Of a DNA stretch of 64,000 nucleotides, positions 1-64,000 are shown piece by piece. How positions within the stretch are numbered: the stretch's first letter is position 1; every line of letters starts with the position of its first letter. The notes beneath the pieces were generated by a model. It made no database searches, was not told the origin of the DNA, and saw only the letters and a program-made list of their open reading frames with translations. The position numbers and the translations under genes are program-made. The stretch comes from a virus: IMG/VR virus record IMGVR_UViG_3300046737_000227, positions 1 to 64,000 of that record; one strand, written 5' to 3'.

Positions 1-9
1 GTGCCGATG

Positions 10-219
10 TCAAAGCAATTCGCGGTGCGCCGCGGCCTTGGCAAAGACCTCGATGTGTCCCAGTCGGGATTCAAAGGTCACCTGTATGTCGCCGTCCACA
101 AAATACACCCGGTGACGCCGGGACATGGCGGACCAGACCGGAAACGTATAGCGGGGGTCGGCCACGCCGTTAAAAACCAAGTGGCGGTCAGCGTTGCAAT
201 CAACAGAGTTTATTTTCAT
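10..219 (-). CDS. small hypothetical early protein (69 aa)
   Basis: Complete ORF. ATG at 219 lies 5 nt downstream of a TTGACA-N17-GATATT promoter. Balanced amino-acid composition. Confidence 0.6.
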   Translation of the reverse strand: MKINSVDCNADRHLVFNGVADPRYTFPVWSAMSRRHRVYFVDGDIQVTFESRLGHIEVFAKAAAHRELL

Positions 220-224
220 GGCTC

Positions 225-253
225 AATATCGCGCAGGTCGCGCGCCTTGTCAA
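225..253 (-). promoter_or_regulatory. class A promoter (TTGACA-N17-GATATT, 5 nt, ATG)
   Basis: Minus-sense TTGACA AGGCGCGCGACCTGCGC GATATT GAGCC ATG. The spacer contains a GC dyad around GACCT. Confidence 0.55.
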
Positions 254-362
254 ATTTAAAAAGTTGAGCGGGGTGGGGTTGTGAACCCACTGGCACCCAG
301 TAGCTACCCGGGCGTCCTTACAGAATTTGCTGACCGTCGTCGGCCTCTCCGCTCGTAAAATT

Positions 363-390
363 TGGTGACGGCCCGGGGACTCGAACCCCG
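363..390 (-). other. tRNA-like 3' module: T-arm, 3' acceptor strand, discriminator A and encoded CCA
   Basis: Minus-sense CGGGG TTCGAGT CCCCG GGCCGTC A CCA. I could not fold a D-arm or anticodon arm upstream. Confidence 0.5.
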
Positions 391-593
391 GCGCGTGCAG
401 CAGGCGTATCAAGAGTGTTGACGCTCTCTCCAATCCTGGTCAACCTGCACACGGAAACCAACGCCATCAGCTGAGGCGGGTCACCCTCCACCGGGGGTTC
501 CGCGGGTCGCGTTTGCAACCGCCTGCCGCTTCCACCCCAATAATCGGACTTTCCGATGGCTCTCGCCCGTCCGGGGTGACGCGCCTCAACCGA
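363..593 (-). ncRNA. candidate structured RNA ending in the tRNA-like module
   Basis: No credible ORF. Many nested or long-range complementarities, e.g. GTCACCCC with GGGTGAC, AGGCGG with CCGCCT, GTGCAGG with CCTGCTGCAC. Confidence 0.25.
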
Positions 594-655
594 CAAAAAT
601 CACTGTCGGTGGCGTGCGCTCCCGCACATTGTTTGGGCACCCCCAAACCACCGAC
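594..655 (-). ncRNA. candidate small RNA (three-way-junction fold plus U-run)
   Basis: The predicted TSS of the promoter at 661-689 falls on closing helix GTCGGTGG/CCACCGAC, which encloses hairpins TTTGGG-GGTG-CCCAAA and GTGCG-GGAG-CGCAC. AGTGATTTTTG follows. Confidence 0.35.
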
Positions 656-660
656 ATAGT

Positions 661-689
661 AAAGTGCCACACGTCCATCAAACCGTCAA
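661..689 (-). promoter_or_regulatory. promoter TTGACG-N17-CACTTT (repeat copy A)
   Basis: Minus-sense TTGACG GTTTGATGGACGTGTGG CACTTT. Identical to the element at 833-861. Confidence 0.5.
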
Positions 690-724
690 GCGGGTTTCGC
701 AACGTATTTTTTTCTGTCCAGCGT
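661..724. repeat. dispersed repeat, copy A
   Basis: Shares 48 bp with 833-880 and 40 bp with 1453-1492 (read by eye). Confidence 0.8.
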
Positions 725-736
725 CCTCAACTGACA

Positions 737-825
737 TCGACTGAAGAAGGCGAACCGACCGTCGTCCGCGACCACTGCCGCGGGGGCGAACCCTTTCCTA
801 CGACCGTTTCGCCTGCTTCAATCGA
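737..825 (-). ncRNA. candidate structured small RNA (long closing stem plus two hairpins)
   Basis: An 18-bp closing stem (808-825 with 737-754; one mismatch, one GU) encloses GGG-TTCG-CCC and CCGCG-GCAGTGGT-CGCGG hairpins. It starts 1-2 nt after the predicted TSS of the promoter at 833-861. Confidence 0.35.
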
Positions 826-832
826 CACCCAT

Positions 833-861
833 AAAGTGCCACACGTCCATCAAACCGTCAA
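833..861 (-). promoter_or_regulatory. promoter TTGACG-N17-CACTTT (repeat copy B)
   Basis: Same 29-nt element as 661-689. Overlaps the stop codon of the CDS at 858-1451. Confidence 0.5.
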
Positions 862-880
862 GCGGGTTTCGCAACGTATT
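833..880. repeat. dispersed repeat, copy B
   Basis: 48-bp identity with 661-708. Confidence 0.8.
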
Positions 881-1451
881 GTTTTACGGGATATAACACC
901 AGCTTAAACCGAAACTTAGATATCCGTGGAACCCGAACCAACTCGGCCCCTGCCGGGACATTTCCCCGCCGCCCATATTTTTTGCCCGTGCGTGCGTCGG
1001 CATAGTCGTGCCGCGGAGTTTTGCGCCCCTCATCGGTGCGGCCATCGGCCACCCAGTTCGCAGCGCGATAGATGGTCCCGGCGTGCCCGGCGCTGGGGTC
1101 CGCGTAGGATACAAGGAACTGCACTTCGGGATGGTTGCGGCGAATGTATTTCACGCTGCCGGAAATGGCCCATGTTTCGGCATTGGCGGGCACCTCGTCA
1201 AGCAGGTAAAGTCTGGCTAGCTCCCAAGTTTTTCCCCCATACCGCACATCCGACTGTTTGGGCGGTGCCGAGTATAGCACCATCCCAACCAGCTTACCAA
1301 AAGAAAAAATGCCGAGGGATAGCAGGACAATGGCGGGGCGTTTTTTGAGATAATGGACAGCGACGAATGGAGCGACCGCGCGCAGAGATACCGGCCGCAA
1401 TTCCGAATTTTTACGCCATTCGGAGTCAAAGACAGGTCCAAAGGGTTTCAT
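858..1451 (-). CDS. GNAT-fold protein, possibly Mom-like DNA-modification family (197 aa)
   Basis: The C-terminal part of ORF 858..1970, from MKPFGPVF, is protein-like. The block LVSYADPSAGHAGTIYRAANWVADGRT resembles what I recall of the Mom-type acyltransferase family. The N-terminal 173 aa of the long ORF is Arg/Pro-rich frame noise. Confidence 0.5.
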   Translation of the reverse strand: MKPFGPVFDSEWRKNSELRPVSLRAVAPFVAVHYLKKRPAIVLLSLGIFSFGKLVGMVLYSAPPKQSDVRYGGKTWELARLYLLDEVPANAETWAISGSVKYIRRNHPEVQFLVSYADPSAGHAGTIYRAANWVADGRTDEGRKTPRHDYADARTGKKYGRRGNVPAGAELVRVPRISKFRFKLVLYPVKQYVAKPA

Positions 1452-1452
1452 G

Positions 1453-1492
1453 GTCAAGCGGGTTTCGCAACGTATTTTTTTCTGTCCAGCGT
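1453..1492. repeat. dispersed repeat, copy C
   Basis: 40-bp identity with 685-724. Spans the 3' end of CDS 1454-1819 and abuts the ATG of CDS 858-1451. Confidence 0.8.
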
Positions 1493-1819
1493 GCGGTGGT
1501 TGTCGTCCGCCCGATTCAGCCAGACCGTTTTCACCCGGCAGTCCGGGAGGGACACCGCCAAGACAAGGTCCCAGCCCGGGCGGGAGGGCAGCGCCTGCCT
1601 CACCAGAACCCCGCTGGCGCGTCGGAACCACGTCTCGACGTGGACGATGGTCCAGGCGTCCAGGGCCAGGGAAACGGGCAGCTCGTGCGAGCGCAGCCCG
1701 TCCTGGAAGGCGGCTTCTGCCGCGTGCCGGGTGTAAACCAGCCGGGAAAAATTCACGGCTCGGACTTCTGCCACCAAAGGGGCGGGCAGGTAGATGTCGC
1801 GGTGGAAGTCTAGTCGCAC
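1454..1819 (-). CDS. hypothetical protein (121 aa, GTG start proposed)
   Basis: Protein-like composition from VRLDFHRDIY. GTG at 1819 overlaps the upstream stop. Ends YVAKPA, like the next gene, because of the repeat. Confidence 0.4.
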   Translation of the reverse strand: MRLDFHRDIYLPAPLVAEVRAVNFSRLVYTRHAAEAAFQDGLRSHELPVSLALDAWTIVHVETWFRRASGVLVRQALPSRPGWDLVLAVSLPDCRVKTVWLNRADDNHRTLDRKKYVAKPA

Positions 1820-2040
1820 GGCAGGTCCTTCCACACCCAGAGCGGGTGTCCGCCGTTCTCGTCCGGCAGCGCGATGTTGATGCGCTCCTGGATTTTCGCG
1901 GTAACGTTGTTGCACTCGATTGCCGCCGAACAATATTCGTCGAGGTCGTCGGACTGAAACCGCAATGCACGGCGCGCGGCTTCCTCAGAGGCGTGCTGCG
2001 AGGCGACGACGGTGAAAACGATTCGGAATTGCTTTTTCAT
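1810..2040 (-). CDS. hypothetical protein (76 aa)
   Basis: ORF MKKQFRIVFTVV... in a tight co-oriented array. Confidence 0.6.
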   Translation of the reverse strand: MKKQFRIVFTVVASQHASEEAARRALRFQSDDLDEYCSAAIECNNVTAKIQERINIALPDENGGHPLWVWKDLPCD

Positions 2041-2044
2041 GGGA

Positions 2045-2281
2045 TTACGTTCCGTAAGTGCCCCAGTCCGGCATGGCCGGCGAGATGCTAGCTATCGTGG
2101 CATCAAGCACATGCGCGTCGATGGGCGTGTGCTCGTAGGCGCGCACCACATACGCGTCGGGCTCCTCGCGATAGAATTTTTCCAAGGCCGCCCGCAGGCT
2201 GTCCGCGCTCAGGTCGCGGCGGTTTACCACCACGCCGTCTTTGCGGAATTTCCAAACAATCGAGTAGCTCATGGGAGTCAA
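2045..2281 (-). CDS. hypothetical protein (78 aa)
   Basis: ORF that overlaps the upstream stop by 4 nt. Confidence 0.6.
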   Translation of the reverse strand: MTPMSYSIVWKFRKDGVVVNRRDLSADSLRAALEKFYREEPDAYVVRAYEHTPIDAHVLDATIASISPAMPDWGTYGT

Positions 2282-2472
2282 ATTTTGTTCACTTCCACAC
2301 TGATGCGGCCCACTTGGTGGGGCGCCAGCGAACGACCGGAAGACGATATCAGCAGCGCATACTTGCGCGCGGACACCTTCACGAAGGGGCCGAGGTCGTC
2401 CATGAACGGCATCCCGTCATGGTTGAATTTGAACTTGTCGCCTACGGCGAGGTTTTTGAAGGTCGTTTTCAT
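2278..2472 (-). CDS. hypothetical protein (64 aa)
   Basis: ATG lies 5 nt after the class A promoter hexamer. Confidence 0.7.
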   Translation of the reverse strand: MKTTFKNLAVGDKFKFNHDGMPFMDDLGPFVKVSARKYALLISSSGRSLAPHQVGRISVEVNKI

Positions 2473-2477
2473 GGCAC

Positions 2478-2506
2478 AATGTCGCCCAGGTCGGGCGGGT
2501 TGTCAA
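2478..2506 (-). promoter_or_regulatory. class A promoter
   Basis: TTGACA ACCCGCCCGACCTGGGC GACATT GTGCC ATG. Confidence 0.6.
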
Positions 2507-2507
2507 A

Positions 2508-2810
2508 TTAAAGTTTGTCCACCGCCGCTGAAAGGGGGCGGTCCTCGCCGATGTGAGCAGCAATTTTTGCGATTAGCGCCTGTTCCAGCGTGACATCGTA
2601 GTAAGTGAACCCGGCGGGGGTTGATACGCAAAAGGTTACGATTGCCTTGTTGTTGCCGATACGATTGGCGCCGACGTGCACCGGATTGACCGAAATGTGT
2701 CGATGTTTTTTCATGGGTGTTGGATTCGCAACCGGCCCGGTGGAGCATTCGCAGGAGCGATAAGAACAGCCGCACTGGCGGCAAACGGGGTGGCCTAATG
2801 GATAGCTCAT
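2508..2810 (-). CDS. Cys-rich hypothetical protein (100 aa)
   Basis: ORF with CRQCGCSYRSCEC. TAATTATG junction with the upstream gene. Confidence 0.55.
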   Translation of the reverse strand: MSYPLGHPVCRQCGCSYRSCECSTGPVANPTPMKKHRHISVNPVHVGANRIGNNKAIVTFCVSTPAGFTYYDVTLEQALIAKIAAHIGEDRPLSAAVDKL

Positions 2811-2812
2811 AA

Positions 2813-3070
2813 TTATTCGTCGCGTTGGGGGTTCAAGCGGTTAAACTCCGCGGCCTCGGCCAGGGCGGCCTCGTAGTCCCAGGAGATGGTAACCACGCCC
2901 GTGCTGCCCATTCGCACCAGCGCCCAGCCCGGGCGCTGTTCGATGACCTCGGCCAATGGACTGATGGCGCCCTCGGTCAGCTCGGACAGCAGGAAAAACA
3001 GGTCCCGCGCTTCGTGGGTGAAAGCCTGTTGCTCGCGGCCTCCGGCGATGTGGGTGACGTGAAAGGTCAT
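2813..3070 (-). CDS. hypothetical protein (85 aa)
   Basis: ATG lies 5 nt after the class A hexamer. Confidence 0.7.
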   Translation of the reverse strand: MTFHVTHIAGGREQQAFTHEARDLFFLLSELTEGAISPLAEVIEQRPGWALVRMGSTGVVTISWDYEAALAEAAEFNRLNPQRDE

Positions 3071-3075
3071 AACTG

Positions 3076-3104
3076 AATGTCGCTCAGGTCGGTGCGATTG
3101 TCAA
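3076..3104 (-). promoter_or_regulatory. class A promoter
   Basis: TTGACA ATCGCACCGACCTGAGC GACATT CAGTT ATG. Confidence 0.6.
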
Positions 3105-3331
3105 ACGACGGTCGCAAAATTTTTGTCCTCGCGGAAGTGGCACAAGTAGCTGTCGCTGTTCCAGCTACGGAAGGTGTAAAAACGGCCCTCGAACGACAGC
3201 ACCTTTTTGTGGATTTTTTTCACGTCGTCCCAGCCGTCCGGGATGCGAATTTGCAGCCAGTGGGAGCCGTCCGCCTGCGTGATGGGCGTGACCGGGATGA
3301 ACGCTTCGACTTTGGCAAGGTTCTTGCTCAT
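3101..3331 (-). CDS. hypothetical protein (76 aa)
   Basis: ORF MSKNLAKVEAF..., co-oriented array. Confidence 0.65.
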   Translation of the reverse strand: MSKNLAKVEAFIPVTPITQADGSHWLQIRIPDGWDDVKKIHKKVLSFEGRFYTFRSWNSDSYLCHFREDKNFATVV

Positions 3332-3335
3332 GGGA

Positions 3336-3572
3336 TTAGGCTAAGGTCATGTCGATGGACATCGGGACAAACACGAAGCTATACAGCGCGCGCTTGAACC
3401 AGTTGACGCGCACATCGTAGCGCGCATCAAGGAAGTGGGCCAATTTGTCCCAGGCGGTGAATTCGCCGGCAAACTTGCCATCGACCATCAGGAAGGACGT
3501 TTCGCGGAGGCCGCAAGGCGCGCTCAGGACAATCCGGGGGTGTTTCACGGGGGTTTTGAAGTTCATTCTCAT
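3336..3572 (-). CDS. hypothetical protein (78 aa)
   Basis: ATG lies 5 nt after the class A hexamer. Confidence 0.7.
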   Translation of the reverse strand: MRMNFKTPVKHPRIVLSAPCGLRETSFLMVDGKFAGEFTAWDKLAHFLDARYDVRVNWFKRALYSFVFVPMSIDMTLA

Positions 3573-3577
3573 GTGAT

Positions 3578-3606
3578 AAGGTCGCCCAGGTCGGGCAGGT
3601 TGTCAA
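3578..3606 (-). promoter_or_regulatory. class A promoter
   Basis: TTGACA ACCTGCCCGACCTGGGC GACCTT ATCAC ATG. Confidence 0.6.
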
Positions 3607-3902
3607 GCGGTGCGCGGGAGATTTTTCAGGTATTCGTATTGGCTCGGGGGGATGTCTTTGAAGTCGACCACCTCGAGGAGGGTCCAATGGGCCGAACCGT
3701 AGACTTTACCATGGCGCCGAGCGCGCGGGGACGCTGCGAAAAGCTCCACGCGCAGAGGCCAGCAGCACGCAAAGCCGGGCTCCCGCTGGGTCAGCTGGCG
3801 GATGGCCCGCGCGCGCAGCGCAGGCAGGGTTTTCCCGGACAGCGTGATGATGACGGCGCCCCGGAAGATAACCCGGGCGCGATAGGTGATTTGGTCGGTC
3901 AT
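3603..3902 (-). CDS. hypothetical protein (99 aa, internal ATG of ORF 3603..4094)
   Basis: Protein-like from MTDQITYRARV. The upstream part of the ORF overlaps CDS 3907-4098 in another frame. Confidence 0.5.
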   Translation of the reverse strand: MTDQITYRARVIFRGAVIITLSGKTLPALRARAIRQLTQREPGFACCWPLRVELFAASPRARRHGKVYGSAHWTLLEVVDFKDIPPSQYEYLKNLPRTA

Positions 3903-3906
3903 AAAA

Positions 3907-4098
3907 TTAGGAAAGGCGAATCCAGGTGCCGCGAGCAAAAATGTGGTCCGCAAATTCTTGGTCGGTGAGCAGGCCGTCCGGGCAGGGACACGACCAGGAC
4001 CACCGAGCGCCGGCATCTTCGTAGCGCACCGCGGCCAGCGCCTCCGCGCGCGTCGGGAGGCTGGGGAGGTTTTCCGTAAAAATCGTTGTATCATTCAT
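3907..4098 (-). CDS. hypothetical protein (63 aa)
   Basis: ATG lies 6 nt after the class C hexamer TACCTT. Confidence 0.6.
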   Translation of the reverse strand: MNDTTIFTENLPSLPTRAEALAAVRYEDAGARWSWSCPCPDGLLTDQEFADHIFARGTWIRLS

Positions 4099-4104
4099 GT
4101 GGGT

Positions 4105-4133
4105 AAGGTATCACGGGCGCGCCGCTGCGCAAG
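4105..4133 (-). promoter_or_regulatory. class C promoter (CTTGCG-N17-TACCTT)
   Basis: CTTGCG CAGCGGCGCGCCCGTGA TACCTT ACCCAC ATG. Near-identical to 5052-5080. Confidence 0.5.
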
Positions 4134-4142
4134 TCCGTAGTT

Positions 4143-4307
4143 CTACGGTTTGATTGCCCAGCGTTTCGCGTATTGCTCGAGCAGTCGCTGCGCGTGCCGG
4201 CGGGACAGCTTCACCGAGGGGGTGGAAACCAGCCGGGCCAGCCGGTGCATACTCACGCCGTAGGTGTAGCCGTGCCGCAGCATTTTCAGGATGTGCCGGG
4301 CGGTCAC
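4143..4307 (-). CDS. small basic, possibly HTH-like protein (54 aa, GTG start)
   Basis: GTGA overlap with the stop of CDS 4304-4582. Sequence VTARHILKMLRHGYTYGVSMHRLARLV. Confidence 0.35.
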   Translation of the reverse strand: MTARHILKMLRHGYTYGVSMHRLARLVSTPSVKLSRRHAQRLLEQYAKRWAIKP

Positions 4308-4582
4308 ATCGGCCCCCCGTCCAGGAAAGCCACCGGCGACTGATGTGGCAGGGGGTATGTGCAGGGGCAAAAGTGAACGTCGCCCCAGGCGTCCGCCAGC
4401 TCCAGCCCCTCATTCATCTGGTCCGCGTAGATGTCCCGCACAACGGCCTCCTGGCTGATGTATTCGCCCGTGGAATTTTGCTCGCGCGCCAGCCGGGCGC
4501 AGTGTGCGCAGCCGGTCGCGTGCACAACGAATTGACCTTTGGACTGGTCGCGGAGGTTCGCTCCAAAAATGGTGAGTTTCAT
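4304..4582 (-). CDS. hypothetical protein (92 aa)
   Basis: ORF MKLTIFGANLRDQSKGQFVVHATGCAHC... Confidence 0.55.
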   Translation of the reverse strand: MKLTIFGANLRDQSKGQFVVHATGCAHCARLAREQNSTGEYISQEAVVRDIYADQMNEGLELADAWGDVHFCPCTYPLPHQSPVAFLDGGPM

Positions 4583-4588
4583 GGCAGC

Positions 4589-4765
4589 TCAGAGTAGACC
4601 GGCGTTCATCAGGTCCGCGTAGGCGCGCTGGTAGCAGCCCTGGAGGCTCCACAGCGTGCCGGTGGCGTGAAGGTGGCGGAACAGCTCAACCGTCTGGTCC
4701 AGGTCGAGCTCGCCCGATTCCCAGGCGATGATGCCGCAGACGATGTCGTAAGGTGGGTTTTTCAT
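4589..4765 (-). CDS. hypothetical protein (58 aa, below the ORF-track cutoff)
   Basis: Hand translation gives MKNPPYDIVCGIIAWESGELDLDQTVELFRHLHATGTLWSLQGCYQRAYADLMNAGLL. It fills an otherwise empty gap in the array. Confidence 0.5.
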   Translation of the reverse strand: MKNPPYDIVCGIIAWESGELDLDQTVELFRHLHATGTLWSLQGCYQRAYADLMNAGLL

Positions 4766-4782
4766 GGTCGTGGTGAATGAGG

Positions 4783-5046
4783 TTACAGCGCCGCCGGCAC
4801 GAAAAAGCTCGAGCCGGACACCATGCGGGTGAGGTGGCTGCCCCAGTCCGCGCGCATCACGGTCGTGATGACCGGCAGCGGGATGGTCTGCCCGTTCCGG
4901 TTGAGCGGAGGCAGGGGGAAGTATTGGAGCTTCACCTTATCGGGGGTGACCTCGGTGATGGTGGCGCTGAAGGTGGCGCCGTCGCAGAACCGGCGATAAA
5001 TCACCGCGGCTCCAATGTCTTTTTGGCTGAATGAGTTTTTCATCAT
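4783..5046 (-). CDS. hypothetical protein (87 aa)
   Basis: The internal ATG ATG of ORF 4783..5226 lies 5 nt after the class C hexamer. Confidence 0.6.
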   Translation of the reverse strand: MMKNSFSQKDIGAAVIYRRFCDGATFSATITEVTPDKVKLQYFPLPPLNRNGQTIPLPVITTVMRADWGSHLTRMVSGSSFFVPAAL

Positions 5047-5051
5047 GGTGT

Positions 5052-5080
5052 AAGGTATCACGGGCCTGCCGGATTGCAAG
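5052..5080 (-). promoter_or_regulatory. class C promoter (CTTGCA-N17-TACCTT)
   Basis: CTTGCA ATCCGGCAGGCCCGTGA TACCTT ACACC ATG. Confidence 0.5.
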
Positions 5081-5095
5081 CCCGAGGAACTACGG

Positions 5096-5428
5096 TTAGG
5101 CATACCAGGAGCAATACGCCTTTTCGCCCGGGGCCACCCAGACGCAGACGCCGTAAGTCGCGGACAGGGCCGGGCGGGTGCCGCAGACGCTGATGCGCCG
5201 ACGAGTTTCCGGACCGGTGAAGGCATCGCTCACCGGCTGCACGTAGCAGCACATACCGCCCCTGTCGCTGCCCGGAACGGGCTGGCTCGAGATGGGCCGC
5301 ACGATGGCGTATTTCGCGGTGACGCGGACCACCTGATAGTAGTCCACGTTCGTCTGGTCGTAGCCCCAGGAGTTTCGGAAAATGTCGCCCACCTTTGGGA
5401 GGGACACAGCTTTGTCGAGGTCGTTCAT
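5096..5428 (-). CDS. hypothetical protein (110 aa)
   Basis: ORF MNDLDKAVSLPKVGDIF... Confidence 0.65.
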   Translation of the reverse strand: MNDLDKAVSLPKVGDIFRNSWGYDQTNVDYYQVVRVTAKYAIVRPISSQPVPGSDRGGMCCYVQPVSDAFTGPETRRRISVCGTRPALSATYGVCVWVAPGEKAYCSWYA

Positions 5429-5432
5429 AAAG

Positions 5433-5780
5433 TTAGAAATTAGGCCAATCGGGGGTGAGGTTTTGCACGGGCTGCTGGTCCGCGTAGAGCGCTTGCAGGC
5501 GGTCTTTGGCCGCGGTTAGCTCGGCGCTCAGCCGCTCGATTTCCTTGCGCATGGGGGTGGCAACCAGCTCCACCTCGGGGTTCTTGAGCGCGTAATTGCC
5601 GTGCGCGGTGGGCGCTTCTTTGCGCCAGACGGTCCAGCGGGCTAATTTGCGCGGGCAAACACACCCATCGGGCTCGCCGCTCGGCTTCAATTCACGCTCC
5701 GTCCAAAAAGTGAAGCCGCGCACCAGCGCCGACTTGCAAATCGCGGCCCCGGTCCAGATGTCGATTATGATTTTGCTCAT
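5433..5780 (-). CDS. hypothetical protein (115 aa)
   Basis: ATG lies 5 nt after the class A hexamer. Confidence 0.7.
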   Translation of the reverse strand: MSKIIIDIWTGAAICKSALVRGFTFWTERELKPSGEPDGCVCPRKLARWTVWRKEAPTAHGNYALKNPEVELVATPMRKEIERLSAELTAAKDRLQALYADQQPVQNLTPDWPNF

Positions 5781-5785
5781 GGGAT

Positions 5786-5814
5786 AAGGTCGGCCATCCG
5801 TGGCCGGTTGTCAA
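5786..5814 (-). promoter_or_regulatory. class A promoter (variant dyad)
   Basis: TTGACA ACCGGCCACGGATGGCC GACCTT ATCCC ATG. Confidence 0.55.
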
Positions 5815-5826
5815 GTGGTTAATTTT

Positions 5827-6048
5827 CTAGCTGAGGTTGGACCAAAACTGAGATGAATACATGGTGATGCCGCACGCTTTCAGGAAGGCCGAGTCTTTGA
5901 AGCGGGGGTTTTCGTTAGCGCAGACGCGGGCGATGCTGCCAGCCGTCCTGGCAATCGCCGCGGCGGCGTCGTGGTTGCCGGCGTCCTTGGCCAGCTGATA
6001 GTTCTCCGCAATCGCGGCGGCTAGTGCTTCAATATGTTTTATGCTCAT
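5827..6048 (-). CDS. hypothetical protein (73 aa)
   Basis: ORF MSIKHIEALAAAIAENYQ... Confidence 0.6.
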   Translation of the reverse strand: MSIKHIEALAAAIAENYQLAKDAGNHDAAAAIARTAGSIARVCANENPRFKDSAFLKACGITMYSSQFWSNLS

Positions 6049-6202
6049 GTGGTTGTGGATGTTGAGGTTACTGAGGCAAAGTTTTTGGAGAATCCATATT
6101 CTCTAGTCAATATCGTTCCTCGATATCCCCTTAGCCGAAGCCATGAGGCACATTCTCCGTATGTCCACCGTTCAGGAAAGTAGATTGTGGCAAGCATAGG
6201 TA

Positions 6203-6397
6203 TCAGCCCCCGCCGTAAACGTGGAACCCGACCGCGGTGGAGTGCACGTCCGGTTCCCGGTCAAATTCGTAGTCGCGACCAGAATAATTGACCGACGCCT
6301 TGACCAAGCGGCGCGCGGTTTCCACATCGGGCGCCAGCGCGAACGCGATGCCGTCGGTGTAGTCGGACAGGACATTGTGCCAAACGTAAAGATTCAT
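6203..6397 (-). CDS. hypothetical protein (64 aa)
   Basis: The internal ATG (MNLYVWHNVL...) lies 6 nt after the class C hexamer TATCTT. Confidence 0.6.
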   Translation of the reverse strand: MNLYVWHNVLSDYTDGIAFALAPDVETARRLVKASVNYSGRDYEFDREPDVHSTAVGFHVYGGG

Positions 6398-6403
6398 GGG
6401 TGA

Positions 6404-6432
6404 AAGATACCACGGCGCGCGGTATTCGCAAG
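6404..6432 (-). promoter_or_regulatory. class C promoter (CTTGCG-N17-TATCTT)
   Basis: CTTGCG AATACCGCGCGCCGTGG TATCTT TCACCC ATG. Confidence 0.5.
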
Positions 6433-6464
6433 TGAAGACCGATACGACCGAGAAGACCGGGGAA

Positions 6465-6815
6465 CTACCTACGACGAAGGGCGAACCATTCCGGACCGCG
6501 TCGCACGAAACTGCGCTCGATGGGGTCCCATTGAAAACAATTCGCTTCGCCCTCGGCGCGCGCGTAGAACGGTTGCAACAGCTCGGACGTTTTGCCGTCC
6601 AGGTAACCGCAGGGACCCAGGACGAAAAGCACCATGCCGCAGAACGAAGCGGGCTCCACAACGTCGTCGGTGTGGAAAAAACTGGCACCCGCTTGGGACA
6701 CCCAGCGCGCTAGTGCTTCATCGCTCAGCCCGGGGCACACGAAAACATCAAGCCGCTGCTCGCTTGGTATCGGCAGCATTTTGACGTAGCCCAGGTCGCC
6801 CGCGATGTCAGCCAT
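6465..6815 (-). CDS. hypothetical protein (116 aa)
   Basis: ORF MADIAGDLGYVKML... Its ATG overlaps the upstream stop. Confidence 0.55.
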   Translation of the reverse strand: MADIAGDLGYVKMLPIPSEQRLDVFVCPGLSDEALARWVSQAGASFFHTDDVVEPASFCGMVLFVLGPCGYLDGKTSELLQPFYARAEGEANCFQWDPIERSFVRRGPEWFALRRR

Positions 6816-6936
6816 TTGACGTCCAGATGGCGCCCCAACATTTCAGGCGGTAGTTGCGTATGTAATACACGCCCAGGCCGAAGCCGGTCACGATGACGTC
6901 GGACTTGTGCGCGGCATATTGCAGACACGTCACCAT
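6808..6936 (-). CDS. tiny hydrophobic peptide (42 aa)
   Basis: MVTCLQYAAHKSDVIVTGFGLGVYYIRNYRL... Linked by ATGGTGA and ATGGCTGA overlaps to its neighbours. Confidence 0.3.
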   Translation of the reverse strand: MVTCLQYAAHKSDVIVTGFGLGVYYIRNYRLKCWGAIWTSNG

Positions 6937-7009
6937 AACCAGTGCAGCAACAGCGCGCCGAGCAAGATGACGACGATGATTTCTTTCACGTCGTCGGACG
7001 TCCAGCGTT

Positions 7010-7222
7010 TCACTTGGGCACCCCGTTAATACGCTCCGGCTTGACCGGGAAATTGGTGTCCAGTAAAAACGTGCGACGCCACAGCGTGAGATAGAAAGTG
7101 CGCGTGACGTAACGCTCGTAGCCATCTCCCCACTCGAAGGGACCCACTTTGGTGAAGCGGAAACCGCGGAAGCTGGTGCGATGCGTGCCGAACTTAAACA
7201 GCGGTGGATATTTGTGGGCCAT
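7010..7222 (-). CDS. hypothetical protein (70 aa)
   Basis: Internal ATG (MAHKYPPLFKFG...) of ORF 7010..7270. Confidence 0.45.
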   Translation of the reverse strand: MAHKYPPLFKFGTHRTSFRGFRFTKVGPFEWGDGYERYVTRTFYLTLWRRTFLLDTNFPVKPERINGVPK

Positions 7223-7415
7223 AGATTTTTTTGTAGCCGCGCTTCGTTTTGAAAAACGTCGGGTCCGCACTCAGTGCGACGCGCGGGAACGCCACGCCCT
7301 CGAGGTTCTCGTTGTATGCGGTCTTGTCGCTCGTGCGGTCCGCGTCGCCCTTGCCGGCGCCCTTCAGACCGAAGTTGCGGTTGCCGCCGCCACCGTGTTT
7401 GATGTTAGGATTCAT
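7194..7415 (-). CDS. hypothetical Gly/Lys-rich protein (73 aa)
   Basis: ORF MNPNIKHGGGGNRNFGLKGAGKGD... Confidence 0.5.
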   Translation of the reverse strand: MNPNIKHGGGGNRNFGLKGAGKGDADRTSDKTAYNENLEGVAFPRVALSADPTFFKTKRGYKKIYGPQISTAV

Positions 7416-7585
7416 GTGAGGTCATCCCGGTATTGCCGGCGCTTCTCATGCGCGCGGGCGTCGTCCTGGATGCGTCGAACCAGCTCGGGCGTGAGCCGCT
7501 TCGGCAGGTCGTCGTATTCGCCGTGACCACAACACACGCTCTTGTCGTAGCCGTTGACTTCCATCCACTGCTCGGGTGTCATCAT
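7412..7585 (-). CDS. hypothetical protein (57 aa)
   Basis: Internal MMTPEQWMEVNGYDKSVCCGHGEY... ATGATGA overlap with the upstream stop. Confidence 0.5.
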   Translation of the reverse strand: MMTPEQWMEVNGYDKSVCCGHGEYDDLPKRLTPELVRRIQDDARAHEKRRQYRDDLT

Positions 7586-7833
7586 AGGCGAAAAAGGCGA
7601 GCGATGAAAGCGAAGATGGCCACGCCGATGAACACCGCCAGCGCGATGACGCCGGCCAGCAGCACGGTTCCGAACGTCAGCGTGAGCAGCACGGCGAGCC
7701 CGCCCCACAACGGAGCGGTGACCCACCACCAGGACCAGCCGATGACACCGGTGAGTTTCAAGACGAGGAACGCCAGGAAAAGTCCCCAGGTCCACGGCAG
7801 GCCGCCCGCGGGCGTTGAAGTTTTTTCACTCAT
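7582..7833 (-). CDS. small integral membrane protein (83 aa, about 3 TM), holin-like candidate
   Basis: MSEKTSTPAGGLPWTWGLFLAFLVLKLTGVIGWSWWWVTAPLWGGLAVLLTLTFGTVLLAGVIALAVFIGVAIFAFI. Confidence 0.6.
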   Translation of the reverse strand: MSEKTSTPAGGLPWTWGLFLAFLVLKLTGVIGWSWWWVTAPLWGGLAVLLTLTFGTVLLAGVIALAVFIGVAIFAFIARLFRL

Positions 7834-8353
7834 GTCGCAAGCGGGGTTCCGAGCAGCATGTCTGCGCGTTCGGGTTGCAGATTGCCGGCAGCTCGGACAT
7901 CTTGCCCAGGCTGTTCGGATAATAGTCCGCACTGAAGGGCGTGGTGAAACACCGAGCATCCCACAGCACGGTGACCAGCTGATATTTTGCCACGTGACCG
8001 ATGACCTTGCCCGTTAGTTCCGGATTGTGCAACGCATACACGTATTCGCCCACGGGAAAACGAGTGAGAGCGGATTGGCAGCCCTTCGCGCGGTCCAGGC
8101 ATTCGATAAAAGCCAGCGCGACCGCGGCGACCTGCACCAGTTCGGCGCGCAGCTTTTCCTCGCCGCTATCCTCGAGGATTTCCTTGGCGACCTCGCCTTG
8201 CTCCTCGCTGAGGATAGCCAGCCACTTGAGATGCGAATGATTTTGCTCGCCCCACTTAACGTCCTGGCGGTCGCGCTCCCAGAGCACATCGCAGATAGCG
8301 CGCGCTTGGGTTGCATTTTTCGCGAACGCACCGACTTGATTCAGCTCGCTCAT
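7826..8353 (-). CDS. MazG-like nucleoside triphosphate pyrophosphohydrolase domain protein (175 aa)
   Basis: RDRQDVKWGEQNH...LSEEQGEVAKEI...ELVQVAAVALAFIE matches the all-alpha NTP-PPase pattern as I recall it. It carries an extra C-terminal domain of about 80 aa. Confidence 0.6.
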   Translation of the reverse strand: MSELNQVGAFAKNATQARAICDVLWERDRQDVKWGEQNHSHLKWLAILSEEQGEVAKEILEDSGEEKLRAELVQVAAVALAFIECLDRAKGCQSALTRFPVGEYVYALHNPELTGKVIGHVAKYQLVTVLWDARCFTTPFSADYYPNSLGKMSELPAICNPNAQTCCSEPRLRHE

Positions 8354-9156
8354 AGGCTCGGGAGGTTTTCGATTTCACTCGGCTCGCCCACCGCGCTGAG
8401 CGGTGCGCCTGTGACCGCGTCGACTTCTTCGGCGAGCGGCGCGCCTTCAGTTACCGTCGGGTCCGCAAGAGGCTGTTCAAAAACATCGGCATCGTTCACC
8501 GCGGCAGCTTCGGCCTTGGCGCGTGCTTCCATCTCCGCTTGGCGTTGCATCAGCGCGTGGAAATACACGTTGAGCGCGTCCGAGAGCAGCTTGGCGATGT
8601 GGCCATCTTTGACGATGGCAAAGACTTCGTTGTTGTGGGTGGCGAGGACCTTTTGCGTCCACGGCTGGTTGAGCGGATGATTGCTCGGGCGAGGACGCTC
8701 CGCGATTTTGCAAAACGTGTTATCGGGTGCGGGTGAAAAGGTGAGCTTGGGCGCTGGCTCGGTTGGGCGCTCGTCGGGCACGGGTGCACCTTGCGCGTTG
8801 ACGGGGACAATTAGATTCTTACTCATGGTCGGTTGTGGTGTTGGTTTGGTCTTCGGTAAAAATTGGGCGCCAATCGGCGTGTTGTTCATCGCCGCGTTTT
8901 TGGTAGGCGAGGGGCCGCTTCGCACGGCGCGTTGTTTCGGCTGCGGGGCGCGCTTCGACGCTCCCGGGAGTTTCCCGTTCTGCGCTCCGAACGCGGCGGC
9001 TGCGCTCTGCACGTTTTCCTGCTCCTCCGGGCTGGTCAGCGGAGCTAGCTTGGCTCGCAGCCATCGGCGCTCCCTTTCGATTTGGGTGAGGCTATCATTG
9101 AAGATGGGTTGAATGGGTCCCGGCGGCGGGGCTTTGATGTCTTCCTGGCGGCTCAT
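8350..9156 (-). CDS. hypothetical protein (268 aa)
   Basis: Long ORF in the array. Pro/Ala-rich middle region. Confidence 0.65.
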   Translation of the reverse strand: MSRQEDIKAPPPGPIQPIFNDSLTQIERERRWLRAKLAPLTSPEEQENVQSAAAAFGAQNGKLPGASKRAPQPKQRAVRSGPSPTKNAAMNNTPIGAQFLPKTKPTPQPTMSKNLIVPVNAQGAPVPDERPTEPAPKLTFSPAPDNTFCKIAERPRPSNHPLNQPWTQKVLATHNNEVFAIVKDGHIAKLLSDALNVYFHALMQRQAEMEARAKAEAAAVNDADVFEQPLADPTVTEGAPLAEEVDAVTGAPLSAVGEPSEIENLPSL

Positions 9157-9377
9157 AAAGCAGGGGATTCACAAAGATGTTGAGCAAGCTGTTTGAATGC
9201 CGCGTTCTGCTTGCGCGTGCCGAGCGCCGCCCAGGTCAGCTGAAACCCGGGCAGCTTGTAAAAAAAGTCGAGCACATCGAGCGCCATGTGCTGGCCGGGC
9301 GTGAGCAACAGGCGAGCGCAAACGCCGGGCTCGTCAGCTTGCATCGCGCGAATTTCGGAATAACTCGGATATTTCAT
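9153..9377 (-). CDS. hypothetical protein (74 aa)
   Basis: ORF with a 4-nt overlap to each neighbour. Confidence 0.6.
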   Translation of the reverse strand: MKYPSYSEIRAMQADEPGVCARLLLTPGQHMALDVLDFFYKLPGFQLTWAALGTRKQNAAFKQLAQHLCESPAL

Positions 9378-9604
9378 GTGTTCACCACGCGAACTGTCCC
9401 GACGTGCTGGTATTCATGCGGCCCCGTCGGATTGGTTTTTTTGTTGTAAGTGGAACGAAACAGATGCCACACATTCGTGTGCGTGCCATCGGGCTTTATC
9501 GTTTGGTATCGACCACGCGCGTCAGCCCGCGACGCCTGCACGATGGTGCGGTAGCGTTGCGGCGCGTCATCATTGTCCCACGATACTTCAAAAGCAACTT
9601 TCAT
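9374..9604 (-). CDS. hypothetical protein (76 aa)
   Basis: ATG lies 12 nt after the class B hexamer CACTGG. Confidence 0.65.
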   Translation of the reverse strand: MKVAFEVSWDNDDAPQRYRTIVQASRADARGRYQTIKPDGTHTNVWHLFRSTYNKKTNPTGPHEYQHVGTVRVVNT

Positions 9605-9616
9605 CTTCCACTCTTA

Positions 9617-9644
9617 CCAGTGTGACCTTTTAGAAAAATGTCAA
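9617..9644 (-). promoter_or_regulatory. class B promoter (TTGACA-N16-CACTGG)
   Basis: TTGACA TTTTTCTAAAAGGTCA CACTGG TAAGAGTGGAAG ATG. Confidence 0.5.
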
Positions 9645-9649
9645 TAGGC

Positions 9650-10543
9650 TTAGTCCACGCTCGTCATCTTTTTCCAGTGGCTGTTGAAGTCCATGCGGTA
9701 GTCTTCGCGGCGCAGGTGTTGCCAGCCCTTGGCGTCCCATTCCGGTTTTTGGCGTTCGATGTCATCGGTCACGAACATCCAATTGAGCAGGTGCGCGTGA
9801 ATAGGGTCATCTGGATTTAAGTCGGGCACGCCGCCCAGGTCCGTCAGCACCTTCATGCTCTCGGCGTCGTTGTATCGCGCGCGGCCCTGCTGTGACAGGT
9901 CCCGCTCGGTTGTCTTGCGCGCCTTGCGGCAGCCCATATACCCGCCGGCCAGCAGGTGGTAGCGAAAAAGGTCAGAGAGCTCGGCCAGCTCCTTCATCGT
10001 GATATCATCCGGAATTTGGGTGTTGAGATAGGTGCCGTATTTGGTGCCCAGCCGCAGCGCCCAGCCGCCGGACGCGATGCCCAGGTGCACTTGCTTGCGC
10101 TTCCACCAAACGACGCCGGTAACGCGGGTAGGCGTTTGGTCGTCGTTGCGCCCCGTCCATGTCGGCACGCGGGCCTCTGCCATTTGAATTTCGCGGACGG
10201 TCCGCACGCGCTTGGGTTTGGGTGCGGGCTCCGGCTGTGGCAATGCGGCGTTGTCGATGGCGGCAAGGTATGAGGCACGCTGTGACGCCACGGTGCGCTC
10301 ACGTGCATCCCGGCGCATTTCCTCGGCCAGCGATTCCGCTTCCAGCCGGACCGCGCGCGTGGTCGGTAGCCCCTCGTTAGGGTCACCTAAAAGCCAGCGG
10401 CGATGCTCGGCCCACTTCATTCGGAGCGTGCCCAGGTTGATTTGTTTGGCGTGGCTGCGCACGCCGGCCCGGCTCGGACGCCGTCGGTGTTTGCGCGTGT
10501 CACGTCTAACGGGCTTTCGGTTTGGTTCGCTCATGCTACCCAT
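9650..10543 (-). CDS. first leftward early protein (297 aa; alternative ATG at 10534)
   Basis: Long ORF directly downstream of the class B promoter. The ATG at 10534 fits the promoter-to-start spacing better. Confidence 0.7.
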   Translation of the reverse strand: MGSMSEPNRKPVRRDTRKHRRRPSRAGVRSHAKQINLGTLRMKWAEHRRWLLGDPNEGLPTTRAVRLEAESLAEEMRRDARERTVASQRASYLAAIDNAALPQPEPAPKPKRVRTVREIQMAEARVPTWTGRNDDQTPTRVTGVVWWKRKQVHLGIASGGWALRLGTKYGTYLNTQIPDDITMKELAELSDLFRYHLLAGGYMGCRKARKTTERDLSQQGRARYNDAESMKVLTDLGGVPDLNPDDPIHAHLLNWMFVTDDIERQKPEWDAKGWQHLRREDYRMDFNSHWKKMTSVD

Positions 10544-10544
10544 A

Positions 10545-10572
10545 CCAGTGTGAAGAAATGCCGATTTGTCAA
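10545..10572 (-). promoter_or_regulatory. class B promoter, leftward arm
   Basis: TTGACA AATCGGCATTTCTTCA CACTGG. Lies 9 nt from the left arm of the 43-bp inverted repeat. Confidence 0.5.
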
Positions 10573-10581
10573 GGGCATGCG

Positions 10582-10742
10582 CTTACACGTCACAGTCAAC
10601 CTACCCTCCACCCACACAGGTTTTCTGGCTTTACTTTATCTGTTTTTGATTGAATCTATCTAATAAATATATATAAGTAGAAGAAGGATAGATAGTTATA
10701 AAACCTGTGTGGGTGGAGGGTAGGTTGACTGTGACGTGTAAG
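10582..10742. repeat. perfect 43-bp inverted repeat (10582-10624 / 10700-10742) flanking a 75-bp AT-rich core
   Basis: Arms checked base by base: cttacacgtcacagtcaacctaccctccacccacacaggtttt and its exact reverse complement. The core has 18 G/C in 75 nt. Confidence 0.95.
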
Positions 10743-10815
10743 GAAACAGCGAGGTGCTCGGTCGGACGTCACTCGGACCCCCTCGCATGGCTACTTTTGA
10801 CCGAGAGCAGAAAAT

Positions 10816-10830
10816 CGTGCATTTTGCACG
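10816..10830. promoter_or_regulatory. 15-bp palindrome CGTGCATTTTGCACG (operator candidate)
   Basis: Perfect dyad ending 2 nt upstream of the -35 of the rightward promoter. Related to the palindrome at 11734-11752. Confidence 0.45.
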
Positions 10831-10832
10831 CC

Positions 10833-10860
10833 TTGACATTTGGCCCTTTTTGCGCACTTA
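10833..10860 (+). promoter_or_regulatory. class B promoter, rightward arm (TTGACA-N16-CACTTA)
   Basis: TTGACA TTTGGCCCTTTTTGCG CACTTA. Unlike the others it is followed by a leader of about 40 nt with GGAGG at 10895-10899. Confidence 0.5.
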
Positions 10861-10906
10861 GGATAGGAATGACAATTTCAACCTTAAGGGAAACGGAGGT
10901 TTTTGT

Positions 10907-11062
10907 GTGAGCGACCCCAAAGACGTCGAAAAGAAACTCTTCGCTGGCGCACCTCATGCTGCGCAGAAGCTAAACTCAGCCGCTAAGAAACTGATACGCA
11001 AGCAGAAGCGTGAGCAGTGGTGGACCGCGAACCAGGATACCAAACGCAAGGGAATCTCGTAA
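10907..11062 (+). CDS. small basic protein (51 aa, GTG start)
   Basis: GGAGG lies 7 nt upstream. Open frame VSDPKDVEKKLFAG...KRKGIS found by hand translation. Confidence 0.45.
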   Translation: MSDPKDVEKKLFAGAPHAAQKLNSAAKKLIRKQKREQWWTANQDTKRKGIS

Positions 11063-11065
11063 CCC

Positions 11066-11707
11066 ATGTTGTTGAACAAGAACAAGTTAGACGTGGCGCA
11101 AATCCTGCTTACGTTCGTTGCGCTTTGCGGTGATGTGCAGAAGACTGCCGAAGCGTTAAACCTTGAGCCGAAGGTAGTTCAAGCGCTTGCGGATGCCGAG
11201 GGCTGGGACCTGAAGATTCAGCGCGTTACGCTCCTGGCCAAGTCTGGCAAGCCGGGCGACTTCGAGCGCGCCCAGAATCGCGCCCTCGCTTTTGTCCAGG
11301 GCCACCGCATTAGGTCCTTACTAGACAGCGTGATACGCCGCTTCGAGGGCCTGACGCCGGAAGAGATGTGTGATGCCGTGTCCAGCGTAAGCAAGAACGG
11401 GACCAGAATCCTATCGGCCCGCTATTTTACCGACCTCGCCTCCGCAGCCGAGAAGGCCAGCGCCATGTGCTATTCCGCCCTCGGCGATACCGCCGGCGAG
11501 CGCGTGCAGCGTGATGACGAGCCCGACCAGATGAACGTGAGCGCGTTGCATGCTGCTGTCATTGCGTCACTTAACTCGGCAGGCAGCCACACCAAGCCGG
11601 CGGACCAGATTGTCCGTGAGCTTGCCGAGGCGATTGAGGCGGTCGCGACGACTGAGCGAACCCAAGTCGAGACGCCGCCCGAACCCCCGACCCCAGGAGT
11701 TGGGTGA
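11066..11707 (+). CDS. HTH-like protein (213 aa), regulator or small-terminase candidate
   Basis: The N-terminal segment GDVQKTAEALNLEPKVVQALADAEGW looks like a helix-turn-helix. Acidic C-terminus. Confidence 0.55.
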   Translation: MLLNKNKLDVAQILLTFVALCGDVQKTAEALNLEPKVVQALADAEGWDLKIQRVTLLAKSGKPGDFERAQNRALAFVQGHRIRSLLDSVIRRFEGLTPEEMCDAVSSVSKNGTRILSARYFTDLASAAEKASAMCYSALGDTAGERVQRDDEPDQMNVSALHAAVIASLNSAGSHTKPADQIVRELAEAIEAVATTERTQVETPPEPPTPGVG

Positions 11708-11733
11708 ATACACCCAACGCGAGGCGACCCGAA

Positions 11734-11752
11734 GTGTGCCATTTTGGCACAC
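11734..11752. promoter_or_regulatory. 19-bp palindrome GTGTGCCATTTTGGCACAC (operator candidate)
   Basis: Perfect 8-bp arms around TTT. The half-site is related to the 10816-10830 palindrome. Confidence 0.4.
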
Positions 11753-12031
11753 CTTGCATCCCTCGGCAGCTCAACACCTTGCAACCTGACAAAGTGCCTA
11801 GACTCGCAACGCGACCGCTCGGCAGACCTTGCCACTTTGGACCTCGGTCCTCGTGCCTCGTGCCTAGGTTCGAGACACCGAGGTCAAGACACGTGATGAC
11901 AAGTAGTTACGCCGAATCGTTGGACACTCGCCGCCCAAGCAGGAATCGTGCCGAGGCCAGCCGGGGGGTTCCGGGGGCGGGAGCCTCGCTTGCTGAAGTC
12001 CGAGCTAAATTAAAAAAACCTTCGCGCGACC

Positions 12032-12059
12032 TTGACATCTTAGCGATTTTTCGCACTTA
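12032..12059 (+). promoter_or_regulatory. class B promoter
   Basis: TTGACA TCTTAGCGATTTTTCG CACTTA TTAGGG GTG(12066). Confidence 0.5.
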
Positions 12060-12065
12060 TTAGGG

Positions 12066-12524
12066 GTGACAGAGAACCAAGTTCATTGGGCGAGGTATAA
12101 GCATACCGCCAACGCAGCGCGCCGTCGGGTGTATTTTCTTAAGAACCGGGAACAGATGGCGGCGCGCGCGGCAGCGCGTGAAAAGGCCCAGGAAACGGAG
12201 GCCCTGGGGCGCATAGTCCGGGCATCCCGGAAACCGACCCAGCCTGAGCGACGTGGGGAGGTGAAGGAAATGGTGGCCGCGGCTAAAAGAACCCCCTGCC
12301 GGGACTGCGGCGGTATGTTCCACCCCGATGCGATGGACTTCGACCACCGGGACGCCGACCTAAAAGCTTTCAACATCAGCCGGTCGCATGAATATTCCCA
12401 GAGCCGGGTGATGGAAGAAATCGCGAAATGCGACCTCGTCTGCGCAAATTGCCATCGCGTCCGAACGGCTCGCCGCCGGCTCGGGTTGCCCACCACCCCA
12501 CCCCCGCCCGACTACGAAATATGA
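12066..12524 (+). CDS. HNH endonuclease (152 aa)
   Basis: CRDCGG...DFDHRD...CDLVCANCHRVRT. Paralog of 39815-40192. Confidence 0.8.
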   Translation: MTENQVHWARYKHTANAARRRVYFLKNREQMAARAAAREKAQETEALGRIVRASRKPTQPERRGEVKEMVAAAKRTPCRDCGGMFHPDAMDFDHRDADLKAFNISRSHEYSQSRVMEEIAKCDLVCANCHRVRTARRRLGLPTTPPPPDYEI

Positions 12525-12856
12525 CCCCACCCGTTCCCCCATACGCCGTCGTCCATCTCATTGACCCCGTCACCGGTCACGAGCACACCGTGACCCAGGC
12601 GTTCCTGGACGGTCGAGCACGCACCTTTGTCCGGGCAATACAGGACCACCTGCGGGAGGACCAAACTCCGCGGGTCTGCATCGCCGGCAGCATGGACTAC
12701 CTTTTTCTGCACGCCTACGCGGTGAACTACCTGAACCCGGCGGCGGCGTATATGGAGGTGACCCCGACTCTGCCCGAGGGCTTCCCGGGCCACTTCACCT
12801 ACCGCGGGGTGTTGGTCATCCGCGGGCTGGACGAACGCGGTTTTACTTTCGCATGA
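12521..12856 (+). CDS. hypothetical protein (111 aa)
   Basis: ATGA overlap with the HNH stop. Internal start of ORF 12428..12856. Confidence 0.55.
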   Translation: MTPPVPPYAVVHLIDPVTGHEHTVTQAFLDGRARTFVRAIQDHLREDQTPRVCIAGSMDYLFLHAYAVNYLNPAAAYMEVTPTLPEGFPGHFTYRGVLVIRGLDERGFTFA

Positions 12857-13044
12857 GCCTCAAACACCGACTCTCTGACCCCGAACTGGCGCAACTCCAA
12901 GAGGTGATGCTCGGCGAGCCGCTCCTGCCATCCGAGGTGACCGACCCCGCCGCGCTGGTTTCCCTTTTGGGTCGCGGGCTGGTCCGCCAGGACTGCGGCC
13001 ACTATTGGCCGGACTGGGACCTCATTGCGAAAAACTCGGTTTGA
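12853..13044 (+). CDS. hypothetical protein (63 aa)
   Basis: ORF with ATGA overlap. Confidence 0.5.
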   Translation: MSLKHRLSDPELAQLQEVMLGEPLLPSEVTDPAALVSLLGRGLVRQDCGHYWPDWDLIAKNSV

Positions 13045-13069
13045 CATGCCGGGGTCCCCGTGCGATATT
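13041..13069 (+). promoter_or_regulatory. class A promoter on the plus strand
   Basis: TTGACA TGCCGGGGTCCCCGTGC GATATT GCGGG GTG(13075). Spacer dyad CGGGGTCCCCG. Confidence 0.55.
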
Positions 13070-13074
13070 GCGGG

Positions 13075-13242
13075 GTGAAAGAAACCACCGAACAGTTCGT
13101 GGCTCGCATCAAAGCGCGGACCGCCGAGCTGGAGAAGCTGCCGAAGGGCCGGGCGCGCCAGCAGGCTCGCTATGCTTTTGTCGTCGTCCTAGGCACCCCA
13201 TCGAATCCCTACCCCAATGACCACCAAACTCCATCCCATTAA
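13075..13242 (+). CDS. hypothetical protein (55 aa, GTG start)
   Basis: GTG lies 5 nt after the hexamer. In frame with ORF 13060..13242. Confidence 0.5.
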   Translation: MKETTEQFVARIKARTAELEKLPKGRARQQARYAFVVVLGTPSNPYPNDHQTPSH

Positions 13243-13699
13243 ACACGACCTGCCGGGCACCCTCTGGTGCGGGCCGGCGGCGCTGTCCATCACGACCGGT
13301 GCGGCCACCAGCGTCATCCACCGTCACATCATCGCGAAGACCGGCAAGCGCCGGGTCAAGGGCGTGACGAACCTCGTGCTCGGGCACGTGGCCAACGAGC
13401 TCGGGTTCAAGCTCGAGCTAATCTACAACTGGACGGAAGACCACCGCTACGAAACGCAATGGGGAATACCCCGGCGTATTCAGAACCCGGTTCCGACCCT
13501 CGCCCGCTTTTTGCGCGAACAACGCAAGAACCTGTCCAGCGCGCCGGTCATCGTCAACGTGACGCGTCATTATGTGGTGGTCCAGGGCCGCACGTTCATC
13601 GACAACCAAGTCGGGAAACCCATCCCGGCGAAAAAAGCCCCCGGTCGCCGCCGCCGAGTTTTTCGGGCGTGGCGCGTGGTGCCAATGGAGAAAATATGA
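13217..13699 (+). CDS. papain/C39-like cysteine peptidase candidate (160 aa)
   Basis: The LWCGPAALS motif and a later HYVVV block resemble a C39-type Cys/His pair. Confidence 0.45.
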   Translation: MTTKLHPIKHDLPGTLWCGPAALSITTGAATSVIHRHIIAKTGKRRVKGVTNLVLGHVANELGFKLELIYNWTEDHRYETQWGIPRRIQNPVPTLARFLREQRKNLSSAPVIVNVTRHYVVVQGRTFIDNQVGKPIPAKKAPGRRRRVFRAWRVVPMEKI

Positions 13700-13929
13700 A
13701 GACGTTGTGCGACTGTCATTGCGGCAGCGTCTGTCCGTTTGGAAAGCTCGGCTCGGAGCCCCGGTGTGAGATGGACCTGATGCCGGAGCCCCTGGTGTGG
13801 GGCCAGACTTACGACCAAGTGATGTTCATCGGCGGCCACCGCATCGCCTGCAAAACGGTTACGGCATTTTTTGTTGAGGGAAAACTGACGTGGCTCTTGA
13901 CGAATCAAAATTCTGTGGCACTGGTATAG
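13696..13929 (+). CDS. Cys-rich hypothetical protein (77 aa)
   Basis: MKTLCDCHCGSVCPFG... ATGA overlap. Confidence 0.5.
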   Translation: MKTLCDCHCGSVCPFGKLGSEPRCEMDLMPEPLVWGQTYDQVMFIGGHRIACKTVTAFFVEGKLTWLLTNQNSVALV

Positions 13930-13931
13930 GT

Positions 13932-14165
13932 ATGAAGTATGTATTCCAGGTGCAGGTCCAACGCAGCTCCGGGCTGTGGGGCGGTAGCGACTACGTGCGA
14001 GGCAGTTTTCCTTCACTCGCTGCGGCCAAGCGCGCGGTCCAGACGAAGGGGTCCCCGCATGCGTCGTGCTATCGCATCATCAAGGTCCCGACGGAGTTTG
14101 TTGTGGCGTGGAAAGGCCGGACCCGTTTTGAACTCCCGAAAAATACCGTGTTGACGGAGAGCTAG
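13932..14165 (+). CDS. hypothetical protein (77 aa)
   Basis: Internal ATG of ORF 13890..14165, immediately after the upstream stop. Confidence 0.5.
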   Translation: MKYVFQVQVQRSSGLWGGSDYVRGSFPSLAAAKRAVQTKGSPHASCYRIIKVPTEFVVAWKGRTRFELPKNTVLTES

Positions 14166-14184
14166 ACCCGCGCTATCTTACCAC

Positions 14185-14490
14185 ATGAAAAAATCACTTA
14201 TCATTTCCGCAATCATCAGCTTCGCGTGCTCCGCGTCGTGGTTCTTTATCCCCGGGCCGGCGGAACGCGCACAGCGTGCCGCACAAGCGGCGCCCTACGA
14301 GCCGGTCGTTGTGGGGAAGCCCCTCGTATTTGAGCCCGGCGACCACGTCACCATATCCGCCAACTACGAGCGCCGTGCCGACGGGGTCGTCCTCGAGGTG
14401 TTCGGGTCTGACGCGCGCGTGCTGTTCGTCTCGTGTTACGGCGAAGTGACGGACATCCTTTTGCCAACAACCCTTTTGAAAAAACAATGA
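14185..14490 (+). CDS. hypothetical protein with N-terminal signal/TM segment (101 aa)
   Basis: MKKSLIISAIISFACSASWFFIPG. Confidence 0.6.
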   Translation: MKKSLIISAIISFACSASWFFIPGPAERAQRAAQAAPYEPVVVGKPLVFEPGDHVTISANYERRADGVVLEVFGSDARVLFVSCYGEVTDILLPTTLLKKQ

Positions 14491-14747
14491 AAACATTACA
14501 ACACGCACAGTGTATCCACGACGAGACGTTGACGGCGCGGAAAAACCTTTTGGCGGCTTTCAAGTGCGACGTGGCGCACGACATCGACCTCGCCAAGTTG
14601 AACGGGCGTTTTTTGACGAGGTTTACGGTGCACCTGAATTATTCGATGCACGTCGACGCCATGGTGACCCAACTGAAGCACTTGGGTTACGCCGTCACGG
14701 TGTCCGGGGATACCTTGATGATATCCTGGCGCGAACCCCGATACTAA
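14487..14747 (+). CDS. hypothetical protein (86 aa)
   Basis: ATGA overlap. Sequence MKTLQHAQCIHDETL... Confidence 0.55.
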   Translation: MKTLQHAQCIHDETLTARKNLLAAFKCDVAHDIDLAKLNGRFLTRFTVHLNYSMHVDAMVTQLKHLGYAVTVSGDTLMISWREPRY

Positions 14748-14756
14748 TCCCAATCT

Positions 14757-14924
14757 ATGTTCGACCTCCACACCATCAAATCCATCAACACGTGGGCCGC
14801 GGACTGTATTCAAAAGAAAAAGCGCGATGCCCTTGCCACCAAACGCGCCGCGGCCCGAGCGGCGAAGAAACGCGCGGCCAAGGCCGCCGCGGTGACCGCG
14901 TATCTCAACGACAACAAACAATGA
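14757..14924 (+). CDS. small basic protein (55 aa, below the ORF-track cutoff)
   Basis: Hand translation gives MFDLHTIKSINTWAADCIQKKKRDALATKRAAARAAKKRAAKAAAVTAYLNDNKQ. Confidence 0.4.
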   Translation: MFDLHTIKSINTWAADCIQKKKRDALATKRAAARAAKKRAAKAAAVTAYLNDNKQ

Positions 14925-15157
14925 GCGTGGACGACTTAATCATCGAGCTGCAGGAGTGGCAGCTCGCCGGCAAAGGGAGCCTGCCGGTCGTCCTGCCGGT
15001 CGTCACTTCAGACGGGACAGACAACATCGTAGTTCGTCACGTCGAGCTCCAGCGGTCGTATTTCAAACACTTCCGGGACGGAAGCTACGAGGACCGCGGT
15101 CCTTGTCTGGTGCTCGCCCCGGGGTATTTACCTCCCTTAACCAGAACCAAGCAATGA
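14921..15157 (+). CDS. hypothetical protein (78 aa)
   Basis: ATGA overlap. Sequence MSVDDLIIELQEWQLAGKG... Confidence 0.5.
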   Translation: MSVDDLIIELQEWQLAGKGSLPVVLPVVTSDGTDNIVVRHVELQRSYFKHFRDGSYEDRGPCLVLAPGYLPPLTRTKQ

Positions 15158-15531
15158 AGACCAAGAAAAACCGAAAGAAAGTAACGAAGCAGACCGAGGT
15201 GCCGCCCACCTACGACCAGGACCCCGAAACGCCGGGATACTTGACGCACTGGAAGACCCGCGAGGGCGAGGTGCTGGCCATCCGCGAAATGCAGTTCGAC
15301 CACCTGCTCAACGCGCGCGCGTTGTTGCGCCGCAAAATCGCGAAGTTCTCCGAAATCGAGGAAGCGCTGTCGCGCGAAGTGCACCGCCGGTCCAAGGGCG
15401 AGTATCGCAAGTTCGTCGGCAAAGTCCCGCCGGAGTTTTTCACCCTGCTCGGCAAGGCGCTCGTTGATAAAGCGGAGGGGGCCGGCGACCAGTGGGACGA
15501 CTGGGATAACTACGGGAGCAACAGCCAATGA
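15154..15531 (+). CDS. hypothetical protein (125 aa)
   Basis: ATGA overlap. Sequence MKTKKNRKKVTKQTEV... Confidence 0.6.
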   Translation: MKTKKNRKKVTKQTEVPPTYDQDPETPGYLTHWKTREGEVLAIREMQFDHLLNARALLRRKIAKFSEIEEALSREVHRRSKGEYRKFVGKVPPEFFTLLGKALVDKAEGAGDQWDDWDNYGSNSQ

Positions 15532-15791
15532 CAACTATTGACCAATACGACCTCGGGCATGCCCTGATGACCAAGCGACGCCGGCAGCGGCATCATGTGG
15601 ACTCGCGAAAAATCGTGAACATCCTCCGGGCGGAATCGGGGGTGATAATCTCCCAGGCGGATGCGGAGGAAATCTGGCAGTGGCATTCGGACCGGGCATG
15701 CGCTCAGTGGATGTCCCTGGGTCACCTGACGAACATGGAGATACTCGAGGTGGTCGGGGACTTCATCCGGCATTACTCCAACGACCAATGA
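15528..15791 (+). CDS. hypothetical protein (87 aa)
   Basis: ORF with ATGA overlaps on both sides. Confidence 0.6.
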   Translation: MTTIDQYDLGHALMTKRRRQRHHVDSRKIVNILRAESGVIISQADAEEIWQWHSDRACAQWMSLGHLTNMEILEVVGDFIRHYSNDQ

Positions 15792-16057
15792 GTCTGCCTC
15801 CCGAAAAATCCAGCGCGCTGATGTTCTGGGGCGGCGACTACCACTATGCGTCGAACGACCTGCGGGAATCGCTCCGTCTGTTCACCGACAAAATGACCGG
15901 GCACGTCCAGCGGGAGTTTCGCTATCGCGCGTTCGCCGCCCACGTTCTCAAACAGCTCGAGGGGCTGAAGAACGTGGTGCCACCGCCGACGGGCGAGCTG
16001 CTTGACAAAGCGGTCGAAGCGTGGAAGGTTGAGCTAGAAGAAATCGGAAAACTATGA
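15788..16057 (+). CDS. hypothetical protein (89 aa)
   Basis: Internal ATG MSLPPEKSSALMFWGGDYHY... Confidence 0.6.
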   Translation: MSLPPEKSSALMFWGGDYHYASNDLRESLRLFTDKMTGHVQREFRYRAFAAHVLKQLEGLKNVVPPPTGELLDKAVEAWKVELEEIGKL

Positions 16058-16251
16058 AGGTTATCGAACTAATCAAGTTGTTGGAAGAGGCGCGGGTCGA
16101 AAGCGGTGACGACCTTATCGTGTTGGTCCCGCGGAATGACCTCGCCCGGCCCGGATGGGAGCCCGCATCAGGCGTGTCAGTTTGCACGCGGTATTTTTTC
16201 CATGAGGACGACGGCGGGAGCTATCCCGACAAATCAGTTACTTTGTTATGA
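16054..16251 (+). CDS. hypothetical protein (65 aa)
   Basis: ORF with ATGA overlap. Confidence 0.55.
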   Translation: MKVIELIKLLEEARVESGDDLIVLVPRNDLARPGWEPASGVSVCTRYFFHEDDGGSYPDKSVTLL

Positions 16252-16430
16252 TGAAGACACTGAACCTCGACGAATTAATCGAGCGACTCGTGGCGATGCA
16301 AAAGCTCGGCGCCGGAAAACAGGAGGTCATCGTCTGGCACGACGGGTCGGTGGGCTGTGACGGCATTCGTCACGTGGAATCGTCGTTGGTGGGCGTTGAA
16401 GACGCGGCGCCATCTATCATCCTCACATGA
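16248..16430 (+). CDS. hypothetical protein (60 aa)
   Basis: ORF with ATGA overlap. Confidence 0.55.
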   Translation: MMKTLNLDELIERLVAMQKLGAGKQEVIVWHDGSVGCDGIRHVESSLVGVEDAAPSIILT

Positions 16431-17146
16431 GAGTTTTCGCTTACCTCCGGGTGTCCACGCAAGAGCAGGTGGACAAGAACGGGCTCGAGCGCCAGTGGGA
16501 CGCGATACAGTCGCTGCTCGCGTCGAAGCTGGACTGGACCATCGCACGGAAGTTTTCCGAGCACCAGTCCGGCGGCGTGACCTTCGAGAACCGCGGCATG
16601 CTGCTGGAGATGCTCGAGCTCGCGCAGACATACGACGTCGAGGCGATAGTCGTCGAGCGCGCGGACCGCATCGCGCGTGACCTGATGGCGCAGGAAATCT
16701 TTTTCGTGAAGTGCGGTGAACGGAACATCAAGGTGTTCGCCGCGGATACGGGCCAGGAGCTCACGTGCAAAGACGGCGACCCCACGCGCGTGCTGTTGCG
16801 GCAACTGCTCGGCGCGCTCGCGCAGTGGGAAAAAGCTGTCATTGTTAAGAAGCTGCAAGACGGTCGGCGGCGCACCGCGGCAAAGACTGGGATGCCCTGC
16901 GGCGGGCCGAAGGGTTACGGCACCCGCGGAGACGCCTCGGAGCAGGCGGACGAGCGGCGGGTCCTCAACTACATCCGGGAGCGCCGGCGGGGGGCGAACT
17001 GGACTTACAAGGAAATCGCGGACGAATTGAACCGGCGGCGGGAGCGGGCGCCGGGCGGCAAATTTTACTGGCATACCAGCACCGTTATGCACCTTGACAA
17101 AAAGCAAATTCCGGACACTTCTTCGGGGACATGGCGACCACATTAA
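16427..17146 (+). CDS. serine recombinase (resolvase/invertase-type catalytic domain, 239 aa)
   Basis: MRVFAYLRVSTQEQ places the catalytic Ser in the typical YxRVST context. VVERADRIARD follows, then a short C-terminal DNA-binding-like region. Confidence 0.85.
   Translation: MRVFAYLRVSTQEQVDKNGLERQWDAIQSLLASKLDWTIARKFSEHQSGGVTFENRGMLLEMLELAQTYDVEAIVVERADRIARDLMAQEIFFVKCGERNIKVFAADTGQELTCKDGDPTRVLLRQLLGALAQWEKAVIVKKLQDGRRRTAAKTGMPCGGPKGYGTRGDASEQADERRVLNYIRERRRGANWTYKEIADELNRRRERAPGGKFYWHTSTVMHLDKKQIPDTSSGTWRPH
17094..17121 (+). promoter_or_regulatory. class B promoter
   Basis: TTGACA AAAAGCAAATTCCGGA CACTTC TTCGGGGAC ATG(17131). Embedded in the recombinase 3' end. Confidence 0.5.
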
Positions 17147-17406
17147 AGTTGGAATGGCCCGCGAATCCCGCGGGGGAACAGGTTACGAACTACAAGGTCT
17201 ACGAAAGCGTTAACGGGGGTCCGTTCAATTTCAAGGCCAACACGTCCGTGCCCGAACTGACAATTCTCAACCCGCCTCCAGCGGTTCACAGCTGGAAGGT
17301 GCGAGCGGAGAACTTTGTCGGCCTGGGTCCGGAAAGTCCGGTCATTCTGGGGCCTACGCTCCCGACTGAGCCGGCGCAGGGAACCGTCACCGTCACGGTG
17401 ACTTAA
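17131..17406 (+). CDS. fibronectin type III-like small protein (91 aa)
   Basis: LEWPANPAGEQVTNYKVYESVNGGPF...HSWKVRAENFVGLGPES has a typical FN3 strand pattern. Confidence 0.55.
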   Translation: MATTLKLEWPANPAGEQVTNYKVYESVNGGPFNFKANTSVPELTILNPPPAVHSWKVRAENFVGLGPESPVILGPTLPTEPAQGTVTVTVT

Positions 17407-17784
17407 ACACATGAATAATGTCGGAAACGCAGTTACCCTACCTGCACGCGATGGCGTTATCGCCCGCGTTCGTCTAGTCCCAGGACACCGACTCAATTTC
17501 GACAGCACAGAACGTTTTGGCCGAGCACCCACGGGTCCGGCAAGGGGCGTTTCCAGTTTCTGGACTGTCGGCGGGACAATGGTGACACGGCGGTCCGCAA
17601 GGCACCCGCATCCCGTCACCCGTATAGTCGGCGAGAACGGCTTACCAAAACGCGCCCCTTACTTTTATGGGAGAGTGGCGGAATAATACGCACCGGGTAG
17701 CCCCCGGTCCACGAGTGTGTGCGCGCGCAAATTCTCGTGCTAGCTGTGTCCGGATGAAAGAGCCGGGCCTCATCCCACCAATTT

Positions 17785-19716
17785 ATGGCCCTAGCCGAAT
17801 CTCACCCCGTTAAGGGGCTGCTCCGGGAAACCGCAAAACTTATACATGCGGGTGAGATTTTCGACGCGGCGCGGCTTGTGCGCGCTTGGGTGGCACAGTC
17901 CACGCCGTCGGTCGCCAAGCAATCCGTCGATACCAAGTCCAAAGCGTATGAGCTGCTCAACATTCTTCTGCACTGGGCTCTTAACAATGGCGCTATGGAG
18001 GAAGCCGCGCAGCTCCTCTGGACCAGCAACCAGTTCGACCCGCGCCCCCGGCACACCAAGGCTGTATGGTCGTCTGTTGACGAGCACGACTTTGGGTTAC
18101 TCATGGGAGCCGGAAAGCAATCAAAATCTTTTAGCATGGCCATTCGGTTTTTTCTGGAATGGCTCCGCGACCCCGAATATACTTCGGTGCGCGTTCTTGG
18201 CCCGTCCGAGGACCATCTCGAGGCCAACCTTTTTTCACACCTCGTTACCTTGCATCGGGAGGCTGCAATACCTTTGCCAGGAGAGGTAGCAAAATTATTC
18301 ATCGGGCTGGACATGCGCAAAAAGCGCGGCTCGATTTCTGGCGTGGTGATTCCGCAGGGCAAGAAAGCCGCGGGCCGATTGCAGGGTGTCGCGCGTTTCC
18401 GACGAAAGGTTCCGCATCCGGAATTCGGCGAGACGTCCCGGCTGTTCGTTTTCGTCGACGAAATTTCAAACCTCCCAAAGGGATTATGGCACGACATCGA
18501 CAACCTGCTCTCAAACGCCAGCAAACGCGGCGGGCTCAAGGTTTACGGGGCGTTCAACCCCGACGACCGGAACAACGACGTGGGCGTCCGCACCGAGCCG
18601 CCCTTTGGATGGGCGAGCTTCGACCCGGATGTGCACTACGAATGGATGTCGACCCGCGGCTGGTGGATTACGCGGCTGGACGCCATGCGGTCGGAAAACA
18701 TTGTTGAGAAGCGGGAGATATTCCCGGGCATGCAGACCTACGAGGGCATGCAGCAAATTATCGCCAATGCCGGCGGCCTGGACTCGCCCGGCTACTGGAC
18801 GATGGTGCGCGCGTGCTTCCCGCCCATCGGCGTGGCGCTGGCGGTCATCCCGCAGGGTCTGACGGTCAACCTGAAGTGCGATGTGATTTGGTATGATACC
18901 CCAGAGCCCTGCGCCGGCGCAGACTTGGCCCTGGAAGGCGGCGACGCCTGCCGCTTCTGTGTGGGTAAGTTCGGACGCGCGAGCGGCGTAAAGCTCGGCC
19001 CAAGCCTCACGCACCCCGAGGGCGAAACGATTTGGTTCACGGACCGCAACGGGCACAAGGCCCCCAAGCAGCTTTTGCTCGGCGAGAAAATTTTCCCCAT
19101 GGCCAACGGCGACACGTTCGCGGTCGGCGACGAAATCGTTCGGCTCTGTCGCGCGCTGAAAATCAAGCCGGAGCACCTCGCGCTGGACCGGACCGGCAAC
19201 GGCCAGGGTGTGTATGATTACCTGCGCTCGCGTTGGTCCCCCGGCATCATCGGGGTGAACTTTTACGAGGGCGCGTCCGAGCAGCGGGTGTTTCTCGAGG
19301 ACGAAGACTCGGCCAAGGAGCTTTACGACCGCGTCAACTCCGAGTTGTGGTTCGCGCTGCGCCGCTGGCTGGAATTCAAATACATGTTTCTCGCGTTCAG
19401 CATGGACACCAGCGAGCTTTTTCCCGAGCTCACCGACCGGCTGTTCCGGATGATTGGAAAAAAGTCCCACGTTGAGTCGAAGAAGGAATACAAGTCGCGC
19501 CACGGCGGCAAGTCGCCGGACTCCGCGGACGCGTTCACGCTTTTGCTGCACGCCGCTCGCCGTGGGTTCGGGTTCACCCCGAGCATGGCCGGCGACACGA
19601 ACGTGGAACCCATCGAAACGCAGTCCGAGTGGGACCCGCACGAAAAATACATCGGCTGCGACCGGATGAACCGGTTTGAGGACCTGGACACCGCCTCGGA
19701 TGATTTGGAACTATGA
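17785..19716 (+). CDS. terL: terminase large subunit (643 aa)
   Basis: Walker A-like GAGKQSKS, Walker B-like LFVFVDE and a C-terminal nuclease-like DSADAF. Size and position upstream of a portal-sized ORF fit. Confidence 0.8.
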   Translation: MALAESHPVKGLLRETAKLIHAGEIFDAARLVRAWVAQSTPSVAKQSVDTKSKAYELLNILLHWALNNGAMEEAAQLLWTSNQFDPRPRHTKAVWSSVDEHDFGLLMGAGKQSKSFSMAIRFFLEWLRDPEYTSVRVLGPSEDHLEANLFSHLVTLHREAAIPLPGEVAKLFIGLDMRKKRGSISGVVIPQGKKAAGRLQGVARFRRKVPHPEFGETSRLFVFVDEISNLPKGLWHDIDNLLSNASKRGGLKVYGAFNPDDRNNDVGVRTEPPFGWASFDPDVHYEWMSTRGWWITRLDAMRSENIVEKREIFPGMQTYEGMQQIIANAGGLDSPGYWTMVRACFPPIGVALAVIPQGLTVNLKCDVIWYDTPEPCAGADLALEGGDACRFCVGKFGRASGVKLGPSLTHPEGETIWFTDRNGHKAPKQLLLGEKIFPMANGDTFAVGDEIVRLCRALKIKPEHLALDRTGNGQGVYDYLRSRWSPGIIGVNFYEGASEQRVFLEDEDSAKELYDRVNSELWFALRRWLEFKYMFLAFSMDTSELFPELTDRLFRMIGKKSHVESKKEYKSRHGGKSPDSADAFTLLLHAARRGFGFTPSMAGDTNVEPIETQSEWDPHEKYIGCDRMNRFEDLDTASDDLEL

Positions 19717-19997
19717 AATTTAACAGCGCACTGTATCCCCCCTCGGGTTGGCAATTCATTGATACTCAAGGGGTTACGCATATAGGCAAATCCCTGGCTC
19801 AACTCATCTCGAGAGTGGTCAACTACCGGGTCATCAACGGGTTAGCGGTCGGGGACCCAGCGGTGGAAGTCAACGCGCAGCTCTGTAAGAACTACCCGGG
19901 ATACTGTAAAAGCGCATATAACCCCCTGCGCCCGAAACGGTTACCGCCTCAAAACAAAGGCTGCACCTCATGCGGAAAGAAGCGAAAACGGCGCTGA
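19713..19997 (+). CDS. hypothetical protein (94 aa)
   Basis: ATGA overlap with terL. Basic Cys-containing tail. Confidence 0.55.
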   Translation: MKFNSALYPPSGWQFIDTQGVTHIGKSLAQLISRVVNYRVINGLAVGDPAVEVNAQLCKNYPGYCKSAYNPLRPKRLPPQNKGCTSCGKKRKRR

Positions 19998-20212
19998 AAG
20001 CCCTTAAGCGCGTGGTGGTTGCGGCGGCTACCGGTTCCACCGTGTTCATAGGCGAAAAACTAACGGCCCAGCGGATTAGTATTTGCCACGGCTGCCCGTC
20101 CTACCTGCCGATGACCAAGCAGTGCGGGGAGTGCTGGTGTTTCATTCATGCCAAGGCGCGCCTTGCGACCGAGAAATGCCCGCTGCAGAAATGGCCATTG
20201 ACAAACGTCTGA
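19970..20212 (+). CDS. small Cys-rich (zinc-binding-like) protein (80 aa)
   Basis: CHGCPSY...CGECWCFIH...EKCP. Confidence 0.55.
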   Translation: MRKEAKTALKALKRVVVAAATGSTVFIGEKLTAQRISICHGCPSYLPMTKQCGECWCFIHAKARLATEKCPLQKWPLTNV

Positions 20213-20225
20213 AAATCTGCACTTA
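20198..20225 (+). promoter_or_regulatory. class B promoter
   Basis: TTGACA AACGTCTGAAAATCTG CACTTA AAAGAAG ATG(20233). Confidence 0.5.
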
Positions 20226-20232
20226 AAAGAAG

Positions 20233-22410
20233 ATGCCACTATCGCCATCACAGCCGGAGCCCAGTTACGCCGGGGCGCCTCCAGGAGATTTCAAGGGCGC
20301 CGTCTCGCCGCCCGACCTGAGCAAGAGCCTGAAGCCGCGCAACCGGGCTATCCGCGACGCGATTCAAGCGCGCAACATTGTGATGACGCTGCTTGCCGCC
20401 TCGCGCGAGCGCAACATCAAGAACGCGCGCATCCAGGCGAAGGTAAATTCGGAGAAGCCTCACCGCACGGACGCGCTGGAGAACGAAGGGCTCGGCTGGA
20501 AAGCAAATTTCAGCACCAAGGTGCTCGCGATGCTCGTCGAAAAAGTCGCGCCGCGCTTCGTCCAGGCGGTCGAGGGAGTGAAATACATCACGAATTCCGC
20601 GTTGCCCGAAGATATCGAAGGCGCCGCGGCGAAAACCGAAGCGTTCCGTCGCGAAATCACGTCCCTTGCGCGCAACCGCGCCGGTTGGCGAGATTTTCTC
20701 GGTGATTTGGCGCAGGAGAACGCACTTTTTGGCTTCGCGGCGGTCGCGTGGCTCGACGAATTCAGCTGGTTCCCAAAATTTTTCCGTCAAGACTTCATGT
20801 GTGCCCCGACGGGCACGAAACCCATCCCCGGAAAAGCGCAGGTGGTCGGCCTCAAGGAAGTTTTTCTGCTCCACGAGCTGTTCGACCTCATCAGCGACAA
20901 GGAATCCGCGAAAACCCGCGGCTGGAATCTCGAAAATACGGTCAACACCATCAACGCCTCGATGCCGCAGGACCGACGCTCGCAGTATTCCGCGTGGGAA
21001 CGTGTCTACGAGGACCTAATTCGCGAATCGAACCTCGGGCTGAGCCACGAATCCGGCGCGCGCGTCGTTGTCGTCTGGCATTTGCTCGCGACCGAGATTG
21101 ACGGCAAGGTGTCGCACTACATTTTCGAGGAAAAGACCTTCACGGAGCTGTTCACGAGCGAAGACCAATACGAAAGTATGGCCGACGCCGTTGCGTTCTT
21201 CACTTTCCAGCAGGGCAACGGAACTTTGCACGGCTCGAAGGGAATCGGACGCGAACTTTACTCCATCGCCGGCATTATCGACCGCTCTCGCAACGAAGTG
21301 GTGGACCGGCTGAACCTCTCGGGCAAAATTATCATCCAGGCGGACGAAAAAGTGCTCAAGCGCTTCCGAATGTCCGTCGTTGGCAACGCAATCCTCATCG
21401 CACAGGGCTATAGCGTGCTCGAGCGCAAGCTTGACGCCGCGGTGGAGCCCTTCGTGCAGCTCGACCAGTTCCTGACGAACCTTTTGGACCAAATGGCCGG
21501 AGCCACGACTCCGAAAGCGCTCGAGGGCGAGCGGGTCACCAAAGCCGCCGTCGATTTTCTCGCCTCGCGCGAGGAGGAGACGAAAGACAACATCATTTCG
21601 CGGTTCCTCACACAATTTTCCTCCGCGGTCACCGCCATGCAGAAACGCATGTGCGACCCGAACACTTCCGAGGACGACGCGAAGGCGATGCAGGAGCGTC
21701 TCCTGAAAATTATGTCGCGGGAGGAGCTGGACCAGCTCGCAAAAACGCCCTCGGCTGAAACGGTGCAGGATTACACCGAGATGGAGCGCCAGCAGATTGT
21801 CATCATCGCTCAGGAGGCTCGCGGCAACCCACTTTACAACGCCAAGGAAATCGAACGTCGAAAACTCTCCGCGCTCATCAGCGAGGAATTCGCCGACGCG
21901 GTTCTTTTGCCCGACCCGGACCCGAACGAAGGCGCGGAGCAGTCCCGCCAGCAAATGCTGGAGCTTGCGTCCATCATCATCCCGCAAGGTGCGGACGTCC
22001 CCGTCTCCGCGCGTGACAATCACATCATCCACTTGGATGTTTTGATGCCGGCGCTGGAATCCACCGCGCAGCACTTGGTGGAAGACCCGCACGCTATCGC
22101 GACGCTTCAGGCGGTCCTCAAACATGCGAAGATGCACGAGCAAGCCGGCCTGCAGGTCGGCGTGTCCAAAGACGAGATGGCGCCTTACTCCGACATCATC
22201 GCCAAGCTCACCGCGCAAATGCCGAAGCTCGCCGAACTGGCCGAGCAGCACGCCGCGGCCACACAACGTCATGCCGAACTCCAAGCGGGCGCACCTCCGG
22301 GTCCGCTCGACGAGCAAGGCAACCCTATCCCCGGGGCGGAACCAGCCCTGGCACCCGAAGCGCCGCCCGAACAACTACCGCCCGAAGCCGCCCCCGCACC
22401 CATCGCCTAA
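20233..22410 (+). CDS. portal protein candidate (725 aa)
   Basis: Called from size, position after terL and before a coiled-coil scaffold-like gene, and an Ala/Pro-rich C-terminus. I recognised no diagnostic motif. Confidence 0.55.
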   Translation: MPLSPSQPEPSYAGAPPGDFKGAVSPPDLSKSLKPRNRAIRDAIQARNIVMTLLAASRERNIKNARIQAKVNSEKPHRTDALENEGLGWKANFSTKVLAMLVEKVAPRFVQAVEGVKYITNSALPEDIEGAAAKTEAFRREITSLARNRAGWRDFLGDLAQENALFGFAAVAWLDEFSWFPKFFRQDFMCAPTGTKPIPGKAQVVGLKEVFLLHELFDLISDKESAKTRGWNLENTVNTINASMPQDRRSQYSAWERVYEDLIRESNLGLSHESGARVVVVWHLLATEIDGKVSHYIFEEKTFTELFTSEDQYESMADAVAFFTFQQGNGTLHGSKGIGRELYSIAGIIDRSRNEVVDRLNLSGKIIIQADEKVLKRFRMSVVGNAILIAQGYSVLERKLDAAVEPFVQLDQFLTNLLDQMAGATTPKALEGERVTKAAVDFLASREEETKDNIISRFLTQFSSAVTAMQKRMCDPNTSEDDAKAMQERLLKIMSREELDQLAKTPSAETVQDYTEMERQQIVIIAQEARGNPLYNAKEIERRKLSALISEEFADAVLLPDPDPNEGAEQSRQQMLELASIIIPQGADVPVSARDNHIIHLDVLMPALESTAQHLVEDPHAIATLQAVLKHAKMHEQAGLQVGVSKDEMAPYSDIIAKLTAQMPKLAELAEQHAAATQRHAELQAGAPPGPLDEQGNPIPGAEPALAPEAPPEQLPPEAAPAPIA

Positions 22411-22428
22411 AAAAGGTCCCTACAGACC

Positions 22429-22749
22429 ATGAACACAAACGAACCCGTTGTTTGGGATTCCCTAAACGCGAAGCTACTCAAAGACTTCATCGCCACGCCC
22501 ACCGGCGCGTCGGCACTCGCCGCCACGCTTTACCAGCTGCCGCCGTTCAACGACGCGACGCCGCACACGCTGATGGTGTCCACGCTTTTGCGCGAGGGCT
22601 ATCAGCGCGCCGTCCAGGCGTTGCTCGACCTCCAAACTTTTCAGCCTCCGCAACCGGAACCCGAGGAACGCTATCAGGACCTCGACAAAAACGAGCTGTG
22701 GCCGGCGGAACTACAATTACCTCCCGACGAGGACAAACCTACAACCTAA
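22429..22749 (+). CDS. hypothetical protein (106 aa)
   Basis: ORF between the portal and scaffold candidates. Confidence 0.55.
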   Translation: MNTNEPVVWDSLNAKLLKDFIATPTGASALAATLYQLPPFNDATPHTLMVSTLLREGYQRAVQALLDLQTFQPPQPEPEERYQDLDKNELWPAELQLPPDEDKPTT

Positions 22750-22752
22750 CCT

Positions 22753-24012
22753 ATGCCCAATCCGAACCCCAACGCTCCTGGCGCAGACCAGAGCGCAAAC
22801 ATGCCATCCATTTCCGCGGAGACGTCCAGCGCGCTTGACGACTTGCTGAAACAACAGCAGGACGAAAACGAGCCGGCGCCACCGAAGGGACCCGAGCGCG
22901 GCGTGGACGGAAAATTTTTGCCTGCGTCTGGTGCGACGGGCGCTCCTGCCGCCCCGGCTACGACCGACGAGCCTGTGGTTTCTGGCGCGACCGGCGCGAC
23001 CGGTGCCCCGGCGGCGCCCGACCCCTTCGACGCCCCCGCTCCGGCGAAACTTTCGCCCAAAGCGTCCGAGGCGTTCGAGAACGTCAAGCGGCTCGCCAAG
23101 GAAAAGTTGGCCGCGCTGCAGACCGAGCGCGACGAGCTGGACAAAAAATACAAGGAGCTGTCGGAGAAATCCGGACGGCTCGACCCGAAGGTCGAGGAGG
23201 AGTTGAAAGAGCTCCGCGAGTTTCGGCGCAAGCTGGACGTGGAAGCCGACCCGGAGTTTCAGAAGTATGACGTGGAATCCACCGCGCAGGCCGATTCCAT
23301 CTACGGAAAACTTTTGGGCGTGGGCGTGGCCCAGGCGACCGTCGACAAAATCAAGGCGATGGGCGGCATCTTCAAGGTGCAGTGGGACCCCATCCTGGAA
23401 AAAATTCCGTCCCAGGCCCGGCGCTTCATCGAGGTCAAGCTCACGCAGCTCGAGGACCTGAAGGAAAAGAAAGCAGCTGCCATCACGGCGGCCAAGAAAA
23501 ACTCGGAAGAGTTTTTGCAGAAGCGGGCGCAGTCCACGGAAATCTCCAAGAAAGAATTCCGCGACCACGCCTCGAAGACTTTGGACACCATGATTCCCAA
23601 GCTGGATTGGTTCGTGGAAAAGAAACCCACGGACAAATCCACCGATGCCGAGAAGGCGTCCATCGTGGAGCACAACAAGCTGCTCACCGATACCAAGGAA
23701 GCGGTGAAGGAAGCGATGGAAGACGACAGCCCGGAGATGCGGGCGTTCCTCGCGGTCGGGCTGGCGCAGCTGATGAAGCTGCGGGTGGACTACTCGTCCT
23801 CGCTCGCCTCGCACAAGTCCGAAGTGGAAAAGCTGACCGCCGAGCTGGCCGCCGCCAAGGGGCTGCTCGAGAAGGTGAAGAGGGGCTCGACCAATCGGCT
23901 GCGCGACACGACCGCCACGACCAACGCGCCGAACGCCGTGGGCCAGACCATCAACGAGAAACCCGCGGATGCGCTCGACCGCCTGCGCGCTGAAGTGGAA
24001 GCCAAGCAATGA
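22753..24012 (+). CDS. scaffolding protein candidate (419 aa)
   Basis: Highly charged, with predicted coiled-coil stretches (KEKLAALQTERDELDKKYKELSEKS...). Lies between the portal and capsid genes. Confidence 0.5.
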   Translation: MPNPNPNAPGADQSANMPSISAETSSALDDLLKQQQDENEPAPPKGPERGVDGKFLPASGATGAPAAPATTDEPVVSGATGATGAPAAPDPFDAPAPAKLSPKASEAFENVKRLAKEKLAALQTERDELDKKYKELSEKSGRLDPKVEEELKELREFRRKLDVEADPEFQKYDVESTAQADSIYGKLLGVGVAQATVDKIKAMGGIFKVQWDPILEKIPSQARRFIEVKLTQLEDLKEKKAAAITAAKKNSEEFLQKRAQSTEISKKEFRDHASKTLDTMIPKLDWFVEKKPTDKSTDAEKASIVEHNKLLTDTKEAVKEAMEDDSPEMRAFLAVGLAQLMKLRVDYSSSLASHKSEVEKLTAELAAAKGLLEKVKRGSTNRLRDTTATTNAPNAVGQTINEKPADALDRLRAEVEAKQ

Positions 24013-24797
24013 GCCGGCAGGTCTGCATTTGTTTACCGAGTTACAAAACGATGGAGCCACGGATGGCTTTTTCGGTGATGTCCCTCATCGACCGGACCAA
24101 GACGGCGGCGATGCTGGACTTCGGCGACGCATTCATCGTTCACTCGCGCAACAAACTCGCGGATGGCTTTCTTCGCACGAAGATGGAATGGATGTTAACA
24201 ATCGACGACGACATGGTCGTCCCCTTCGGCAATGCCCCACTTTTTAATTCGTTCACTAGTTTCAATTTGCCTGAGTCTTATGCCGGACTCAATGTTATTG
24301 ACCGGCTTTTATCACATGGCAAAACTTTGGTTGGCGCACTATACTTCGGTCGTTGGAAGCATGGCAAAGGCGTGTATGGCGAAGGTTCGGACCCGCAGGA
24401 ATTGAAATACGCGAAGTCCGGTCCGCACAACGTGTGCAAGCCGACGCGCTGGGTCGGGACCGGCTGCATGCTGATTCATCGCTCGGTCTTCGAGGACATC
24501 GAGAAGAAATTCCCGCACCTCTCGCGCGGGGCCGACGGTAAAGGCGGCCAGTGGTTCACCAGCTCCGAGCACGACCTTCGCATCGCCGCGGAAAAAGCGG
24601 TGACGCAGGACCCCGTCGTCGGGATGGCGACCATCAAGGCCGCGCTCGCGATGTCAAAACGACACTCGAGTTTGGGGATGGGCGAGGACGTTCAATTTTG
24701 TGTGCGCGCGACCCAGGCCGGGCATCAGCCGCACGTCGACATGGGATGTTGGGCCGGCCACATCGGAAGCTATTGTTATGGAGAACCCACCAAGTAA
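24009..24797 (+). CDS. GT-A-fold glycosyltransferase candidate (262 aa)
   Basis: N-terminal ICLPSYKT and a TIDDDMV DxD-type motif. ATGA overlap with the scaffold gene. Confidence 0.55.
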   Translation: MSRQVCICLPSYKTMEPRMAFSVMSLIDRTKTAAMLDFGDAFIVHSRNKLADGFLRTKMEWMLTIDDDMVVPFGNAPLFNSFTSFNLPESYAGLNVIDRLLSHGKTLVGALYFGRWKHGKGVYGEGSDPQELKYAKSGPHNVCKPTRWVGTGCMLIHRSVFEDIEKKFPHLSRGADGKGGQWFTSSEHDLRIAAEKAVTQDPVVGMATIKAALAMSKRHSSLGMGEDVQFCVRATQAGHQPHVDMGCWAGHIGSYCYGEPTK

Positions 24798-25527
24798 AAT
24801 TCTGCTGGCATTCCTTTTCTGGGAGCGCGACAAGGCGCAGATGTGCCAGCTCGCCCGCCTCATCGCGGACCTCGAGCCGGGCATGTGCGAATCTGCCGAC
24901 GTGCTTTTTTCCGCGCGCTTCGACTGCACGCACGACCTCGAAACGATTCAATATGTCTCTCGAAAATTCAAAGTCCACACGAACATTTGTCGCGGACGGC
25001 GCGGCGTGGGTTGGCCTGCCGGCTGCAACGATATCGTCTTCGGGACCCTCGACTACGTTCACGATTACGGTGCAGCCAAAAGAATCCCTCCTTACAAGGC
25101 TGTGGCGCTCCTGGAAGCGGACGGAGCTCCTCTTCGCAAAGGTTGGATAGAGGAACTCTCGCGCGCGTGGGACGAGGCGAACGCGAAGAAACCGGTGCGC
25201 GTCTTCGGTCCGCTGCTCGACACGGGGGTCAAGGACGCCGGCTTCAAGCACATCAACGGGAACTGCTTGGTGTCCGGGGACAAAGTTTTTCTGCATTGGT
25301 TCACTCGCAAGCTCGGCGGCTGCACCCCTAGGGCGGGATGGGACTGGTGTTTGGCCCCGCAGTTCAAGCGCCTGGGCTGGGCCGACTGCAAGCAAATGAA
25401 GTCGTGGTGGCGCTGCCCGGGCGTGTCCGAGGAGCAATACAACCAGCTGCTCGATGCCGGCGTGTGCTATCTCCACGGCTGCAAAAATGAGGACGTGTGG
25501 AACCTCGTCCGGAAAAAATACCTGTGA
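24778..25527 (+). CDS. hypothetical protein of the sugar-modification cassette (249 aa)
   Basis: Internal ATG (MENPPSKILLAF...) of ORF 24700..25527. Contains GWPAGCNDIVFG. Confidence 0.5.
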   Translation: MENPPSKILLAFLFWERDKAQMCQLARLIADLEPGMCESADVLFSARFDCTHDLETIQYVSRKFKVHTNICRGRRGVGWPAGCNDIVFGTLDYVHDYGAAKRIPPYKAVALLEADGAPLRKGWIEELSRAWDEANAKKPVRVFGPLLDTGVKDAGFKHINGNCLVSGDKVFLHWFTRKLGGCTPRAGWDWCLAPQFKRLGWADCKQMKSWWRCPGVSEEQYNQLLDAGVCYLHGCKNEDVWNLVRKKYL

Positions 25528-26075
25528 GCGATATCCCCGAGACAATGCTTCCGACCGAGTGCTTGTGTTATCCGCGCAGCGGGCACCACGCGCTCACGAA
25601 CGTGCTCGCCCATTACTTCGGCAAAAATTTTCACTACTGCGAGATGTATCGCGAGAATCCCAAGCTGATGGGTCCGGGCTCTCCGACTACGTGGCAGAAG
25701 AACCACGACTTCGAGCTGTTGACCCCGATTATCCCGGAGCGCCGGTATATCGTGCAGGTCCGCAATCCGCTGGAGTCAATCGAATCCTGGCAGATGCTGG
25801 ACCATCGGCTCATCGGTCACCCGAACGAGACGCAGGAGAAGCGATTGGATTTTTGGACCGCGTTCGTGAAAAAGTGGGTGTTTGGTCCCGTGCCGAATCG
25901 GCTGGTGGTCTGGTATGAGGACTTGGTCGAACGGCCCGTGCCGACGGTCACCAGCGTGATTCAATTTGTAACCCGAACCCAGAACGTGGATGCCGTGAAA
26001 CTGCAAGCCGCGCTCGAAAAATTCCCGCTCGCGCGGAGGACTCAAACATGCCCGACGCTATACACCAAGGCGTGA
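25524..26075 (+). CDS. sulfotransferase-like protein (183 aa, GTG start proposed)
   Basis: CYPRSGHH (5'-PSB-like), VRNPLESIES (3'-PB-like) and VVWYEDLVERP...VIQFV (typical C-terminal block). GTGA overlap with the upstream stop. Confidence 0.6.
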   Translation: MSDIPETMLPTECLCYPRSGHHALTNVLAHYFGKNFHYCEMYRENPKLMGPGSPTTWQKNHDFELLTPIIPERRYIVQVRNPLESIESWQMLDHRLIGHPNETQEKRLDFWTAFVKKWVFGPVPNRLVVWYEDLVERPVPTVTSVIQFVTRTQNVDAVKLQAALEKFPLARRTQTCPTLYTKA

Positions 26076-26791
26076 AGACAATCGTGTCCGTTCATGGTTA
26101 TAAGGGAGACGAGCACCAGATTCGCGCGCTCTTGCCGTGCTACGAGCACCACAAACTGCCCATTGTCATCCTTACGCCGACGGACAGCCGCATCCCGGAG
26201 ATGGGTCCGCACATCTGCCGTTTCGGTGGGCTGCGTGAATACGTGGGGGCGAAAAGTCTGGCGCGCCAGCTGGAGCATTGGAAAATCCTGTTGGAATACG
26301 ACGCGACGCACTACCTCTGCAACGATTCGGACAGCTTCTGCGTGTCCGCACAGCTCCCGCAATACATCTACGACGAGGACGTGCTGTGGAGTAACGAGGT
26401 GTCCGACATGTTCCACGTCCGCCCGGCCACCTACACGCTTCCGCGGCTCGCGTTCCAGCCCCCCTACTTTTTCTCGCGTGGAATCCTGGAACGGCTCATT
26501 GCCGCTGCACCGCTCGTCGTGTTTGAACCCCAGACCCCGTTCATCGACTGGTATTTCATGGCGGTCGCGCACGCCGGCGGGATTCCGCACAAAAACTTTC
26601 GAGACGGCATCAGCTGCGGAACCGCTGACTCTAGCATTCACCCAACTGCCAAGGACGGAGGGCTGGGGCTACGGGCCATGACCAACGCGGTTCAGAACCA
26701 CGGAGCAATTTTTCTCCATGCGGTCAAGAGCGCGCAGGTCCGCCGACAGATGGAATTTGTGCGCAAGCTTTACGTCCGGAACCACCCATGA
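26048..26791 (+). CDS. hypothetical protein, possible glycosyltransferase (247 aa)
   Basis: The acidic motif YLCNDSDSF could be DxD-like. Cassette context. Confidence 0.45.
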   Translation: MPDAIHQGVKTIVSVHGYKGDEHQIRALLPCYEHHKLPIVILTPTDSRIPEMGPHICRFGGLREYVGAKSLARQLEHWKILLEYDATHYLCNDSDSFCVSAQLPQYIYDEDVLWSNEVSDMFHVRPATYTLPRLAFQPPYFFSRGILERLIAAAPLVVFEPQTPFIDWYFMAVAHAGGIPHKNFRDGISCGTADSSIHPTAKDGGLGLRAMTNAVQNHGAIFLHAVKSAQVRRQMEFVRKLYVRNHP

Positions 26792-27726
26792 ACAAGAACT
26801 CCAGAATTTACGTCGCGGGTCACCGCGGGCTCGTCGGGGATGCCGTCCTGCGGCACCTGCGCGCGAACGGCTACACCAACATTCTCACCAAGACGCACAC
26901 CGAGCTGGACCTGACGGACCCGGTCGTGGTGCGCTGGTTCTTTTCCTCGCACGAGCCGGAATACGTTTTTCTGTGTGCCGCGCACGTCGGGGGCATCCTG
27001 GCGAACGACCAGAACCGCGTGGAATTCCTGACGAAGAACCTCGCCATCCAGAACAACGTCATCTTGAGCGCCGCCGCGTATGGCGTGAAAAAGCTGTTGT
27101 TCCTGGGGTCGTCCTGCATCTACCCGAAAAACGCCGAGCAGCCCATCAAGCCGAACGCGCTGCTCACCGGTGCTTTTGAACCGACGACCGAGGCATACGG
27201 CATCGCCAAGGTGGCCGGCATCCGCCTGTGCCAATACCTGCGTGACGAGCAAGGCTGTAACTTCATCGCCGCACAGCCGTGCAACCTCTACGGGCCGAAC
27301 GACCGGTTTGACTCCGTTCGGTCGCACGTCGTGCCGGGGCTCATTACTCGCCTGCACCGCGCAAAATCCCTGGGGATGTCCGAGCTGGACGTCTGGGGCG
27401 ACGGGTCCGCGCAGCGGGAACTGCTCTATGCCGACGACCTCGCCAGCGCGTTGCTGCTGCTCATGCACGCATACGACGGGCGCGAGGTGGTGAACGCCGG
27501 CAGCAGCGACGAATGGACCATCAAGGAAATCGCCGACGAAGTCCGCCGGGTGGTCGGTTACCGAGGCGTGCTTTTCTTCGATGACTCGAAACCGACCGGT
27601 GTTTCCCGCAAGGTTTTGGACAATTCTTTCATCAGGAGCCTGGGCTGGACCCCGCAAGTATCTTTCCCCGAAGGACTTGAGAAGACCTACACGGGATTCC
27701 TGCAGCGGACCACATTGGGCTCTTGA
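26788..27726 (+). CDS. fcl: GDP-L-fucose synthase (GDP-4-keto-6-deoxy-D-mannose 3,5-epimerase/4-reductase)
   Basis: Collinear with E. coli Fcl as I recall it: IYVAGHRGLVG, AAHVGGILAN, KLLFLGSSCIYPK, EPTTEAYGIAKVAGI, NLYGPND, and a DDSKPTGVSRKVLD tail. Confidence 0.92.
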   Translation: MNKNSRIYVAGHRGLVGDAVLRHLRANGYTNILTKTHTELDLTDPVVVRWFFSSHEPEYVFLCAAHVGGILANDQNRVEFLTKNLAIQNNVILSAAAYGVKKLLFLGSSCIYPKNAEQPIKPNALLTGAFEPTTEAYGIAKVAGIRLCQYLRDEQGCNFIAAQPCNLYGPNDRFDSVRSHVVPGLITRLHRAKSLGMSELDVWGDGSAQRELLYADDLASALLLLMHAYDGREVVNAGSSDEWTIKEIADEVRRVVGYRGVLFFDDSKPTGVSRKVLDNSFIRSLGWTPQVSFPEGLEKTYTGFLQRTTLGS

Positions 27727-27750
27727 CAATTCGTCGAAAACGCGCACTTC
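27723..27750 (+). promoter_or_regulatory. class B promoter for the capsid gene
   Basis: TTGACA ATTCGTCGAAAACGCG CACTTC. A leader of about 135 nt follows. Confidence 0.5.
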
Positions 27751-27856
27751 TTCCCTGACCTTACGGCTCATTGGTCAAGAGCAATCGGCCTAACTGTCTG
27801 GCGGCTGGCCGGCGCTGACAGGGTAACTTCGCAGCCCCATTGCGAGGAAAAAACCA

Positions 27857-27872
27857 GAGACATTCGTGTCTC
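27857..27872 (+). promoter_or_regulatory. 5'-UTR hairpin GAGACA-UUCG-UGUCUC
   Basis: Perfect 6-bp stem with a UUCG tetraloop, 18 nt upstream of the capsid ATG. Confidence 0.5.
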
Positions 27873-27890
27873 ATTTAGGAAAGGCTCACA

Positions 27891-29171
27891 ATGAGCGCTC
27901 AGTGTAACGATGCCGACCAGATTTCGGAAATCGCACAAAAAGACGTGTCCCGTCTCGTAGGGACCGTGGCCAAAACGTTGGCCGCGAATTCAGTGTTCAT
28001 CAATGTCATCGGTGGTGGAGTGTTCCCCTCCGGCGTCAGCGATGAAATCCGTTTCCCCGTCCAGATGCAGGCCGCCCCCGGCGACTCGCTCGCTCTCCCC
28101 ACTTTTCAGTGCGACACTGAAGTCTGCGGAACGAACGGCATCCAGGATTTGACCGACGCCATCGACTTCACGGCCCGGTTGGAAACCAAACGTGGTCGCG
28201 GTCCTCGCGTGTGTGTCAAAAAAGGCTACAGCGCGTTCAAAAGCTCGTATCTCTCCGCGGAGGATTCCCTCCGGAAGCTCATCACCCAGTATGTCAACTC
28301 CGACATCCGTGCTCAGTTATACCTGCGCTCAGCCTCGAAATTTAATGCCGTCGCCGGCTACGATTTTGACTCGCTGTTCACTGGTGGAACCGAAACGGAC
28401 CTCGGTGTTCAGTTCGCTCCGCTGTTGCCCACCGGCCCGCTGAGCTTCAAGGCGCTTCATTACGTCGTGCGTTTCGTCAAGGAGGCGTTGTTCGCTTCCA
28501 TGTTCGACAGCGAAGGCAAAGGGATGCCCCACGCTCGCTTCATCGGCAGCTCCGACATCATCGAGAGTTTCCGCAATGAAATCGGCGTCAAGGAAATCCT
28601 CATCGGCCTCACCACGGGCGGATACAAACTGGGCGAGCAATCGGTCAGCGCGTATCAGTTCGAGGAAGCCCCCGCGTATCGCGGTCTGGCTTTCGGTGTG
28701 GACCAACGTCCGCTTCGCGCCACTGGTTTCGACGGCGACGGCAACCTGATTCTGGTTGACCCCGTCGTGAACGTCGCGAACGTCTCGAAGAACACGGCTT
28801 TCGCCAAAATCAACCCCGCGTGGTTGGCTGCGGATTACGAAGTCGGGTTCCTCATGTTCGACAATACCTTCAACCGGCTGGTGCCCGAGAAGTATGTCGG
28901 CGAAGGCACGTTCAAGCACGCTCCGCAGCTTCACATGGGTGAGCTCGAGTGGCATTACATCGTGGACAACGACTGTAACCAGTTCGGCGACTTCGGTTGG
29001 CACAAGTATCAGATTACTCGCGCCTACCAGCCGATTCGGCCGCAGCACGTCATCCCCATCCTCTACCGTCGTTGCACGGCTGACCTCGGTCTGCCCGACT
29101 GCGCGGTTCCGGACAGCTCCAGTTTTTCTGGAAGCGACTCGTTTGCCTCGCTCGGTGTCTGCGACACCTAA
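27891..29171 (+). CDS. major capsid protein candidate (426 aa)
   Basis: It has its own promoter with a long structured leader and an AGGAAAGG purine tract before the ATG. A strong hairpin follows the stop. Size and position are typical. Confidence 0.6.
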   Translation: MSAQCNDADQISEIAQKDVSRLVGTVAKTLAANSVFINVIGGGVFPSGVSDEIRFPVQMQAAPGDSLALPTFQCDTEVCGTNGIQDLTDAIDFTARLETKRGRGPRVCVKKGYSAFKSSYLSAEDSLRKLITQYVNSDIRAQLYLRSASKFNAVAGYDFDSLFTGGTETDLGVQFAPLLPTGPLSFKALHYVVRFVKEALFASMFDSEGKGMPHARFIGSSDIIESFRNEIGVKEILIGLTTGGYKLGEQSVSAYQFEEAPAYRGLAFGVDQRPLRATGFDGDGNLILVDPVVNVANVSKNTAFAKINPAWLAADYEVGFLMFDNTFNRLVPEKYVGEGTFKHAPQLHMGELEWHYIVDNDCNQFGDFGWHKYQITRAYQPIRPQHVIPILYRRCTADLGLPDCAVPDSSSFSGSDSFASLGVCDT

Positions 29172-29185
29172 GCTTGGTCTGTAGG

Positions 29186-29217
29186 CTGGTGCAGCGGGGG
29201 AAACTCCGCTGCACCAG
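29186..29217 (+). terminator. 12-bp perfect hairpin after the capsid gene (no U-tract)
   Basis: CTGGTGCAGCGG GGGAAACT CCGCTGCACCAG. Confidence 0.45.
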
Positions 29218-29250
29218 AGCAGAACTAAACAATCAACCCATCCATCTCAC

Positions 29251-29448
29251 ATGACATACGTTGAAGCTCAAACCGCCCTCACCGCACTGGCCCACGACCT
29301 GAATCTTTCAGGTGTCGAAGGCCGGTCCGTGTCGGCTCTGTTGCAATCCATCGTCGTTGACGGGGCCGTTATTACGGACCACAGCGTCGGCTCCGACTGG
29401 GATAACCAGTTGGTGACTGCTCTCGGCATCGACACGCCCATCACCTGA
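29251..29448 (+). CDS. hypothetical protein (65 aa)
   Basis: ORF MTYVEAQTALTALAHDLN... Confidence 0.5.
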   Translation: MTYVEAQTALTALAHDLNLSGVEGRSVSALLQSIVVDGAVITDHSVGSDWDNQLVTALGIDTPIT

Positions 29449-29464
29449 TTCAAATTCGGGGGCG

Positions 29465-29704
29465 GTGCGACCTGCGTGCCGCCCCCGAACTCTTTTTACC
29501 GTGCTCGACAATCTCAAAGTTTACGGGGCGTCTGCTGTCGGATTCGGTTCTCCCATCGCAAACGTTTTCATTGACACCTCGACGTCCGTGCTGGGCGTGC
29601 TGGTGTTGGTCGGTCAAGTCGCCGTCGCCGTCGTGACCACGCTCTATATTTTTCGCAAGGCCCAAGCTTTGCGCAGCGACAAAAAGAACAAGAAAGATTC
29701 CTGA
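29465..29704 (+). CDS. small single-pass membrane protein with basic tail (79 aa or shorter)
   Basis: VLGVLVLVGQVAVAVVTTLYIFRKAQALRSDKKNKKDS. Confidence 0.45.
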   Translation: MRPACRPRTLFTVLDNLKVYGASAVGFGSPIANVFIDTSTSVLGVLVLVGQVAVAVVTTLYIFRKAQALRSDKKNKKDS

Positions 29705-29707
29705 CTC

Positions 29708-29914
29708 ATGTCCAACGCATACAACGACCCCGTCCAGCGGCTCGGTGAAAAACTCGCCAGTTCTCTCGGCATCGTAGCCAACCCCTACGACGCAGAAATC
29801 GACCTGTGGGTTCGCGCGGCTTTTGCCGTCGGAGCCAGCGTGAGCACGTCCACCCCGCTCGACGAAGCCCGCGTTCGGGTGTTGCAGAATTGCAACATCA
29901 CCCCGCTGATTTAA
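29708..29914 (+). CDS. hypothetical protein (68 aa)
   Basis: ORF in the array. Confidence 0.5.
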   Translation: MSNAYNDPVQRLGEKLASSLGIVANPYDAEIDLWVRAAFAVGASVSTSTPLDEARVRVLQNCNITPLI

Positions 29915-30060
29915 TGTATCCCGACCCGTCGCCAAAATGGGGAGATTCTGAGAACACGCTGCTAGGGAAGTGGCTGGAAATTCTCGGAGGGGAAGCCAAG
30001 CCGGGGGACTCGGACCACCAGCTGCTTTACCGCATCGCCCTGCTGCTCTCAACTTTTTGA
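29914..30060 (+). CDS. small protein sharing the fibre N-terminal motif (48 aa)
   Basis: TAATG overlap. MYPDPSPKWGDSENTLLGKWLEILGG parallels the N-terminus of the next gene. Confidence 0.4.
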   Translation: MYPDPSPKWGDSENTLLGKWLEILGGEAKPGDSDHQLLYRIALLLSTF

Positions 30061-30063
30061 CCT

Positions 30064-31278
30064 ATGGATACGACCCCCCGAATTAACGATACGGACAACA
30101 CGCTACTGAAGAAGATTTGTCTTCTGCTCGACGGCGCGATTCCGTCCGGCGTGATTTCTTTCAACGCGCGGACCGGCGCCATCACGCTTTTAAGCGCGGA
30201 CGTCACCGGCGCCCTCGGGTATACGCCTGTGAACAAGGCAGGCGACACGATGACCGGCACGCTGGTCCTGCCCACGGGCATCCGACTCAAGCTTGGCGGC
30301 ACCACGGCATCTTTTCCTGCGCTCAAGGACGCCAGCGGCGTTCTCCAGGTGCGAAAAGCGGACGACTCGAACTGGGCATCGCTCTCCGCGGGCTTGGTTA
30401 CCGCATCGACCGGCGGGCTCACGGTCGTGACCGACGATTCCGCATCAGTTTTTGCCTACCCGGTTCTGTATAAGAAACGCGGAACGACCGGCGACGCGAC
30501 TGCCGCGGTTACCACGGGCAGTGAGCTCGGGCATATCTCCTGGCAAGCCTGGAACGGCACGGCCTACGTGACCGGCGCGCAGATTGTGGCCAAGACCACG
30601 CAGAACCAGTCGGTCGGCAACGCGGGCTCTCAGCTCGACTTTCGCACCTGCGGTGTCGGTGCGGCGGCGACGGGCATCGCGGCTTTTATCACGTCGGCGA
30701 AAAATTTTGTCCTCAGCAACGTCACCACGACCGAACCCGCATCCCTTGCCAGCGGCGTGGTCTTCAAAGACGGCACGGCGGCCTCGGCAGACCCGACGAC
30801 CGGTTCGGCTATCTGGTCCGTTGCCGGCGCGTTGCAATATCGCACCAGCGGGGCCAGTGACGGCTCTGGGGTAACGAACCATTTACACAACCGTTCGGCA
30901 CAGCAGGCCGGTGTGGGCACGGACTACACCTTGACGAACACGCTCGCGCAGGTCGCCTTCGGGACGACCAACGCGGCGGTGACGTTGCCGACGGCGGGGA
31001 CTTACCTCATACTGGCGAACGTCAGCGTGATTGACGGCGCCAACTCGGGCGACGTTTATAGCGCGAAGCTGCGGAACACGACCGATAGCACGGACGTGGG
31101 CGTGGCGAAGAAAAATTCTGGCAGCCCGGCTACGGGCCGGTTGCTACTTTTTCTGGCCGAGCTGGTCACCACCACGGCGGCCAACAAAGTCGTTAGCATT
31201 TTTGCCGCGAACGAAACGGCGGCGCGCGGTTCCGTCGAGTCGACGTCGACCGATATCCGATACGTCCGACTGGCATGA
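30064..31278 (+). CDS. tail fibre-like protein (404 aa)
   Basis: FNARTGAITLLSADVTGALGYTPVNKAGDTMTGTL is a block I recognise from many phage tail-fibre proteins. Confidence 0.6.
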   Translation: MDTTPRINDTDNTLLKKICLLLDGAIPSGVISFNARTGAITLLSADVTGALGYTPVNKAGDTMTGTLVLPTGIRLKLGGTTASFPALKDASGVLQVRKADDSNWASLSAGLVTASTGGLTVVTDDSASVFAYPVLYKKRGTTGDATAAVTTGSELGHISWQAWNGTAYVTGAQIVAKTTQNQSVGNAGSQLDFRTCGVGAAATGIAAFITSAKNFVLSNVTTTEPASLASGVVFKDGTAASADPTTGSAIWSVAGALQYRTSGASDGSGVTNHLHNRSAQQAGVGTDYTLTNTLAQVAFGTTNAAVTLPTAGTYLILANVSVIDGANSGDVYSAKLRNTTDSTDVGVAKKNSGSPATGRLLLFLAELVTTTAANKVVSIFAANETAARGSVESTSTDIRYVRLA

Positions 31279-31805
31279 AAAATCTCCTGGCCATCCTCTC
31301 ACTCCTCCTGCTGGTCGGCTGCACGCTCCCGCTTAAACCGGGCGCGTCAACCCTCGTTATGCCGGACGGACAGGTGGTCAAGGTCGTTCAATCGCAGAAC
31401 CCGAAGAACGACACGGTGCAGGATTACAAACGAGTGACCGACCCGAACGGTGCCACGACCGAGGAGGTTCATACCAAAATCGGCGCAGCCCAGAAGGACG
31501 TGGCTCGCGAAGTCGCGGCCAAGCTCGGCTCGCTTCGCCCCGTGATGTGGGTGGGTATACTCGTTTTCCTTTTCGGCGCGGCCAGTGCGGTGTGGCCTCC
31601 GCTCAAGGTTCTCGTCGGCGGCAGTGTTACGACCAGCGCGGTTATCGCCGCGGCGGGGCTCGCCATGATTGTGTTGCCGGTCGTTGTCGTCGGGCACGAA
31701 GTTCTGATTCTCGCAGTCGCCGCGGGAGCGGGTGCGCTGTGGTTCTTCGCGCATCGCCACGGACATTTGCGTGGACAGGTCAATGAACTTCTTAAGGAAA
31801 AGTAA
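31275..31805 (+). CDS. lipoprotein with C-terminal TM helices (176 aa)
   Basis: Lipobox LLLLVGC after a signal peptide, then 3 hydrophobic helices. Confidence 0.6.
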   Translation: MKNLLAILSLLLLVGCTLPLKPGASTLVMPDGQVVKVVQSQNPKNDTVQDYKRVTDPNGATTEEVHTKIGAAQKDVAREVAAKLGSLRPVMWVGILVFLFGAASAVWPPLKVLVGGSVTTSAVIAAAGLAMIVLPVVVVGHEVLILAVAAGAGALWFFAHRHGHLRGQVNELLKEK

Positions 31806-31808
31806 GCT

Positions 31809-32957
31809 ATGTCTTGTGGTTCTTGCGGAAATAATAATTGCGGCGGTTGCAATGAGTGCAACAGCTTTGTCACGGGCTGTGGGGCGTCGGGCACGCCGTG
31901 CGGCTCGTGCCCGCCGAATAGCGCCGATTGCGAAACGCTTCCGAGTGCGCTCCAAAACTTTGTCGATGCCTTCTTCGGTGCTGTCACCAAAACGGAAATC
32001 GACGGGCAAGTAACGTGGATTCTCCCATGTAACCTGGACATCGGGTTGCCGGGTAACCCGCGCGCGGACGGCGAAGGGCTCGCCTGCTATTTTCTTCGGT
32101 TGTTCCGGGACGGAATTAACGGGCTCGAGGGTCCCACTGGCCCGACGGGCGCTGCCGGCGAAAACGGCGCGAACGCCTGGACGATTATCCTCACGGCATT
32201 TGTTCAGCCGGCTGCGGGCGGCACGGTAAATTTCAACATCGTCGCTTCGCCGACCATCACGGTGGGCCAGACGTTTTTCGTCCCCGGCTCCGGGTATTAC
32301 ATCGTCACGAGCCGCATCTCGAATTCGGTTTTTGCTCAGCTCATCGAAGCTGTGCCGTCGCCCAACGCGGTGACGGTCCCCGGCACCATCGCTCTCCCCT
32401 GTGGTCCGCGCGGGCTCACGATTACCGGCCCGACCGGTGCTCCCGGTTTGGCGGGTCCGACGGGTGCCCAAGGTCCCACGGGTCCAACTGGCGCAACGGG
32501 CGCAACGGGTCCGACTGGACCGACGGGCGCGGTCACGACGAACGCGAACGGTCAGGTGACCGTCACGGGTGCGACGGACTTTACGGTCACGAACGCGGAC
32601 CAAAAAATCTCGTTCGGTATCTCGGACCCCGAGGTGACGCTCCCCTCAATCGGGACGTATCTTGTGATGGCTCGATTCCGCTGCTATCAGCAAATCGGCA
32701 GCGGCGACAATCTTGGTTGGGATTTTTACATGAACAACCAGACGACCGCTACCCCCGTCCCGGGAGGCGAGCATCCGGACGTGCTGATTCTAAACACGGG
32801 CGCGCCGACGCATTCTCAGTATTACCACATTTATTCCTTGGTCACGACGACGACCATCAACAACATCATCGACGTGCACGTGCAGTCGGAGAGCGGTTCC
32901 GCGCCGCAGACGATTTATCAGGACGGCTCGACCATCCTGTTCATCCAACTGTCCTAA
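31809..32957 (+). CDS. collagen-like repeat fibre protein with Cys-rich N-terminus (382 aa)
   Basis: N-terminal CGSCGNNNCGGCNECNSFVTGCGASGTPCGSCPP. Gly-X-Y runs [14 protein letters not shown] and [35 protein letters not shown]. Confidence 0.75.
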   Translation: MSCGSCGNNNCGGCNECNSFVTGCGASGTPCGSCPPNSADCETLPSALQNFVDAFFGAVTKTEIDGQVTWILPCNLDIGLPGNPRADGEGLACYFLRLFRDGINGLEGPTGPTGAAGENGANAWTIILTAFVQPAAGGTVNFNIVASPTITVGQTFFVPGSGYYIVTSRISNSVFAQLIEAVPSPNAVTVPGTIALPCGPRGLTITGPTGAPGLAGPTGAQGPTGPTGATGATGPTGPTGAVTTNANGQVTVTGATDFTVTNADQKISFGISDPEVTLPSIGTYLVMARFRCYQQIGSGDNLGWDFYMNNQTTATPVPGGEHPDVLILNTGAPTHSQYYHIYSLVTTTTINNIIDVHVQSESGSAPQTIYQDGSTILFIQLS

Positions 32958-33172
32958 TGAAAGACTGCACACATCCACTTCATCGCGATGACGAGGGAGA
33001 TTTGTCCCGTCCGTGTTTTCCACGTGGCTCGACGAAAATCCTGCCCGGGCGCACGCTGCCCCCGCGCATCATCGTGAACCAGACGGACGACGTGCTCCAG
33101 GACGAGGCCGGTTTTCCGATTCTGGATGAAGTGACCGGTCAGACCATCATCGACGATTTGCGACGACAATGA
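32958..33172 (+). CDS. hypothetical protein (71 aa)
   Basis: ATG immediately after the upstream TAA. Internal to ORF 32717..33172. Confidence 0.4.
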
Positions 33173-34269
33173 AAGTTTCAACCTACGTAGCCGGAGAAGA
33201 GGCGAATCCCGAAGGGTGGCTGTTCATCGCCGAACGCCAGCCGGACGGTTCTTACGAGACAAAGAAAATCGCCCCCGACAAACTCGGTGAAACGGGTCCT
33301 GCGGGTCCGCAAGGACTGCCGGGCTCCCCCGGCGCGACGGGTGCGACCGGTGCGCCAGGACCAACCGGCGCAACCGGAGCCGCCGGCGCAACCGGCCCCC
33401 AGGGCGCGGACAGCTCCGACGAATGGGTGCATCCCGACGGGCTGTCGGTTGACCTTTTTGAGGAGTATCCGGCGGGCGCGATTGTCGCTCCGAATGGCGG
33501 ATTCGGCTGGGACACCGCCGGCGTCGTCTCGGGCGGAACCATCGTCCAGCGCAACGTCGCGAATGGCCGCACAGAAAAGCGACTCAGCTTGACCGCCGGT
33601 GAATTCGCTCGCAAGCTCTACGTTGGCGGTGACTGGCATCGCCTGCGAATTGCGGTCCTGCTGCGCGTTAACGGCGCGTCCACTTTTACCGGGAATGGCT
33701 TTATCGGGCTATGTAGCGGGACGGCCAATCCCTTCGGCGGGACGACGGACAACGCCGTCGGTATTTATTTTGACCCGGTGAATGTGAATTCCTGGGCGTT
33801 CACGAACGGGACGACGGCGGATTTCTTCGCGCAAAGCGTGGGCACGCGGTTCGTCACCAAGCGCGGCGCGAGTGTCACCGACCAAGGCGGTGGAGCGGGC
33901 TCGGACGGGCGTCGGTTCGCCTCGGACGAAGACCACCGCTCACTTTTCCTGCTCGAGTATCGTCGTCCGGTTTTTGCGACCGCGGCCACGTCGGTGAGTT
34001 ACGAAGTTTCGATGCGCTCGACTAACGCGGCCCAAGCCGAATTCTCGCTCAGCAAGCGCGCTCTGTTCGACGCAATTTTAGACAGCGCAAACAACAGCAC
34101 CATCTGTCAGAGTGATACGATGGTAACGCTGACCGGCTCGGGTTCGACCACGGTCGCCAACACTTTCAGTTTCGACGAGAGCACGGGCGCCTTCGACACG
34201 CTCAACCTCCGCTGGGACGGCGCGCACCCGCTGGAAATCTGCGGGCTGGCGGTTCACAAGATTTACTAA
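33169..34269 (+). CDS. collagen-like repeat fibre protein (366 aa)
   Basis: [41 protein letters not shown], then a globular domain paralogous to that of 34272-35582. Confidence 0.75.
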
Positions 34270-34271
34270 AA

Positions 34272-35582
34272 ATGAACGTCTCCCTCGAAGAAATTTTTGA
34301 GCAGTCGCCGGTCACGGTTAACGGTGACGGGCATCTGTTGATTGGCCAGCTCAACGATGGCGGCGTGATTCAGCTGAAGCGAATTCATGTTACCACGTTG
34401 AATCAAGCGGTCGGCCCCACGGGTCCCACGGGTCCCACGGGCGCGAACGGAACGAACGGCACGAACGGCGTGACGGGTCCGACCGGACCCACGGGTCCCA
34501 CGGGTCCCACCGGCCCGGTTGGTCCGACGGGTTCCAACGGTCCCACGGGTCCGACTGGGCCAGCAGGCAGCACGGGTGCAACCGGACCTACTGGTCCGAC
34601 GGGCGCGAGCGGCGCAACCGGCCCAACGGGAGCTGCCGGCGCAACGGGTCCTACGGGTCCCACGGGAGCCGCCGGCGCAACTGGCGCAACGGGTCCGACG
34701 GGTCCCACAGGCCCGACGGGAGCAAACGGCACGAGCGGAGCGGATGGCGCTTCGTTCACGGTCGATTCATTCGCGCTGGATAATTTTGATGGATACGCGA
34801 CTGGCTCCATCTCTACTTTTTCCAGTGGCTCGGGATGGAGTGGCTCGGGTGCCGCATCGGGCGCGACTATCGTCGAAGTTACGATGTCGGACGGTCGTAT
34901 TGATAGGCGCATGTCGCTTGTCGGCCCGGGGGAATTCAAGCGAAAAATGATTTGGGGCGAAAAATGGAAACGCCTTCGCATCGGTCTGTTGCTACGCATC
35001 AACGGCGGGTCGACCATCACGGGCGATTTCGCTTTCGGCGTGTGCTCGGGCATCACTAACGGGGTAGGAAGTGCGGCGTGCACTAACTTCATCGGAGCGA
35101 CGACCCGCGTGGGCAACACGAATCAGTATACTTTTGCTGCCGGCAGTGACGTCGGGGTTTTCACCGCGACCTTTGCCGGCGGCTCGTCCAAGCGTGTGAA
35201 TACCTTCACGGACTACGGCGGGGTGTCCTCGATGAAAGGTTATCCGGCGACGGGGTCTTCGGCGCTTTGCATCAACATGCTGGACATCAAACGGGGCCGA
35301 CTCGCTGCGAGTGCGACCTACAGCATGTTCGTCCAAGGCCCGACCGGGTCTGGCACCGCCGCGGGCAGCGCGGAGCAGTTCCTGGACTGGGGCACGCTGC
35401 TTCAGGCAGTTTCTGAGGTGGACACCACGAGCCCCTCCGGGTGGTGGTATGACGGGGCGGCATCCACGAACTCGGGGACCTTCGACGAATCCGCGGGGGC
35501 GCTGGATTCCATCAATGTCTGGTGGAGCCACGCCTCTACCGCCATCGAAATAGCGGGCATCGCGGTGATGAAAGCCTTTTGA
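34272..35582 (+). CDS. collagen-like repeat fibre protein (436 aa)
   Basis: About 40 Gly-X-Y triplets ([19 protein letters not shown]...), then a C-terminal domain aligning with 33169-34269: [20 protein letters not shown] vs [20 protein letters not shown]. Confidence 0.8.
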
Positions 35583-35585
35583 CCG

Positions 35586-35613
35586 TTGACAAAACTCATT
35601 AAAACGACACTTC
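35586..35613 (+). promoter_or_regulatory. class B promoter
   Basis: TTGACA AAACTCATTAAAACGA CACTTC TTACACG ATG(35621). Confidence 0.5.
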
Positions 35614-35620
35614 TTACACG

Positions 35621-35947
35621 ATGAAAGCGCCAATCGACCTGGGCTACAAGATGGACATGGGGCCGAGCTCCCCGTCCTCGATGCCCGACAAAATGTATCC
35701 GAACCTCCACCTCGAGTGGCCGTCGGACTACGACCTGCCCGAATCCGGCACCATGACCGTGAAGTTCGTCAAGACCGGCGAGAACAAGTCCAAGGGTCCG
35801 AATGGCAAGCCGCGGTTTACCGTCGACCTGGAAATCAAGTCCATTGAATCCGTGAAGAAGGGAAAAGTCGAAGCCGAGGAAAAAGAGGAAACCGGCGCCG
35901 AGGCGTTGGACCGCCACGCGGCTGAGATGGAAGAGGAATCTTACTAA
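35621..35947 (+). CDS. hypothetical acidic-tailed virion-module protein (108 aa)
   Basis: ORF 7 nt after the promoter hexamer. Confidence 0.6.
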   Translation: MKAPIDLGYKMDMGPSSPSSMPDKMYPNLHLEWPSDYDLPESGTMTVKFVKTGENKSKGPNGKPRFTVDLEIKSIESVKKGKVEAEEKEETGAEALDRHAAEMEEESY

Positions 35948-36894
35948 TGTTCCAGGCCAAGGACATTTTCGACGACGCCAAAGACATCTTCGGCATCTGT
36001 CGCGAGGAAAAACTTTTTCGCTGGATGACCGACGCGATTCGGATGTTGGCGAACAAGGGCGACATCGACCCGCTTGTGGGCGCGCTGGATATCTGCGTGC
36101 AGAATAAATGCGTCACGCTCCCGCGCGAAGTGGAAACCGTCCTCGGGGTGAACCTCGCGGGCCGCCCGGCTCTCGGGCACAATGAACTTTTTTCGTTCCA
36201 CTTGAACGGTCCCGGCGATTGCAAAAATCGCTGCGACTACTCGTGGTTCGATGAGCTGCCGGCGGTGACCTACAAGGACATCATCTGCCCGGGCCGACTC
36301 GTGGCGTTCGTGGACAAGCCCGAAGACTCCGGCGTGGAGCTGCGCGTATTCGGATTCGACAACCAGAACAAGCCGCTGCAAACTTTGGAGGACGGCGTCT
36401 GGACGGACGGGCTTCTGGTCCCCACAATTTTTGGCTACGCGGTCCCCGCGTCGACGGACCCGCTGGTGAGCCGCATCACTGACATCGTCAAAGGTCCCTC
36501 GGCTGGAATCATCCGGCTCTCGACCTACGACAACTCGTCCAGCTCCGGCACGCTGATTGGAATCTACGACCCGGACGAAACGCATCCGCGCTACCGGCGC
36601 ATCAAGATTTCCCGCGGCTGCCCGTGGGTCCGCATCGTCTATCGGAAGAAGTCTTTCGACATTACGAGCCTGAACACGCGCATTCTTTTGCACAGCCGGT
36701 TCGCGTTAGTGATGGCGATGAAAGCCGTGAAGTTTTATTTGGACAGCGACGTGGCCAACGGCATGCAGTTCGAGGCCCACGCGTCGCGGATTCTCACCGA
36801 ACAAGAGGGGGCGCTCGTCAGCCCGAACGCAATGCCGATGCAGGTCGAAGACCGCAACAGCATCATGCAAAAAGACGATTGGAACGTAGACTGA
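35947..36894 (+). CDS. structural protein (315 aa), adaptor or tail-tube A candidate
   Basis: Called only from position before a 656-aa structural ORF in a podovirus-like order. Confidence 0.35.
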   Translation: MFQAKDIFDDAKDIFGICREEKLFRWMTDAIRMLANKGDIDPLVGALDICVQNKCVTLPREVETVLGVNLAGRPALGHNELFSFHLNGPGDCKNRCDYSWFDELPAVTYKDIICPGRLVAFVDKPEDSGVELRVFGFDNQNKPLQTLEDGVWTDGLLVPTIFGYAVPASTDPLVSRITDIVKGPSAGIIRLSTYDNSSSSGTLIGIYDPDETHPRYRRIKISRGCPWVRIVYRKKSFDITSLNTRILLHSRFALVMAMKAVKFYLDSDVANGMQFEAHASRILTEQEGALVSPNAMPMQVEDRNSIMQKDDWNVD

Positions 36895-36896
36895 TT

Positions 36897-37094
36897 ATGA
36901 AGAACGTGAAGCAAGACATGGGCAAAGCTCCGTCGAGTGGCGCGGTTGAAAACGCCAAGACGAACGCGAACATGCCCGCCCCGCAGGACATCTTCGATTA
37001 CTCGGATGCGAACTGCGAAGACAAGGACCGCGTCGACCGTTTGAAAAACGGGCACGACAAAGGCAACTACAGCCAATACAACGGGAGCCTGTAA
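36897..37094 (+). CDS. hypothetical protein (65 aa)
   Basis: Internal ATG of ORF 36624..37094, right after the upstream stop. Confidence 0.45.
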   Translation: MKNVKQDMGKAPSSGAVENAKTNANMPAPQDIFDYSDANCEDKDRVDRLKNGHDKGNYSQYNGSL

Positions 37095-37097
37095 TAA

Positions 37098-39068
37098 GTG
37101 ACGCCGCGCGTAGAGGATGGGGAGATTACCTTTATTGGGGGCATGGATTCCATGTCCGACCCCCAACAGGCGACTCCCGGCTTTTATGCTCGCAGCATGA
37201 ACACGGTGAACCGCGGCGGCATTATCCAGTGTCGCCCCGGCTATCGCTGCAAGTTTGTGATGCCGCCCGGCAACCTGCAAGGTGGGATTGTCTTTCGTCC
37301 GAAAGTCGGACTGGAATCCATTGTCTTTGCGGTGGACGGCCTCGTGTATTTGTCCGAGTTTCCGTATCGCACCTACCGACAGCTCGATATTCAGTTTTCG
37401 CCGACCGCGCGCCAGCTGTTTTTCGTCCAGGCCGAGCAAGCCGTGACGCGAAACGACGACGGTAGCCTGCGAATCGTCCCCGCGGTTAACCTCATCATCA
37501 TCCAGGACGGCGGACTCACCGCCCCGGCGGTGTTCGACGGCTACAACGCCGCGCACGACGCCAACATCAAGCTCGGCGGTCCGATGGCTTGGTCCGGGGA
37601 CCGGCTTTGGGTCGGCCAGGGCGCAAAACTTTTCGCCAGCGATTTATACGACCCCCGACATTTTCTCGAGCCGCAATACTTCGCCACCATCGAGGCGTTT
37701 ACCCTCCCCGGCGAAATCACCGCACTGGCCGAGCCAGTGGCGAATGCGGAGCTGGCCTCGCTGTGTGTTTTCACGGACTCGACCACCACGCTCATCCAGT
37801 CGGGAATCCGCAATCGTTCGACGTGGATTAACACCCCCAACTTTCAGTTCCTGCAGTTCCCGGCCATCGGCTGTGTATCCGCGAAAGCAACTACGTCTTA
37901 TCACGGGCTGCTGTGGTGGTTCACCGGTGACGGGCTCACCAACATCAACGCTGCGGAGATGACGCGCCGCACGTCCATCATGGAAGACCAAGACTCTGAG
38001 ATGCTGGACAGCAAAGGCCGCCTGGGCGCGGACTTGAGCGGCATCGCGATGGGTTCGTTCGAGCATTATCTGCTTGTGTCGGTGCCCTTCTGCGACCGCT
38101 ACAACTCGCACACGTGGTGCATGGACGGCGCCACGCTGATGAAAAAAGGCCAGGACCCCTTCACCTGGAATTCCTACTGGACGGGCACCCGTCCGACGGA
38201 CTGGTTCACCGGCCTTTTTGCTGGCTCGAACCGAGCGTTTTTCGCAAGCAAAGATTACGACGGCCAGAATCGGCTCTGGGAGGCGTTTACTCCCGACCGA
38301 CTGGACGACGGTTGTCCGATTACGTGGTTCGTGGAAACGCGCGCGTATGACGGGAATCTTCCCCTCAAGGACAAAACGGTTCGGTATGCAGACATCTATT
38401 TGTCTGAGCTGGCCGGCACGGTGGACGTCGGCGTCTTCTGGGCTGGCCCGTATCGTGGACGGTATAAACGCATCCTGACGAAACGAATTGAGGCGCCACG
38501 TGGCTCCATTCGTCAGGGGCATAACATCACCAGCGAACAGAAATTGTTTGCGTTCAAGAAACAGACCCGCCCGCTCCGCACCCAGGACGCGAAAGAGCTG
38601 GCATCGGCTGAGGACTTGTCCTCTTGCGACATTGAACATTTTCGGCTGGAATTTCTCGATGAATCTTTTCAGCTTCTCATTGTTGGCTCTGGTCCTGGTG
38701 CTGTTCGTGGACTTCGTCTTTACTTGGAACCCGCTCCCGGCACTCCGGGCGCGGTTGGCCCAAACAAAGAACTGTCGGGCCGCTGCGAGGAAAACGAAAC
38801 GCCGGACCAAAATTTCGTCCGATTCGACGGAGCCGCCTCTGACTCCGTTGCGTCGCTGAACGAAAACATTCCGCTGTTCACGAGCAACCAGACGGTCAGC
38901 GTAACCGAGCAGGGCTTCACCGAAGTCGGCACGGGATACGCGGAGTCGGTCATCAGCCAGGACGACGCGGATAAAATCGCGCGCATCATCGCACGGCGAA
39001 AAGCTTGCCACGAGCTGGAGCTCGTGCTTCCGCTCATCGCCTCAACCGGGACGGGACTCCCGCTATGA
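37098..39068 (+). CDS. large structural protein (656 aa), tail-tube B/nozzle candidate
   Basis: Long ORF with a GTG start. Function inferred from order and size only. Confidence 0.4.
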   Translation: MTPRVEDGEITFIGGMDSMSDPQQATPGFYARSMNTVNRGGIIQCRPGYRCKFVMPPGNLQGGIVFRPKVGLESIVFAVDGLVYLSEFPYRTYRQLDIQFSPTARQLFFVQAEQAVTRNDDGSLRIVPAVNLIIIQDGGLTAPAVFDGYNAAHDANIKLGGPMAWSGDRLWVGQGAKLFASDLYDPRHFLEPQYFATIEAFTLPGEITALAEPVANAELASLCVFTDSTTTLIQSGIRNRSTWINTPNFQFLQFPAIGCVSAKATTSYHGLLWWFTGDGLTNINAAEMTRRTSIMEDQDSEMLDSKGRLGADLSGIAMGSFEHYLLVSVPFCDRYNSHTWCMDGATLMKKGQDPFTWNSYWTGTRPTDWFTGLFAGSNRAFFASKDYDGQNRLWEAFTPDRLDDGCPITWFVETRAYDGNLPLKDKTVRYADIYLSELAGTVDVGVFWAGPYRGRYKRILTKRIEAPRGSIRQGHNITSEQKLFAFKKQTRPLRTQDAKELASAEDLSSCDIEHFRLEFLDESFQLLIVGSGPGAVRGLRLYLEPAPGTPGAVGPNKELSGRCEENETPDQNFVRFDGAASDSVASLNENIPLFTSNQTVSVTEQGFTEVGTGYAESVISQDDADKIARIIARRKACHELELVLPLIASTGTGLPL

Positions 39069-39484
39069 ACCAGTTTGAATCGTTCAAGCCAATCACCCGC
39101 CGGGAGCTGCGTATCAATTACCGGTCGCCGTTGATTTGTCAGCTCAGCCCCGCCGAAAGCGGCAGCGGCTCGGGTAACTCGATTCCCGCGTTCATCGCCA
39201 TTGTCGCGATTGACGGGCCGACCGGACTTTCTGCTGCCGTGAGCGCTTGCCCGCGCGTGGTGACGCTGACCTGGGACGTGATTGAAGACGCGGACGGCTA
39301 CAATGTGTATGCGTCCGAGGCGGCGGAAGGCCCGTTCTTTTATTTCACCTCGGTGACGAACCCGACGTATTCGCTGCCAGCAGCCGCGGGCACGGGATAT
39401 TTTCAAGTGTCGGCATTCGGTTCCTTCGGGCTCTCGAATCCGTCCGCAACCCTGGCGGTCGTCGTGCCGCCATGCGAAGAATAA
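39065..39484 (+). CDS. FN3-like domain protein (139 aa)
   Basis: ATGA overlap. VVTLTWDVIEDADGYNVYASEAAEGPFFYFTSVTNPTYSL has an FN3-type pattern. Confidence 0.5.
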   Translation: MNQFESFKPITRRELRINYRSPLICQLSPAESGSGSGNSIPAFIAIVAIDGPTGLSAAVSACPRVVTLTWDVIEDADGYNVYASEAAEGPFFYFTSVTNPTYSLPAAAGTGYFQVSAFGSFGLSNPSATLAVVVPPCEE

Positions 39485-39488
39485 TTTT

Positions 39489-39818
39489 ATGCCGAACCCT
39501 AACTCAAACGGAAACGGAAATGGAAACGGTGGCGGCAACGCGCCTCAGAACCCCGGGCACGGAAACGGCCACGCTAATTCCGCGGACGCGAAAAAGGCGC
39601 TCGATACGCTCGTCGTGGCGTTCGGCAAAGACTTTCACCGAAAAGACGGGACCATCTTCCGCGTCTCGACGAACGCGATTGCGGACTTCGAGGCACTGGT
39701 GACCGCCGACGACGGCGACGCCCTGGCGAAGTATTTGGAGAAGCCCATCCAGCTTTTGCTGGCGCAAATTTTTGCTTTACAAGAGCGCGTCGCTGCTCTA
39801 GAACATGGGCAACCGTGA
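39489..39818 (+). CDS. hypothetical protein with Asn/Gly-rich N-terminus (109 aa)
   Basis: MPNPNSNGNGNGNGGGNAPQNPGHGNGH... Confidence 0.55.
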   Translation: MPNPNSNGNGNGNGGGNAPQNPGHGNGHANSADAKKALDTLVVAFGKDFHRKDGTIFRVSTNAIADFEALVTADDGDALAKYLEKPIQLLLAQIFALQERVAALEHGQP

Positions 39819-40192
39819 TGGACACGTATTACGCAACGCTAACGCCGGAACAGAAGGCCGCAAAGGTCGAGAAGAATCGCGCTCGGCTTACCCCGGAGAA
39901 GCGCGCGGAGTATTATCAAACCGCGCTCGAGAAACAGCGGAAGCGAACGGCCCTGGTCAAGCTCTTAAAGGCCGAACGCGGCTGCTACGACTGTGGGGCC
40001 ATGTTACCGCCCGAGTGTTTGGACTGGGACCATCGTCCTGGAACTGAGAAATGTTTTACGCCGTCGAAAGCGCTGGGAACTGTTCCCATCGACCGACTGG
40101 TTGATGAATTGAATAAGTGCGACGTGGTGTGCTCTAATTGCCATCGCATCCGCACGGAACAACGAAAGAAATATGCCGCTCCAACGAACTAA
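39815..40192 (+). CDS. HNH endonuclease (125 aa; ATG at 39818 also possible)
   Basis: CYDCGA...DWDHRPG...CDVVCSNCHRIRT. Paralog of 12066-12524. Confidence 0.8.
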   Translation: MMDTYYATLTPEQKAAKVEKNRARLTPEKRAEYYQTALEKQRKRTALVKLLKAERGCYDCGAMLPPECLDWDHRPGTEKCFTPSKALGTVPIDRLVDELNKCDVVCSNCHRIRTEQRKKYAAPTN

Positions 40193-41252
40193 TTTGGTCA
40201 TCGTTGCAAGTCAGTTGCCGCCAGACCTGGAAGGGACGCCCCAGGAATTCTTCGCGGCCATGCTCGAACGCATGGACATCCAGTCCCCGGTCGGAACGAA
40301 CTTTTTCGTCATCGGTGACGTGGAGCCCGCGAGCAACAGCGGCCCGTGGTTCAAAAACGGGACCAAGCTCTACGTCTTCGACATCAACGAGGGGCATTAC
40401 GTCCCGCTCGACATCTCGGACTCGCTCAGCGCGTTCGCGTTCATCGGACCGAACGACCCCGGCATCCCGGGTGAGAACGACCCGCTGATTTGGTTTCGCA
40501 CCGTCGGCAGCCGGCCCATCGGCTGGTATGGTTGGGACGGCAACTCGTGGGAAGCCGCCGGCACGGTTCCGAACAGCGGCAACACCGCGAACCGCCCGAC
40601 GAACCCGCTGGACCTCGAGCAGTATTGGGACACGGACATCAACTGCTTGATTCACTGGGAGCGCAACCAGTGGCGCACTCTCTCCGGCACGCCCGGCGAC
40701 GTGAAAGCGGTTACGGACACCGTTTTGACCGCGGCGCTGGCCAAAAATCCCGGCTGGTCGCTCCTCTATGACAACGACGAATCCCGTCGCGGTCGTGTCA
40801 TCGGCCAAGCGTCCAAGGACGTCGGGCTGACGCCTGAGAGCGCGGTATCTGTTCCGACCGGCATCACGCAGCGCGCCACACAGGACACCTTCGGTGCGGA
40901 AACGCACGTGCTGACGTCCCTGGAAATCGAACAGCATTCCCACTTAATCGGGCACGCGACCCTTTTGGCCAGCAATCAGGCCAACGTCGTGTTTTTCCGG
41001 GTGGAGGACGGGGACACGGAAATCCAGAACGCGGGCATCCCGCTGCCGGCGCCGCCGAACAGCCAGACCGCCCGGACGACTCACTCAAACCCGAACGGCA
41101 GCCAGGGCGGCGCCACGCTCGGGTCCACGGGCACACAGCTGATGACCAGCCGACAATTCACGCTCGAGGACGCCCCCAGCTACACGGGCGGGGCGGTTGG
41201 ACACAATAACATCCAGCCTACCGTTTATTTGTGGCACTTGACAAAAGACTAA
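40173..41252 (+). CDS. tail fibre protein with phage tail-collar-like C-terminal domain (359 aa)
   Basis: FGAETHVLTSLEIEQHSHLIG and GHNNIQPTVYLWHL match the tail-collar signature (GxE..LT...P.H.H and HNN.QP). Confidence 0.65.
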   Translation: MPLQRTNLVIVASQLPPDLEGTPQEFFAAMLERMDIQSPVGTNFFVIGDVEPASNSGPWFKNGTKLYVFDINEGHYVPLDISDSLSAFAFIGPNDPGIPGENDPLIWFRTVGSRPIGWYGWDGNSWEAAGTVPNSGNTANRPTNPLDLEQYWDTDINCLIHWERNQWRTLSGTPGDVKAVTDTVLTAALAKNPGWSLLYDNDESRRGRVIGQASKDVGLTPESAVSVPTGITQRATQDTFGAETHVLTSLEIEQHSHLIGHATLLASNQANVVFFRVEDGDTEIQNAGIPLPAPPNSQTARTTHSNPNGSQGGATLGSTGTQLMTSRQFTLEDAPSYTGGAVGHNNIQPTVYLWHLTKD

Positions 41253-41265
41253 TCGGCCACACTTC
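41238..41265 (+). promoter_or_regulatory. class B promoter
   Basis: TTGACA AAAGACTAATCGGCCA CACTTC ATAGTG ATG(41272). Confidence 0.5.
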
Positions 41266-41271
41266 ATAGTG

Positions 41272-41733
41272 ATGCAAGAGCATGCCACAGCGTTAGCCCA
41301 GGTCCTTCCGAGCGGGATTCCCGCTTTGCGGCCCCTGTTCCAGCGTTACTTTGAGGACGTCCGGTATCCCGGGCGGCTGGACATGCGCGCAGTGGAAGAA
41401 ATCTGGGGGCCGCTCATCGCCCGGGGCAACGGCAGCATTTTGGCCGAGTGGCCGACGGCGGGCGCTCGCGGCATCGTGGGGACCACCTACATGCGCGACA
41501 CGTTCAACGGCGAGCTGACCGCCATGATGGTTTTTCTCTACGTCATGCCGGAGTGTCGGGGCCAGGGCATCGGGCGCACCTTGCTGGACCAAGCTGAGAC
41601 AGACGCCCGGCTGCGTGGCTGCACGAGCATTGTCCACGGGCACACGTTCACCATCAACGAGGATGGCGGACGAGCAATTTTTGAGAAGCGCGGTTACGAA
41701 GTAATCGAGCTCGGTTTTCGGAAACGACTTTAA
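41272..41733 (+). CDS. GNAT-family N-acetyltransferase (153 aa)
   Basis: MPECRGQGIGRTLLDQAE is the acetyl-CoA-binding motif A (R/Q-x-x-G-x-G/A). Confidence 0.75.
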   Translation: MQEHATALAQVLPSGIPALRPLFQRYFEDVRYPGRLDMRAVEEIWGPLIARGNGSILAEWPTAGARGIVGTTYMRDTFNGELTAMMVFLYVMPECRGQGIGRTLLDQAETDARLRGCTSIVHGHTFTINEDGGRAIFEKRGYEVIELGFRKRL

Positions 41734-41737
41734 TTTT

Positions 41738-43000
41738 ATGGGTTACGCAATTGGTTCCGCGGCGTCAATCGCCGAACGATTCACCGATGAGAAGGCGATG
41801 CGCGAGGCATACGCTTTCATGCGCGATGGGCTGCGCGAGCAACGCAAGGCCCTGAAGGAGGATTACGATTTGGAACGTATCTCCGGGCTCGTCCAGCAAT
41901 ACGACAAGGGATACCTCGACCGCCGAGTGTCGCTGATGAAGGAATACGAGCCCGACTTGTATGCCGCCGGCCAAGTCGCCCGCAAGGACATCCTTGCGCA
42001 GGCGCAGACGCCCGTTTCCGCGCTGGAATCCACGCGGACGGCCAAGCAACTTTTCAAGGAAAACATCGACCAGAACCCCGAGCTCGCCAAGCTCAAGGAA
42101 AACGTCATCGCCCGGGCGAACGACGTCCTCGCGTTGGGCGGGAACTTGCCGGCTGAGTATCAGGCCGAGCTCGTCCGCGCCGGCGTCGGCGGGGCCGCGC
42201 AGGCGGGTATTAAGCCCCAGGCGGGCACGGTCGGCGGCGTCGTCTCCAAGGTCCTCGGCAGCGAGGGCGAACGTTTGCGCCAAGCGCGCACGATGGAAGC
42301 GTCGAAACTCGCGGACACCGCGCAGCAGATGACCGAATCGCGCGCCAAGATTCTCGGCTCGATTTTTCCGACGATTCAATCCGCGGAACGCGAAGGGCTG
42401 GCTCGCTCCGCGTCCATTTTTGGGCTGACTGAAGCCGCCACGCCAGCTAGCAGCACGGGACTCACGGGCCGCGAGGTGTTAAACCTCGACCTGGGTGGCC
42501 GAACCGCACAGCGCGACGTCAATTCGCAGCTGGCAAATTTGAAGGCATGGAAGTCGCTGGAGTTTGCGCGCATCCGTGATACCGCGTTGAACCAAGTCGC
42601 CGGCAACTTTGGCGGCACGGCGAGCGGCGCATACGGCGGCGCGGGCGGCTCCGGCGGCGGTGGCGGGGGTTCGTCGATGGGTTCCATGGGTTCCATGATG
42701 GGCATGGCTGGCATGATGTCCGACCGCAACGTCAAGGAAAACATCAAGGAGCTCGACGAGGCGAAAATTTTGGAGAAGGTATCCAAGCTGCCCGTGTCCA
42801 ACTGGGAATATAAGAAAGACGTTGAGAACGTGCCGCAAGGTCAGCATACTGGCCCGATGGCACAAGACTGGGACGTGCTTTTTGGGAGCGGCACCGGTGA
42901 CGCGAAAACGATTCCAATCGTGGACGCCATCGGCGTGGCCCTGGCCAGCGTGAAAGCGCTGGTCAAGGAAATCAAACAGATGAAGACGGCCAAAGCTTAA
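41738..43000 (+). CDS. virion protein with C-terminal S74-type intramolecular chaperone domain (420 aa)
   Basis: A Gly/Met-rich linker is followed by SDRNVKENIKEL...VSNWEYKKD...GPMAQDW, the auto-cleaving chaperone signature of endosialidase/tail-spike proteins. Confidence 0.65.
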   Translation: MGYAIGSAASIAERFTDEKAMREAYAFMRDGLREQRKALKEDYDLERISGLVQQYDKGYLDRRVSLMKEYEPDLYAAGQVARKDILAQAQTPVSALESTRTAKQLFKENIDQNPELAKLKENVIARANDVLALGGNLPAEYQAELVRAGVGGAAQAGIKPQAGTVGGVVSKVLGSEGERLRQARTMEASKLADTAQQMTESRAKILGSIFPTIQSAEREGLARSASIFGLTEAATPASSTGLTGREVLNLDLGGRTAQRDVNSQLANLKAWKSLEFARIRDTALNQVAGNFGGTASGAYGGAGGSGGGGGGSSMGSMGSMMGMAGMMSDRNVKENIKELDEAKILEKVSKLPVSNWEYKKDVENVPQGQHTGPMAQDWDVLFGSGTGDAKTIPIVDAIGVALASVKALVKEIKQMKTAKA

Positions 43001-43004
43001 TTTT

Positions 43005-43487
43005 ATGGCGGCGATGAACATCCCATTGGTGCCGGTTAACTCCGAGGCCAAGACTTTTGCTGCGAGCGCGCTCGTTCAGGCGATTAACAACATGCACCTT
43101 GCGCAGAACGCAAGCGGCGGGGGCGCCGGCCATTCGGCGGCCACGGCTCAGCAGACGAAGGAGCAGAAGGAAATAGACGCGGCGGCGCAAAAGGCTGCGT
43201 TGTTGAAGCATTCCCGGGGAAAAATTGAGGGACAAGTATTGGGCGAAGAGGGCGGCATGGAACCGACCACGATGCCTGCGCCGGCTATTTCAGTTACGCC
43301 GCCCGCGCCCGTCGCGCCCGCGGCACCCTCGCCAACTATCGCGGCGCCATCCAGCGGAGTTTCTTTTGGTGCCATGACCGACATCAATCCGACCCCGGCG
43401 AGTGATGCGGGTCCGGCAACCCAGGGCGGCGGATTTAACTCGGACAGCATGTTCGACTGGGGTTCGATGTTTGGGGGAGGACTTTAA
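43005..43487 (+). CDS. hypothetical Ala/Pro-rich virion-module protein (160 aa)
   Basis: ORF with a TAATTTTATG junction. Confidence 0.5.
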   Translation: MAAMNIPLVPVNSEAKTFAASALVQAINNMHLAQNASGGGAGHSAATAQQTKEQKEIDAAAQKAALLKHSRGKIEGQVLGEEGGMEPTTMPAPAISVTPPAPVAPAAPSPTIAAPSSGVSFGAMTDINPTPASDAGPATQGGGFNSDSMFDWGSMFGGGL

Positions 43488-43489
43488 TT

Positions 43490-44743
43490 ATGCCCGTAGA
43501 TAAAAATGACCCGCGCTACAAAGCGGCTTTTGCGAAGTGGGACTCGAAATACTCGAAGATGCCCACACGGGACCTGCTCAACGAGTGGGACTCCGAGGAC
43601 CTGATTCATTATCTCCAGGCGAACAAAATGCTGGATGAATCCAAGCTGAATCCTGCGCTGCAACGGAACGCCTCCCTCAAGGCGAACCAGGAATACCAGA
43701 ACCTGCGCAAGGGCGGCTCGCTTCAGGAAATCGCCCAGGCGCATGCGAAGTGGGCAGCCCCCGAGGGACTGGAGCTGCCGGTGAACCCGGACGGCGTCAT
43801 CAACAGCGAGGCGGCCTTGAAAAATATTTTTGAGGCGAAGCAAGCGATTGAACAGCGAGAGCACGACCGCGCGCTCACGCTCGGCGCGACCGAGCAGATG
43901 ACCACGACCGTCAACCCGCAAGGTCAGAAGACCATCACGGGTCAGATGATGACGAAGACCGGACAGCCGACTAGCCCGGTCCGAACGGTGACGAGCGAAG
44001 CGCCCCAGACCGAGCCGCTCCGAAAAGAATACTCGGCACAGCCGCCCGTGCACGATTTTAACAAGGTGCACGCCGGCTACAACAAGCTTTTGCGTTCCGT
44101 TAATACCAAAGAGCCGAATGCGTTGAAAGACCAGAACACGATTTTTCAATGGATGAAAATCCTGGACCCAGGCTCGACCGTGCGCGAAGGTGAATACGCG
44201 ACCGTGGAAAAAGCTCGCGGCGTGCCCGACCGGATTCGTAATGTGTGGAATCAAATCTACACCGGTCAAATCTTGACGCCGGAACAGCGAAAAGAAATTC
44301 TCGACGCTTCGCAGGATATCGTTGATGGACAAATCGCCAACGTGGCCCCCATCATCAAACAATTTCAGGCCCAAGAAAAAACCGGCGGACACGCCCCCGG
44401 CTCCGTCGTTCCGATTGAACACCAGGAGATGGTCCAAGAATTTGAGGAGCGCGAAGCCGCGCGCGCCAAAGCCGCGGCTCCGGCTGCCGCTCCTGCCGCT
44501 GGTGCGGCTCCCGCCGCTGCCGGCGCTGCTCCCGCGGCCCCGGTTCAGCAAAAGCCGATTCCTACGGTGCGGACGCCGACGGAAGCTCCCGCGGATGCGG
44601 AGTTTTTCTACTCCCCCAAGGGCAAGCTGTATCGTAACCCCAACTATCGTCCTGCCGCGGCGGCACCCGCCCCCGCGACCCCGCCGCCTACCGCCGAAGT
44701 CACGCCACCCGCTACCGAGGAGCCGCCAGTTTTACCAGCTTAA
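43490..44743 (+). CDS. internal virion protein candidate (417 aa)
   Basis: Called from position between the S74 protein and the giant ORF. Ala/Pro-rich tail. Confidence 0.45.
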   Translation: MPVDKNDPRYKAAFAKWDSKYSKMPTRDLLNEWDSEDLIHYLQANKMLDESKLNPALQRNASLKANQEYQNLRKGGSLQEIAQAHAKWAAPEGLELPVNPDGVINSEAALKNIFEAKQAIEQREHDRALTLGATEQMTTTVNPQGQKTITGQMMTKTGQPTSPVRTVTSEAPQTEPLRKEYSAQPPVHDFNKVHAGYNKLLRSVNTKEPNALKDQNTIFQWMKILDPGSTVREGEYATVEKARGVPDRIRNVWNQIYTGQILTPEQRKEILDASQDIVDGQIANVAPIIKQFQAQEKTGGHAPGSVVPIEHQEMVQEFEEREAARAKAAAPAAAPAAGAAPAAAGAAPAAPVQQKPIPTVRTPTEAPADAEFFYSPKGKLYRNPNYRPAAAAPAPATPPPTAEVTPPATEEPPVLPA

Positions 44744-44745
44744 TT

Positions 44746-47700
44746 ATGCCGAGCGTCATTGAGGATTTAGGGGCAGGGGAATCTTTCACGGACACGCCCG
44801 TCCCGGTTGTGCCAGCTGAGGTGCCCGTCTACGGCGGCACGGCTCGGGGACTGAAATCCTCGAAGCCCATCACGCCGGAAGTTCAGGCGCAGCTCGACCA
44901 GTCCAGCAAAGGGATGCGGGCCGCACTCGCGGAAAAGGGAATCGAAGCCCCGCCGATGCTGCCCGAGGAGGCCGCGAAAGCCGCCGCTGAAAAAGAAAAG
45001 GAAGATAAAGCGTTCGCCGGACTGCAGGAGGTGGACCCTTTTAGCGTGTTGCAAGAAGTCGACCCCCGCTCTGTTGGGGAGGAGCCCGAATTCCGCGGCG
45101 TCCCGTTGGCCGACCGACTCGATACTGAGAAGCCCGATGTTCTCGCCAAGGACCCGAAGTTCAATGTGCTCGAGCACATCGCGACGAACCGCGACAATAT
45201 TTTTCAGGACCCCAATCGCTACAAAAAAGCGCTCGACACTTATCGCGCGCAAAAAGTCGTGGGCACCACGGCGAACAAGGTCTGGGAATCCGCCAAGAAA
45301 GAAACGGGTCCCCTGCTTTTGGAAATTCTCAAATCTTTGCCGAAGCGGCTCGAGAATGTTTCTGATATCGCCATTGGTCCGGTGATTAACGACATCACGG
45401 CAAAGTTTCGTCACGAGAGTGCCGACCCCGCGCTTCGCGCGCAGTGGGATAAAATGACAGACGACAACCGCGAGGCCGCCATCGCCGAGGCCATCGGCGG
45501 AACGCAGCTCGCCGTGGGCTCGCTTCAGGACATGGTGCGCCAGGGCGCGCGCAAGCTGACGGGTCCCGGATTCAATTTGAAACAGCTCAAGGTGACCCCT
45601 TCGGGTGTCTCGATGGAGCGCAAAGACTGGAGCAAAATTTCTGATGAAGAAGTCAAAAGCGAGTTATTCAAAGACCTCGGCTGGCACGACACCGTCCAAG
45701 GTATCTCGTCCGGCCAAACCGTCAAAGACCTCGTCAGCGAAGGCGTCCAGCTCAACCCGGAAAACATCAAGCTACTGAGCTTGACGGACCCGGTCACGCT
45801 CGTCGCCACTGCCGGCGGACTCAAGGCCGTGGGCGTCGGTGGCAAAGTTCTTTTTACCGCGGCCAACGAAGTTGGCGCGGGCAAAGCGCTGAACTACCTC
45901 GGACAGCTTTCCCAAACCGCCGCGGCGAAAACCACGCAGCTCGTCGGCACGGGCATCGAAAAAACCGGTAAGGTCATCGCCTCTGCGCTTCCCATCTCGG
46001 GCCAGGGCATTAGCGTCGGCGCCGGACTGAGTCTTTTAGGCGTCCCACACAAGGCCATCCTGGCGGCGCGTATCGCGGCCCCCGTTTTACAGAAGACGGG
46101 ACAGGTCGTTCGGGAAATCGGCGAAGCCGCCGGGGCCGCCCCTAAAGGGCAGCTGTCCCTGGGTCTGGAAACCACGACGGGCGCCAAGCTCGTCAACGCG
46201 GCGAAGACCGTTTCAAAATTTGTTCAACCGCCCGTGGCCGGCGCCGTCAAGGGCGCCGTGGGAACTGCGCCGCTGGCACTCGCGACCGACGAACCGCAAG
46301 GCGGGCTGCTCGGCGTGGGTGCCGTCGGCGGGGCCGTGCACTCTGCCCTCGGAGCCGTCAAAGGCGCGGTCGCCGAAGCCGGCGCGAAAAAATATTTCGA
46401 CCCGGGCCAAATCAACTGGGAAGCGACCCCGTCTCCTGGCTACGATAACTTCACCGAGCTGAACAAAGTTCACGAGCAGGTCGCCGCGTCCACGCCGTCT
46501 AACGCGCGGAACATGGTGGATAGCTTGCGCGAAACGCTGCGCCCGTTCGGCAAGAAACTTTTCCTCGTCGACGACGCGGCTTTTTCCAAGGCCATCGCTG
46601 ACGATACGGTCCGTGCGAACGGTGGCAAATCGCTCACGCCGGAACAACAGGCGGCGGTCACCCAGGAATCCAAAGCGCGCGGCGTTTCAAAAATCTGGAT
46701 GGCAGATGACGCGGGCAAGGGCGAGATGGTTACGCTCGTCAAAGGCTCCGCGAACGCTCCACACGAGTTTGCCCACGTCCTGGAATCCGTAATGGAGCCC
46801 GCGGGACGCGAAGCACTGCACGACGCGGTCCGCAAGGCATACACGCCCGGAGAACTGGAAGCCTTGCGGCAGCATTACGAAAAATCTTTGGGCAGCCGTT
46901 TTGCCGCGGACGTGCCGGGCGTGATGCAAGAAGTCCGCAGCGAATTCATCGCCGACAATTGGGCGAACCTGCTTTACAACACGTCGCTCGAGTCACTCGG
47001 GCTGCCGAAACCGAAATCCTCGTTCCGCGCAAAAATGCTGGACGCGGCGTTGACCTTGGGTGACGCGCTGGGTATCGACATGACGGCAGGCCGCGGCACC
47101 CCGGGGTTGAACCTGAAGCCGAGCTATAGCCTGCGCAAGGCGCTCGAGAACGCGAGCGGTGAAATTTTAGCGGAGCGTGACCAGCGCGCCGCGCAGCAAG
47201 CGACTGCTCCCGAGGTGAAGCCGGTGGCTGAAGCGCCGGCGGCTCCGGTCGAAGTTCCCGTCGAATCCGTGCAGCCGGAGCTGGATTTTACCACGCCCCC
47301 GCCCAAAGAAATTCCCGCTCAAGGCGAGCTCAATTTTGAGACGCCGTCGGCACAACCGAAAGTGGCCCCGGCAGCGACCCCTCCCGCGCCGGCACCCACC
47401 GAAGTCCCGCCGACGGTGTCTCCCTCCCGTGGGGTTTCCACCCCCGAGGCCACCGCCGCCCGTGCCGAGGTCACCAATACCGGGGTCGGTGCGGCCTGGG
47501 CCAAAGGCAAGGACAACGAGCAAGCGGTGACGGAAGTGAACAAGGCACTCGATGAAAGCGTCGGGCTGACCGTCGAACACGCCGGCGCTCCCAAAGCGTC
47601 TTTTAAGCCGACGGAGCCCGAACGCGCCGCCGAGGTGGAAGAAGGCCGCGGGTTGCCGCCAGAACAGCGCGAGCTGCATGCCGGGAAAAAATATCCCACG

Positions 47701-50700
47701 CGATGGGAGCAGACGAAAAGCGGGGAACCGCAGCTCGTCGCCCGTAGCGTGGACAAGGTTCTCTCCAACGTGGACCGCGCGGTGCAGTGGGGGAAATCCG
47801 CGGGCGAAGAAATCCCGTGGGAGACGGACGCGAACGGTGCGCTCACCGAAGCCGGCACCAACGAACTTTTGTCGGACCTGAACGCCTACTGGGATAACCA
47901 GGACCGAGGTTTTCGTGGCGGGGGCAAGCAGCTGGTTCGTCCCGGCGACGAGCTCGGTGCGGCAATCCCGCGTGAGCAAGGCGAGGGAAAAGTTTTAGGC
48001 GACGCCAAGGAACAATGGCTTAATCTGCTTCAAGGTAAAGACGTCGGCCCGCCCGAGACGGCGCGCGCCCAAAAAGGCAAGTTACCTGCCAACATTAAGG
48101 CGCAGGAAATCCGCGCTGCCCAGGGCGACGTGTCCGAACGCATCGCGCCGGGGACCGACATTCCGATTTATCCCGAGAAGGTGACCGGGGGCCGCGGACC
48201 CGTAGAAATCAAGGAGACGAACCCGCTGCGCAATCGTCTGCGCGCCGCCGGCATGCCGGTGGGGGACCTGCACACGGTCGTCGAGCGACTCAACGCTGCG
48301 GACATCGTCAAAGCCGAACGCGCCCCCGAATTAACGGGACGCGGCGGACAGACGGACACCGCCCGCGCGGGATACCTGACGGACCAGCCTGTGGACAAAA
48401 CTATCGCAGACGTGCTCGCGGATTCCCCGGACGACTGGATGAAACGGTTCGGTCCGAAGAATACGTTGACGGGGTCGGCGTATGAGCTGGGGCTGAACCT
48501 CACGTCGAAGGACGAGTTGAACGCGTTGCGCGAGGCGCAGTCCAAGGCGTCCGCTGCCCAAGTCTCTGCCCTCGCAGAAGCCCGGGCGGGGAACCTCGAC
48601 AAGCTGGACGAGGCTTACGCGCTCGCGACCAAGGCCCAATTTTTCCGTGAGGCGATTGAAGCCGCCACGGACACCGCTTCTGCCGCCGGTCCATCCGGCT
48701 GGCGCCGCGCGTTCCCGGACCGCACTGCTCCGTTCGCGGAAGTCAGTGCCGCAGCCGCGGAACGCGCTGGCTTCCTTTCTGAAAAAGAACTGAAGTCCAT
48801 TCGCAATGGCGAAAAAGATGGTGAAACTTTCAACGGGGACGGAACCGTTTTTGTCCCGCCCGAGGACGCCTCGCTGGACGTCGTCACGCTCGCTAGCGTG
48901 AACCTGCCGGCGGCAGAGCTGAACGCGAAGAACGTCGCGGCGGCGTTGAAGCCCTACAAGGGCCTTCTGGGGAATGAGAACATCAAAGCGGGAATCTTCC
49001 GGCTGTCGGAGCCCGATGCCGAAGGCCGGCCCCAGGTCAGCGTGGATGTGAACGCCATCGTGGACCAGAAGCACCGCAAGTCGTCTTTGGCTTTTGCCCG
49101 TGCGAATAACCAGGAAGCCATTTTCGACATGGCCCGCGGCAAAACGGTTGATGCCGGCGGCACGGGTAACACGGTCCTCCGGGACCCGAAAGAAATCGCC
49201 CAGGCCGCGGATGCGTTGCAGGCCGGGGAAAATTACCTGGAGACGAAAGCGCGTTTCAAAGCGGCGGAAGCGAGGCGCAAGGGTCCGGTTCGTCAGGCGA
49301 TTGAAGACATCAAGGGGGACCTCGATATCACCGTCAAAGCGATTACCCGAGAATCCGAAGCCGCCGCGCGGAAACGCGTCGCGGAGACGGACTACTCGAA
49401 ATACAACGTGCCCGAGGAACAAAAGCCGAAGGGCAAGGGACCGACTGGTTGGGCACTTCCCGACGGGCAGTTCATCCGACTCGACACGGACTATCATCAG
49501 ACGTGGCTCGGGGAACACTCCGAGCAGTTGAACAAACAATACGGAACCGAATTCTCCAAGGACGCCACGGTCGAGGACCGACAAGCCGCGCTCAACAAGG
49601 GATTCATCCGCGTTCGCGAATACGGCGGCAAGCTGGCCATCGAAGCGAACCAGAAATTTTTCCGTGGCAAGGGCAAGCGCGCGATTGAAGTGCTGCTCGA
49701 CGACCACGCCAAAGACATCGACTCCGCGCGAATCACGCTCCTGGATAACGAGGGCAAGGTGACGGACACGATGGCGGACAACAAGCTTTTTGAGAGTGAA
49801 AATCCGGCACAGGATTTAATGGACCTAGTGGATGCGGTTGACCCGAACAAGGTCGCTCCGAAGCGGGGTCCCTCGGCCATTCAAATCGCGCGCAGCCGCG
49901 AGGGTTACCTCACGCCGGAAATTCCGACGGACGAGGCCATCACCGACGCGCTGAGCGAGGAAAAGAAACCTTTTGTCGGAGCCGCGCGCGACCTGGATGA
50001 AGGCACCCCGGTCGGCCTGCGGATTGACATCCCGGCTTATAACCGCACGGGCAAATACGTCATCACCGTCCACGAAAAAGCCGAAGGCGGGCGCGTGGGC
50101 AAGCGGATTGGTTACGACTCCATCGCGACCGTGGACAACCCGACCTTTTTCTCCAACACCAAGGGCGCGGCAAAAATCGCTGAGGGCGCGGCGAAGTTTC
50201 CCATCGCGACCGTCGAGGGCGAATGGAATCCCTCGCGTGAACTGCCGGCGGACCTCTCCGAGTGGACCGAGGTTGGTTTCAATCCCACCAAGCACGACTA
50301 TTTCTACGAGAAGGGAACCGACGAACCGGTGACCGGCGGAACCCAGGCCGTGAGCGTGGGCAACTCGGTTTTCGTCAAGGACGCCACGTTCGGCAGCAAA
50401 GCGGACGTCGCGGCACGCGGCGGGTATCTCCCTGGCGAAAAGCTGACGCCCGAGACGGCAGAAGCCGCGGCGGACAAGCACAACGAGGAATACACCAAGT
50501 CGTATCCCGAGGCATACCCCACGCGGTTCATCCGCGACTCCAAAGGCAAGCTCAAGCTGCAAGGCGGCAAGCTCGTCCCCGGTGACGAGGAAGCCGTTCT
50601 CGACAAAACGCCGCTCGCGCTTGACGCGGTGCGGGAGAACCCGGACGCGCCGGCGCACGAAGTTATTTCGGACGCGCTCGCGGACAAAATCGTGGCCGAA

Positions 50701-51660
50701 GCTCACGAGGCGCTCAAGGACGAATCCATGAAGGCCGGCCTGACGTGGTATGCCGACGCGGTGAAGCTCATCAACAAATTTTTCGGCAAGGACGCTTCGC
50801 TGTTCGCGCAGCTGTTGGCGGCGACGTCGCCGCAGAACGGCGTGCAACCGAACTTCGCCTACGCGGTGGACGCCTGGAACGCCGTGAAGCGTGGCGAGTA
50901 TGAGCCGTTCGTGAAAAAATATCTCGAGGGACGCGAGCAGTGGAAGACCGGTGGCACGCCTGAAATCGCCGAGTGGGAAGCCGAGAAGGGCAAGAAGTGG
51001 AAAGCCGGCACGGGTGCCGCGGCCCAAGGTCTGCGCAACAACTTTTTGACGTGGTGGGTGGACAAGCACGAGATTTTGCCCAAGCGCGAAGGCGGCAAGC
51101 TTTACGGCATGCATTCGTTCCCTGTGCTCGATGTCATCTCCGGCACGTGGCTCGAGGACGTGGGCGGCCCGAAGGTGCGGAACTTTTTGGCGAACCTCAC
51201 AGGCGAAGGACACGACGCCACCATCGACATTTGGGCCACACGATTCCTGATGCGTATCGCGCAGTCCGAGGACACCCTCAAAGGTCGCTGGCGCGTCGCA
51301 CCGCCGGCGGGATGGCAAATTTCCGCGGAGAACTTTAACCTTGCGCAATCCGCGTTCCGAAAAGCCGCTGAAAAGTTTGGCACCACGCCGGACTCGCTGC
51401 AAGCGTTGGTCTGGTTCTCGGAAAAACATCTCTGGGAACAGAAAGACTGGACCGGGTATGTCGGCGCGGCGAAATCGGACTACGCATATTGGCTGAAGTC
51501 GCTGGAGCCCGGCGAACACCCCGAGACTTACAACATCCCGGTCAGGGCCAAGGAAGAAGCCACTCGCCAAGGCCGCGAGGAACGCGCCCGCGCGGCGGCG
51601 AAGCGGAAAAATGCCGCTCAGGGCGAACTTGACATTCCGGTCAACCCGGTGGAAGATTGA
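44746..51660 (+). CDS. giant multidomain virion protein (2304 aa) with HEXXH motif
   Basis: Uninterrupted 6.9-kb ORF. HEFAH at 46762-46776. Several Ala/Pro-rich linkers. Position matches ejected internal core proteins. Confidence 0.75.
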   Translation: MPSVIEDLGAGESFTDTPVPVVPAEVPVYGGTARGLKSSKPITPEVQAQLDQSSKGMRAALAEKGIEAPPMLPEEAAKAAAEKEKEDKAFAGLQEVDPFSVLQEVDPRSVGEEPEFRGVPLADRLDTEKPDVLAKDPKFNVLEHIATNRDNIFQDPNRYKKALDTYRAQKVVGTTANKVWESAKKETGPLLLEILKSLPKRLENVSDIAIGPVINDITAKFRHESADPALRAQWDKMTDDNREAAIAEAIGGTQLAVGSLQDMVRQGARKLTGPGFNLKQLKVTPSGVSMERKDWSKISDEEVKSELFKDLGWHDTVQGISSGQTVKDLVSEGVQLNPENIKLLSLTDPVTLVATAGGLKAVGVGGKVLFTAANEVGAGKALNYLGQLSQTAAAKTTQLVGTGIEKTGKVIASALPISGQGISVGAGLSLLGVPHKAILAARIAAPVLQKTGQVVREIGEAAGAAPKGQLSLGLETTTGAKLVNAAKTVSKFVQPPVAGAVKGAVGTAPLALATDEPQGGLLGVGAVGGAVHSALGAVKGAVAEAGAKKYFDPGQINWEATPSPGYDNFTELNKVHEQVAASTPSNARNMVDSLRETLRPFGKKLFLVDDAAFSKAIADDTVRANGGKSLTPEQQAAVTQESKARGVSKIWMADDAGKGEMVTLVKGSANAPHEFAHVLESVMEPAGREALHDAVRKAYTPGELEALRQHYEKSLGSRFAADVPGVMQEVRSEFIADNWANLLYNTSLESLGLPKPKSSFRAKMLDAALTLGDALGIDMTAGRGTPGLNLKPSYSLRKALENASGEILAERDQRAAQQATAPEVKPVAEAPAAPVEVPVESVQPELDFTTPPPKEIPAQGELNFETPSAQPKVAPAATPPAPAPTEVPPTVSPSRGVSTPEATAARAEVTNTGVGAAWAKGKDNEQAVTEVNKALDESVGLTVEHAGAPKASFKPTEPERAAEVEEGRGLPPEQRELHAGKKYPTRWEQTKSGEPQLVARSVDKVLSNVDRAVQWGKSAGEEIPWETDANGALTEAGTNELLSDLNAYWDNQDRGFRGGGKQLVRPGDELGAAIPREQGEGKVLGDAKEQWLNLLQGKDVGPPETARAQKGKLPANIKAQEIRAAQGDVSERIAPGTDIPIYPEKVTGGRGPVEIKETNPLRNRLRAAGMPVGDLHTVVERLNAADIVKAERAPELTGRGGQTDTARAGYLTDQPVDKTIADVLADSPDDWMKRFGPKNTLTGSAYELGLNLTSKDELNALREAQSKASAAQVSALAEARAGNLDKLDEAYALATKAQFFREAIEAATDTASAAGPSGWRRAFPDRTAPFAEVSAAAAERAGFLSEKELKSIRNGEKDGETFNGDGTVFVPPEDASLDVVTLASVNLPAAELNAKNVAAALKPYKGLLGNENIKAGIFRLSEPDAEGRPQVSVDVNAIVDQKHRKSSLAFARANNQEAIFDMARGKTVDAGGTGNTVLRDPKEIAQAADALQAGENYLETKARFKAAEARRKGPVRQAIEDIKGDLDITVKAITRESEAAARKRVAETDYSKYNVPEEQKPKGKGPTGWALPDGQFIRLDTDYHQTWLGEHSEQLNKQYGTEFSKDATVEDRQAALNKGFIRVREYGGKLAIEANQKFFRGKGKRAIEVLLDDHAKDIDSARITLLDNEGKVTDTMADNKLFESENPAQDLMDLVDAVDPNKVAPKRGPSAIQIARSREGYLTPEIPTDEAITDALSEEKKPFVGAARDLDEGTPVGLRIDIPAYNRTGKYVITVHEKAEGGRVGKRIGYDSIATVDNPTFFSNTKGAAKIAEGAAKFPIATVEGEWNPSRELPADLSEWTEVGFNPTKHDYFYEKGTDEPVTGGTQAVSVGNSVFVKDATFGSKADVAARGGYLPGEKLTPETAEAAADKHNEEYTKSYPEAYPTRFIRDSKGKLKLQGGKLVPGDEEAVLDKTPLALDAVRENPDAPAHEVISDALADKIVAEAHEALKDESMKAGLTWYADAVKLINKFFGKDASLFAQLLAATSPQNGVQPNFAYAVDAWNAVKRGEYEPFVKKYLEGREQWKTGGTPEIAEWEAEKGKKWKAGTGAAAQGLRNNFLTWWVDKHEILPKREGGKLYGMHSFPVLDVISGTWLEDVGGPKVRNFLANLTGEGHDATIDIWATRFLMRIAQSEDTLKGRWRVAPPAGWQISAENFNLAQSAFRKAAEKFGTTPDSLQALVWFSEKHLWEQKDWTGYVGAAKSDYAYWLKSLEPGEHPETYNIPVRAKEEATRQGREERARAAAKRKNAAQGELDIPVNPVED

Positions 51661-51665
51661 CGTTG

Positions 51666-51833
51666 ATGAAAACTGAACACAAAGACGTGTCGGCGGAAGA
51701 ATTGATGAAGGCGCTCGGCCCGGAGCTGATGCAGTTCATCGTCGAAAGCCTGCACACCTCGGCCCACGAGGACGCCAATTCGACGGACCGAAAGCCCGTT
51801 GACAAAGCGGATAAACCATCCACTTCTAAGTAG
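51666..51833 (+). CDS. small acidic protein (55 aa, below the ORF-track cutoff)
   Basis: Hand translation gives MKTEHKDVSAEELMKALGPELMQFIVESLHTSAHEDANSTDRKPVDKADKPSTSK. Confidence 0.35.
   Translation: MKTEHKDVSAEELMKALGPELMQFIVESLHTSAHEDANSTDRKPVDKADKPSTSK
51799..51826 (+). promoter_or_regulatory. class B promoter
   Basis: TTGACA AAGCGGATAAACCATC CACTTC TAAGTAGCT ATG(51836). Confidence 0.5.
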
Positions 51834-51835
51834 CT

Positions 51836-52468
51836 ATGCCCGTGATGCCCGAAGACATTCAGCCCGTTGCCGCCGCCCCCGCTGCGGCTGACGAGGTCAC
51901 CCCCGCCGAGGAACCCGAAGCCAAGGCCCCCGTTATGCCGCCCGAGCTGGCGAAGATTCCCGCCCTCGCCGCCCTGGCGAACGGGTCCCCGCCGGCTACC
52001 TACGGGCCGCTCAAGTCGGAAGACCCTCAGCTCAAGGTCATTGGGAAGAAAGAGAACGCCGAGGCCCTGAAAAAGATGGGTTTCGCCGCGTTTGAATCCG
52101 AATCCCAGCCGGGGAACTTCGTGCTTTTTAACGGGCTACTTGTTAAGCCCCAGGAAGTTATGGACGCCGACAAGGCGGGCCAGCTCGATTCCATCGCCGT
52201 GCCCTTTCAGCAGCTGGCGGCCTCATTTGAATCCGCCCGGTTGGATGGCGGCAGTTCCGAAGTTCCCGCAGAGGGGGCGCCCGCTGCGCCAGCGCCCGCT
52301 GGTGAAGCCGCAGCCGCTCCGATGCCCTCCGCTCCCCCCGCTCCTGCCGGTGCCCAGAAACGCCTCCTGGCGGCTCGGGTGACGAATTTGCAGCCCGGCA
52401 GTCCGACATCGGGTCCGGCGCCCGGTCGCGGTCGCGTGCTCAACGCGATTTCAAAACCAGTCGTATGA
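51836..52468 (+). CDS. hypothetical Ala/Pro-rich protein (210 aa), last rightward gene
   Basis: ORF. Its 3' end overlaps the convergent gene by 18 nt. Confidence 0.55.
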   Translation: MPVMPEDIQPVAAAPAAADEVTPAEEPEAKAPVMPPELAKIPALAALANGSPPATYGPLKSEDPQLKVIGKKENAEALKKMGFAAFESESQPGNFVLFNGLLVKPQEVMDADKAGQLDSIAVPFQQLAASFESARLDGGSSEVPAEGAPAAPAPAGEAAAAPMPSAPPAPAGAQKRLLAARVTNLQPGSPTSGPAPGRGRVLNAISKPVV

Positions 52469-53545
52469 CCAAGCGTGGGGGGCCTCGGGGGTGTTCCACC
52501 CCTTCCCCCAGAGCAGGCTCAGCCGCTCGAAATAACGCTGATAGTCGTGCTTGAGGGTATACATCGAATATTTTTGGATTGCCCGCGCGCGAATGGCTTT
52601 CCGGTCCAGGGTGTTCACCTGCCGGCAGGCGTCCGCAAACTCCCCCAGGTAGTGACATCGGAACCCGGACATGCCGTGCACCACCGTCTCCGTAAACCCA
52701 GCCCAGTCCGTTGAAATGACCGGCGTGCCGCAAAGCTGCGCCTCCACGGCCACGCAGCCGAACGGCTCGGGGTAGAGTGACGGGCAAAACACCGCCTGCG
52801 CCCGGGCCATCATCTCGTTGCGGGTCTTCCAGTCCGGGGCACCACAATACTCGTGACCCCCGGTGATGTTCCGCAGGCTGCCGCCGTGACCGATGAGCTT
52901 CAATTTCACGCCGGCAGCGGTCGCGGCGTCACACGCTACGCGGACCCCCTTTTCGTGAGTCAGTCGACCGACGTAAAGAAAATAGTCGTCCGGTGTGGCG
53001 AGGTGAAATTGGTCGGGGTCAAAAAAGACGGGGATGACCGTATCGAAGAAACGCGCGTTAGAGATGCGTTGCGCCCCATAACAGAAGTGCATCCACGCAT
53101 AGCTCTCGAACACCCGGAACGGCGCCCAGTTGCCCTCATACCCGATGGAATACTCCACGCCCAGGAGGTCCTTGTGCGCGTCAAAAACTGGCTTCTGCGA
53201 GTGGCCCCCGATGGAGAGCAGGAAGTCCCGCGATTGCTTGCGCTTGGCGATTTCGGCAATCATCCAGGGGTTCGACTGTTGGTAGAGCGGGGTTTTTCCG
53301 TCCACGGGCGCGTGCTGGTATTCCGTCTGCCCCAGGTAGCGCTTGCGGTCGCCCTCGGGCATCACGTTGATGAACTCGGTGCACGGGGCGGTGGAGCCCT
53401 CGGCCCCGTAAAGGTAGACCGTGTGGCCCAGGGAGCGCATCATGCGGCAGAACCGGTGGCCGGCGGCGGCGAACCCGTCGAGTGAAAAGTCTTCGCTGAC
53501 GGGGCAATTCGGCAAGCCGAGCAGATGTATCCGAAGCGGGGTCAT
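52451..53545 (-). CDS. GT4/GT1-type (GT-B fold) glycosyltransferase (364 aa)
   Basis: YVGRLTHEKGV...LIGHG...PSLYPEPFGCVAVEAQLCGTPVISTDWAGFTETV matches the E-x7-E / EPFG...EA..G.PV signature. Confidence 0.85.
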   Translation of the reverse strand: MTPLRIHLLGLPNCPVSEDFSLDGFAAAGHRFCRMMRSLGHTVYLYGAEGSTAPCTEFINVMPEGDRKRYLGQTEYQHAPVDGKTPLYQQSNPWMIAEIAKRKQSRDFLLSIGGHSQKPVFDAHKDLLGVEYSIGYEGNWAPFRVFESYAWMHFCYGAQRISNARFFDTVIPVFFDPDQFHLATPDDYFLYVGRLTHEKGVRVACDAATAAGVKLKLIGHGGSLRNITGGHEYCGAPDWKTRNEMMARAQAVFCPSLYPEPFGCVAVEAQLCGTPVISTDWAGFTETVVHGMSGFRCHYLGEFADACRQVNTLDRKAIRARAIQKYSMYTLKHDYQRYFERLSLLWGKGWNTPEAPHAWSYDWF

Positions 53546-54012
53546 GGAAAATTGGGTTTCGCGAACTCGCCAAAATATGCGCGGGCACCTGCATCATACG
53601 ACCGCGCGGCGTCTTCCTCCCTATGAAATTTTCCCAGGTATATCCGTCTTCCGGCGACCTGTAGATTCGCGCGCCACTTCCGAGCGTCAGGGCACCAATA
53701 GACGCCCTTGAACTTCGAGGTCGCCGCCGCGCGTTTGACACGGTTGCGCATGTTTTGGGCATGGGTGGCCGGACGGAGATTGGCCCGTTGATTGTTTAAC
53801 CCATCTCCGTCTCGGTGGTCAACGCCTTTGGTGTTCAACAGTTCACAATGCAACCAAACGTGCCCCCAGCCCTCCTTTCGCAGTGCGTAGAATGTGTTCG
53901 ACCGGGGATTCCACAAGGCGTGCCATTTGCGGCGCCCAAATTCTTCCATGTCGGCGAAGTCGATAACCGCGACCTGTCCCTGCGTTAACGGAAGAAAAAC
54001 AATGGCGCTCAC
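53542..54012 (-). CDS. HNH (HNH_3-type) endonuclease fused to an AP2 DNA-binding domain (156 aa, GTG start)
   Basis: VDHRDGDGLNNQRANLRPATHAQN plus SKFKGVYWCPDARKWRANLQVAGRRIYLGKFHREEDAARSYDAGARAYFGEFAKPNF. GTGA overlap with the upstream stop. Confidence 0.8.
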   Translation of the reverse strand: MSAIVFLPLTQGQVAVIDFADMEEFGRRKWHALWNPRSNTFYALRKEGWGHVWLHCELLNTKGVDHRDGDGLNNQRANLRPATHAQNMRNRVKRAAATSKFKGVYWCPDARKWRANLQVAGRRIYLGKFHREEDAARSYDAGARAYFGEFAKPNFP

Positions 54013-54614
54013 TTGGTGTTCTCCTGTAATTGTTTCATCCACGCGGGGGCCGGCGCAAAAAGGTCCGCCATCTTCCGCGGCGCGACCCGCCGGCCCTGTC
54101 GGTCCACCATCCAGCACTGTGTGTAAAAGTCCATCGCAATGTGGTTCACGCAGCCCAGGTCCGTCTTGCCGGCGACCGGGCGCGCGCCCATGCGCTGGTT
54201 GTCCATGAAATAGAACTTACCCTCGAACTGGAACAACACCGCGGCGTGGAAACCCTGCTGGCCCCCGTATTGTGACCACTTGAAAAGGATTTGGCGTGCC
54301 GGGATACCGCGGGCCTGCAGCATGCGGACCGCGTCACAGCTGAAGGGGTCACACTGACGGAGGACCATATAACCGGGCAGGTGTTTGAACGTCGGCAGCG
54401 GGGCGGCGTTGGCGGACGACGAGATACACGCCGCCAGGGCCAAACCGAAAAAATATTTTCTGAGCCCGATAGTGACCAGGGCGAGCATCGCCAGAGCAAG
54501 AGCACAAAAAAGCGGACCCGGGTATTCGACCGCCAGGAAGTTGAACAACACAAAGCCGATGATGAAGCCGAATACGACGCCGAGCGCCTTGATGTATGGG
54601 AGGATGTTTTTCAT
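54009..54614 (-). CDS. membrane-anchored transglutaminase-like cysteine peptidase candidate (201 aa)
   Basis: Two or three N-terminal TM helices, then QCDPFSCDAVRMLQARGIP...GFHAAVLF...FMDNQ, a Cys/His/Asp spacing like BTLCP-type peptidases. Confidence 0.45.
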   Translation of the reverse strand: MKNILPYIKALGVVFGFIIGFVLFNFLAVEYPGPLFCALALAMLALVTIGLRKYFFGLALAACISSSANAAPLPTFKHLPGYMVLRQCDPFSCDAVRMLQARGIPARQILFKWSQYGGQQGFHAAVLFQFEGKFYFMDNQRMGARPVAGKTDLGCVNHIAMDFYTQCWMVDRQGRRVAPRKMADLFAPAPAWMKQLQENTK

Positions 54615-54624
54615 TTTCAAATCA

Positions 54625-54640
54625 GGGCCATCCGTGGCCC
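54625..54640 (-). promoter_or_regulatory. hairpin GGGCCA-CGGA-TGGCCC followed by TGATTTG (terminator or degenerate class A promoter)
   Basis: Shares the 14-mer GGCCACGGATGGCC with the promoter at 5786-5814. Lies between two co-oriented genes. Confidence 0.4.
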
Positions 54641-54679
54641 GACGTTTCCCAGATGCCCGCTGGTGCGGGGATGGGGAAG

Positions 54680-55036
54680 TTACTCCGGCAGACCCTTGGT
54701 GGCGATTTCATTCGCCTCGGTCAGCGCCCACGCCGCGTTGGCGATGTGGTTGTGGATTTCGCGGAGCTTGGCCTCGAGCGCGACCGCATCCACTTCCGCG
54801 GGGAACCCCGCGAAGCAAACGGGGGCGGTGAGGTGACCCGCGGCCCGACGCAGGGCGATGCCAAGGATTTGGCTGTCCTGCAGGAGGTCATTCAGGAACG
54901 CCTCACGGACATTTGCCCGGTCTTCGACGGTGTGCGATTTCGCGCACTCGAGGATAGCGGCCTTGTCCTCGTCGGACAGCGGCGCTTCGTTAATGACGTG
55001 GTATTTCGACGCCAGGATGGGTGTGGTCGCGTCCAT
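54680..55036 (-). CDS. hypothetical protein (118 aa)
   Basis: ORF MDATTPILASKYHVINEAPL... Confidence 0.55.
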   Translation of the reverse strand: MDATTPILASKYHVINEAPLSDEDKAAILECAKSHTVEDRANVREAFLNDLLQDSQILGIALRRAAGHLTAPVCFAGFPAEVDAVALEAKLREIHNHIANAAWALTEANEIATKGLPE

Positions 55037-55040
55037 GGTT

Positions 55041-55454
55041 TTAGTTGTTGTGGTGATTGTGGCTACCGCCGTTATTCACCGTGGTGCCGCCCGGGTTCAC
55101 CGTGGTGTTTACAACGGGGTTGCCGCTGTTCACCGTGGTGCTCGGGGACGCCGTGGTGTTGACCGACGTCTTGCTTCGCGAGGGACGCAACAGCGCCGCG
55201 CCGCCCGCGATGCCGCCGGCCTGGGCGACGCTCGGAACGATGCCGCCGCTCGCGCCATGCGCCAGGACGGACACCTCACCGGGGTGCTTCGGGTCCGCAG
55301 CCACCAGCGTGGTCAGGGACGGGCAAAACAGCCCGCAGTTTTTGATACGGTAGATGTCCACGCCGTTGATGGTGGAGATTTTCTTGGTGCCAGCCGTGGC
55401 AGGGGTAACCGCTGCAAGTCCGAGCAGCGCCGCGATTGCGATGATGTATTTCAT
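55041..55454 (-). CDS. secreted protein (137 aa)
   Basis: Signal peptide MKYIIAIAALLGLAAVTPATA. Thr/Asn/Val-rich C-terminus. Confidence 0.6.
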   Translation of the reverse strand: MKYIIAIAALLGLAAVTPATAGTKKISTINGVDIYRIKNCGLFCPSLTTLVAADPKHPGEVSVLAHGASGGIVPSVAQAGGIAGGAALLRPSRSKTSVNTTASPSTTVNSGNPVVNTTVNPGGTTVNNGGSHNHHNN

Positions 55455-55460
55455 GTCTGT

Positions 55461-55489
55461 AGGTTACGACAGGGGGTTTGTCCTGTCAA
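55461..55489 (-). promoter_or_regulatory. class D promoter (TTGACAGGA...-TAACCT)
   Basis: TTGACA GGACAAACCCCCTGTCG TAACCT ACAGAC ATG. Confidence 0.5.
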
Positions 55490-56070
55490 ATTTTCTCGGG
55501 CAAAAACTTGGACCCGGGGGTTCCCATCGAGATAAGAATTTGCACCACTTTCTCCGCGAAGTCCGCGAGGACGCCATCGTAGGCCAGCGTGCCGCCCCGC
55601 GACTTGTATGAGATGGCAAACGCTGCGCGCCGAACGGCAGTGCAGGCATTGACGGCGGCGGTCACGGCGCTACCCAGGAAGGGGTCGAAACGAACGGCGG
55701 ATTCGGCATAGTCTACGGCGCTCGCGGAGTCGCTCTCGCGAGCGAGTGCGAGGGCTTCGACCGCCACCCGCTGGACAAACGTTATCATGTCAAAGTTCTC
55801 GCGCGTTCCGAGCTGAGCGATAGCCAGCCGGCGCAGGCCCTTCGCGCGGGCGGCGTTGGAGGACCAGCTGCTGTCATTCAGCATGATTTTTAATTCCCGG
55901 ACGGCGCTGGCCACGCACAACGGGTCATCCCCGTGGGGAAGGTTCAGGCCATAACAGACGGCGGCTTCCACGCACATTTGCCCCGGGATGGGCACGCCCA
56001 TGCCGCAGACCAGACCGGCGTCGACGGTTTCAAGAATTCTTTGGACGGACAATTCGTTTATTTCGTTCAT
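55486..56070 (-). CDS. hypothetical protein (194 aa)
   Basis: ATG lies 6 nt after the class D hexamer. Confidence 0.6.
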   Translation of the reverse strand: MNEINELSVQRILETVDAGLVCGMGVPIPGQMCVEAAVCYGLNLPHGDDPLCVASAVRELKIMLNDSSWSSNAARAKGLRRLAIAQLGTRENFDMITFVQRVAVEALALARESDSASAVDYAESAVRFDPFLGSAVTAAVNACTAVRRAAFAISYKSRGGTLAYDGVLADFAEKVVQILISMGTPGSKFLPEKI

Positions 56071-56076
56071 ACGGCG

Positions 56077-56105
56077 AGTTTACTCCAGGTTGTTTATCCT
56101 GTCAA
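56077..56105 (-). promoter_or_regulatory. class D promoter
   Basis: TTGACA GGATAAACAACCTGGAG TAAACT CGCCGT ATG. Confidence 0.5.
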
Positions 56106-57349
56106 ATTTTCGGCAGCACATACGGCGGCGTGGAGCCTACCTCCGCGAACTTCAGGGAAATGCTGTAGCTCGCGGTTTGCCCGTATTTGGGGTGCATCAA
56201 GAAGAAAGTTTGCGTGGGGTCGACCGGCGAAAAGTTTTCCGCCAGCGCGTAGCCGTCGATGCCGGGGAAGCCGCCGTTGACAATAAAGCGACCCTTCGCG
56301 TGTGGAAGCACAATGTCCCGGTGCAGATGCCCGCACAGGTAGTAGTCGGGCGAGCGCTGCCCGTATTTGGCGAACAGCTGCGAGCGGCCCGAGACGTGCC
56401 GAGCTACAGAATGGTTCGGGATGCCGAGCGCGCGGTCGCCGCCACGGAGTGTGTCCCCGTGGAGCAGCTCGAAGCGGAACCCCTGCACGTCGAACAGCGC
56501 GGTGGGTTGCTTGTCGAGCGTCCAATGCACGTTGGCCAGCTCGCGGGTCAGCGCTTCGGTATACGAGAGGCAGAACATATCGAGATTGCTGAAACGGTTT
56601 TCTGTCGGCATGCGTTTCTGGTTCGCGAACCGGGGATGGTTGCCCACGGTCCCCACAACGCGGACCAAGGGAAAACGTGGCGCGAGGTTGCGCAAGAACT
56701 GCGCGAAGGCGTGGCCGGCGGCATACGTTTGGTCGAACAGCGTCATTTTTTGCGCGGCCTCGGCTCCGTGGTTCAACGCACCGTGGATAAGGTCACCGCC
56801 GAAACAGACGACGAGCTCGTCGACCTGGGTGGTGGTGTGCCGCGTGACGATGGACGTGATGGACGACTCCACGGTCTTCAGGCGCGCGAGAAAAAGGTCC
56901 AGATTGTAGCCGCCAAACCCGAGGGTCTGGTCGGGCGTGATTTCCTGGCCCACATGCGTGTCACTCAGAATGAGGACGGCGGACTGCGATTTGTCCTCGC
57001 CGGCCTTGTAGGGCACCGCCGCGGGGAACGGGTTGTAACTCACGGGCGCGACTTCGCGCGCCAGCTCCACGAGCTGCTCGGCGATGGACGCATGCGCGAC
57101 CGCCTGCTTGTATTTCTTCTCGAGATTTTGGTATTCGCCCTTCCAAAATTCATTGGACTTCGCCGTCTTGTCCTGCTCGAACGTGGTGGGCGCCCCCTTG
57201 GAGGCTACGGGCGTCGCCTCCGCTTCGGCGGCGAGGCGTTGCCGCTTGCCGCGGATGGCGGGTTCCGAGCGCCCGGTTCGGGCGGCCACTTCTTTGTTGC
57301 TCAGCCCGGAGGCGAGCAAAGCGATTTCATTCTGTGTCCAGTCGTTCAT
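56102..57349 (-). CDS. Myb/SANT-like HTH fused to a calcineurin-like metallophosphoesterase (Mre11/SbcD-like, 415 aa)
   Basis: N-terminal WTQNEIALLASGLSNKEVAARTGRSEPAIRGKRQRL. Phosphoesterase motifs LSDTHVG, GGDLIHG, GNHPR, GHLHRD. Confidence 0.75.
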   Translation of the reverse strand: MNDWTQNEIALLASGLSNKEVAARTGRSEPAIRGKRQRLAAEAEATPVASKGAPTTFEQDKTAKSNEFWKGEYQNLEKKYKQAVAHASIAEQLVELAREVAPVSYNPFPAAVPYKAGEDKSQSAVLILSDTHVGQEITPDQTLGFGGYNLDLFLARLKTVESSITSIVTRHTTTQVDELVVCFGGDLIHGALNHGAEAAQKMTLFDQTYAAGHAFAQFLRNLAPRFPLVRVVGTVGNHPRFANQKRMPTENRFSNLDMFCLSYTEALTRELANVHWTLDKQPTALFDVQGFRFELLHGDTLRGGDRALGIPNHSVARHVSGRSQLFAKYGQRSPDYYLCGHLHRDIVLPHAKGRFIVNGGFPGIDGYALAENFSPVDPTQTFFLMHPKYGQTASYSISLKFAEVGSTPPYVLPKI

Positions 57350-57912
57350 TTCTTGTTTTTAGGTTTGGGATTGTCGTCCGGCGGGTCGATTTCAATGTGA
57401 TATTGGTCGTCCGCCAGCCGCTTAAAGGCAAGGTCAAAGTCGTAGAGCGCGGCCTCGGGGGTATGCCCGCGGCCCACGATGTGGCCGGCAGCGACGCCGG
57501 GGTCGCCGTAGATGGCGAGGAAAATTCCATCGTGCTGAAAAATTTGCGGCTTGAACTGCAGGTGCGGCAGCAGCGCGGCTTCGAGGGTTTTTTTCTGCGC
57601 CGCCAGGACCGCTTGCTGCGCTTCCTGGGTCTTGACGATGGAGCTGTAGAGGTCCCCCGACTTGTCCATCCCCCAGCGCGATTGGTCCGAGAGCATGGTG
57701 TTCAGCTGCTCGCACGCCTTGCAAAACGTTACCGTGGCCGCCGCCAGCGCGCCGCCGTCCAGCTCCGGGTGTGCCTCGGATGCGTCGAACCCCCGGTGCG
57801 GGGAGAGGAGATAAGCTTGCAGCGCGTTGGTGACTTGCAGGATGGCGACAATTTGAGCGGAATTCACCGTCTCGCGATTGGGCACCATCATCGGGTAATT
57901 GTCGTTGCTCAT
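57346..57912 (-). CDS. hypothetical protein (188 aa)
   Basis: The internal ATG (MSNDNYPMMVPN...) lies 7 nt after the class B-like hexamer. Confidence 0.55.
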   Translation of the reverse strand: MSNDNYPMMVPNRETVNSAQIVAILQVTNALQAYLLSPHRGFDASEAHPELDGGALAAATVTFCKACEQLNTMLSDQSRWGMDKSGDLYSSIVKTQEAQQAVLAAQKKTLEAALLPHLQFKPQIFQHDGIFLAIYGDPGVAAGHIVGRGHTPEAALYDFDLAFKRLADDQYHIEIDPPDDNPKPKNKK

Positions 57913-57917
57913 CCCAT

Positions 57918-58436
57918 TTAAGGTGTGGACTTTTTCGGAGTTGTCAAGGGCGAAGCCAGGGTCGCTTCTGCCCAGTGCAGGAGGTGCCACGCGTCGATGG
58001 CGTCGTCGCCCATGAAGTCCAGCGCCAGCGGAGGCTGGCCGGTCTTTTCCAGGTAGGCCAGCGCCATCGCATCCTTGTCCGCCGCCCCGCTGCCGGTCGC
58101 AAACTTTTTCAAAGTCTGAACCGGGCAACAGATGGTCGGGATTTTGTGGTCATGTGCAAAAAGCCAAACGACCGTCCGGAACGCGGACCAAAGGTGGGCC
58201 TGCGCCTGGGAGCGCACGAACTTCACGTCCTCGTAGGCGATACAATGGATGGGTCGCACTGCCCAACGCGCTCTGAGATATTCCCGCAGCTGCGGGAGCC
58301 GCGGGTCGATGACGCAGCAGTCCGCCCCCTTCTTTTTGGTTGTAAGTTCCCAAGTGCCGGCGCATATCGGCCCTTCCGGGACAAGCCGCGCGGCCCAGCC
58401 GGTCTTGGTGCCCAGGTCCAGCGCCAGGATGTTCAC
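57918..58436 (-). CDS. RuvC-like Holliday junction resolvase (172 aa, GTG start)
   Basis: VNILALDLGTKTGWA is the N-terminal catalytic Asp motif. MGDDAIDAWHLL lies near the C-terminus. GTGA overlap. Confidence 0.65.
   Translation of the reverse strand: MNILALDLGTKTGWAARLVPEGPICAGTWELTTKKKGADCCVIDPRLPQLREYLRARWAVRPIHCIAYEDVKFVRSQAQAHLWSAFRTVVWLFAHDHKIPTICCPVQTLKKFATGSGAADKDAMALAYLEKTGQPPLALDFMGDDAIDAWHLLHWAEATLASPLTTPKKSTP
57920..57947 (-). promoter_or_regulatory. class B-like promoter (TTGACA-N16-CACCTT)
   Basis: TTGACA ACTCCGAAAAAGTCCA CACCTT AAATGGG ATG. Lies inside the 3' end of the RuvC-like gene. Confidence 0.45.
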
Positions 58437-58630
58437 TTCCTCACCTCCCGGTCGCACCACATGAAGTGGTCCTTGGCGTCATCCCCCACGGCCCCGCAGT
58501 GGCTGCACACCGGCAGCTCACCGCACGTTGCGCAGACATAGCCCCAGATGTGCCGCTGCACCCCGACGCCGATGTCCACTTCCTCGGCGCATTCCTCGGT
58601 GTCGACGCGCCCGCAGATTGGACACTTCAC
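58433..58630 (-). CDS. zinc-ribbon protein (65 aa)
   Basis: CPICG...CATCG...CSHCG. Confidence 0.55.
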   Translation of the reverse strand: MKCPICGRVDTEECAEEVDIGVGVQRHIWGYVCATCGELPVCSHCGAVGDDAKDHFMWCDREVRK

Positions 58631-59418
58631 ACTTCCCCCTGCGCGTCGACGCCGGCCTTGGCGAATGCCTTGGCGAGCTTGCCGATGGCGACGTCGTGGA
58701 TTTGGCGAACCCGTTCGCGCGTGATGTCGAGCGTGTCCCCGATTTCGCGGAGGTTCAGGTCCTCGTAATAAAACATACGGAGGATTTTCAGCTCCTTAGC
58801 CGTGAGCGCACTGGACTGCGCCTTTGCCAAGCATGCCAGCACCAGCTCGCGGCTGTCGTTCTCAACGTCAGGCTGCACGATGCCGGCATCGTTGTCCAGG
58901 AGCCCGAGGTTTTCCCCGTCGGTGTCCGGGAAGTTCCCGTGATAGTCGACGATATCCTTGGACCGCCAGAGCGTGGCGATTTCGGACCGGATGTAAGGCT
59001 TCGCGTAGCTCGAGAAGCGCTTCCCGCGCGTGTGGTCGAACGCCTCGAACGCCTTCATCAAGCCGAAGTTCGCCGCACTGACGACCTCGTTGTCCGGCAG
59101 TTTGCCCTTCACGATTTTTCGCGCGTAGGTGGCCGCAAAAAGAAGGTGGTTGGTGATGATGTATTCGCGCGCCTGCTGCACCTCCGTCGCCGTGGCCTTG
59201 ACGCCGCGGGCGGTGGTGAACAGCCGCGTCTCGTCCTCGGCGGACAAGAGGGTGAACTTGAGGTCGGTCCCGGGAGCGTAGTAACTTTGGTTGTCGGTCA
59301 TAGAAAAGTAGTGGGGGCACAGGGGCATCCACGGTCCGAAGCGAGAGAGGTATTCCTCCGCTCGATTCGAGCCCGTCGGGTTGGGCCGGTCTGAATATCC
59401 CACGATTAGGTTCTTCAT
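58627..59418 (-). CDS. sigma-70-family RNA polymerase sigma factor (263 aa)
   Basis: Region 2-like NFGLMKAFEAFDHTRGKRFSSYAKPYIRSEI. Region 4 LTAKELKILRMFYYEDLNLREIGDTLDITRERVRQIHDVAIGKL. Confidence 0.85.
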   Translation of the reverse strand: MKNLIVGYSDRPNPTGSNRAEEYLSRFGPWMPLCPHYFSMTDNQSYYAPGTDLKFTLLSAEDETRLFTTARGVKATATEVQQAREYIITNHLLFAATYARKIVKGKLPDNEVVSAANFGLMKAFEAFDHTRGKRFSSYAKPYIRSEIATLWRSKDIVDYHGNFPDTDGENLGLLDNDAGIVQPDVENDSRELVLACLAKAQSSALTAKELKILRMFYYEDLNLREIGDTLDITRERVRQIHDVAIGKLAKAFAKAGVDAQGEV

Positions 59419-61646
59419 TTCTGGTATGGGTTGTTTGGGGTCTGTGAGATTGCTTTGGCTATCGGCCCTTGCGGGTAGCGGTTGCCGCGGCAAATTGTGA
59501 ACGTGCGGCGATGTTCGTCGCCACGGATTTTAATGTCGAAACCTTTTTGCGCGAGCACGGGCAGCATCTTGCCCAGGGACTCCGCGGTCGTGCGGCCCAT
59601 GGCCTCGGACATGTGACAGTCAATGGCCATCGACATGTAAAGCTGGTAGGCGGTCCCTTCCCAGCAAGTTTTCTCCGGATGCCGCTCGACGAAGTAAAGG
59701 CGCATCCACTCGTCGACCTGCTCACCGATGGCGGCAGCGGACGACGACTGATTAGCTTCCTGAATGAGCGATGCATCATGGTAATGAACTGGTCCGTATC
59801 GCTTTTCTTTTCCCAGCCGGCGGGCCGGGATTTCGTAGTCGAGCAGATACCGCCCGAAGTATGGCAGCTCCCGAACGAGAATGCGATTTAATTCGTCGCG
59901 GTCCGGAAAAAGAAAGCCGTCCGTGCGGTTGGCTACGCAGCGAAAAAGATTCAGCTTGTCGAGGTTCGACATGCCTGTCTCGGGTAGCCCGCGCAAGCTG
60001 TCCGGGTCATCGTTGAGCGAGCCGAGGATACGCCCGGACCAGTCGATAAGGCCGGCTTTGCGGAATTTTTCGTTCGAGCGGAACGCCTGATTCGCGCAAG
60101 CGCGCTTCAGCATCTCGGTGAAGATGCGGTGCGAGCGTGGGTCGAGCCCCATCATGTTGTCGTCGATTGCCCAGATGAACACCTCGAACAGTTCGCTGTT
60201 GAACTGGTCGCGGCCCATTATCCAGTCTTGGCACTCCGCGTAGCCGCTGAACAGCACGCCGACGATGTAGCGCGTGTTGAGCGTCTTGCCGCAGGCCGGG
60301 GGACCGACGAAGAAGGTGACCTGTCCCGGCTTCGGGTTGCGCATGAACGCGGAGGTGTAAGCGTAGGCGAGATAGGCGATGTATGCCTCGAGCGCCTCGC
60401 CGCTGGTCAGCCAGCCGTCGTAGAACTTCGCGAGGAACGGGAAGTTGTCGCCCCACTTCTGCGTCCCGGACGCCGGCTGGAGCACGTCGCGATTGTGAAC
60501 ATTGAGAAACCTTTTTCCGTGCATCGGCATGATACCTTTTTGATAGAAGGAGAAGCTACCGGCGGATTCTATCAGTCCGTTGTTTTGGATGTGCGTGATT
60601 GCGTCATCCACCGACGAAGAGTTTTTTCCTTTGGGCCGGCGGTCGGACAGCCCGCGCTCACAGCGGAGGTGTCGCCCCAGGTCGTCCGCGCCGCCGAAGA
60701 TGTAGTGACCGGTGCCCTGCTTGCGGATGAACTGTTTGCCGTCGTAAAAGATTCCCTCGACCGCGTTGCCCATCAGCTTCAGCTGATATTCAGCGACGAA
60801 CTGCGCGCCGAAAAAGTCGGACCACAACATGAACGGCTTGTGCTGCGCACTTTTGGAGAACGAATAAATGCCCTCCTCGTTCACGATGGCGGACCGGGGG
60901 CTCTCCGATTCGGGTTCCCAGAACGTCGGACCCTGCGCGTCCTTCTTAAACTCCGCGGGACCGCCGGGCCACGCGGTGACGAAGTTCGGATACTTTTCCG
61001 CCATCTTCGCGGCGACGATGTCGAGTGGGATTTTTACCGCGTCCTTGACGCCGCCCCAGTTGAATTCCTTGACCTTGGTGAGGAGCCAGCCGAGGACCAA
61101 GTCTTTAGCCAGCGGCACGTCGTGGATTTTTTCCCAGCGGCAGCCGTTCGTGTAATAGCGCGTGACGGACTCCACCGCCGGCTCGTCCACGCCGGGGCAC
61201 TGGCGATACGGCAGCAGCTCGTGGATTCGCTGCAGGATGAACTTGGCATAGTCCGCGTCGCCCAGGAAAGCGATGGGCACCTCGAGCAGCCACACCAGCC
61301 GATACTGGCCGGAAAAAGTCGTCTCGATGTAGTTCGGTTTGCGGTCCCCCATGCGCTCGAGCGCGCCATCCAGCTCGGGTCGCGTCAGCTTGCAGTCCAC
61401 GTCGATGGGAACCGCCCGACCGTCGAACGGCGGATTCTCTTTGCTGATGCGTAGGTTCGGGTTGACGCCTTGGTAGCACGAATACATCTGATGCGTCGTG
61501 CTCGGACGGTTGGCCCAGGCATCGCGCGCCTTTTTATCCGAGAAACAGTCCGGCGGGACCTTGGCGAGATTTTCCGGTGGAAACTCCCAGGGCACACAAG
61601 GGGTGACTTCGTGCGAGCTGAGGTTGCGCAGAGAGAAAAGGTTCAT
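59415..61646 (-). CDS. primase-polymerase / SF3-type helicase fusion (743 aa)
   Basis: Walker A GPPACGKT and Walker B-like IWAIDDN. The N-terminal region has PIDVD and TTFSGQYRLVWLL. ATGA overlaps at both ends. Confidence 0.75.
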   Translation of the reverse strand: MNLFSLRNLSSHEVTPCVPWEFPPENLAKVPPDCFSDKKARDAWANRPSTTHQMYSCYQGVNPNLRISKENPPFDGRAVPIDVDCKLTRPELDGALERMGDRKPNYIETTFSGQYRLVWLLEVPIAFLGDADYAKFILQRIHELLPYRQCPGVDEPAVESVTRYYTNGCRWEKIHDVPLAKDLVLGWLLTKVKEFNWGGVKDAVKIPLDIVAAKMAEKYPNFVTAWPGGPAEFKKDAQGPTFWEPESESPRSAIVNEEGIYSFSKSAQHKPFMLWSDFFGAQFVAEYQLKLMGNAVEGIFYDGKQFIRKQGTGHYIFGGADDLGRHLRCERGLSDRRPKGKNSSSVDDAITHIQNNGLIESAGSFSFYQKGIMPMHGKRFLNVHNRDVLQPASGTQKWGDNFPFLAKFYDGWLTSGEALEAYIAYLAYAYTSAFMRNPKPGQVTFFVGPPACGKTLNTRYIVGVLFSGYAECQDWIMGRDQFNSELFEVFIWAIDDNMMGLDPRSHRIFTEMLKRACANQAFRSNEKFRKAGLIDWSGRILGSLNDDPDSLRGLPETGMSNLDKLNLFRCVANRTDGFLFPDRDELNRILVRELPYFGRYLLDYEIPARRLGKEKRYGPVHYHDASLIQEANQSSSAAAIGEQVDEWMRLYFVERHPEKTCWEGTAYQLYMSMAIDCHMSEAMGRTTAESLGKMLPVLAQKGFDIKIRGDEHRRTFTICRGNRYPQGPIAKAISQTPNNPYQK

Positions 61647-62521
61647 TTGCAGTAGCAGGGAACCTCGTTTGCCTCGGCAGAGATGGGACAGCCGCGGAGC
61701 CACGGGGGGCAGGTCGACATGATGTCGCTCACCATCTCGGCGGTGATATAGCTCGCGCACTCGCAGACCGCTTCATCGTGCACGGTGAACAGCACGCGGA
61801 TGCCGGGCGTGCGGGACAACAGCACGACGTGAAACGCGAACACGTCGCGCGCGGTCGCCTGCACCAAATTTTCGCAGAGCAGCCCGCCGTAAAAAACAGA
61901 GCGCATGCCGCCGACGTCCGCGGTATAAACCAGCTTGCGCTTCATCGTGCCCGTCGGCTCGCCGTCGTCATCCGTCTCGGGCACCAGCCGCCATTCCGAC
62001 CGGACGTCGCGGTAGACCATCGTGCGGCCCGAGGGCAGCTCCATCCGGAAGTCCCCGCCACACGCCGCCTTGAAGCCCTCGTCCAGCTTGCGCCAGAGCG
62101 CCACAATGCCGGGATTCGAGTCGCGGAATTCCTTGACGATGCGGCGCGAGGTGGCCCCGTAGCCGGACCGCATCTTCGGGGTGCCGTCCTCGTTCCAGCA
62201 CAGCTCGCCGTCGCGCGTTTTCTTCTGCTCGAACTTCGGGTCGTCCTTGGTGATGTCCAGGCCGGCCATCGACTTGGCCATCGTGATGAACTTCAGCCAG
62301 CCGGCGCCGTAGCCCAGGCCCAGCACGCGCACCTTGGAAAGCGCATACATGCCGGGGTTTTCTTTCTTCAGGTCGCCGCCGTCCCAGCCCATCGTGGACT
62401 TGGCGTGTGCGACATAAGGCGAGTCACCATCCGCCATCGCGCGCAGCGCAATGACGTCGTTGATTAGCCAGGAGAGAACGCGAGGTTCGATTTGGCTCAG
62501 GTCAGAAACTATCATCTTCAT
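61643..62521 (-). CDS. family A DNA polymerase, C-terminal fragment (motifs A, B, C; 292 aa)
   Basis: SDLSQIEPRVLS (motif A), RVLGLGYGAG (motif B region), FTVHDEAV (motif C). Confidence 0.85.
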   Translation of the reverse strand: MKMIVSDLSQIEPRVLSWLINDVIALRAMADGDSPYVAHAKSTMGWDGGDLKKENPGMYALSKVRVLGLGYGAGWLKFITMAKSMAGLDITKDDPKFEQKKTRDGELCWNEDGTPKMRSGYGATSRRIVKEFRDSNPGIVALWRKLDEGFKAACGGDFRMELPSGRTMVYRDVRSEWRLVPETDDDGEPTGTMKRKLVYTADVGGMRSVFYGGLLCENLVQATARDVFAFHVVLLSRTPGIRVLFTVHDEAVCECASYITAEMVSDIMSTCPPWLRGCPISAEANEVPCYCK

Positions 62522-62757
62522 GCGACCTCCGCAGGTTTATCCGCCGTCAGCTTCTGCGGCTGAAGTCGGGTTCCACTAGTCAAAATTTGGTGCCACACGC
62601 GGCCCCGAAAAAGGACGGTCAGCCGCTCTCGCCATGTGAGCTTCCAACATGCGGTTACCCGTCCCGTCGCGCACGAATAGTGCGCCGGAAACGGCAGATA
62701 GGGCGGCTGGTTTTTCGCGATGACCAGCGTCTGTTCACGGAATTCGATTGGTGTCAT
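62518..62757 (-). CDS. 79-aa ORF inserted between the two polymerase fragments
   Basis: ATGA overlaps on both sides. Protein-like sequence MTPIEFREQTLVIAKNQPPYLPFPAHYSCATGRVTACWKLTWRERLTVLFRGRVWHQ... Confidence 0.5.
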   Translation of the reverse strand: MTPIEFREQTLVIAKNQPPYLPFPAHYSCATGRVTACWKLTWRERLTVLFRGRVWHQILTSGTRLQPQKLTADKPAEVA

Positions 62758-63839
62758 GTTCGGGGAATGATTAGCCGGCGCACGTCTAACGTATGCACCG
62801 CGTCTTTTTTGTCGTCGACAAGCACGCCGCTCGCGTTAGCGTAGAGAGGCACCTTGCGAAAATTCTGGAAGTTCAGCCCGAAGTCGCCGGACCAGCGGCC
62901 CGTGTGCGCGCCAAAATATTTCAGGCCGAAGGGCATCGTGCCGTCCGGGCGCACCCGGATTTTGAAGGTCTTCAGCGTGGTCAACAGCTTGTTCGTCTGC
63001 CGCCAGTCGCCCACGGCTTTTATCCACGGGAACCGCGGCGAGTATTCCGCTTCCCAGGAGTCGAACGCATCCACGCCATCGCGCGACTTGACCGGCGGGC
63101 ACGGGATGTTGCACTTGCGACACTCCGCGGCCATTTGTTTGGGTGACGTGGGCGGGTGGCCCTGCGCGGTCCACGGTAGCGCGAACTGGCAAGTGATGAC
63201 CATCGTCTCGCAAATGCGGATGTATTCGTCGAGCAGCGGCACGTCAATTTGCACGCCGGTCATCCCTTGGTCGATGGTGATGCGGGACAACTCGCGCTCG
63301 AGCTCGGGCCACTGCGGACCAAACTTGTTCCAGAGGAGCCAGCAGTGGTAGGCGTCGCCGCGGCCATACTCCAGCATCCGGTCCCAGCCGGCGGCGTCGG
63401 CCTTGAGCTCCGCAGACGTCTTGCCATTCGCCTCCTCGCGCGTGGACTTGTCCACCCGGATGTCCAGCAGATGTTCGCACGCATCCGCCAGCGAGCGGAG
63501 GTTGCAGAGGTAAGAGCTCAAATTTGCAGTGCAGTGCCACGTAATTTTTTTCTTGGGTGCCCAGCCGCGGCGGACCGTCTCGTTGTAGACCGTGCTGTCG
63601 AACTGAGCATTGTGGGCGACCAGCGTCACGCCATCCGTGAAGTTGCTGTCCTCGAGGGTGTCCCAGTTGAAGTCATTCGGTGAGCCGGCCCAGGAATTGG
63701 ACCCGTCGCTCACCGATAAAAGATAGGGGTCGAACCGGTCGTCCCGGCAGTAGCCCTCGGCACCCAGGTGCTTGATATCGTATTTGAGCTTCGTGTCAAA
63801 AAACGTTTCGTAGTCGAAGCCGAGATGGGATATCTTCAT
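62754..63839 (-). CDS. family A DNA polymerase, N-terminal fragment (3'-5' exonuclease plus start of the polymerase domain; 361 aa)
   Basis: Exo I FDYET, Exo II HNAQFD, Exo III YGRGDAY, then GAHTGRWS and QNF. Ends VRRLIIPRT just before where motif A is expected. Confidence 0.85.
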   Translation of the reverse strand: MKISHLGFDYETFFDTKLKYDIKHLGAEGYCRDDRFDPYLLSVSDGSNSWAGSPNDFNWDTLEDSNFTDGVTLVAHNAQFDSTVYNETVRRGWAPKKKITWHCTANLSSYLCNLRSLADACEHLLDIRVDKSTREEANGKTSAELKADAAGWDRMLEYGRGDAYHCWLLWNKFGPQWPELERELSRITIDQGMTGVQIDVPLLDEYIRICETMVITCQFALPWTAQGHPPTSPKQMAAECRKCNIPCPPVKSRDGVDAFDSWEAEYSPRFPWIKAVGDWRQTNKLLTTLKTFKIRVRPDGTMPFGLKYFGAHTGRWSGDFGLNFQNFRKVPLYANASGVLVDDKKDAVHTLDVRRLIIPRT

Positions 63840-63849
63840 TACAATCTAA

Positions 63850-63877
63850 CCAGTGCGGACTTTTCGGAAAATGTCAA
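63850..63877 (-). promoter_or_regulatory. class B promoter for the polymerase operon
   Basis: TTGACA TTTTCCGAAAAGTCCG CACTGG TTAGATTGTA ATG. Confidence 0.5.
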
Positions 63878-63893
63878 GCCCCTCCGTGGGCTT
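63876..63893 (-). terminator. hairpin AAGCCC-ACGGAG-GGGCTT merging into the -35 and an ATTTT run
   Basis: Lies 22 nt after the stop of the upstream partial gene. The stem overlaps TTGACA. Confidence 0.45.
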
Positions 63894-63915
63894 GGCACCA
63901 GAGGAGAGTTTAAGG

Positions 63916-64000
63916 CTATTCAACGTCGTCACTGACAGGAGAAAATTCATCCAGGAATTTTTCTATTCCCCAAAGAATTTGCTCGCGCGTGAAATGGGAA
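63916..64000 (-). CDS. 3' end of a gene continuing beyond the window
   Basis: Open frame ...HFTREQILWGIEKFLDEFSPVSDDVE, with a stop at 63916-63918. Confidence 0.35.
   Translation of the reverse strand, partial: SHFTREQILWGIEKFLDEFSPVSDDVE

Follow-up and report, generated by a model that had tools for sequence, protein, structure and literature searches.

A tRNA-shaped 106-nt RNA with an encoded CCA end in an RNA operon of an uncultured phage-like genome

tRNA mimicry is a recurring viral strategy, and few phage examples are known beyond real tRNAs, tmRNA and Y RNAs. YrlA, a non-coding Y RNA with a tRNA-like module, is also phage-borne, and in M. smegmatis its module is cut by RNase P and gains a CCA in vivo (PMC4201824). 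The same processing enzymes are exploited by engineered tRNA scaffolds, in which a cargo RNA replaces the anticodon arm and the tRNA shell confers processing and nuclease resistance (PMC3753655). Phage T4 produces two small stable RNAs, RNAC and RNAD (species 1 and 2), from a tRNA-type cluster, and their roles are unassigned (PMC3014915). Unusual partitions of the branch formed by the acceptor and T stems (8/4 or 9/3) are found in allo-tRNAs and tRNA-Sec-like tRNAs of soil metagenomes and phages, some of which have been proposed to be regulatory (PMC5389517). The RNA described here shares features with these systems, lacks the defining features of tRNA, tmRNA, YrlA and attP alike, and represents a new, rare family of tRNA mimic with a 6/6 split and a candidate knotted arm.

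The window analysed is a stretch of 64,000 nt (positions 1 to 64,000 of the IMG/VR record IMGVR_UViG_3300046737_000227) from a novel, phage-like genome of approximately 60% G+C, and the RNA units, promoter, junction repeats and gene X discussed below all lie on its minus strand. Direct reading of that strand from 390 to 363 gives CGGGG-TTCGAGT-CCCCG-GGCCGTC-A-CCA, which comprises the T-stem strands CGGGG (390-386) and CCCCG (378-374), the loop TTCGAGT (385-379), the acceptor strand GGCCGTC (373-367), the discriminator A366 and the CCA (365-363). These letters are exactly as given in a preliminary description, which had recognised a T-arm, an acceptor strand, a discriminator base and CCA at this position. 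A motif composed of a 5-bp stem, a TTCRANN loop, 7 nt, N and CCA occurs on average 0.05 times per 64 kb in 100 first-order Markov simulations (at least once in 5 of the 100 runs), so that its presence is improbable by chance. Additionally, a looser scan of the whole window for a canonical T-loop combined with a closing partner strand and ACCA identifies only 390-363.

The tRNA-like 3' end had been regarded as an orphan, a view that overlooked the 5' acceptor strand. In the minimum-energy fold, GCCGUC (372-367) pairs with the upstream GAUGGC (468-463), and this helix closes 106 nt. The segment 390-363 is the 3' end of a complete, conserved 106-nt RNA, designated unit D (468-363), which is defined by the fold, by the covariance model R1 (118.7 bits) and by an alignment of four copies. 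All 6 acceptor pairs are kept in all four copies; pair 2 is A-U, U-A or C-G, and pair 3 is U-G in the window and otherwise U-A or C-G. A more distant upstream strand, GUCGGUU at the start of the adjoining unit C, was considered as an acceptor partner; it fits one homologue (L051), is interrupted by a U-U mismatch in the window and does not occur in another homologue (L150), and GAUGGC is preferred because it fits every copy. U469 occupies position -1, and a U is read at this position in all four copies.

The acceptor strand is followed by a stemless 10-nt linker (GUUGGUUUCC, 453-462), whose G10 and G11 do not vary in alignments A1 and A2. This linker is probably the analogue of the tRNA D-loop, with its GG contacting the T-loop as G18 and G19 do in tRNA. 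Helix H2 is formed by GUGUGCAG (445-452) and its partner CUGCACGC (400-393), and 6 of its 8 pairs are changed on both sides among the copies. After the single-stranded GUUGAC (439-444), helix H3 (CAGG 438-435 with CCUG 404-401, within 401-438) has an A-U pair in the window where the other copies have G-C. H3 encloses H4 (AGAG 427-424 with CUCU 415-412), which exists as AGAG/CUCU, GGCG/CGCC or GACG/CGUC and has 3 of its 4 pairs changed on both sides; its 8-nt loop is CGUCAACA (423-416). The T-arm (373-391) consists of a 6-bp stem, CCGGGG/CCCCGG, with 3 of the 6 pairs changed on both sides, and the 7-nt loop UUCGAGU. The 3' acceptor strand, A366 and the encoded CCA complete the RNA (363-372), and an AU-rich trailer or spacer (AAUUUUAC, 355-362) separates it from the next unit, E.

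The acceptor and T stems of 6+6 bp produce the same 12-bp stack as the 7+5 bp of a tRNA. The 6/6 split of these 12 bp is assigned because the sixth, outermost T-stem pair covaries (C-G in some copies, U-A in others) and because G7 is left without a partner. Unit D is thus the "top half" of a tRNA, with an acceptor/T stack, a canonical T-loop, a GG linker and an A-CCA end. When compared with tRNA feature by feature, it has the T-loop consensus, the 12-bp stack and the NCCA end, and lacks both a D arm and a 5-bp anticodon stem with a 7-nt U33 loop. The preliminary description had reported that no D or anticodon arm could be folded upstream, and the stemless linker and missing anticodon arm agree with this. 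The place of the anticodon arm is taken by a composite arm of approximately 16 bp (H2, H3 and H4) ending in the 8-nt loop. This arm contains a candidate pseudoknot, as judged by complementarity: GUUGAC (444-439) could pair with GUCAAC (422-417) in the H4 loop. Since none of the 6 possible pairs varies among the four copies, covariation neither favours nor opposes this pairing.

Four distinct copies of unit D are known, in the window and at loci L001, L051 and L150 of related soil phages, all on uncultured viral or metagenome contigs. The neighbouring gene for a Mom-like protein led to related viral contigs, among them L001 with a homologous unit. Two gapped unit-D patterns match 43 and 75 stretches in IMG/VR, of which only those on the L001/L019 and L045/L051 contigs are genuine, and a pattern scan of metagenomes yields 23 stretches with one genuine copy, L150 (JGI metagenome contig, Ga0247793). 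The covariance model R1 was seeded with three copies, L150 being outside the seed, and recovers L150 independently (78 bits, E ~3e-15); its application to 36 loci reveals no copy beyond the four. Extra contigs found by way of gene X, a gene of the same island described below, gave no new variant.

In the four-copy alignment, 97.8% of the pair cells are paired and 15 of the 34 pairs are changed on both sides; when the 3' partners are shifted by 1-3 columns as a control, 39-45% of the cells are paired with 1-3 double-sided changes, and the observed pairing values are reached in none of 500 shuffles, although these statistics are suggestive rather than decisive because there are only four distinct sequences and the alignment was fitted to the model. 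Every helix of unit D shows compensatory change except the candidate pseudoknot. The four copies are approximately 79% identical overall, yet GUUGAC and GUCAAC are invariant. The 3' ends read A/U-CC(A/C); CCA is encoded in three of the four copies, the exception being L150 with ACCC and then AAUUUU. Each copy is followed at its 3' end by an AU-rich stretch (AAUUUU, AUUUUU, AUUUGA and AAUUUU). The T-loop of L001 is UUCGUUU, without A58.

Standard finders do not report a complete canonical tRNA at this locus. ARAGORN, whose search also covers permuted tmRNA, identifies no tRNA or tmRNA gene in the 64-kb window under default settings, and relaxed thresholds produce only low-scoring, mutually inconsistent calls. 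None of the 4227 Rfam families, tmRNA models included, matches the window at gathering thresholds, and the Rfam tRNA model does not match unit D even when E is relaxed to 10. With permissive settings, searching positions 1-1500 against Rfam returns matches at chance level only, among them a 17-nt T-arm match to mascRNA.

By analogy, unit D would work most like the tRNA-like domain of tmRNA or the tRNA modules of Y RNA and mascRNA. It resembles tmRNA (SsrA) in having an acceptor stem on a T-arm, no D stem, a linker containing GG and an ACCA end, as well as a long helix at the place of the anticodon arm and a possible pseudoknot. In contrast to tmRNA, its 106 nt are fully accounted for by helices, with no mRNA-like domain, resume codon or tag frame; the alanine determinant G3:U70 is absent (pair 3 is never G-U); the split is 6/6 rather than 7/5; and neither ARAGORN nor any Rfam model detects it. 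With the Y RNAs it shares the character of a non-coding RNA with a tRNA-like module. The ends of YrlA, however, form the Ro-binding stem and its "acceptor" is a closed stem-loop, whereas the ends of unit D form the acceptor stem; the GNCGAA motif is not seen by eye in unit D, and no Ro60/TROVE gene or domain was found among the window ORFs scanned. In mascRNA (MALAT1 / MEN-beta), as in the present locus, a tRNA-like module abuts an upstream structured RNA, and the RNase P cut proposed here would likewise form the 3' end of the upstream RNA and release a small CCA-ended RNA. The mascRNA system is eukaryotic and nuclear, however, and its Rfam match to the window, which is confined to the 17-nt T-arm with 17 bits against a gathering threshold of 42.5, does not denote homology.

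The likeness to T4 RNAC and RNAD, which is drawn from their description, lies in their being small phage RNAs from a tRNA-type cluster; these RNAs accompany real tRNA genes, whereas the window has none. The allo-tRNAs share the unusual partition of a 12-13-bp acceptor/T branch, and a unit of the relatives, F, resembles tRNA-Sec; unlike unit D, with its 6/6 split and no anticodon loop, they keep D and anticodon arms and can decode. Engineered tRNA scaffolds are laboratory designs that keep the D arm, and unit D would be a natural analogue without a D stem.

Together with the structured RNAs B, C and E, unit D makes up an operon located in a hypervariable early-gene island. Unit C (467-594), a conserved structured RNA directly upstream of D, is closed by a helix of approximately 19 bp and has homologues in L051, L130 and L138; RNAalifold gives 34 pairs, 14 of which have changed on both sides and still pair. 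Units C and D abut with a 2-nt overlap in the window, and cleavage between them is therefore not certain. Unit B (605-655) lies where the transcript is predicted to start and is followed by AGUGAUUUUU; it is Y-shaped and folds with -31.2 kcal/mol (z = -4.3), and blastn found no homologue of it among the related loci compared. Upstream lies a putative extended -10 promoter (661-689) with TTGACG at 689-684, a 17-nt spacer, TGg at 669-667 and CACTTT at 666-661. The -10 element CACTTT is weak. A consensus promoter scan makes no call at 661-689, and for this reason the promoter of the RNA operon can only be regarded as predicted. The same layout precedes the arrays of L001 (TTGACA...TGgTAAAAT) and L150 (TTGACG...TGaTAGATT).

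At the downstream end, unit E (266-354) is a cloverleaf-like RNA without CCA (-40.7 kcal/mol, z = -2.9), with an acceptor-like stem GAGCGG/CCGCUC followed by A265 and a terminator-looking U-run at 262-258. ARAGORN calls it under relaxed thresholds only, as an "undetermined" tRNA with a 4-nt anticodon, and blastn gives no homologue among the related loci compared. Units that end in a T-arm, acceptor, N, CCA and AUUUU are also present in relatives, for example R1 of L001 and units F and G in L130, L132 and L138. Additionally, R3 of L001 passes the Rfam tRNA model with 43 bits and carries a 36-nt insert at the anticodon, and the 3' part of unit F shows a weak tRNA-Sec likeness, below threshold, with a tetraloop in place of the anticodon loop.

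The proteins identified in the window include the Mom-like protein, collagen-like fibres, a DNA polymerase fragment, a sigma-70-family factor, sugar-modifying enzymes, an HNH-AP2 endonuclease and a small resolvase-type recombinase. No deposited phage matches in blastn with positions 1-3000 of the window or in tblastn with the 781-aa replication protein, an exact-protein look-up of the Mom-like protein gives no record, and no SmpB, Ro60, RtcB, CCA-adding enzyme or ligase is found among approximately 50 window ORFs scanned. The end of gene X (1454-1819, 121 aa), which is represented at 16 viral loci in 11 protein clusters, marks the island; related contigs with gene X include some from farmland soil. 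A junction repeat comprising the 3' end of gene X and a promoter occurs three times (copy 1 at 1428-1481, copy 2 at 832-885 and copy 3 at 660-713). The three repeats appeared promoter-like; in fact they encode the C-terminus ...KYVAKPA* of gene X, with a -35-like TTGACG overlapping the stop codon.

For gene X, a RelE or DUF4258-type RNase was considered and set aside; the protein has no match in Pfam or to PDB sequences. It matches PHROG 24108, listed without function, and in BFVD only uncharacterised phage proteins. The best PDB fold match of its AlphaFold model (pLDDT 82) is RelE, which is not significant (E=0.5, TM 0.35-0.44). In the window, the slot behind gene X holds, in order, the Mom-like gene, a long hairpin (837-726) and, after the third junction copy, units B, C, D and E. 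The slot has no insert in L139-L143, where the gene X junction directly drives an SNF2-type helicase gene, contains small protein genes in L172-L175 and holds various combinations of structured RNAs in other relatives. Unit D occupies the gene X slot in the window and L051, and a different slot, after a secreted-protein gene, in L001 and L150. The corresponding second slot of the window (55454-55041) contains protein genes only and no RNA array. Because it occupies two different genomic slots, unit D behaves as a mobile cassette, and it is missing from most relatives.

RNase P of bacteria favours substrates with U(-1) and binds their RCCA end, and AU-rich trailers are where endonucleases typically cut. 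Unit D contains the parts of a minimal RNase P substrate, that is, an acceptor/T minihelix of approximately 12 bp, a T-loop and RCCA. In light of U(-1), the CC(A/C) end and the AU-rich trailer, an RNase P cut at the first acceptor base combined with 3' trimming or CCA repair is favoured. Unit D is most likely a tRNA-scaffolded small RNA that is excised by tRNA-processing enzymes, and 390-363, as the end of this 106-nt non-coding RNA of the operon, probably belongs to a tRNA-like module that acts as a built-in processing and stabilising scaffold. The host polymerase would transcribe unit D early, within the operon of B, C, D and E. RNase P would cut before G468, which would create the 3' end of unit C as well; the AU-rich trailer would be cleaved and trimmed back to the CCA, or a CCA-adding enzyme would repair the CCA. 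The mature tRNA-shaped RNA would be stable and may display the knotted arm as its functional part.

The main rival to this scaffold reading is that the module stays attached, so that C and D form one RNA of approximately 230 nt (or B, C and D one of approximately 290 nt) whose tRNA-like tail would shield the 3' end or attract factors that bind CCA. The two structures have 2 nt in common and no spacer in the window, and C adjoins D also in L051 and in L169-171. However, D occurs without C in L001 and L150 and C without D in L130 and L138, the spacer AUUUUU separates the two in L051, and the U at -1 is conserved before every copy of D, and we consider an attached tail rather unlikely. Of the explanations given in the preliminary description, a tRNA-like tail on a structured RNA at 363-593 came closest to the truth, since C and D are probably co-transcribed neighbours, but the two are separable modules. 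Rejection by tRNA finders, the neighbours that look like degenerate tRNAs (R3 of L001 with its insert and the sub-threshold unit F) and the absence of unit D from most relatives of a hypervariable island could instead suggest a decaying, functionless relic of a phage tRNA gene. A dead relic is hard to reconcile with helices kept by compensatory changes in four lineages, with GUUGAC and GUCAAC invariant against the lower overall identity, or with retention at two different genomic sites, and must be judged improbable.

Integrases that target tRNA genes usually duplicate a T-arm, acceptor and encoded CCA, and the window does encode a serine recombinase, on which grounds 390-363 could be an attP core copying the 3' end of a host tRNA gene, as had been suggested. 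Nevertheless, the exact 28-mer 390-363 has no match in IMG/VR or in 185,579 species genomes, a test of exact matches to species-representative genomes outside whose sampling the true host may lie. The specific unit-D pattern likewise gives no match in these 185,579 genomes, and thus no prophage or host copy was found. No tyrosine integrase or other integrase-family protein is present among the scanned ORFs of the 64-kb window, and its only recombinase is a small, 239-aa protein of the serine resolvase type encoded 16 kb away (16427-17146). Unit D has its own 5' acceptor strand covarying with the 3' strand, which an attP copy would not need, and relatives carry several different CCA-ending units in tandem; an attP origin is accordingly very improbable. 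Alternatively, the inverted repeat GTTGAC...GTCAAC could be the basis of an operator, an origin or a similar element that acts as DNA and not as RNA, which would account for the two invariant hexamers and for the similarity of GGTTGACC to a -35 box. This reading is scarcely credible, in that the spacing of the hexamers is 16, 16, 16 and 19 bp in the four copies, five other helices covary as RNA helices do, and a T-loop and CCA are meaningless at the level of DNA. Equally implausible is a circularly permuted tRNA or two-piece tmRNA, in which the 5' acceptor strand would follow 24 nt downstream. Two-piece tmRNA genes do have the part with the CCA end first, and the preliminary description had proposed a permuted tRNA-like gene on account of GACGGTC (338-332), which begins 24 nt past the CCA and is able to form 7 pairs with GGCCGUC. 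The strand is there, but it is not the true partner: in a fold of 356-255, it forms the loop end and 3' strand of the first hairpin of unit E (GGCCG 345-341, ACGA, CGGUC 336-332). A 7/7 partner within 60 nt, with G-U allowed, is expected by chance in approximately 10% of cases at this base composition, and the three homologues of unit D lack one (best 6, 5 and 5 of 7), so the complementarity is coincidental. ARAGORN and the Rfam tmRNA models are negative at normal thresholds, the permuted tmRNAs called by relaxed ARAGORN lie on the opposite strand only, and unit D has neither a G3:U70 pair nor a tag reading frame.

A bolder reading, which we consider unlikely, is that unit D and its neighbours form a new class of tRNA mimics without an anticodon, used by phages against the host as decoys or sponges. 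The top half would be matured like a tRNA, and perhaps even charged, and could act as a sponge for host factors that read the acceptor, T-arm and CCA; candidate targets would be tRNA-targeting immune nucleases, CCA-modifying toxins and factors of ribosome rescue or the stringent response. Specificity would come from the invariant knotted arm, and phages would exchange the cassettes among themselves as anti-defence "RNA morons". The literature searched contains no account of tRNA-like decoys in phages.

The locus is a compact natural "tRNA scaffold" RNA, with a 6/6 split, no anticodon and an arm that carries an invariant hexamer pair. In practical terms, such RNAs escape standard tRNA finders, and an attP core or a split tRNA gene may wrongly be read into their 3' ends. 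If unit D is processed as proposed for the scaffold reading, the host tRNA-maturation machinery would punctuate a polycistronic small-RNA precursor of the phage, and unit D would offer a defined substrate with which to look for the binding partners of such mimics. Should it be charged, or prove to be a decoy for tRNA-recognising host factors, its interest would rise sharply.

Unit C, the structured RNA immediately upstream of the tRNA-shaped unit D, is a conserved structured RNA in its own right. Copies are present in the window (467-594, minus strand) and in three related contigs, L051 (11610-11727), L130 (671-787) and L138 (2897-3017). The closing helix is approximately 19 bp long with an invariant base (UCGGUUGAGG/CCUCAACUGA), and a GGUUGCAAAC loop is common to three of the four copies. 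No Rfam family was matched by unit C.

Further tRNA-like units are found in the relatives, at 2939-3126 and 3244-3342 of L001 and downstream of gene X, a 121-aa phage protein gene, in L130, L132 and L138. In L001, the RNA R1 spans approximately 186 nt, has a 7/5 stack and ends in ACCA, and R3, which has 36 nt inserted at the anticodon, passes the Rfam tRNA model. Unit F, an RNA of the L130, L132 and L138 loci, has a bulged, 8/4-like stack and resembles tRNA-Sec at 31 bits, and its GGCGAAGG motif resembles GNCGAA, the Ro-binding motif of Y RNAs. The 3' end of unit G, from the same loci, is C-CCA.

Gene X (1454-1819, minus strand) is rare, with 11 clusters among 5.8 billion proteins. The AlphaFold model of its product is confident (pLDDT 82); the top match in the PDB is RelE, which is not significant (E=0.5), and in BFVD the model resembles uncharacterised phage proteins only. 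A repeat composed of the final gene X codons (...KYVAKPA*) and a -35-like TTGACG occurs three times on the minus strand, at 1428-1481 (copy 1), 832-885 (copy 2) and 660-713 (copy 3), with 98% identity between copies 2 and 3 across 54 nt. The Mom-like ORF (1439-858, minus strand) terminates within copy 2, and its C-terminus, KQYVAKPA*, is therefore derived from the repeat. Taken with this ORF end, the layout of the repeat sequences suggests that cassettes were inserted at the gene-X-end junction through recombination. Behind copy 2 lies a long, near-perfect hairpin of approximately 110 nt (726-837, minus strand; -54 kcal/mol, z = -4.1), for which only chance-level miRNA-precursor matches were obtained in Rfam and no homologue was found among the related loci compared.

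The fusion of an HNH endonuclease and an AP2 DNA-binding domain encoded at 53542-54117 (minus strand) is likely a homing endonuclease, and the gene-X island of L175-L178 also contains an HNH gene. The 239-aa serine recombinase at 16427-17146 (plus strand), which is of the resolvase/invertase type with a C-terminal helix-turn-helix, is too short for a large serine integrase and might act in dimer resolution or in inversion of a segment.

The 2304-aa ORF at 44746-51660 (plus strand), whose only matches are to DUF7178 and, weakly, to phage L5 gp82, probably encodes a giant virion or injected protein, and collagen-like fibre genes occupy 31809-35582. A cluster of sugar/modification enzymes (25497-27726, 41269-41733 and 52451-53545) comprises an NAD-dependent epimerase/dehydratase, a GNAT acetyltransferase, a GT4 glycosyltransferase and a weak sulfotransferase-like match; the end of a GDP-mannose dehydratase-like gene lies upstream of the L150 RNA array. 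Finally, a sigma-70-family factor with regions 2 and 4 is phage-encoded (58627-59493, minus strand), and the later phage genes may therefore have their own promoter specificity.

Follow-up and report, generated by a model that had tools for sequence, protein, structure and literature searches.

A probable accessory RNA operon with a tRNA-like terminal unit in an uncultivated soil phage

Near the beginning of the window (i.e., the whole stretch of 64,000 nucleotides that was analyzed), a region of the minus strand in which the first-pass annotation had recognized no plausible ORF raises the question of what kind of transcript it might encode. The absence of genes was borne out: the 92-aa ORF located at 318-596 had no match in a Pfam search, the substitutions between homologues are distributed over the codon positions without a third-position bias (14/17/9), and the stop-free stretches present at the locus vary between homologues. 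The neighborhood is made up of small early genes, with a Mom-like gene of the anti-restriction type adjoining the locus and the replication genes lying downstream of it; inverted repeats are abundant within the locus. All the mapped features belong to the minus strand, where they follow one another in the order R1-R2-M-T1, possibly then R3, and every RNA module folds better than its shuffled counterparts (z from −2.3 to −5.1). The region 262-861 is very probably an operon of structured RNAs with a tRNA-like terminal unit, accessory and expressed early, belonging to an uncultivated soil phage. A more measured confidence attaches to the anatomy and the processing model taken together, the decoy role discussed below falling outside this estimate. 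The promoters, start sites, processing sites, and 3′ ends given in the following are all predicted.

Promoters, start sites, and repeats

Two identical sites, TTGACG-N17-CACTTT, are found on the minus strand. In promoter A (833-861), the −35 TTGACG spans positions 861-856, the 17-nt spacer contains the TG of an extended −10, the −10 CACTTT is located at 838-833, and the predicted start is T827/G826; the TGA inside its TTGAC is at the same time the stop codon of the Mom-like gene. In promoter B (689-661), which is embedded in copy B of a 54-nt repeat (660-713), the −35 spans 689-684, the TG of the extended −10 is at 669-668, the −10 CACTTT is at 666-661, and the predicted start is G655. The leftward promoter pair proposed by the first-pass annotation was found as described, and it turned out to belong to a phage-wide family, since a scan of the whole window for TTGAC[A/G/C]-N16-18-nA[C/T][A/C/T]TT returned 14 sites versus 0.56 in shuffled sequences. 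A generic sigma-70 scan had listed neither of the two sites because CACTTT is a poor −10.

At 6 of the 14 sites, an ATG is located exactly 5 nt past the −10, which implies leaderless mRNAs. The promoter following the RNA locus (225-253, TTGACA-N17-GATATT), at which the locus ends, is separated by 5 nt from the ATG of a leaderless 69-aa gene (219-10); in the relative L018, a CACCTT −10 precedes an ATG (TTGACA-N17-CACCTT-ACCCC-ATG), and in the RNA-free relatives the same TTGACG serves as the −35 of a leaderless gene. The same promoter is kept upstream of the RNAs in L002, L005, L011, L020, and L024. The hexamers are 17 nt apart, as in sigma-70-type promoters, with a recurring fixed distance to the start and a weak −10, and the two sites are thus predicted to behave as real promoters. 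The spacing rule (start 6 nt after the −10) would place the starts at G655, i.e., the first base of RNA 2, and at T827, one nucleotide ahead of RNA 1; this agrees with the earlier proposal that transcription begins within about 2 nt of the closing helices. A sigma-54 reading of TGGCAC was discarded, its spacing being wrong and the GC element missing.

Both promoters are contained in the 54-nt direct repeat, whose copies (660-713 and 832-885) are 98% identical, and a 23-nt core, ATACGTTGCGAAACCCGCTTGAC, occurs in three copies versus 0 expected. A third, partial copy (1453-1492), whose 40 nt are identical to 685-724, coincides with the 3′ end of a conserved 119-aa gene (1454-1813), which terminates in DRKKYVAKPA and the stop codon; the Mom-like gene, the upstream neighbor of the locus (858-1451, Pfam Mom, E = 6e-28), terminates in QYVAKPA and the stop codon inside repeat copy A. 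The promoter-bearing repeat therefore also carries the last codons (YVAKPA and the stop) of upstream genes, and the promoter duplication points to a cassette recombination that would have brought in the Mom-like gene, rather than to a designed promoter pair. No terminator lies between promoter A and promoter B; therefore, the two independent tandem units that had been envisaged are better described as one polycistronic array.

The RNA modules R1, R2, M, and R3

RNA 1 (R1, 736-826) is 91 nt long, and its closing helix of 11+7 bp surrounds two inner hairpins (z = −5.1). The folded RNA with two hairpins described by the first-pass annotation was retained, with the 18-bp stem resolved into these 11+7 bp and the bounds moved from 737-825 to 826-736. 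RNA 2 (R2, 605-655), which was upheld as originally drawn, is 51 nt long, with the helix GUCGGUGG/CCACCGAC closing two hairpins (z = −3.9), and is followed by the linker AGUGAUUUUU (595-604), located between R2 and M. The U-run after R2 begins 5 nt downstream, and the scan listed no minus-strand terminators here; the linker is a possible pause or RNase E site. In L024, the same UGAUUUUU linker comes after M. BLAST and model searches of some 35 related contigs returned no homologue of R1 or R2, both being found in this contig only, and the idea that they constitute a family of look-alikes had to be abandoned, their mutual likeness concerning the general form only. The closing helix of R1 resembles that of M, as the M model scores 20.2 bits on it, on the outer helix only and with the filters off.

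RNA M (466-594, 129 nt, z = −5.1) combines a closing helix of 13+7 bp with a three-way junction and with a long hairpin, and the loop at the tip of this hairpin reads as a palindrome (GUUGCAAA here, GGCC in L024). The 20-bp helix is kept, with covariation, across related phage contigs. The compensatory changes that the first-pass annotation had proposed to look for in related phages were found in M, where RNAalifold revealed them in 14 of the 35 pairs, as well as in T1 (see below). It had also suggested a search with covariance models: those of Rfam gave nothing above 26 bits in this region, and a model built on M retrieved homologues in L002, L020, L024, and L019. This model scores 111 bits on this strand versus 24 on the opposite one and, because of this asymmetry and of the presence of G-U pairs, M is regarded as an RNA of this strand and not as a DNA palindrome. 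M might be a co-transcribed partner or a stabilizing leader. The stretch GGAAAGUCCG in M was considered as an RNase P RNA motif and rejected, since it is a resemblance only and the other copies of M do not contain it.

R3 (262-354, z = −3.8) is the weakest part of the map. It can be drawn as a degenerate cloverleaf with four arms and a closing stem of 6 bp; its T-like loop is degenerate, it lacks a CCA, and a U5 run comes after it. R3 is related to T3 of L002 and, as indicated by BLAST similarity, to the RNA of L019 in its 3′ part. Covariation is seen in the closing stem (GAGCGG/CCGCUC here versus GAGUGG/CCACUC in L002), and a 7-nt loop, GUAGCUA, has a U at the position of U33. Overall, the comparative support for R1, R2, and R3 is little or none.

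T1 and its distribution among related phages

T1 (363-468) is a tRNA-like RNA of 106 nt, endowed with an acceptor stem, a T-arm, and an encoded CCA, and devoid of an anticodon arm. The acceptor stem (T1 nucleotides 1-6/97-102) consists of 6 bp, and its 5′ strand is followed by a 9-nt linker containing GG. The body is modeled as a 9-bp helix (16-24/69-77) capped by a 44-nt knotted domain, which comprises the inner helices 31-34/65-68 and 41-45/54-58 and the invariant UUGAC/GUCAA, a possible pseudoknot. The T-stem (78-83/91-96) consists of 6 bp and carries the loop UUCGAGU, and the molecule ends with the discriminator A and the encoded CCA (366-363, the CCA being at 365-363). An AAAUUUU trailer (356-362) comes directly after the CCA, so that the U-run (359-356) follows the ACCA and three A's; the scan listed no minus-strand terminators at this position. 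An A/U run is present after every CCA of the T-type RNAs in the relatives, and the trailer might represent a termination or a 3′-trimming signal.

The top half of a canonical tRNA is entirely represented in T1, i.e., a 12-bp acceptor/T coaxial helix, a T-loop of the UUCRANY type, and a discriminator followed by CCA; on the other hand, the canonical cloverleaf is not, as there is neither a D-arm nor an anticodon stem with its 7-nt loop. As for the branch, a 6/6 split allows C78 to pair with G96, whereas a 7/5 split gives a G7/G96 mismatch, and the 6/6 split appears to be favored on bases that do not vary between the two sequences. The comparison with the L024 sequence argues for the structure as a whole: the two align without gaps (62% identity), 97% of the cells are paired versus 39-43% when the partners are slid, and both sides have changed in 11 of the 35 pairs, a value reached by 0 of 500 shuffles, with this covariation deriving from two distinct sequences (window and L024) in both of which UUGAC/GUCAA is invariant. 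In L024, the acceptor and the T-stem retain all their pairs, three of them through compensatory changes. The loops GGUUGACC, GUCAAC, and GAUAC are also invariant, and the unpaired columns (33% changed) are at least as conserved as the paired ones (40%).

The order M-then-T is shared by five lineages (the window, L024, L002, L020, and L019), and all seven T-type 5′ ends of these five lineages exhibit U-1 and G+1. A family of phage small RNAs, as anticipated by the first-pass annotation, does exist at this locus; however, its conserved members are not RNA 1 and RNA 2 but M (594-466) and T1 (468-363), which lie in the part that had been left undescribed. The RNA locus is missing from many syntenic relatives (among them L006, L008-10, L014-19, L028-35, L049, L050, and L054-58). 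Pattern scans for the T1 core, the T2 core, and M retrieved contigs of the same phage group only. The contigs harboring homologues of the 119-aa neighbor provided more copies, several RNA-free arrangements, and no further variant, and a metagenome scan with a helicase profile yielded no further RNA variant either. No match was obtained by BLAST of the region 200-1500 against cultured phages, and neither the 3′ end of T1 nor the promoter was recovered when IMG/VR was scanned for exact patterns. In the representative bacterial genomes, the 24-nt 3′ end of T1 is absent and the T1 core pattern gave two chance matches inside coding sequences; therefore, there is no match to a host tRNA and no clue to the host.

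Standard searches for tRNAs and RNA families miss phage RNAs of the T1 kind. ARAGORN predicted 0 genes both in the window and in six loci, and no tRNA genes are present in the loci of this phage group that were examined. At gathering thresholds, Rfam gave no match in the whole window; with E up to 10, no tRNA, tRNA-Sec, tmRNA, C4, or Y RNA match was obtained in the region 1-1600, but only hairpin-type chance matches, none of which exceeds 26 bits in the RNA region (miRNA models on R1, ctRNA on the end of R3, and mascRNA on the T-arm).

Processing, possible roles, and alternative explanations

It is known that the top half of tRNA is measured by RNase P and other factors (PMC4919913) and that the substrates of RNase P include phage regulatory RNAs, tmRNA, and MALAT1 (PMC4919922). 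The features of an RNase P substrate are all found in the T1 sequence, namely the acceptor/T helix, the elbow, G+1, U-1, and the 3′ RCCA, with cleavage being predicted. According to the model proposed here, transcripts would arise from the two sigma-70-type promoters, beginning with the first base of RNA 2 and one nucleotide before RNA 1, and promoter A would read through promoter B, giving rise to an R1-R2-M-T1 array, possibly with R3. T1 would then offer RNase P the measures that it reads (a 12-bp coaxial helix of 6+6 bp, the T-loop docking on the GG of the linker, G+1, U-1, and the 3′ ACCA), the M/T1 junction would be cut, the A/U-rich trailer would be trimmed to the CCA, and AU-rich linkers would part the other modules. 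Processing of the transcript by RNase P is, in our opinion, reasonably probable. The products would be stable structured RNAs and would include a tRNA mimic without an anticodon, which bears a 9-bp helix and a small knotted domain with invariant loops.

Similar arrangements exist elsewhere. The TMER transcripts of MHV68 consist of a tRNA-like unit joined to other structured RNA. Both in these and in MALAT1/mascRNA, as is proposed for the locus described here, a tRNA-like unit is linked to a structured RNA and split from it by tRNA-processing enzymes, and the tRNA-like product, as is probably the case with T1, does not serve for decoding; these systems, however, are eukaryotic and herpesviral, with other polymerases and another order of the modules. 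Phage T4 encodes the stable RNAs C and D, of about 120-140 nt, which are located in the tRNA cluster, co-transcribed with it, and subjected to tRNA-type processing. They resemble the RNAs predicted at this locus, by description only, in being phage-encoded stable RNAs processed with the tRNA-type machinery, but they lie among genuine tRNA genes, whereas the loci examined here are without tRNA genes.

Different explanations of the same structures can be envisaged. T1, together with T2, T3, and R3, might be an irregular but translating tRNA, that is, an allo-tRNA-like or tRNA-Sec-like suppressor or a missense tRNA missed by gene finders. The allo-tRNAs and irregular polycistrons that Mukai et al. 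2017 (PMC5389517) described from soil Acidobacteria and from phages share with these RNAs 12-bp acceptor/T branches in non-canonical splits (8/4 and 9/3 there, echoed here by the 6/6 favored for T1 and by the 8/4 with one bulge of the relatives' T2), extra arms, five-stem junctions, a polycistronic arrangement, an origin from soil metagenomes, and a suspected non-translational role; moreover, the Rfam tRNA-Sec model recognizes the T2 core of L020 with 31 bits (E = 0.019), below the gathering score of 47, and R3 has its U33-like base. Nevertheless, an anticodon arm and a long variable one are retained in allo-tRNAs, many of which decode in E. coli (PMC5389517), whereas T1 has neither of these arms nor a tRNA-Sec-like D-arm, the T2 loop at the anticodon position is of 4-6 nt, and both ARAGORN and the Rfam tRNA and tRNA-Sec models are silent on the locus as reported above. 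The 6/6 split is not described in that work (PMC5389517), and the toxin-antitoxin neighbor of those polycistrons is not seen here. A decoding function is thus very unlikely. Much the same can be said of the possibility that T1 is a miniature tmRNA-like molecule engaging SmpB, EF-Tu, or the ribosome, and blocking or exploiting trans-translation. The topology would be that of the tRNA-like domain of tmRNA, with an acceptor formed from both ends, a canonical T-arm, a GG linker in place of the D-arm, an encoded CCA, and a long P2-type helix that exits beside the T-arm and leads to one pseudoknot candidate. However, T1 does not have the G3-U70 alanine identity pair (U3-G70 in the window, C3-G70 in L024), a conserved resume codon, a tag frame, a stop, or further pseudoknots, its branch is probably 6/6 and not 7/5, ARAGORN and all the Rfam tmRNA models are silent, and its 106 nt are far fewer than those of known tmRNAs, which renders this explanation highly improbable.

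The CI RNA of phage P4 is a phage regulatory RNA matured by RNase P. Like CI and the C4 RNA of P1/P7, which are small phage RNAs freed from a longer transcript via a tRNA-like acceptor end recognized by RNase P, the RNAs of this locus might be antisense regulators whose conserved loops pair with phage or host transcripts; such RNase P-matured regulators are documented in phages (PMC4919922), and the invariance of the T1 loops would be in line with this. C4 and CI act on nearby phage targets, whereas no complementarity of at least 14 nt, and nothing above chance, was found elsewhere in the 64-kb window; there is no sequence similarity to C4 and CI, the Rfam C4 model is silent, and T1, unlike them, has a full T-arm elbow. 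An antisense function is accordingly judged unlikely. The tRNA-like 3′ end might otherwise be the core of an attP site, with the hairpins being DNA-level elements (origin, terminators, or repeat junk). Phages often bear tRNA 3′ fragments at attP, and the locus, rich in inverted repeats, lies upstream of the replication genes. An attP core, though, would not need the covariation that extends in T1 over the 5′ strand of the acceptor, the helices inside, and the T-stem; in M, the presence of G-U pairs and the unequal model scores of the two strands favor RNA; no tyrosine integrase exists among the ORFs tested, but only a resolvase-type protein of 239 aa located 16 kb away, and the 3′ end of T1 is found in no representative bacterial genome. 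This explanation has hardly any probability. Lastly, the RNAs might be Y-RNA-like partners (YrlA type) of a Ro60/Rsr protein. YrlA RNAs are tRNA mimics with a T-arm and D-like elements, they occur in phages, and some are substrates of RNase P and of the CCA-adding enzyme, can bear CCA, and can be two per precursor (PMC4201824); T2 of the relatives has GGCGAAG, which fits the motif GNCGAAN0-1G. This motif is missing from T1, however, and YrlA RNAs have a permuted domain order, in which the Ro-binding stem is made of the two ends and a loop closes the acceptor, and always lie beside rsr (PMC4201824), whereas the ends of T1 form the acceptor, no TROVE/Ro60 gene is present in the ORFs tested or within the 20 kb round the locus, and no Rfam Y RNA or YrlA model matches. 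A Y-RNA identity is therefore barely probable.

Returning to the processed array with its tRNA-like terminal unit, T1 might occupy a host protein or RNP that recognizes the tRNA top half or the CCA end, acting as a decoy or sponge, e.g., versus toxins or defense enzymes directed at the acceptor end, or hijacking such a factor. This role on a host tRNA-binding factor is put forward tentatively, as one possibility. Since T1 has no anticodon loop, it is unlikely to be a decoy for anticodon nucleases. Among the larger ORFs, no tRNA-related protein, Ro60, or integrase was identified, and no gene for a partner protein was found near the locus. In its most extended form, the proposal would be that T1, T2, and T3 constitute an undescribed class of phage RNAs, i.e., anticodon-less top-half mimics (6/6 or 8/4) produced by RNase P from the leader M and working as RNA counter-defense decoys versus immune or toxin enzymes that act on the acceptor end or the elbow, or capturing a host tRNA-handling factor, and that M is likewise a new RNA, which dimerizes or binds protein through its palindromic loop; taken as a whole, this is rather doubtful.

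The tRNA genes of phages are now regarded in part as counter-measures to host defenses that target tRNA, and, to our knowledge, all the known counter-defense cases concern tRNAs that decode. The phage lineage studied here maintains RNAs whose structure is clearly under selection and which preserve, of the tRNA, only the portion recognized by processing enzymes, the CCA-adding enzyme, EF-Tu-type binders, and acceptor-directed toxins. As accessory genes do, these RNAs come and go between relatives. Were they to act as decoys or hijackers, the phage-host conflict would gain a further layer made of RNA, and they would represent two new RNA families (M and T) overlooked by the current annotation pipelines. 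The locus also reveals clean promoter rules, with leaderless genes and a start located 6 nt past the −10, and these rules make 5′ ends predictable in this uncultivated group of soil phages.

Two minor observations concern the ends of T1. The TTGACGG at the promoter had been considered as the 5′ acceptor strand of a 324-nt tmRNA-like RNA, an idea that was dropped because TTGACG is the −35 common to promoters of protein-coding genes; L024 and L002 show that the true strand is located just after M. The ACCA of T1 ends exactly at position 363, which is also the coordinate at which the first-pass annotation made its region start.

The tRNA-like RNA T1 and its relatives

The RNA locus lies on the minus strand of the window, in 638 nt without called genes, bordered on one side by the gene of a Mom-like protein (858-1451, minus strand) and on the other by a leaderless 69-aa gene (219-10, minus strand) along with the helicase gene. 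Read on the minus strand, positions 392-363 are GCCGGGGUUCGAGUCCCCGGGCCGUCACCA, which supplies a T-arm, the 3' strand of an acceptor stem, a discriminator and CCA; AAAUUUU comes next. This tRNA-like 3' end, which was overlooked by the first-pass annotation, belongs to the RNA referred to as T1 (468-363). Since ARAGORN reported no gene and Rfam nothing relevant in the window, relatives were brought in through the helicase (24 IMG/VR loci and 10 metagenome loci), and extra contigs were found through homologues of a 119-aa gene.

The T1 sequences of the window and of the relative L024 are 106 nt each and align without gaps (62% identity). In T1 numbering, the fold comprises an acceptor stem (1-6/97-102), a 9-nt linker with an invariant GG, the helices 16-24/69-77, 31-34/65-68 and 41-45/54-58, and a T-stem (78-83/91-96) with loop UUCGAGU. 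Pairing in this fold is 97%, versus 39-43% with slid partners, and 11 of the 35 pairs changed on both sides between the window and L024, a number reached by no shuffle. The invariant UUGAC (26-30) and GUCAA (47-51) could form a pseudoknot. Together, the acceptor and T stems make 12 bp, most probably split 6+6; this combined length is what RNase P and other enzymes measure (PMC4919913).

A second, larger tRNA-like type, T2, with an 8-bp acceptor stem containing one bulge and a 4-bp T-stem, is present in relatives (L005, 5600-5780; L002, 786-951; L020, 4568-4694; L019, 1088-1245). Its 3' acceptor strand has two possible 5' partners, the 5' end of the RNA or an internal GGCGAAGGG (AACAAGGGU in L019), and both pairings stay complementary from lineage to lineage, suggesting that T2 has two folds or a second site of processing. 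In L020, T2 carries an internal deletion of roughly 70 nt.

All seven T-type 5' ends, from five lineages, have U-1 and G+1, and an A/U run follows every CCA. These features, together with the order M-then-T (M being the RNA upstream of T1), which is repeated in five lineages, are those of RNase P substrates; we infer that RNase P would cut the 5' ends and that RNase E or an exonuclease-type maturation would make the 3' ends. It is known that RNase P processes phage regulatory RNAs, tmRNA and MALAT1 (PMC4919922).

RNAs are located between the two conserved genes in six distinct lineages and are absent from many others; the locus is therefore accessory. In L019, a short M copy (90 nt) and a divergent T2-like RNA (955-1245) lie behind their own TTGACT-N17-GACATT promoter, elsewhere in the early region of that phage; the cassette is therefore mobile within the phage group.

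Companion RNAs of the locus

M (594-466) is closed by a helix of 13+7 bp and contains a three-way junction as well as a long hairpin whose apical loop is palindromic (GUUGCAAA; GGCC in L024). RNAalifold revealed compensatory change in 14 of 35 pairs, and the M covariance model scored 105-116 bits on this strand versus 24-41 on the opposite one, on its own four training sequences (window, L002, L020 and L024); the shorter copy in L019 was also found, with 45 bits. The hairpin GGUUGCAAAC, with its self-complementary loop, occurs both in the M apex (about 505-518 of the window) and in T2 of L002 (about 914-926), while L024 harbors another palindrome, GGUGGCCACC, in its place; these palindromic loops may indicate dimerisation through loop-loop contacts or binding by a dimeric protein.

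The two structured RNAs of the first-pass annotation were recovered with the folds given there, RNA 1 at 826-736 (z = -5.1) and RNA 2 at 655-605 (z = -3.9), the latter followed by AGUGAUUUUU. With filters off, the M model matched only the outer helix of RNA 1 (20 bits) and gave just 9 bits on RNA 2; no homologues of either were found elsewhere among the related contigs searched. R3 (354-262) has a cloverleaf-like fold (z = -3.8) with a degenerate T-loop and no CCA; it is kin to T3, a CCA-ending RNA of L002, and its closing stem covaries.

Affinities and possible roles

The known systems that come nearest are, in architecture, the tRNA-like domain of tmRNA; in context, the allo-tRNAs and the irregular tRNA polycistrons described from soil Acidobacteria and from phages (PMC5389517); and, in logic, MALAT1/mascRNA and the phage RNAs matured by RNase P. 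Apart from the tRNA-like top half, the defining features of tRNA, tmRNA, allo-tRNA, YrlA and C4 were tested for and not found, so the RNA is regarded here as a variant among tRNA-like non-coding RNAs that lies in none of these families.

The loops are about as conserved as the stems, a pattern suggesting that a host factor recognises them. No gene for a partner protein lies near the RNA locus. The favoured reading, advanced tentatively and itself rather unlikely, is that the RNA serves as a decoy for, or hijacks, some factor that recognises the top half of a tRNA or its CCA end. An irregular decoding tRNA might be proposed on the basis of the tRNA-Sec model, which gave 31 bits, below threshold, on the T2 core; however, examination of the T1 fold and sequence disclosed no anticodon arm, nor the G3-U70 pair and tag frame expected of a tmRNA-like RNA. 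A Y-RNA-like RNA is opposed by the lack of Ro60 among the ORFs tested, where no tRNA enzyme was found either, and an antisense regulator by the lack of any target of at least 14 nt in the window. Finally, as regards an attP or DNA element, no tyrosine integrase was found among the ORFs tested, and the G-U pairs and strand asymmetry of M argue for an RNA instead of a DNA palindrome.

Promoters, repeats and genomic setting

The two minus-strand TTGACG-N17-CACTTT sites proposed as promoters are indeed present (689-661 and 861-833); each lies in one copy of a 54-nt repeat, and the copies are 98% identical. Neither was reported by a generic promoter scan, CACTTT being a poor -10; both are supported by the promoter grammar of the phage itself (TTGAC[A/G/C]-N16-18-nA[C/T][A/C/T]TT; 14 sites versus 0.56 in shuffles). 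At six of the 14 sites an ATG lies exactly 5 nt past the -10, pointing to leaderless mRNAs that would start 6 nt after it. This regular family (TTGACA/G, 17 nt, GAYMTT or TATCTT, exactly 5 nt, ATG) is located at 225-253, 2478-2506, 3076-3104, 3578-3606 and 5786-5814 (minus strand) and 14151-14179 (plus strand); from the fixed gap, the early genes appear to be leaderless, with the A of ATG as start.

The same spacing sets the predicted starts at G655 (base 1 of RNA 2) and T827 (1 nt before RNA 1), in agreement with the earlier prediction that transcription would begin at the closing helices; an extended -10 TG is found at 669-668. In L019, L020 and L024 the first G of M is precisely the predicted start. 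In relatives without RNAs, the same TTGACG serves as -35 for a leaderless gene, and the conserved 119-aa gene upstream ends on its TGA, used as stop codon; L018 reads TTGACA-N17-CACCTT-ACCCC-ATG.

The repeat core occurs three times in the window (1453-1492, 857-885 and 685-724, minus strand), at each place closing a reading frame with ..YVAKPA*, whose TGA stop is embedded in the TTGAC -35. Of copy B, holding the 689-661 promoter, 40 nt recur at the end of the 119-aa gene and 51 nt in copy A, which holds the other. The location of the Mom-like gene between two repeat copies suggests cassette insertion by recombination at the promoter repeats; the simplest history would be a tandem duplication of a promoter-plus-RNA unit, followed by insertion of the Mom-like cassette via recombination at the repeat.

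The window belongs to a contig of 75 kb from a soil metagenome (JGI 3300046791, Ga0495500_0000049) encoding collagen-like tail-fibre proteins, a DNA polymerase fragment, an SNF2 helicase, the Mom-like protein and a phage sigma factor. The latter is of the sigma-70 family (58627-59493, minus strand; regions 2 and 4, Pfam E = 5e-14 and 3e-9), and a second class of promoters may depend on it. Beyond the window, the same contig (L001, 15202-16146) encodes a protein with dGTP_diPhyd_N (MazZ-like) and DUF4406 domains, which, taken with the Mom-like gene, gives a hint that this phage has modified bases in its DNA. Most large ORFs of the window had no Pfam or PHROG match; the window also contains a small resolvase-type serine recombinase (16427-17146, plus strand), an NAD-dependent sugar epimerase (26788-27726, plus strand), a group-1 glycosyltransferase (52451-53545, minus strand) and a 2304-aa ORF (44746-51660, plus strand).

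Follow-up and report, generated by a model that had tools for sequence, protein, structure and literature searches.

The stretch of phage DNA analysed here (64,000 nucleotides, referred to below as the window) covers most of a genome of ~73–75 kb, and the related contigs measure 71–75 kb. The leftward genes start at 10.5 kb, and the rightward genes run from 10.9 kb to ~52 kb, near which the two gene arms reconverge. The leftward set, at the far end of the window, includes a Mom-like protein, a primase-helicase-like protein (781 aa, 59415–61760) and pieces of a DNA polymerase A, and the rightward set includes an HNH endonuclease, a serine recombinase, collagen-like tail fibres and a protein of 2304 aa. 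The GC skew is weak and its sign tracks the coding strand, without a clear origin signature, and no tRNAs were found in the window. A search of the 50,697 deposited phage genomes of INPHARED (megablast, tblastn) returned no match to the region or to two large proteins.

Several side features of the window were recorded as well. The 2304-aa ORF (44746–51660), which matches only two small C-terminal PHROGs of unknown function, could encode a giant protein that is ejected or associated with the virion. Positions 32415–34750 contain long runs of repeats with a 9-nt period (collagen-like, Gly-X-Y), and this stretch reaches into both of the tail-fibre-like genes 33169–34269 and 34272–35582. Positions 12404–12468, inside the HNH endonuclease gene 12066–12524, share a 65-nt segment with positions 40093–40157 (72% identity); the copy at 40.1 kb may belong to a second HNH gene, and the pair suggests a duplicated or homing-type endonuclease. 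A 54-nt repeat with a terminal T-run is present in three copies (660–713, 832–885 and 1428–1481) around the Mom-like gene (858–1970).

The features found at the point where the two gene arms diverge are as follows, with the strand given where one applies:

9650–10748: hypervariable cassette consisting of the orphan gene, its putative promoter and the inverted-repeat element (delimited by comparing the window with L014 and L017 with L019)
9650–10543, minus strand: orphan early gene of 297 aa (270 aa if a later start is used), part of the cassette and coding for a candidate arm-binding protein
10566–10571, minus strand: −35-like TTGACA box of the putative leftward promoter serving the orphan gene (sequence read; recurs in relatives)
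10582–10624: left arm of the inverted repeat, 43 nt, the exact reverse complement of 10700–10742
10625–10699: AT-rich asymmetric core, 75 nt, 24% GC (18/75); candidate DNA-unwinding or bending element
10643–10677, plus strand: polar motif conserved among the cores, TTGAAT-N16-TATAAG and then a purine tract (AGAAGAAGGATAG), promoter-like (alignment of seven cores)
10700–10742: right arm of the inverted repeat, 43 nt (sequence read and repeat finder)
10816–10830: perfect palindrome CGTGCAtttTGCACG, just upstream of the rightward −35 box and unique in the window
10833–10838, plus strand: −35-like TTGACA box of the putative rightward promoter (sequence read; recurs in relatives)
10907–11707, plus strand: first rightward genes (51 aa and 213 aa), conserved and outside the cassette (comparison with relatives)

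The sequence read and the repeat finder agreed that the left arm, CTTACACGTCACAGTCAACCTACCCTCCACCCACACAGGTTTT, is complementary to the right arm at 43 of 43 positions. The arms are 75 nt apart and the whole element is 161 bp long. A preliminary description of this locus had reported the same arm coordinates and length, the perfect complementarity and a 75-nt core with 18 G/C, all of which proved exact. The ORF 10707–10910, which was said there to run through one arm, is present too; it has no family match, and the arm sequence is not conserved in relatives.

The arm sequence, and likewise each half of it, was found at these two places only in the 64 kb, even with up to 3 mismatches allowed, and the number of matches expected by chance was 0 (100 shuffles). 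The window contains no other long, close-spaced inverted repeat. The element folded as single-stranded DNA has a predicted energy of −56.2 kcal/mol, compared with −15.5 ± 2.9 kcal/mol for the shuffled sequences (z = −14). The core has a GC content of 24% against 58–64% in the window and is not palindromic. No other 75-bp duplex in the 64 kb is as unstable (dG −77.9 kcal/mol, z 6.2; runner-up z 3.6), and the same place was also the least stable at duplex lengths of 50 and 100 bp (z 5.5–6.2; runner-up 3.5–4.0). With no further copy in the 64 kb, the arm sequence suits a function exerted at one site, for example that of an origin or an auto-operator, and not a global regulator.

Repeats of this length also have a practical consequence, since they break short-read assemblies. 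Two independent Logan assemblies of the same phage break in the arms: one (L011) ends at window position ~10611 in the left arm and the other (L022) starts at ~10713 in the right arm. Because the repeat is longer than the assembler k-mer, these breaks are regarded as an assembly hazard and not as evidence of inversion.

The geometry of the element was compared with that of known structured elements. The hairpin promoters of the N4 type have a stem of 5–7 bp and a loop of 3 nt and are repeated at the early promoters; a single copy with a 43-bp stem and a 75-nt loop has the wrong dimensions for this type. A protelomerase target (telRL, N15-type) was rejected on the grounds that the arms are split by an asymmetric core, 52–98 nt long in the different lineages, and do not form an uninterrupted palindrome. 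None of the ~40 larger ORFs scanned matched a protelomerase. No Rfam family reached the gathering score, and a permissive Rfam search returned only sub-threshold models of microRNA precursors, on both strands, which reflects the generic shape of a long hairpin.

The preliminary description had placed the element between the first leftward and the first rightward promoter. Conserved TTGACA boxes are indeed present at 10566–10571 and 10833–10838 and recur in relatives, but a sigma-70 consensus scan of positions 9400–11200 detected no full canonical promoter, and the two promoters are confirmed only in part. The distance from the leftward box to the outer edge of the left arm is 10 nt in the window, and TTGTCAA(G) lies 0–10 nt from the left arm in 8 lineages. 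On the other side, a TTGAC(A/G/T) box lies 33–98 nt from the right arm in 9 lineages. The leftward TTGACA box also heads five repeated leftward promoter-like units (repeat family D3). A 59-nt unit is present in five copies (195–253, 2448–2506, 3046–3104, 3548–3606 and 5756–5814), and on the minus strand it consists of TTGACAA, a GC-rich dyad (CGACCTGGGCGAC), the sequence A(C/T)NTT(A/G/C) and an ATG a few bases on. The five units look like repeated leftward early promoters for leaderless or near-leaderless genes.

Variants of the palindrome CGTGCAtttTGCACG are present in most relatives, just upstream of the rightward −35 box (L014, L006, L009, L010, L020 and L047). Because it is conserved across the lineages, unlike the arms, this palindrome is probably a separate operator for a conserved regulator. 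The 51-aa basic ORF 10907–11062 (…DPKDVEKKLFAGAPHAAQKLNSAAKKLIRKQKREQWW…) is the first rightward gene in all relatives, and in several of them its start codon lies a few bases past a promoter-like CTCTTA motif. The 213-aa protein (11066–11707) is 57–92% identical across the lineages and does not vary with the arms. Its model showed a weak, non-significant resemblance to the small terminase of G20C and to HTH regulators. A pac site read by the 213-aa protein was considered and dropped, since this protein is conserved while the arms are not.

For the comparison with relatives, the loci were drawn from IMG/VR, JGI metagenomes, Logan and NCBI, using the 213-aa protein, the orphan protein and the serine recombinase as anchors. 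The same architecture was found at the same place in 14 of 14 distinct lineages, the window being one of them, and it was kept down to 39% identity of the 213-aa anchor protein. The arms of the 14 lineages are 26–52 nt long and 80–100% complementary, and they flank AT-rich spacers of 52–98 nt. The GC content of the core is 24–39% in all of them, that of the locus 52–62%. The matching arm positions and the spacer lengths are given below:

Window: arm matches 43/43, spacer 75 nt
L012: arm matches 35/40, spacer 85 nt
L001: arm matches 35/35, spacer 52 nt
L005: arm matches 29/30, spacer 70 nt
L006: arm matches 36/36, spacer 98 nt
L009: arm matches 31/32, spacer 63 nt
L010: arm matches 24/27, spacer 71 nt
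L014: arm matches 29/31, spacer 76 nt
L017: arm matches 29/35, spacer 81 nt
L019: arm matches 27/30, spacer 83 nt
L020: arm matches 24/30, spacer 78 nt
L023: arm matches 48/52, spacer 72 nt
L047: arm matches 30/31, spacer 60 nt
L050: arm matches 22/26, spacer 97 nt

The preliminary description had named the lack of the arrangement in related phages as an outcome that would speak against it, and the opposite was observed. The arm sequences themselves cannot be aligned between most lineages, although the neighbouring genes are conserved. The inverted repeat exists as described, does not arise by chance and is conserved far into the relatives, and it has evolved in an unusual way: as judged from the comparison of the loci, the arm sequences turn over completely with the symmetry preserved, the element is exchanged as a cassette and the core flips.

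A MITE, or another selfish insertion with terminal inverted repeats, could look like this element of 161 bp, with its perfect 43-bp repeats at the ends of a short AT-rich body. This explanation is hardly credible, as the element is single-copy in the window, no target-site duplication is visible at its edges, and every relative has it at the same position with a different sequence each time. Nor did a search of IMG/VR and of 185,579 species genomes return an exact match to the arms. A host-derived sequence was rejected on the same empty search.

The limits of the exchanged block were determined by nucleotide comparison, which showed that the replaced sequence extends from the 3′ end of ORF 9650–10543 to the outer edge of the right arm. 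The clearest pair is L017 and L019. Their loci share 99.2% identity as far as the orphan gene's stop codon and 99.0% again from the final 2–4 nt of the right arm onward; inside the cassette, their orphan proteins are 44% identical and their arms unalignable. Between the window and L014 the 213-aa protein is 92% identical and the orphan protein 28%, and homology (95.5% nucleotide identity) resumes at 10749, 6 nt past the outer edge of the right arm. The 213-aa proteins of L010 and L020 are 100% identical, their orphan proteins 36%. The orphan proteins share 28–55% identity between genomes whose flanking proteins are 92–100% identical, and there are at least 10 cassette alleles.

A homologue of the orphan protein adjoins the inverted repeat in 12 of the 14 lineages. 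In L023 and L050, the two most distant lineages, the inverted repeat is kept next to a gene without detectable homology to the orphan family. The earlier view that no gene explains the element needs amending because the orphan gene 9650–10543 and the element form one inherited cassette. The most similar arms were found in pairs with more similar orphan proteins (window and L012, 55%; L001 and L005, 75%), with the exception of L009 and L010, whose orphan proteins are 72% identical and whose arms are dissimilar. A Mantel test of arm similarity against orphan-protein identity over all lineage pairs was not significant (rho 0.10, p 0.23), and the firm result is therefore the linkage in one cassette and not a graded covariation. 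We consider it more likely than not that the arms are the cognate site of the adjacent orphan protein.

The orphan protein gave no match in Pfam, PHROG, the PDB sequences, the PDB folds or BFVD, and an HMM search of 1.84 billion proteins recovered 10 cluster representatives only. No similarity was detected between it and known initiators (Rep, O, DnaA and helicase families). In the AlphaFold model (pLDDT 76), a disordered and basic N-terminus precedes a helical bundle, a sheet of three strands with a helix after it, and further helices at the C-terminus. The model had no significant Foldseek match in PDB or BFVD, and the predicted structure would be consistent with DNA binding. A single Pfam match at E = 4 pointed to an AP2-like sheet and helix in the centre, which is not claimed here.

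The serine recombinase noticed in the preliminary description at 16427 is real: the gene 16427–17146 encodes a protein of 239 aa with a resolvase domain (Pfam Resolvase, 2e-22) and an HTH, and it is conserved throughout the phage family. The presence of a conserved gene of the resolvase/invertase type favoured the suggestion made there that the inverted repeat is a target of this enzyme, that is, its resolution or inversion site. However, the recombinases of L028 and L035 are 99% identical and the arms of these two phages have no similarity to each other. As the recombinase is this constant across unrelated arms and its gene lies outside the cassette, 5.7 kb away, it is not the protein that reads the arms. 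The arms also have no conserved crossover core, and no flipped core was found within a lineage. We consider that this suggestion has next to no chance of being right. The only candidate recombinase target seen is a weak 26-nt inverted pair around the tail-fibre genes (28724–28749 and 29614–29639; 85% complementary, 864 nt apart).

The cores are more conserved between the alleles than the arms. Several alleles have the same polar layout, namely a T-rich part, TTGA(A/C/T)T, an AT-rich stretch, TATAAG or TAAAT, and a purine tract such as AGAAGAAGGATAG. The motif at 10643–10677 looks like a promoter, and it is not claimed as one because its spacing varies. The alignment of the cores revealed that both orientations occur relative to identical flanks. 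Positions 10643–10677 of the window match the L014 core at 31 of 35 positions only when one of them is reverse-complemented (score 48 reversed versus 19 forward), and the cores of L017 and L019 scored 58 reversed versus 15 forward. The two orientations were thus seen between cassette alleles, in two close pairs. They are expected if the core can function either way round between the flanks.

To search for flipped cores within a lineage, flank-anchored patterns had to be used, since with perfect arms a flipped junction is identical to the other junction on the opposite strand. These searches found no flipped form within any lineage in the assembled contigs of IMG/VR. The orientation was constant within a lineage across samples (4 samples of the L001 type, 3 samples of the L006 type, and the loci of the L017 type). 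As the orientation is fixed within lineages and the flipped form was not found, the flips appear to be evolutionary or at most rare events, and frequent switching of the core is not supported.

These results bear on the possibility that the element is an invertible promoter switch, in which a promoter in the core (TTGAAT-N16-TATAAG) would be flipped by recombination between the arms to feed either operon. The core is polar and promoter-like, both of its orientations are found relative to identical flanks in the two close pairs, and near-perfect arms are expected from repeated crossover between them. Meanwhile, besides the fixed orientation in replicate contigs from different samples and the empty flank-anchored searches, the spacers of 52–98 bp are very short for the synapsis of a site-specific invertase; length limits of this kind are known for Hin and Gin, and the minimum for Cre is roughly 82 bp. 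The serine recombinase, the only one that could be recognised, does not change along with the arms, and every infection needs both operons. We therefore regard such a switch as very improbable. The element resembles Hin/hix and Gin/gix in having inverted repeats around a segment seen in two orientations, in a genome that encodes a serine recombinase, and it differs from them in that the recombinase does not track the arms, the segment is only 52–98 bp long and no flip was detected within a lineage.

Another explanation for the arms is that the structure itself is the function, so that a cruciform or single-strand hairpins with AT-rich loops would act as a signal to the priming or packaging machinery or to a virion polymerase, and no protein that reads the sequence would be needed. 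Complementarity of 80–100% is held in spite of a complete turnover of the sequence, which amounts to large-scale compensatory change, the fold is very stable, and an AT-rich centre would favour its opening. However, several lineages tolerate 3–6 mismatches per arm (L012, 88% complementary; L017, 83%; L020, 80%), and in our reading of the alignments these would be wobble pairs on different strands in different lineages. Loops of 52–98 nt would slow the extrusion, and the linkage to the orphan gene is left unexplained. Moreover, recombination from arm to arm, the occurrence of which is shown by the core flips, would yield both the flips and the homogenisation of the arms, and such concerted evolution explains their perfection, so that selection on base pairing need not be invoked. 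A purely structural role is accordingly improbable.

The main rival of the origin proposal set out below is a purely transcriptional control, which we consider unlikely as a complete explanation. The orphan protein would then be a repressor or an activator, and the two inverted operators would clamp a bent AT-rich spacer, in the manner of the phi29 p4/p6 early-late switch or of looping repressors, and thereby weight the leftward early promoter against the rightward promoter for packaging and structural genes; the alleles would be immunity-like or exclusion types. The structural switch for both early promoters suggested in the preliminary description survives in this form. The left arm abuts the leftward −35 box, at 0–10 nt in 8 lineages, the orphan gene is the first gene of an early operon, which is a typical place for a regulator, and the regulator and its sites are swapped as a block, like immunity modules. 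Furthermore, L023 has a third copy of the 14-nt inner-arm motif (ACACTAGGCCGCGC) at 2837–2850, between the −35 and −10 regions of the rightward promoter, which hints that the arm-binding factor also represses the rightward promoter in that lineage.

Nevertheless, this extra copy of the motif near the promoters was found in L023 alone of the 9 lineages tested and is absent from the 8 others, and the distance from the right arm to the rightward −35 box varies from 33 to 98 nt. Near-perfect arms of 26–52 bp and a GC content of 21% over the least stable 75-bp window of the spacer are more than an operator needs. No relative of the 213-aa family, as a prophage or otherwise, was found in the 185,579 species genomes, and no integrase was seen, which makes a classical immunity function unlikely. 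It should be added that a transcriptional role and an origin role are not mutually exclusive, as the control region of the SV40 type illustrates by analogy.

Our best guess, which we hold only tentatively, is that paired inverted sites for the orphan protein flank an unwinding element and together form a replication origin of typed specificity, with autoregulation of the leftward promoter as a second role. An origin was among the roles named in the preliminary description, and as a candidate it fits all the findings, including the least stable core, the linkage of the arms to the gene and the position at the divergence point. Origins are usually predicted by their location between divergent operons, together with an AT-rich tract and repeats (PMC7145576). 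The element lies between the divergent leftward and rightward gene arms, the two inverted arms flank the core in every lineage, all 14 cores are AT-rich, and that of the window is the least stable duplex of the 64 kb. The phage also encodes its own primase-helicase-like protein and DNA polymerase A. A known initiator family is missing from this set, as the Pfam, PHROG, PDB and BFVD searches gave no match for the orphan protein. The conserved polar, promoter-like motif of the core and the arm motif in the rightward promoter of L023 are just as compatible with a role in transcription.

In the proposed mechanism, which is built on sequence comparison, the element would be the DNA half of a protein-plus-site specificity cassette, the arms being paired inverted binding regions for the orphan protein 9650–10543 and the core the stretch that is bent and melted. 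The early orphan protein would be made first from the leftward promoter and would load symmetrically on both arms. The core would then open, and the primase-helicase and the DNA polymerase would start two forks codirectional with the diverging gene arms. The left arm touches the −35 box of the orphan gene's own promoter, and binding of the orphan protein may therefore autoregulate this promoter as well. The arms would be kept nearly identical by recombination or gene conversion between them, which would occasionally flip the core; the core would work either way round.

Several known systems have a comparable design. In the SaPIbov1 origin, two iteron sets flank an AT-rich region of ~80 bp. The SaPI origins are recognised by a Rep initiator with its own iterons, and the protein and the sites change together, which results in replication specificity types (PMC7581432). 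The lambda O protein and ori-lambda are likewise a module of an initiator and an origin (PMC6022878, PMC7466680). As in these two systems, the gene of a candidate DNA-binding protein here adjoins repeated putative sites and an AT-rich tract; the gene and the sites are replaced together as one cassette. In contrast to their short direct iterons, the sites of the phage are two long, near-identical inverted arms (26–52 bp), and unlike lambda O and the SaPI Rep helicases, the orphan protein has no similarity to any family. The candidate origin also lies outside the gene, and its replication function is a proposal made from sequence.

The SV40 core origin with T antigen and the HSV origins oriL and oriS with UL9 have inverted initiator sites that flank an AT-rich centre between divergent transcription units. 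In these viruses the initiator also regulates the adjacent promoter, and the symmetry serves the bidirectional loading of the helicase. The element shares with them the inverted arms, the AT-rich centre and the position at a divergence point. The SV40 and HSV origins are true palindromes through the centre, whereas the 75-nt core of the element is asymmetric and is found either way round among the alleles; the hosts and the proteins are unrelated.

The early-late switch of phi29 depends on p4 and p6, where a small early protein acts on inverted sites in a curved AT-rich region between the divergent early and late promoters. The half-sites of p4 measure only 6 bp, and the p4 sites form no allelic cassettes, unlike the near-perfect 43-bp arms that are exchanged as cassettes here. 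In P1 parS, two arms of ParB boxes flank a central IHF bend, one complex touches both arms, and the specificities of the site and the protein vary together between P1 and P7. Two arms around a centre and the joint inheritance of the site with a candidate binding protein are common to parS/ParB and the element. Unlike in P1, no ParA-type ATPase or ParB domain was detected near the element, and the family was not found as a plasmid or a prophage in the sequenced genomes.

The likely kind of function, an origin or a control site with a cognate protein, is thus known already from other systems. What is new in this family of uncultured phages is the orphan protein, the design with long arms and the behaviour of the cassettes as alleles. 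A bolder version of the origin proposal, which is quite unlikely, would make it a new class of origins in which a protein of orphan fold reads the long arms and the arms pair within the strands, propping the core open. The swappable cassettes would then be private replication types that keep co-infecting relatives or satellites from exploiting near-identical lytic phages. In a variant of this version, the orphan protein could be a new kind of recombinase, responsible both for the homogenisation of the arms and for the flipping of the core.

If the cassette is an origin with its initiator, replication-specificity alleles would be circulating among near-identical genomes of uncultured phages that show no sign of lysogeny. 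Lambdoid phages, SaPIs and plasmids are the better-known examples of such allelic exchange. In that case a function could also be assigned to an orphan family without detectable relatives outside this phage group. The cassette is a compact system of ~1.1 kb that can be tested, with one protein, a site of 161 bp and at least 10 natural alleles. It may be used to study the co-evolution of DNA-binding specificity with a paired site, as well as how long inverted repeats stay perfect.
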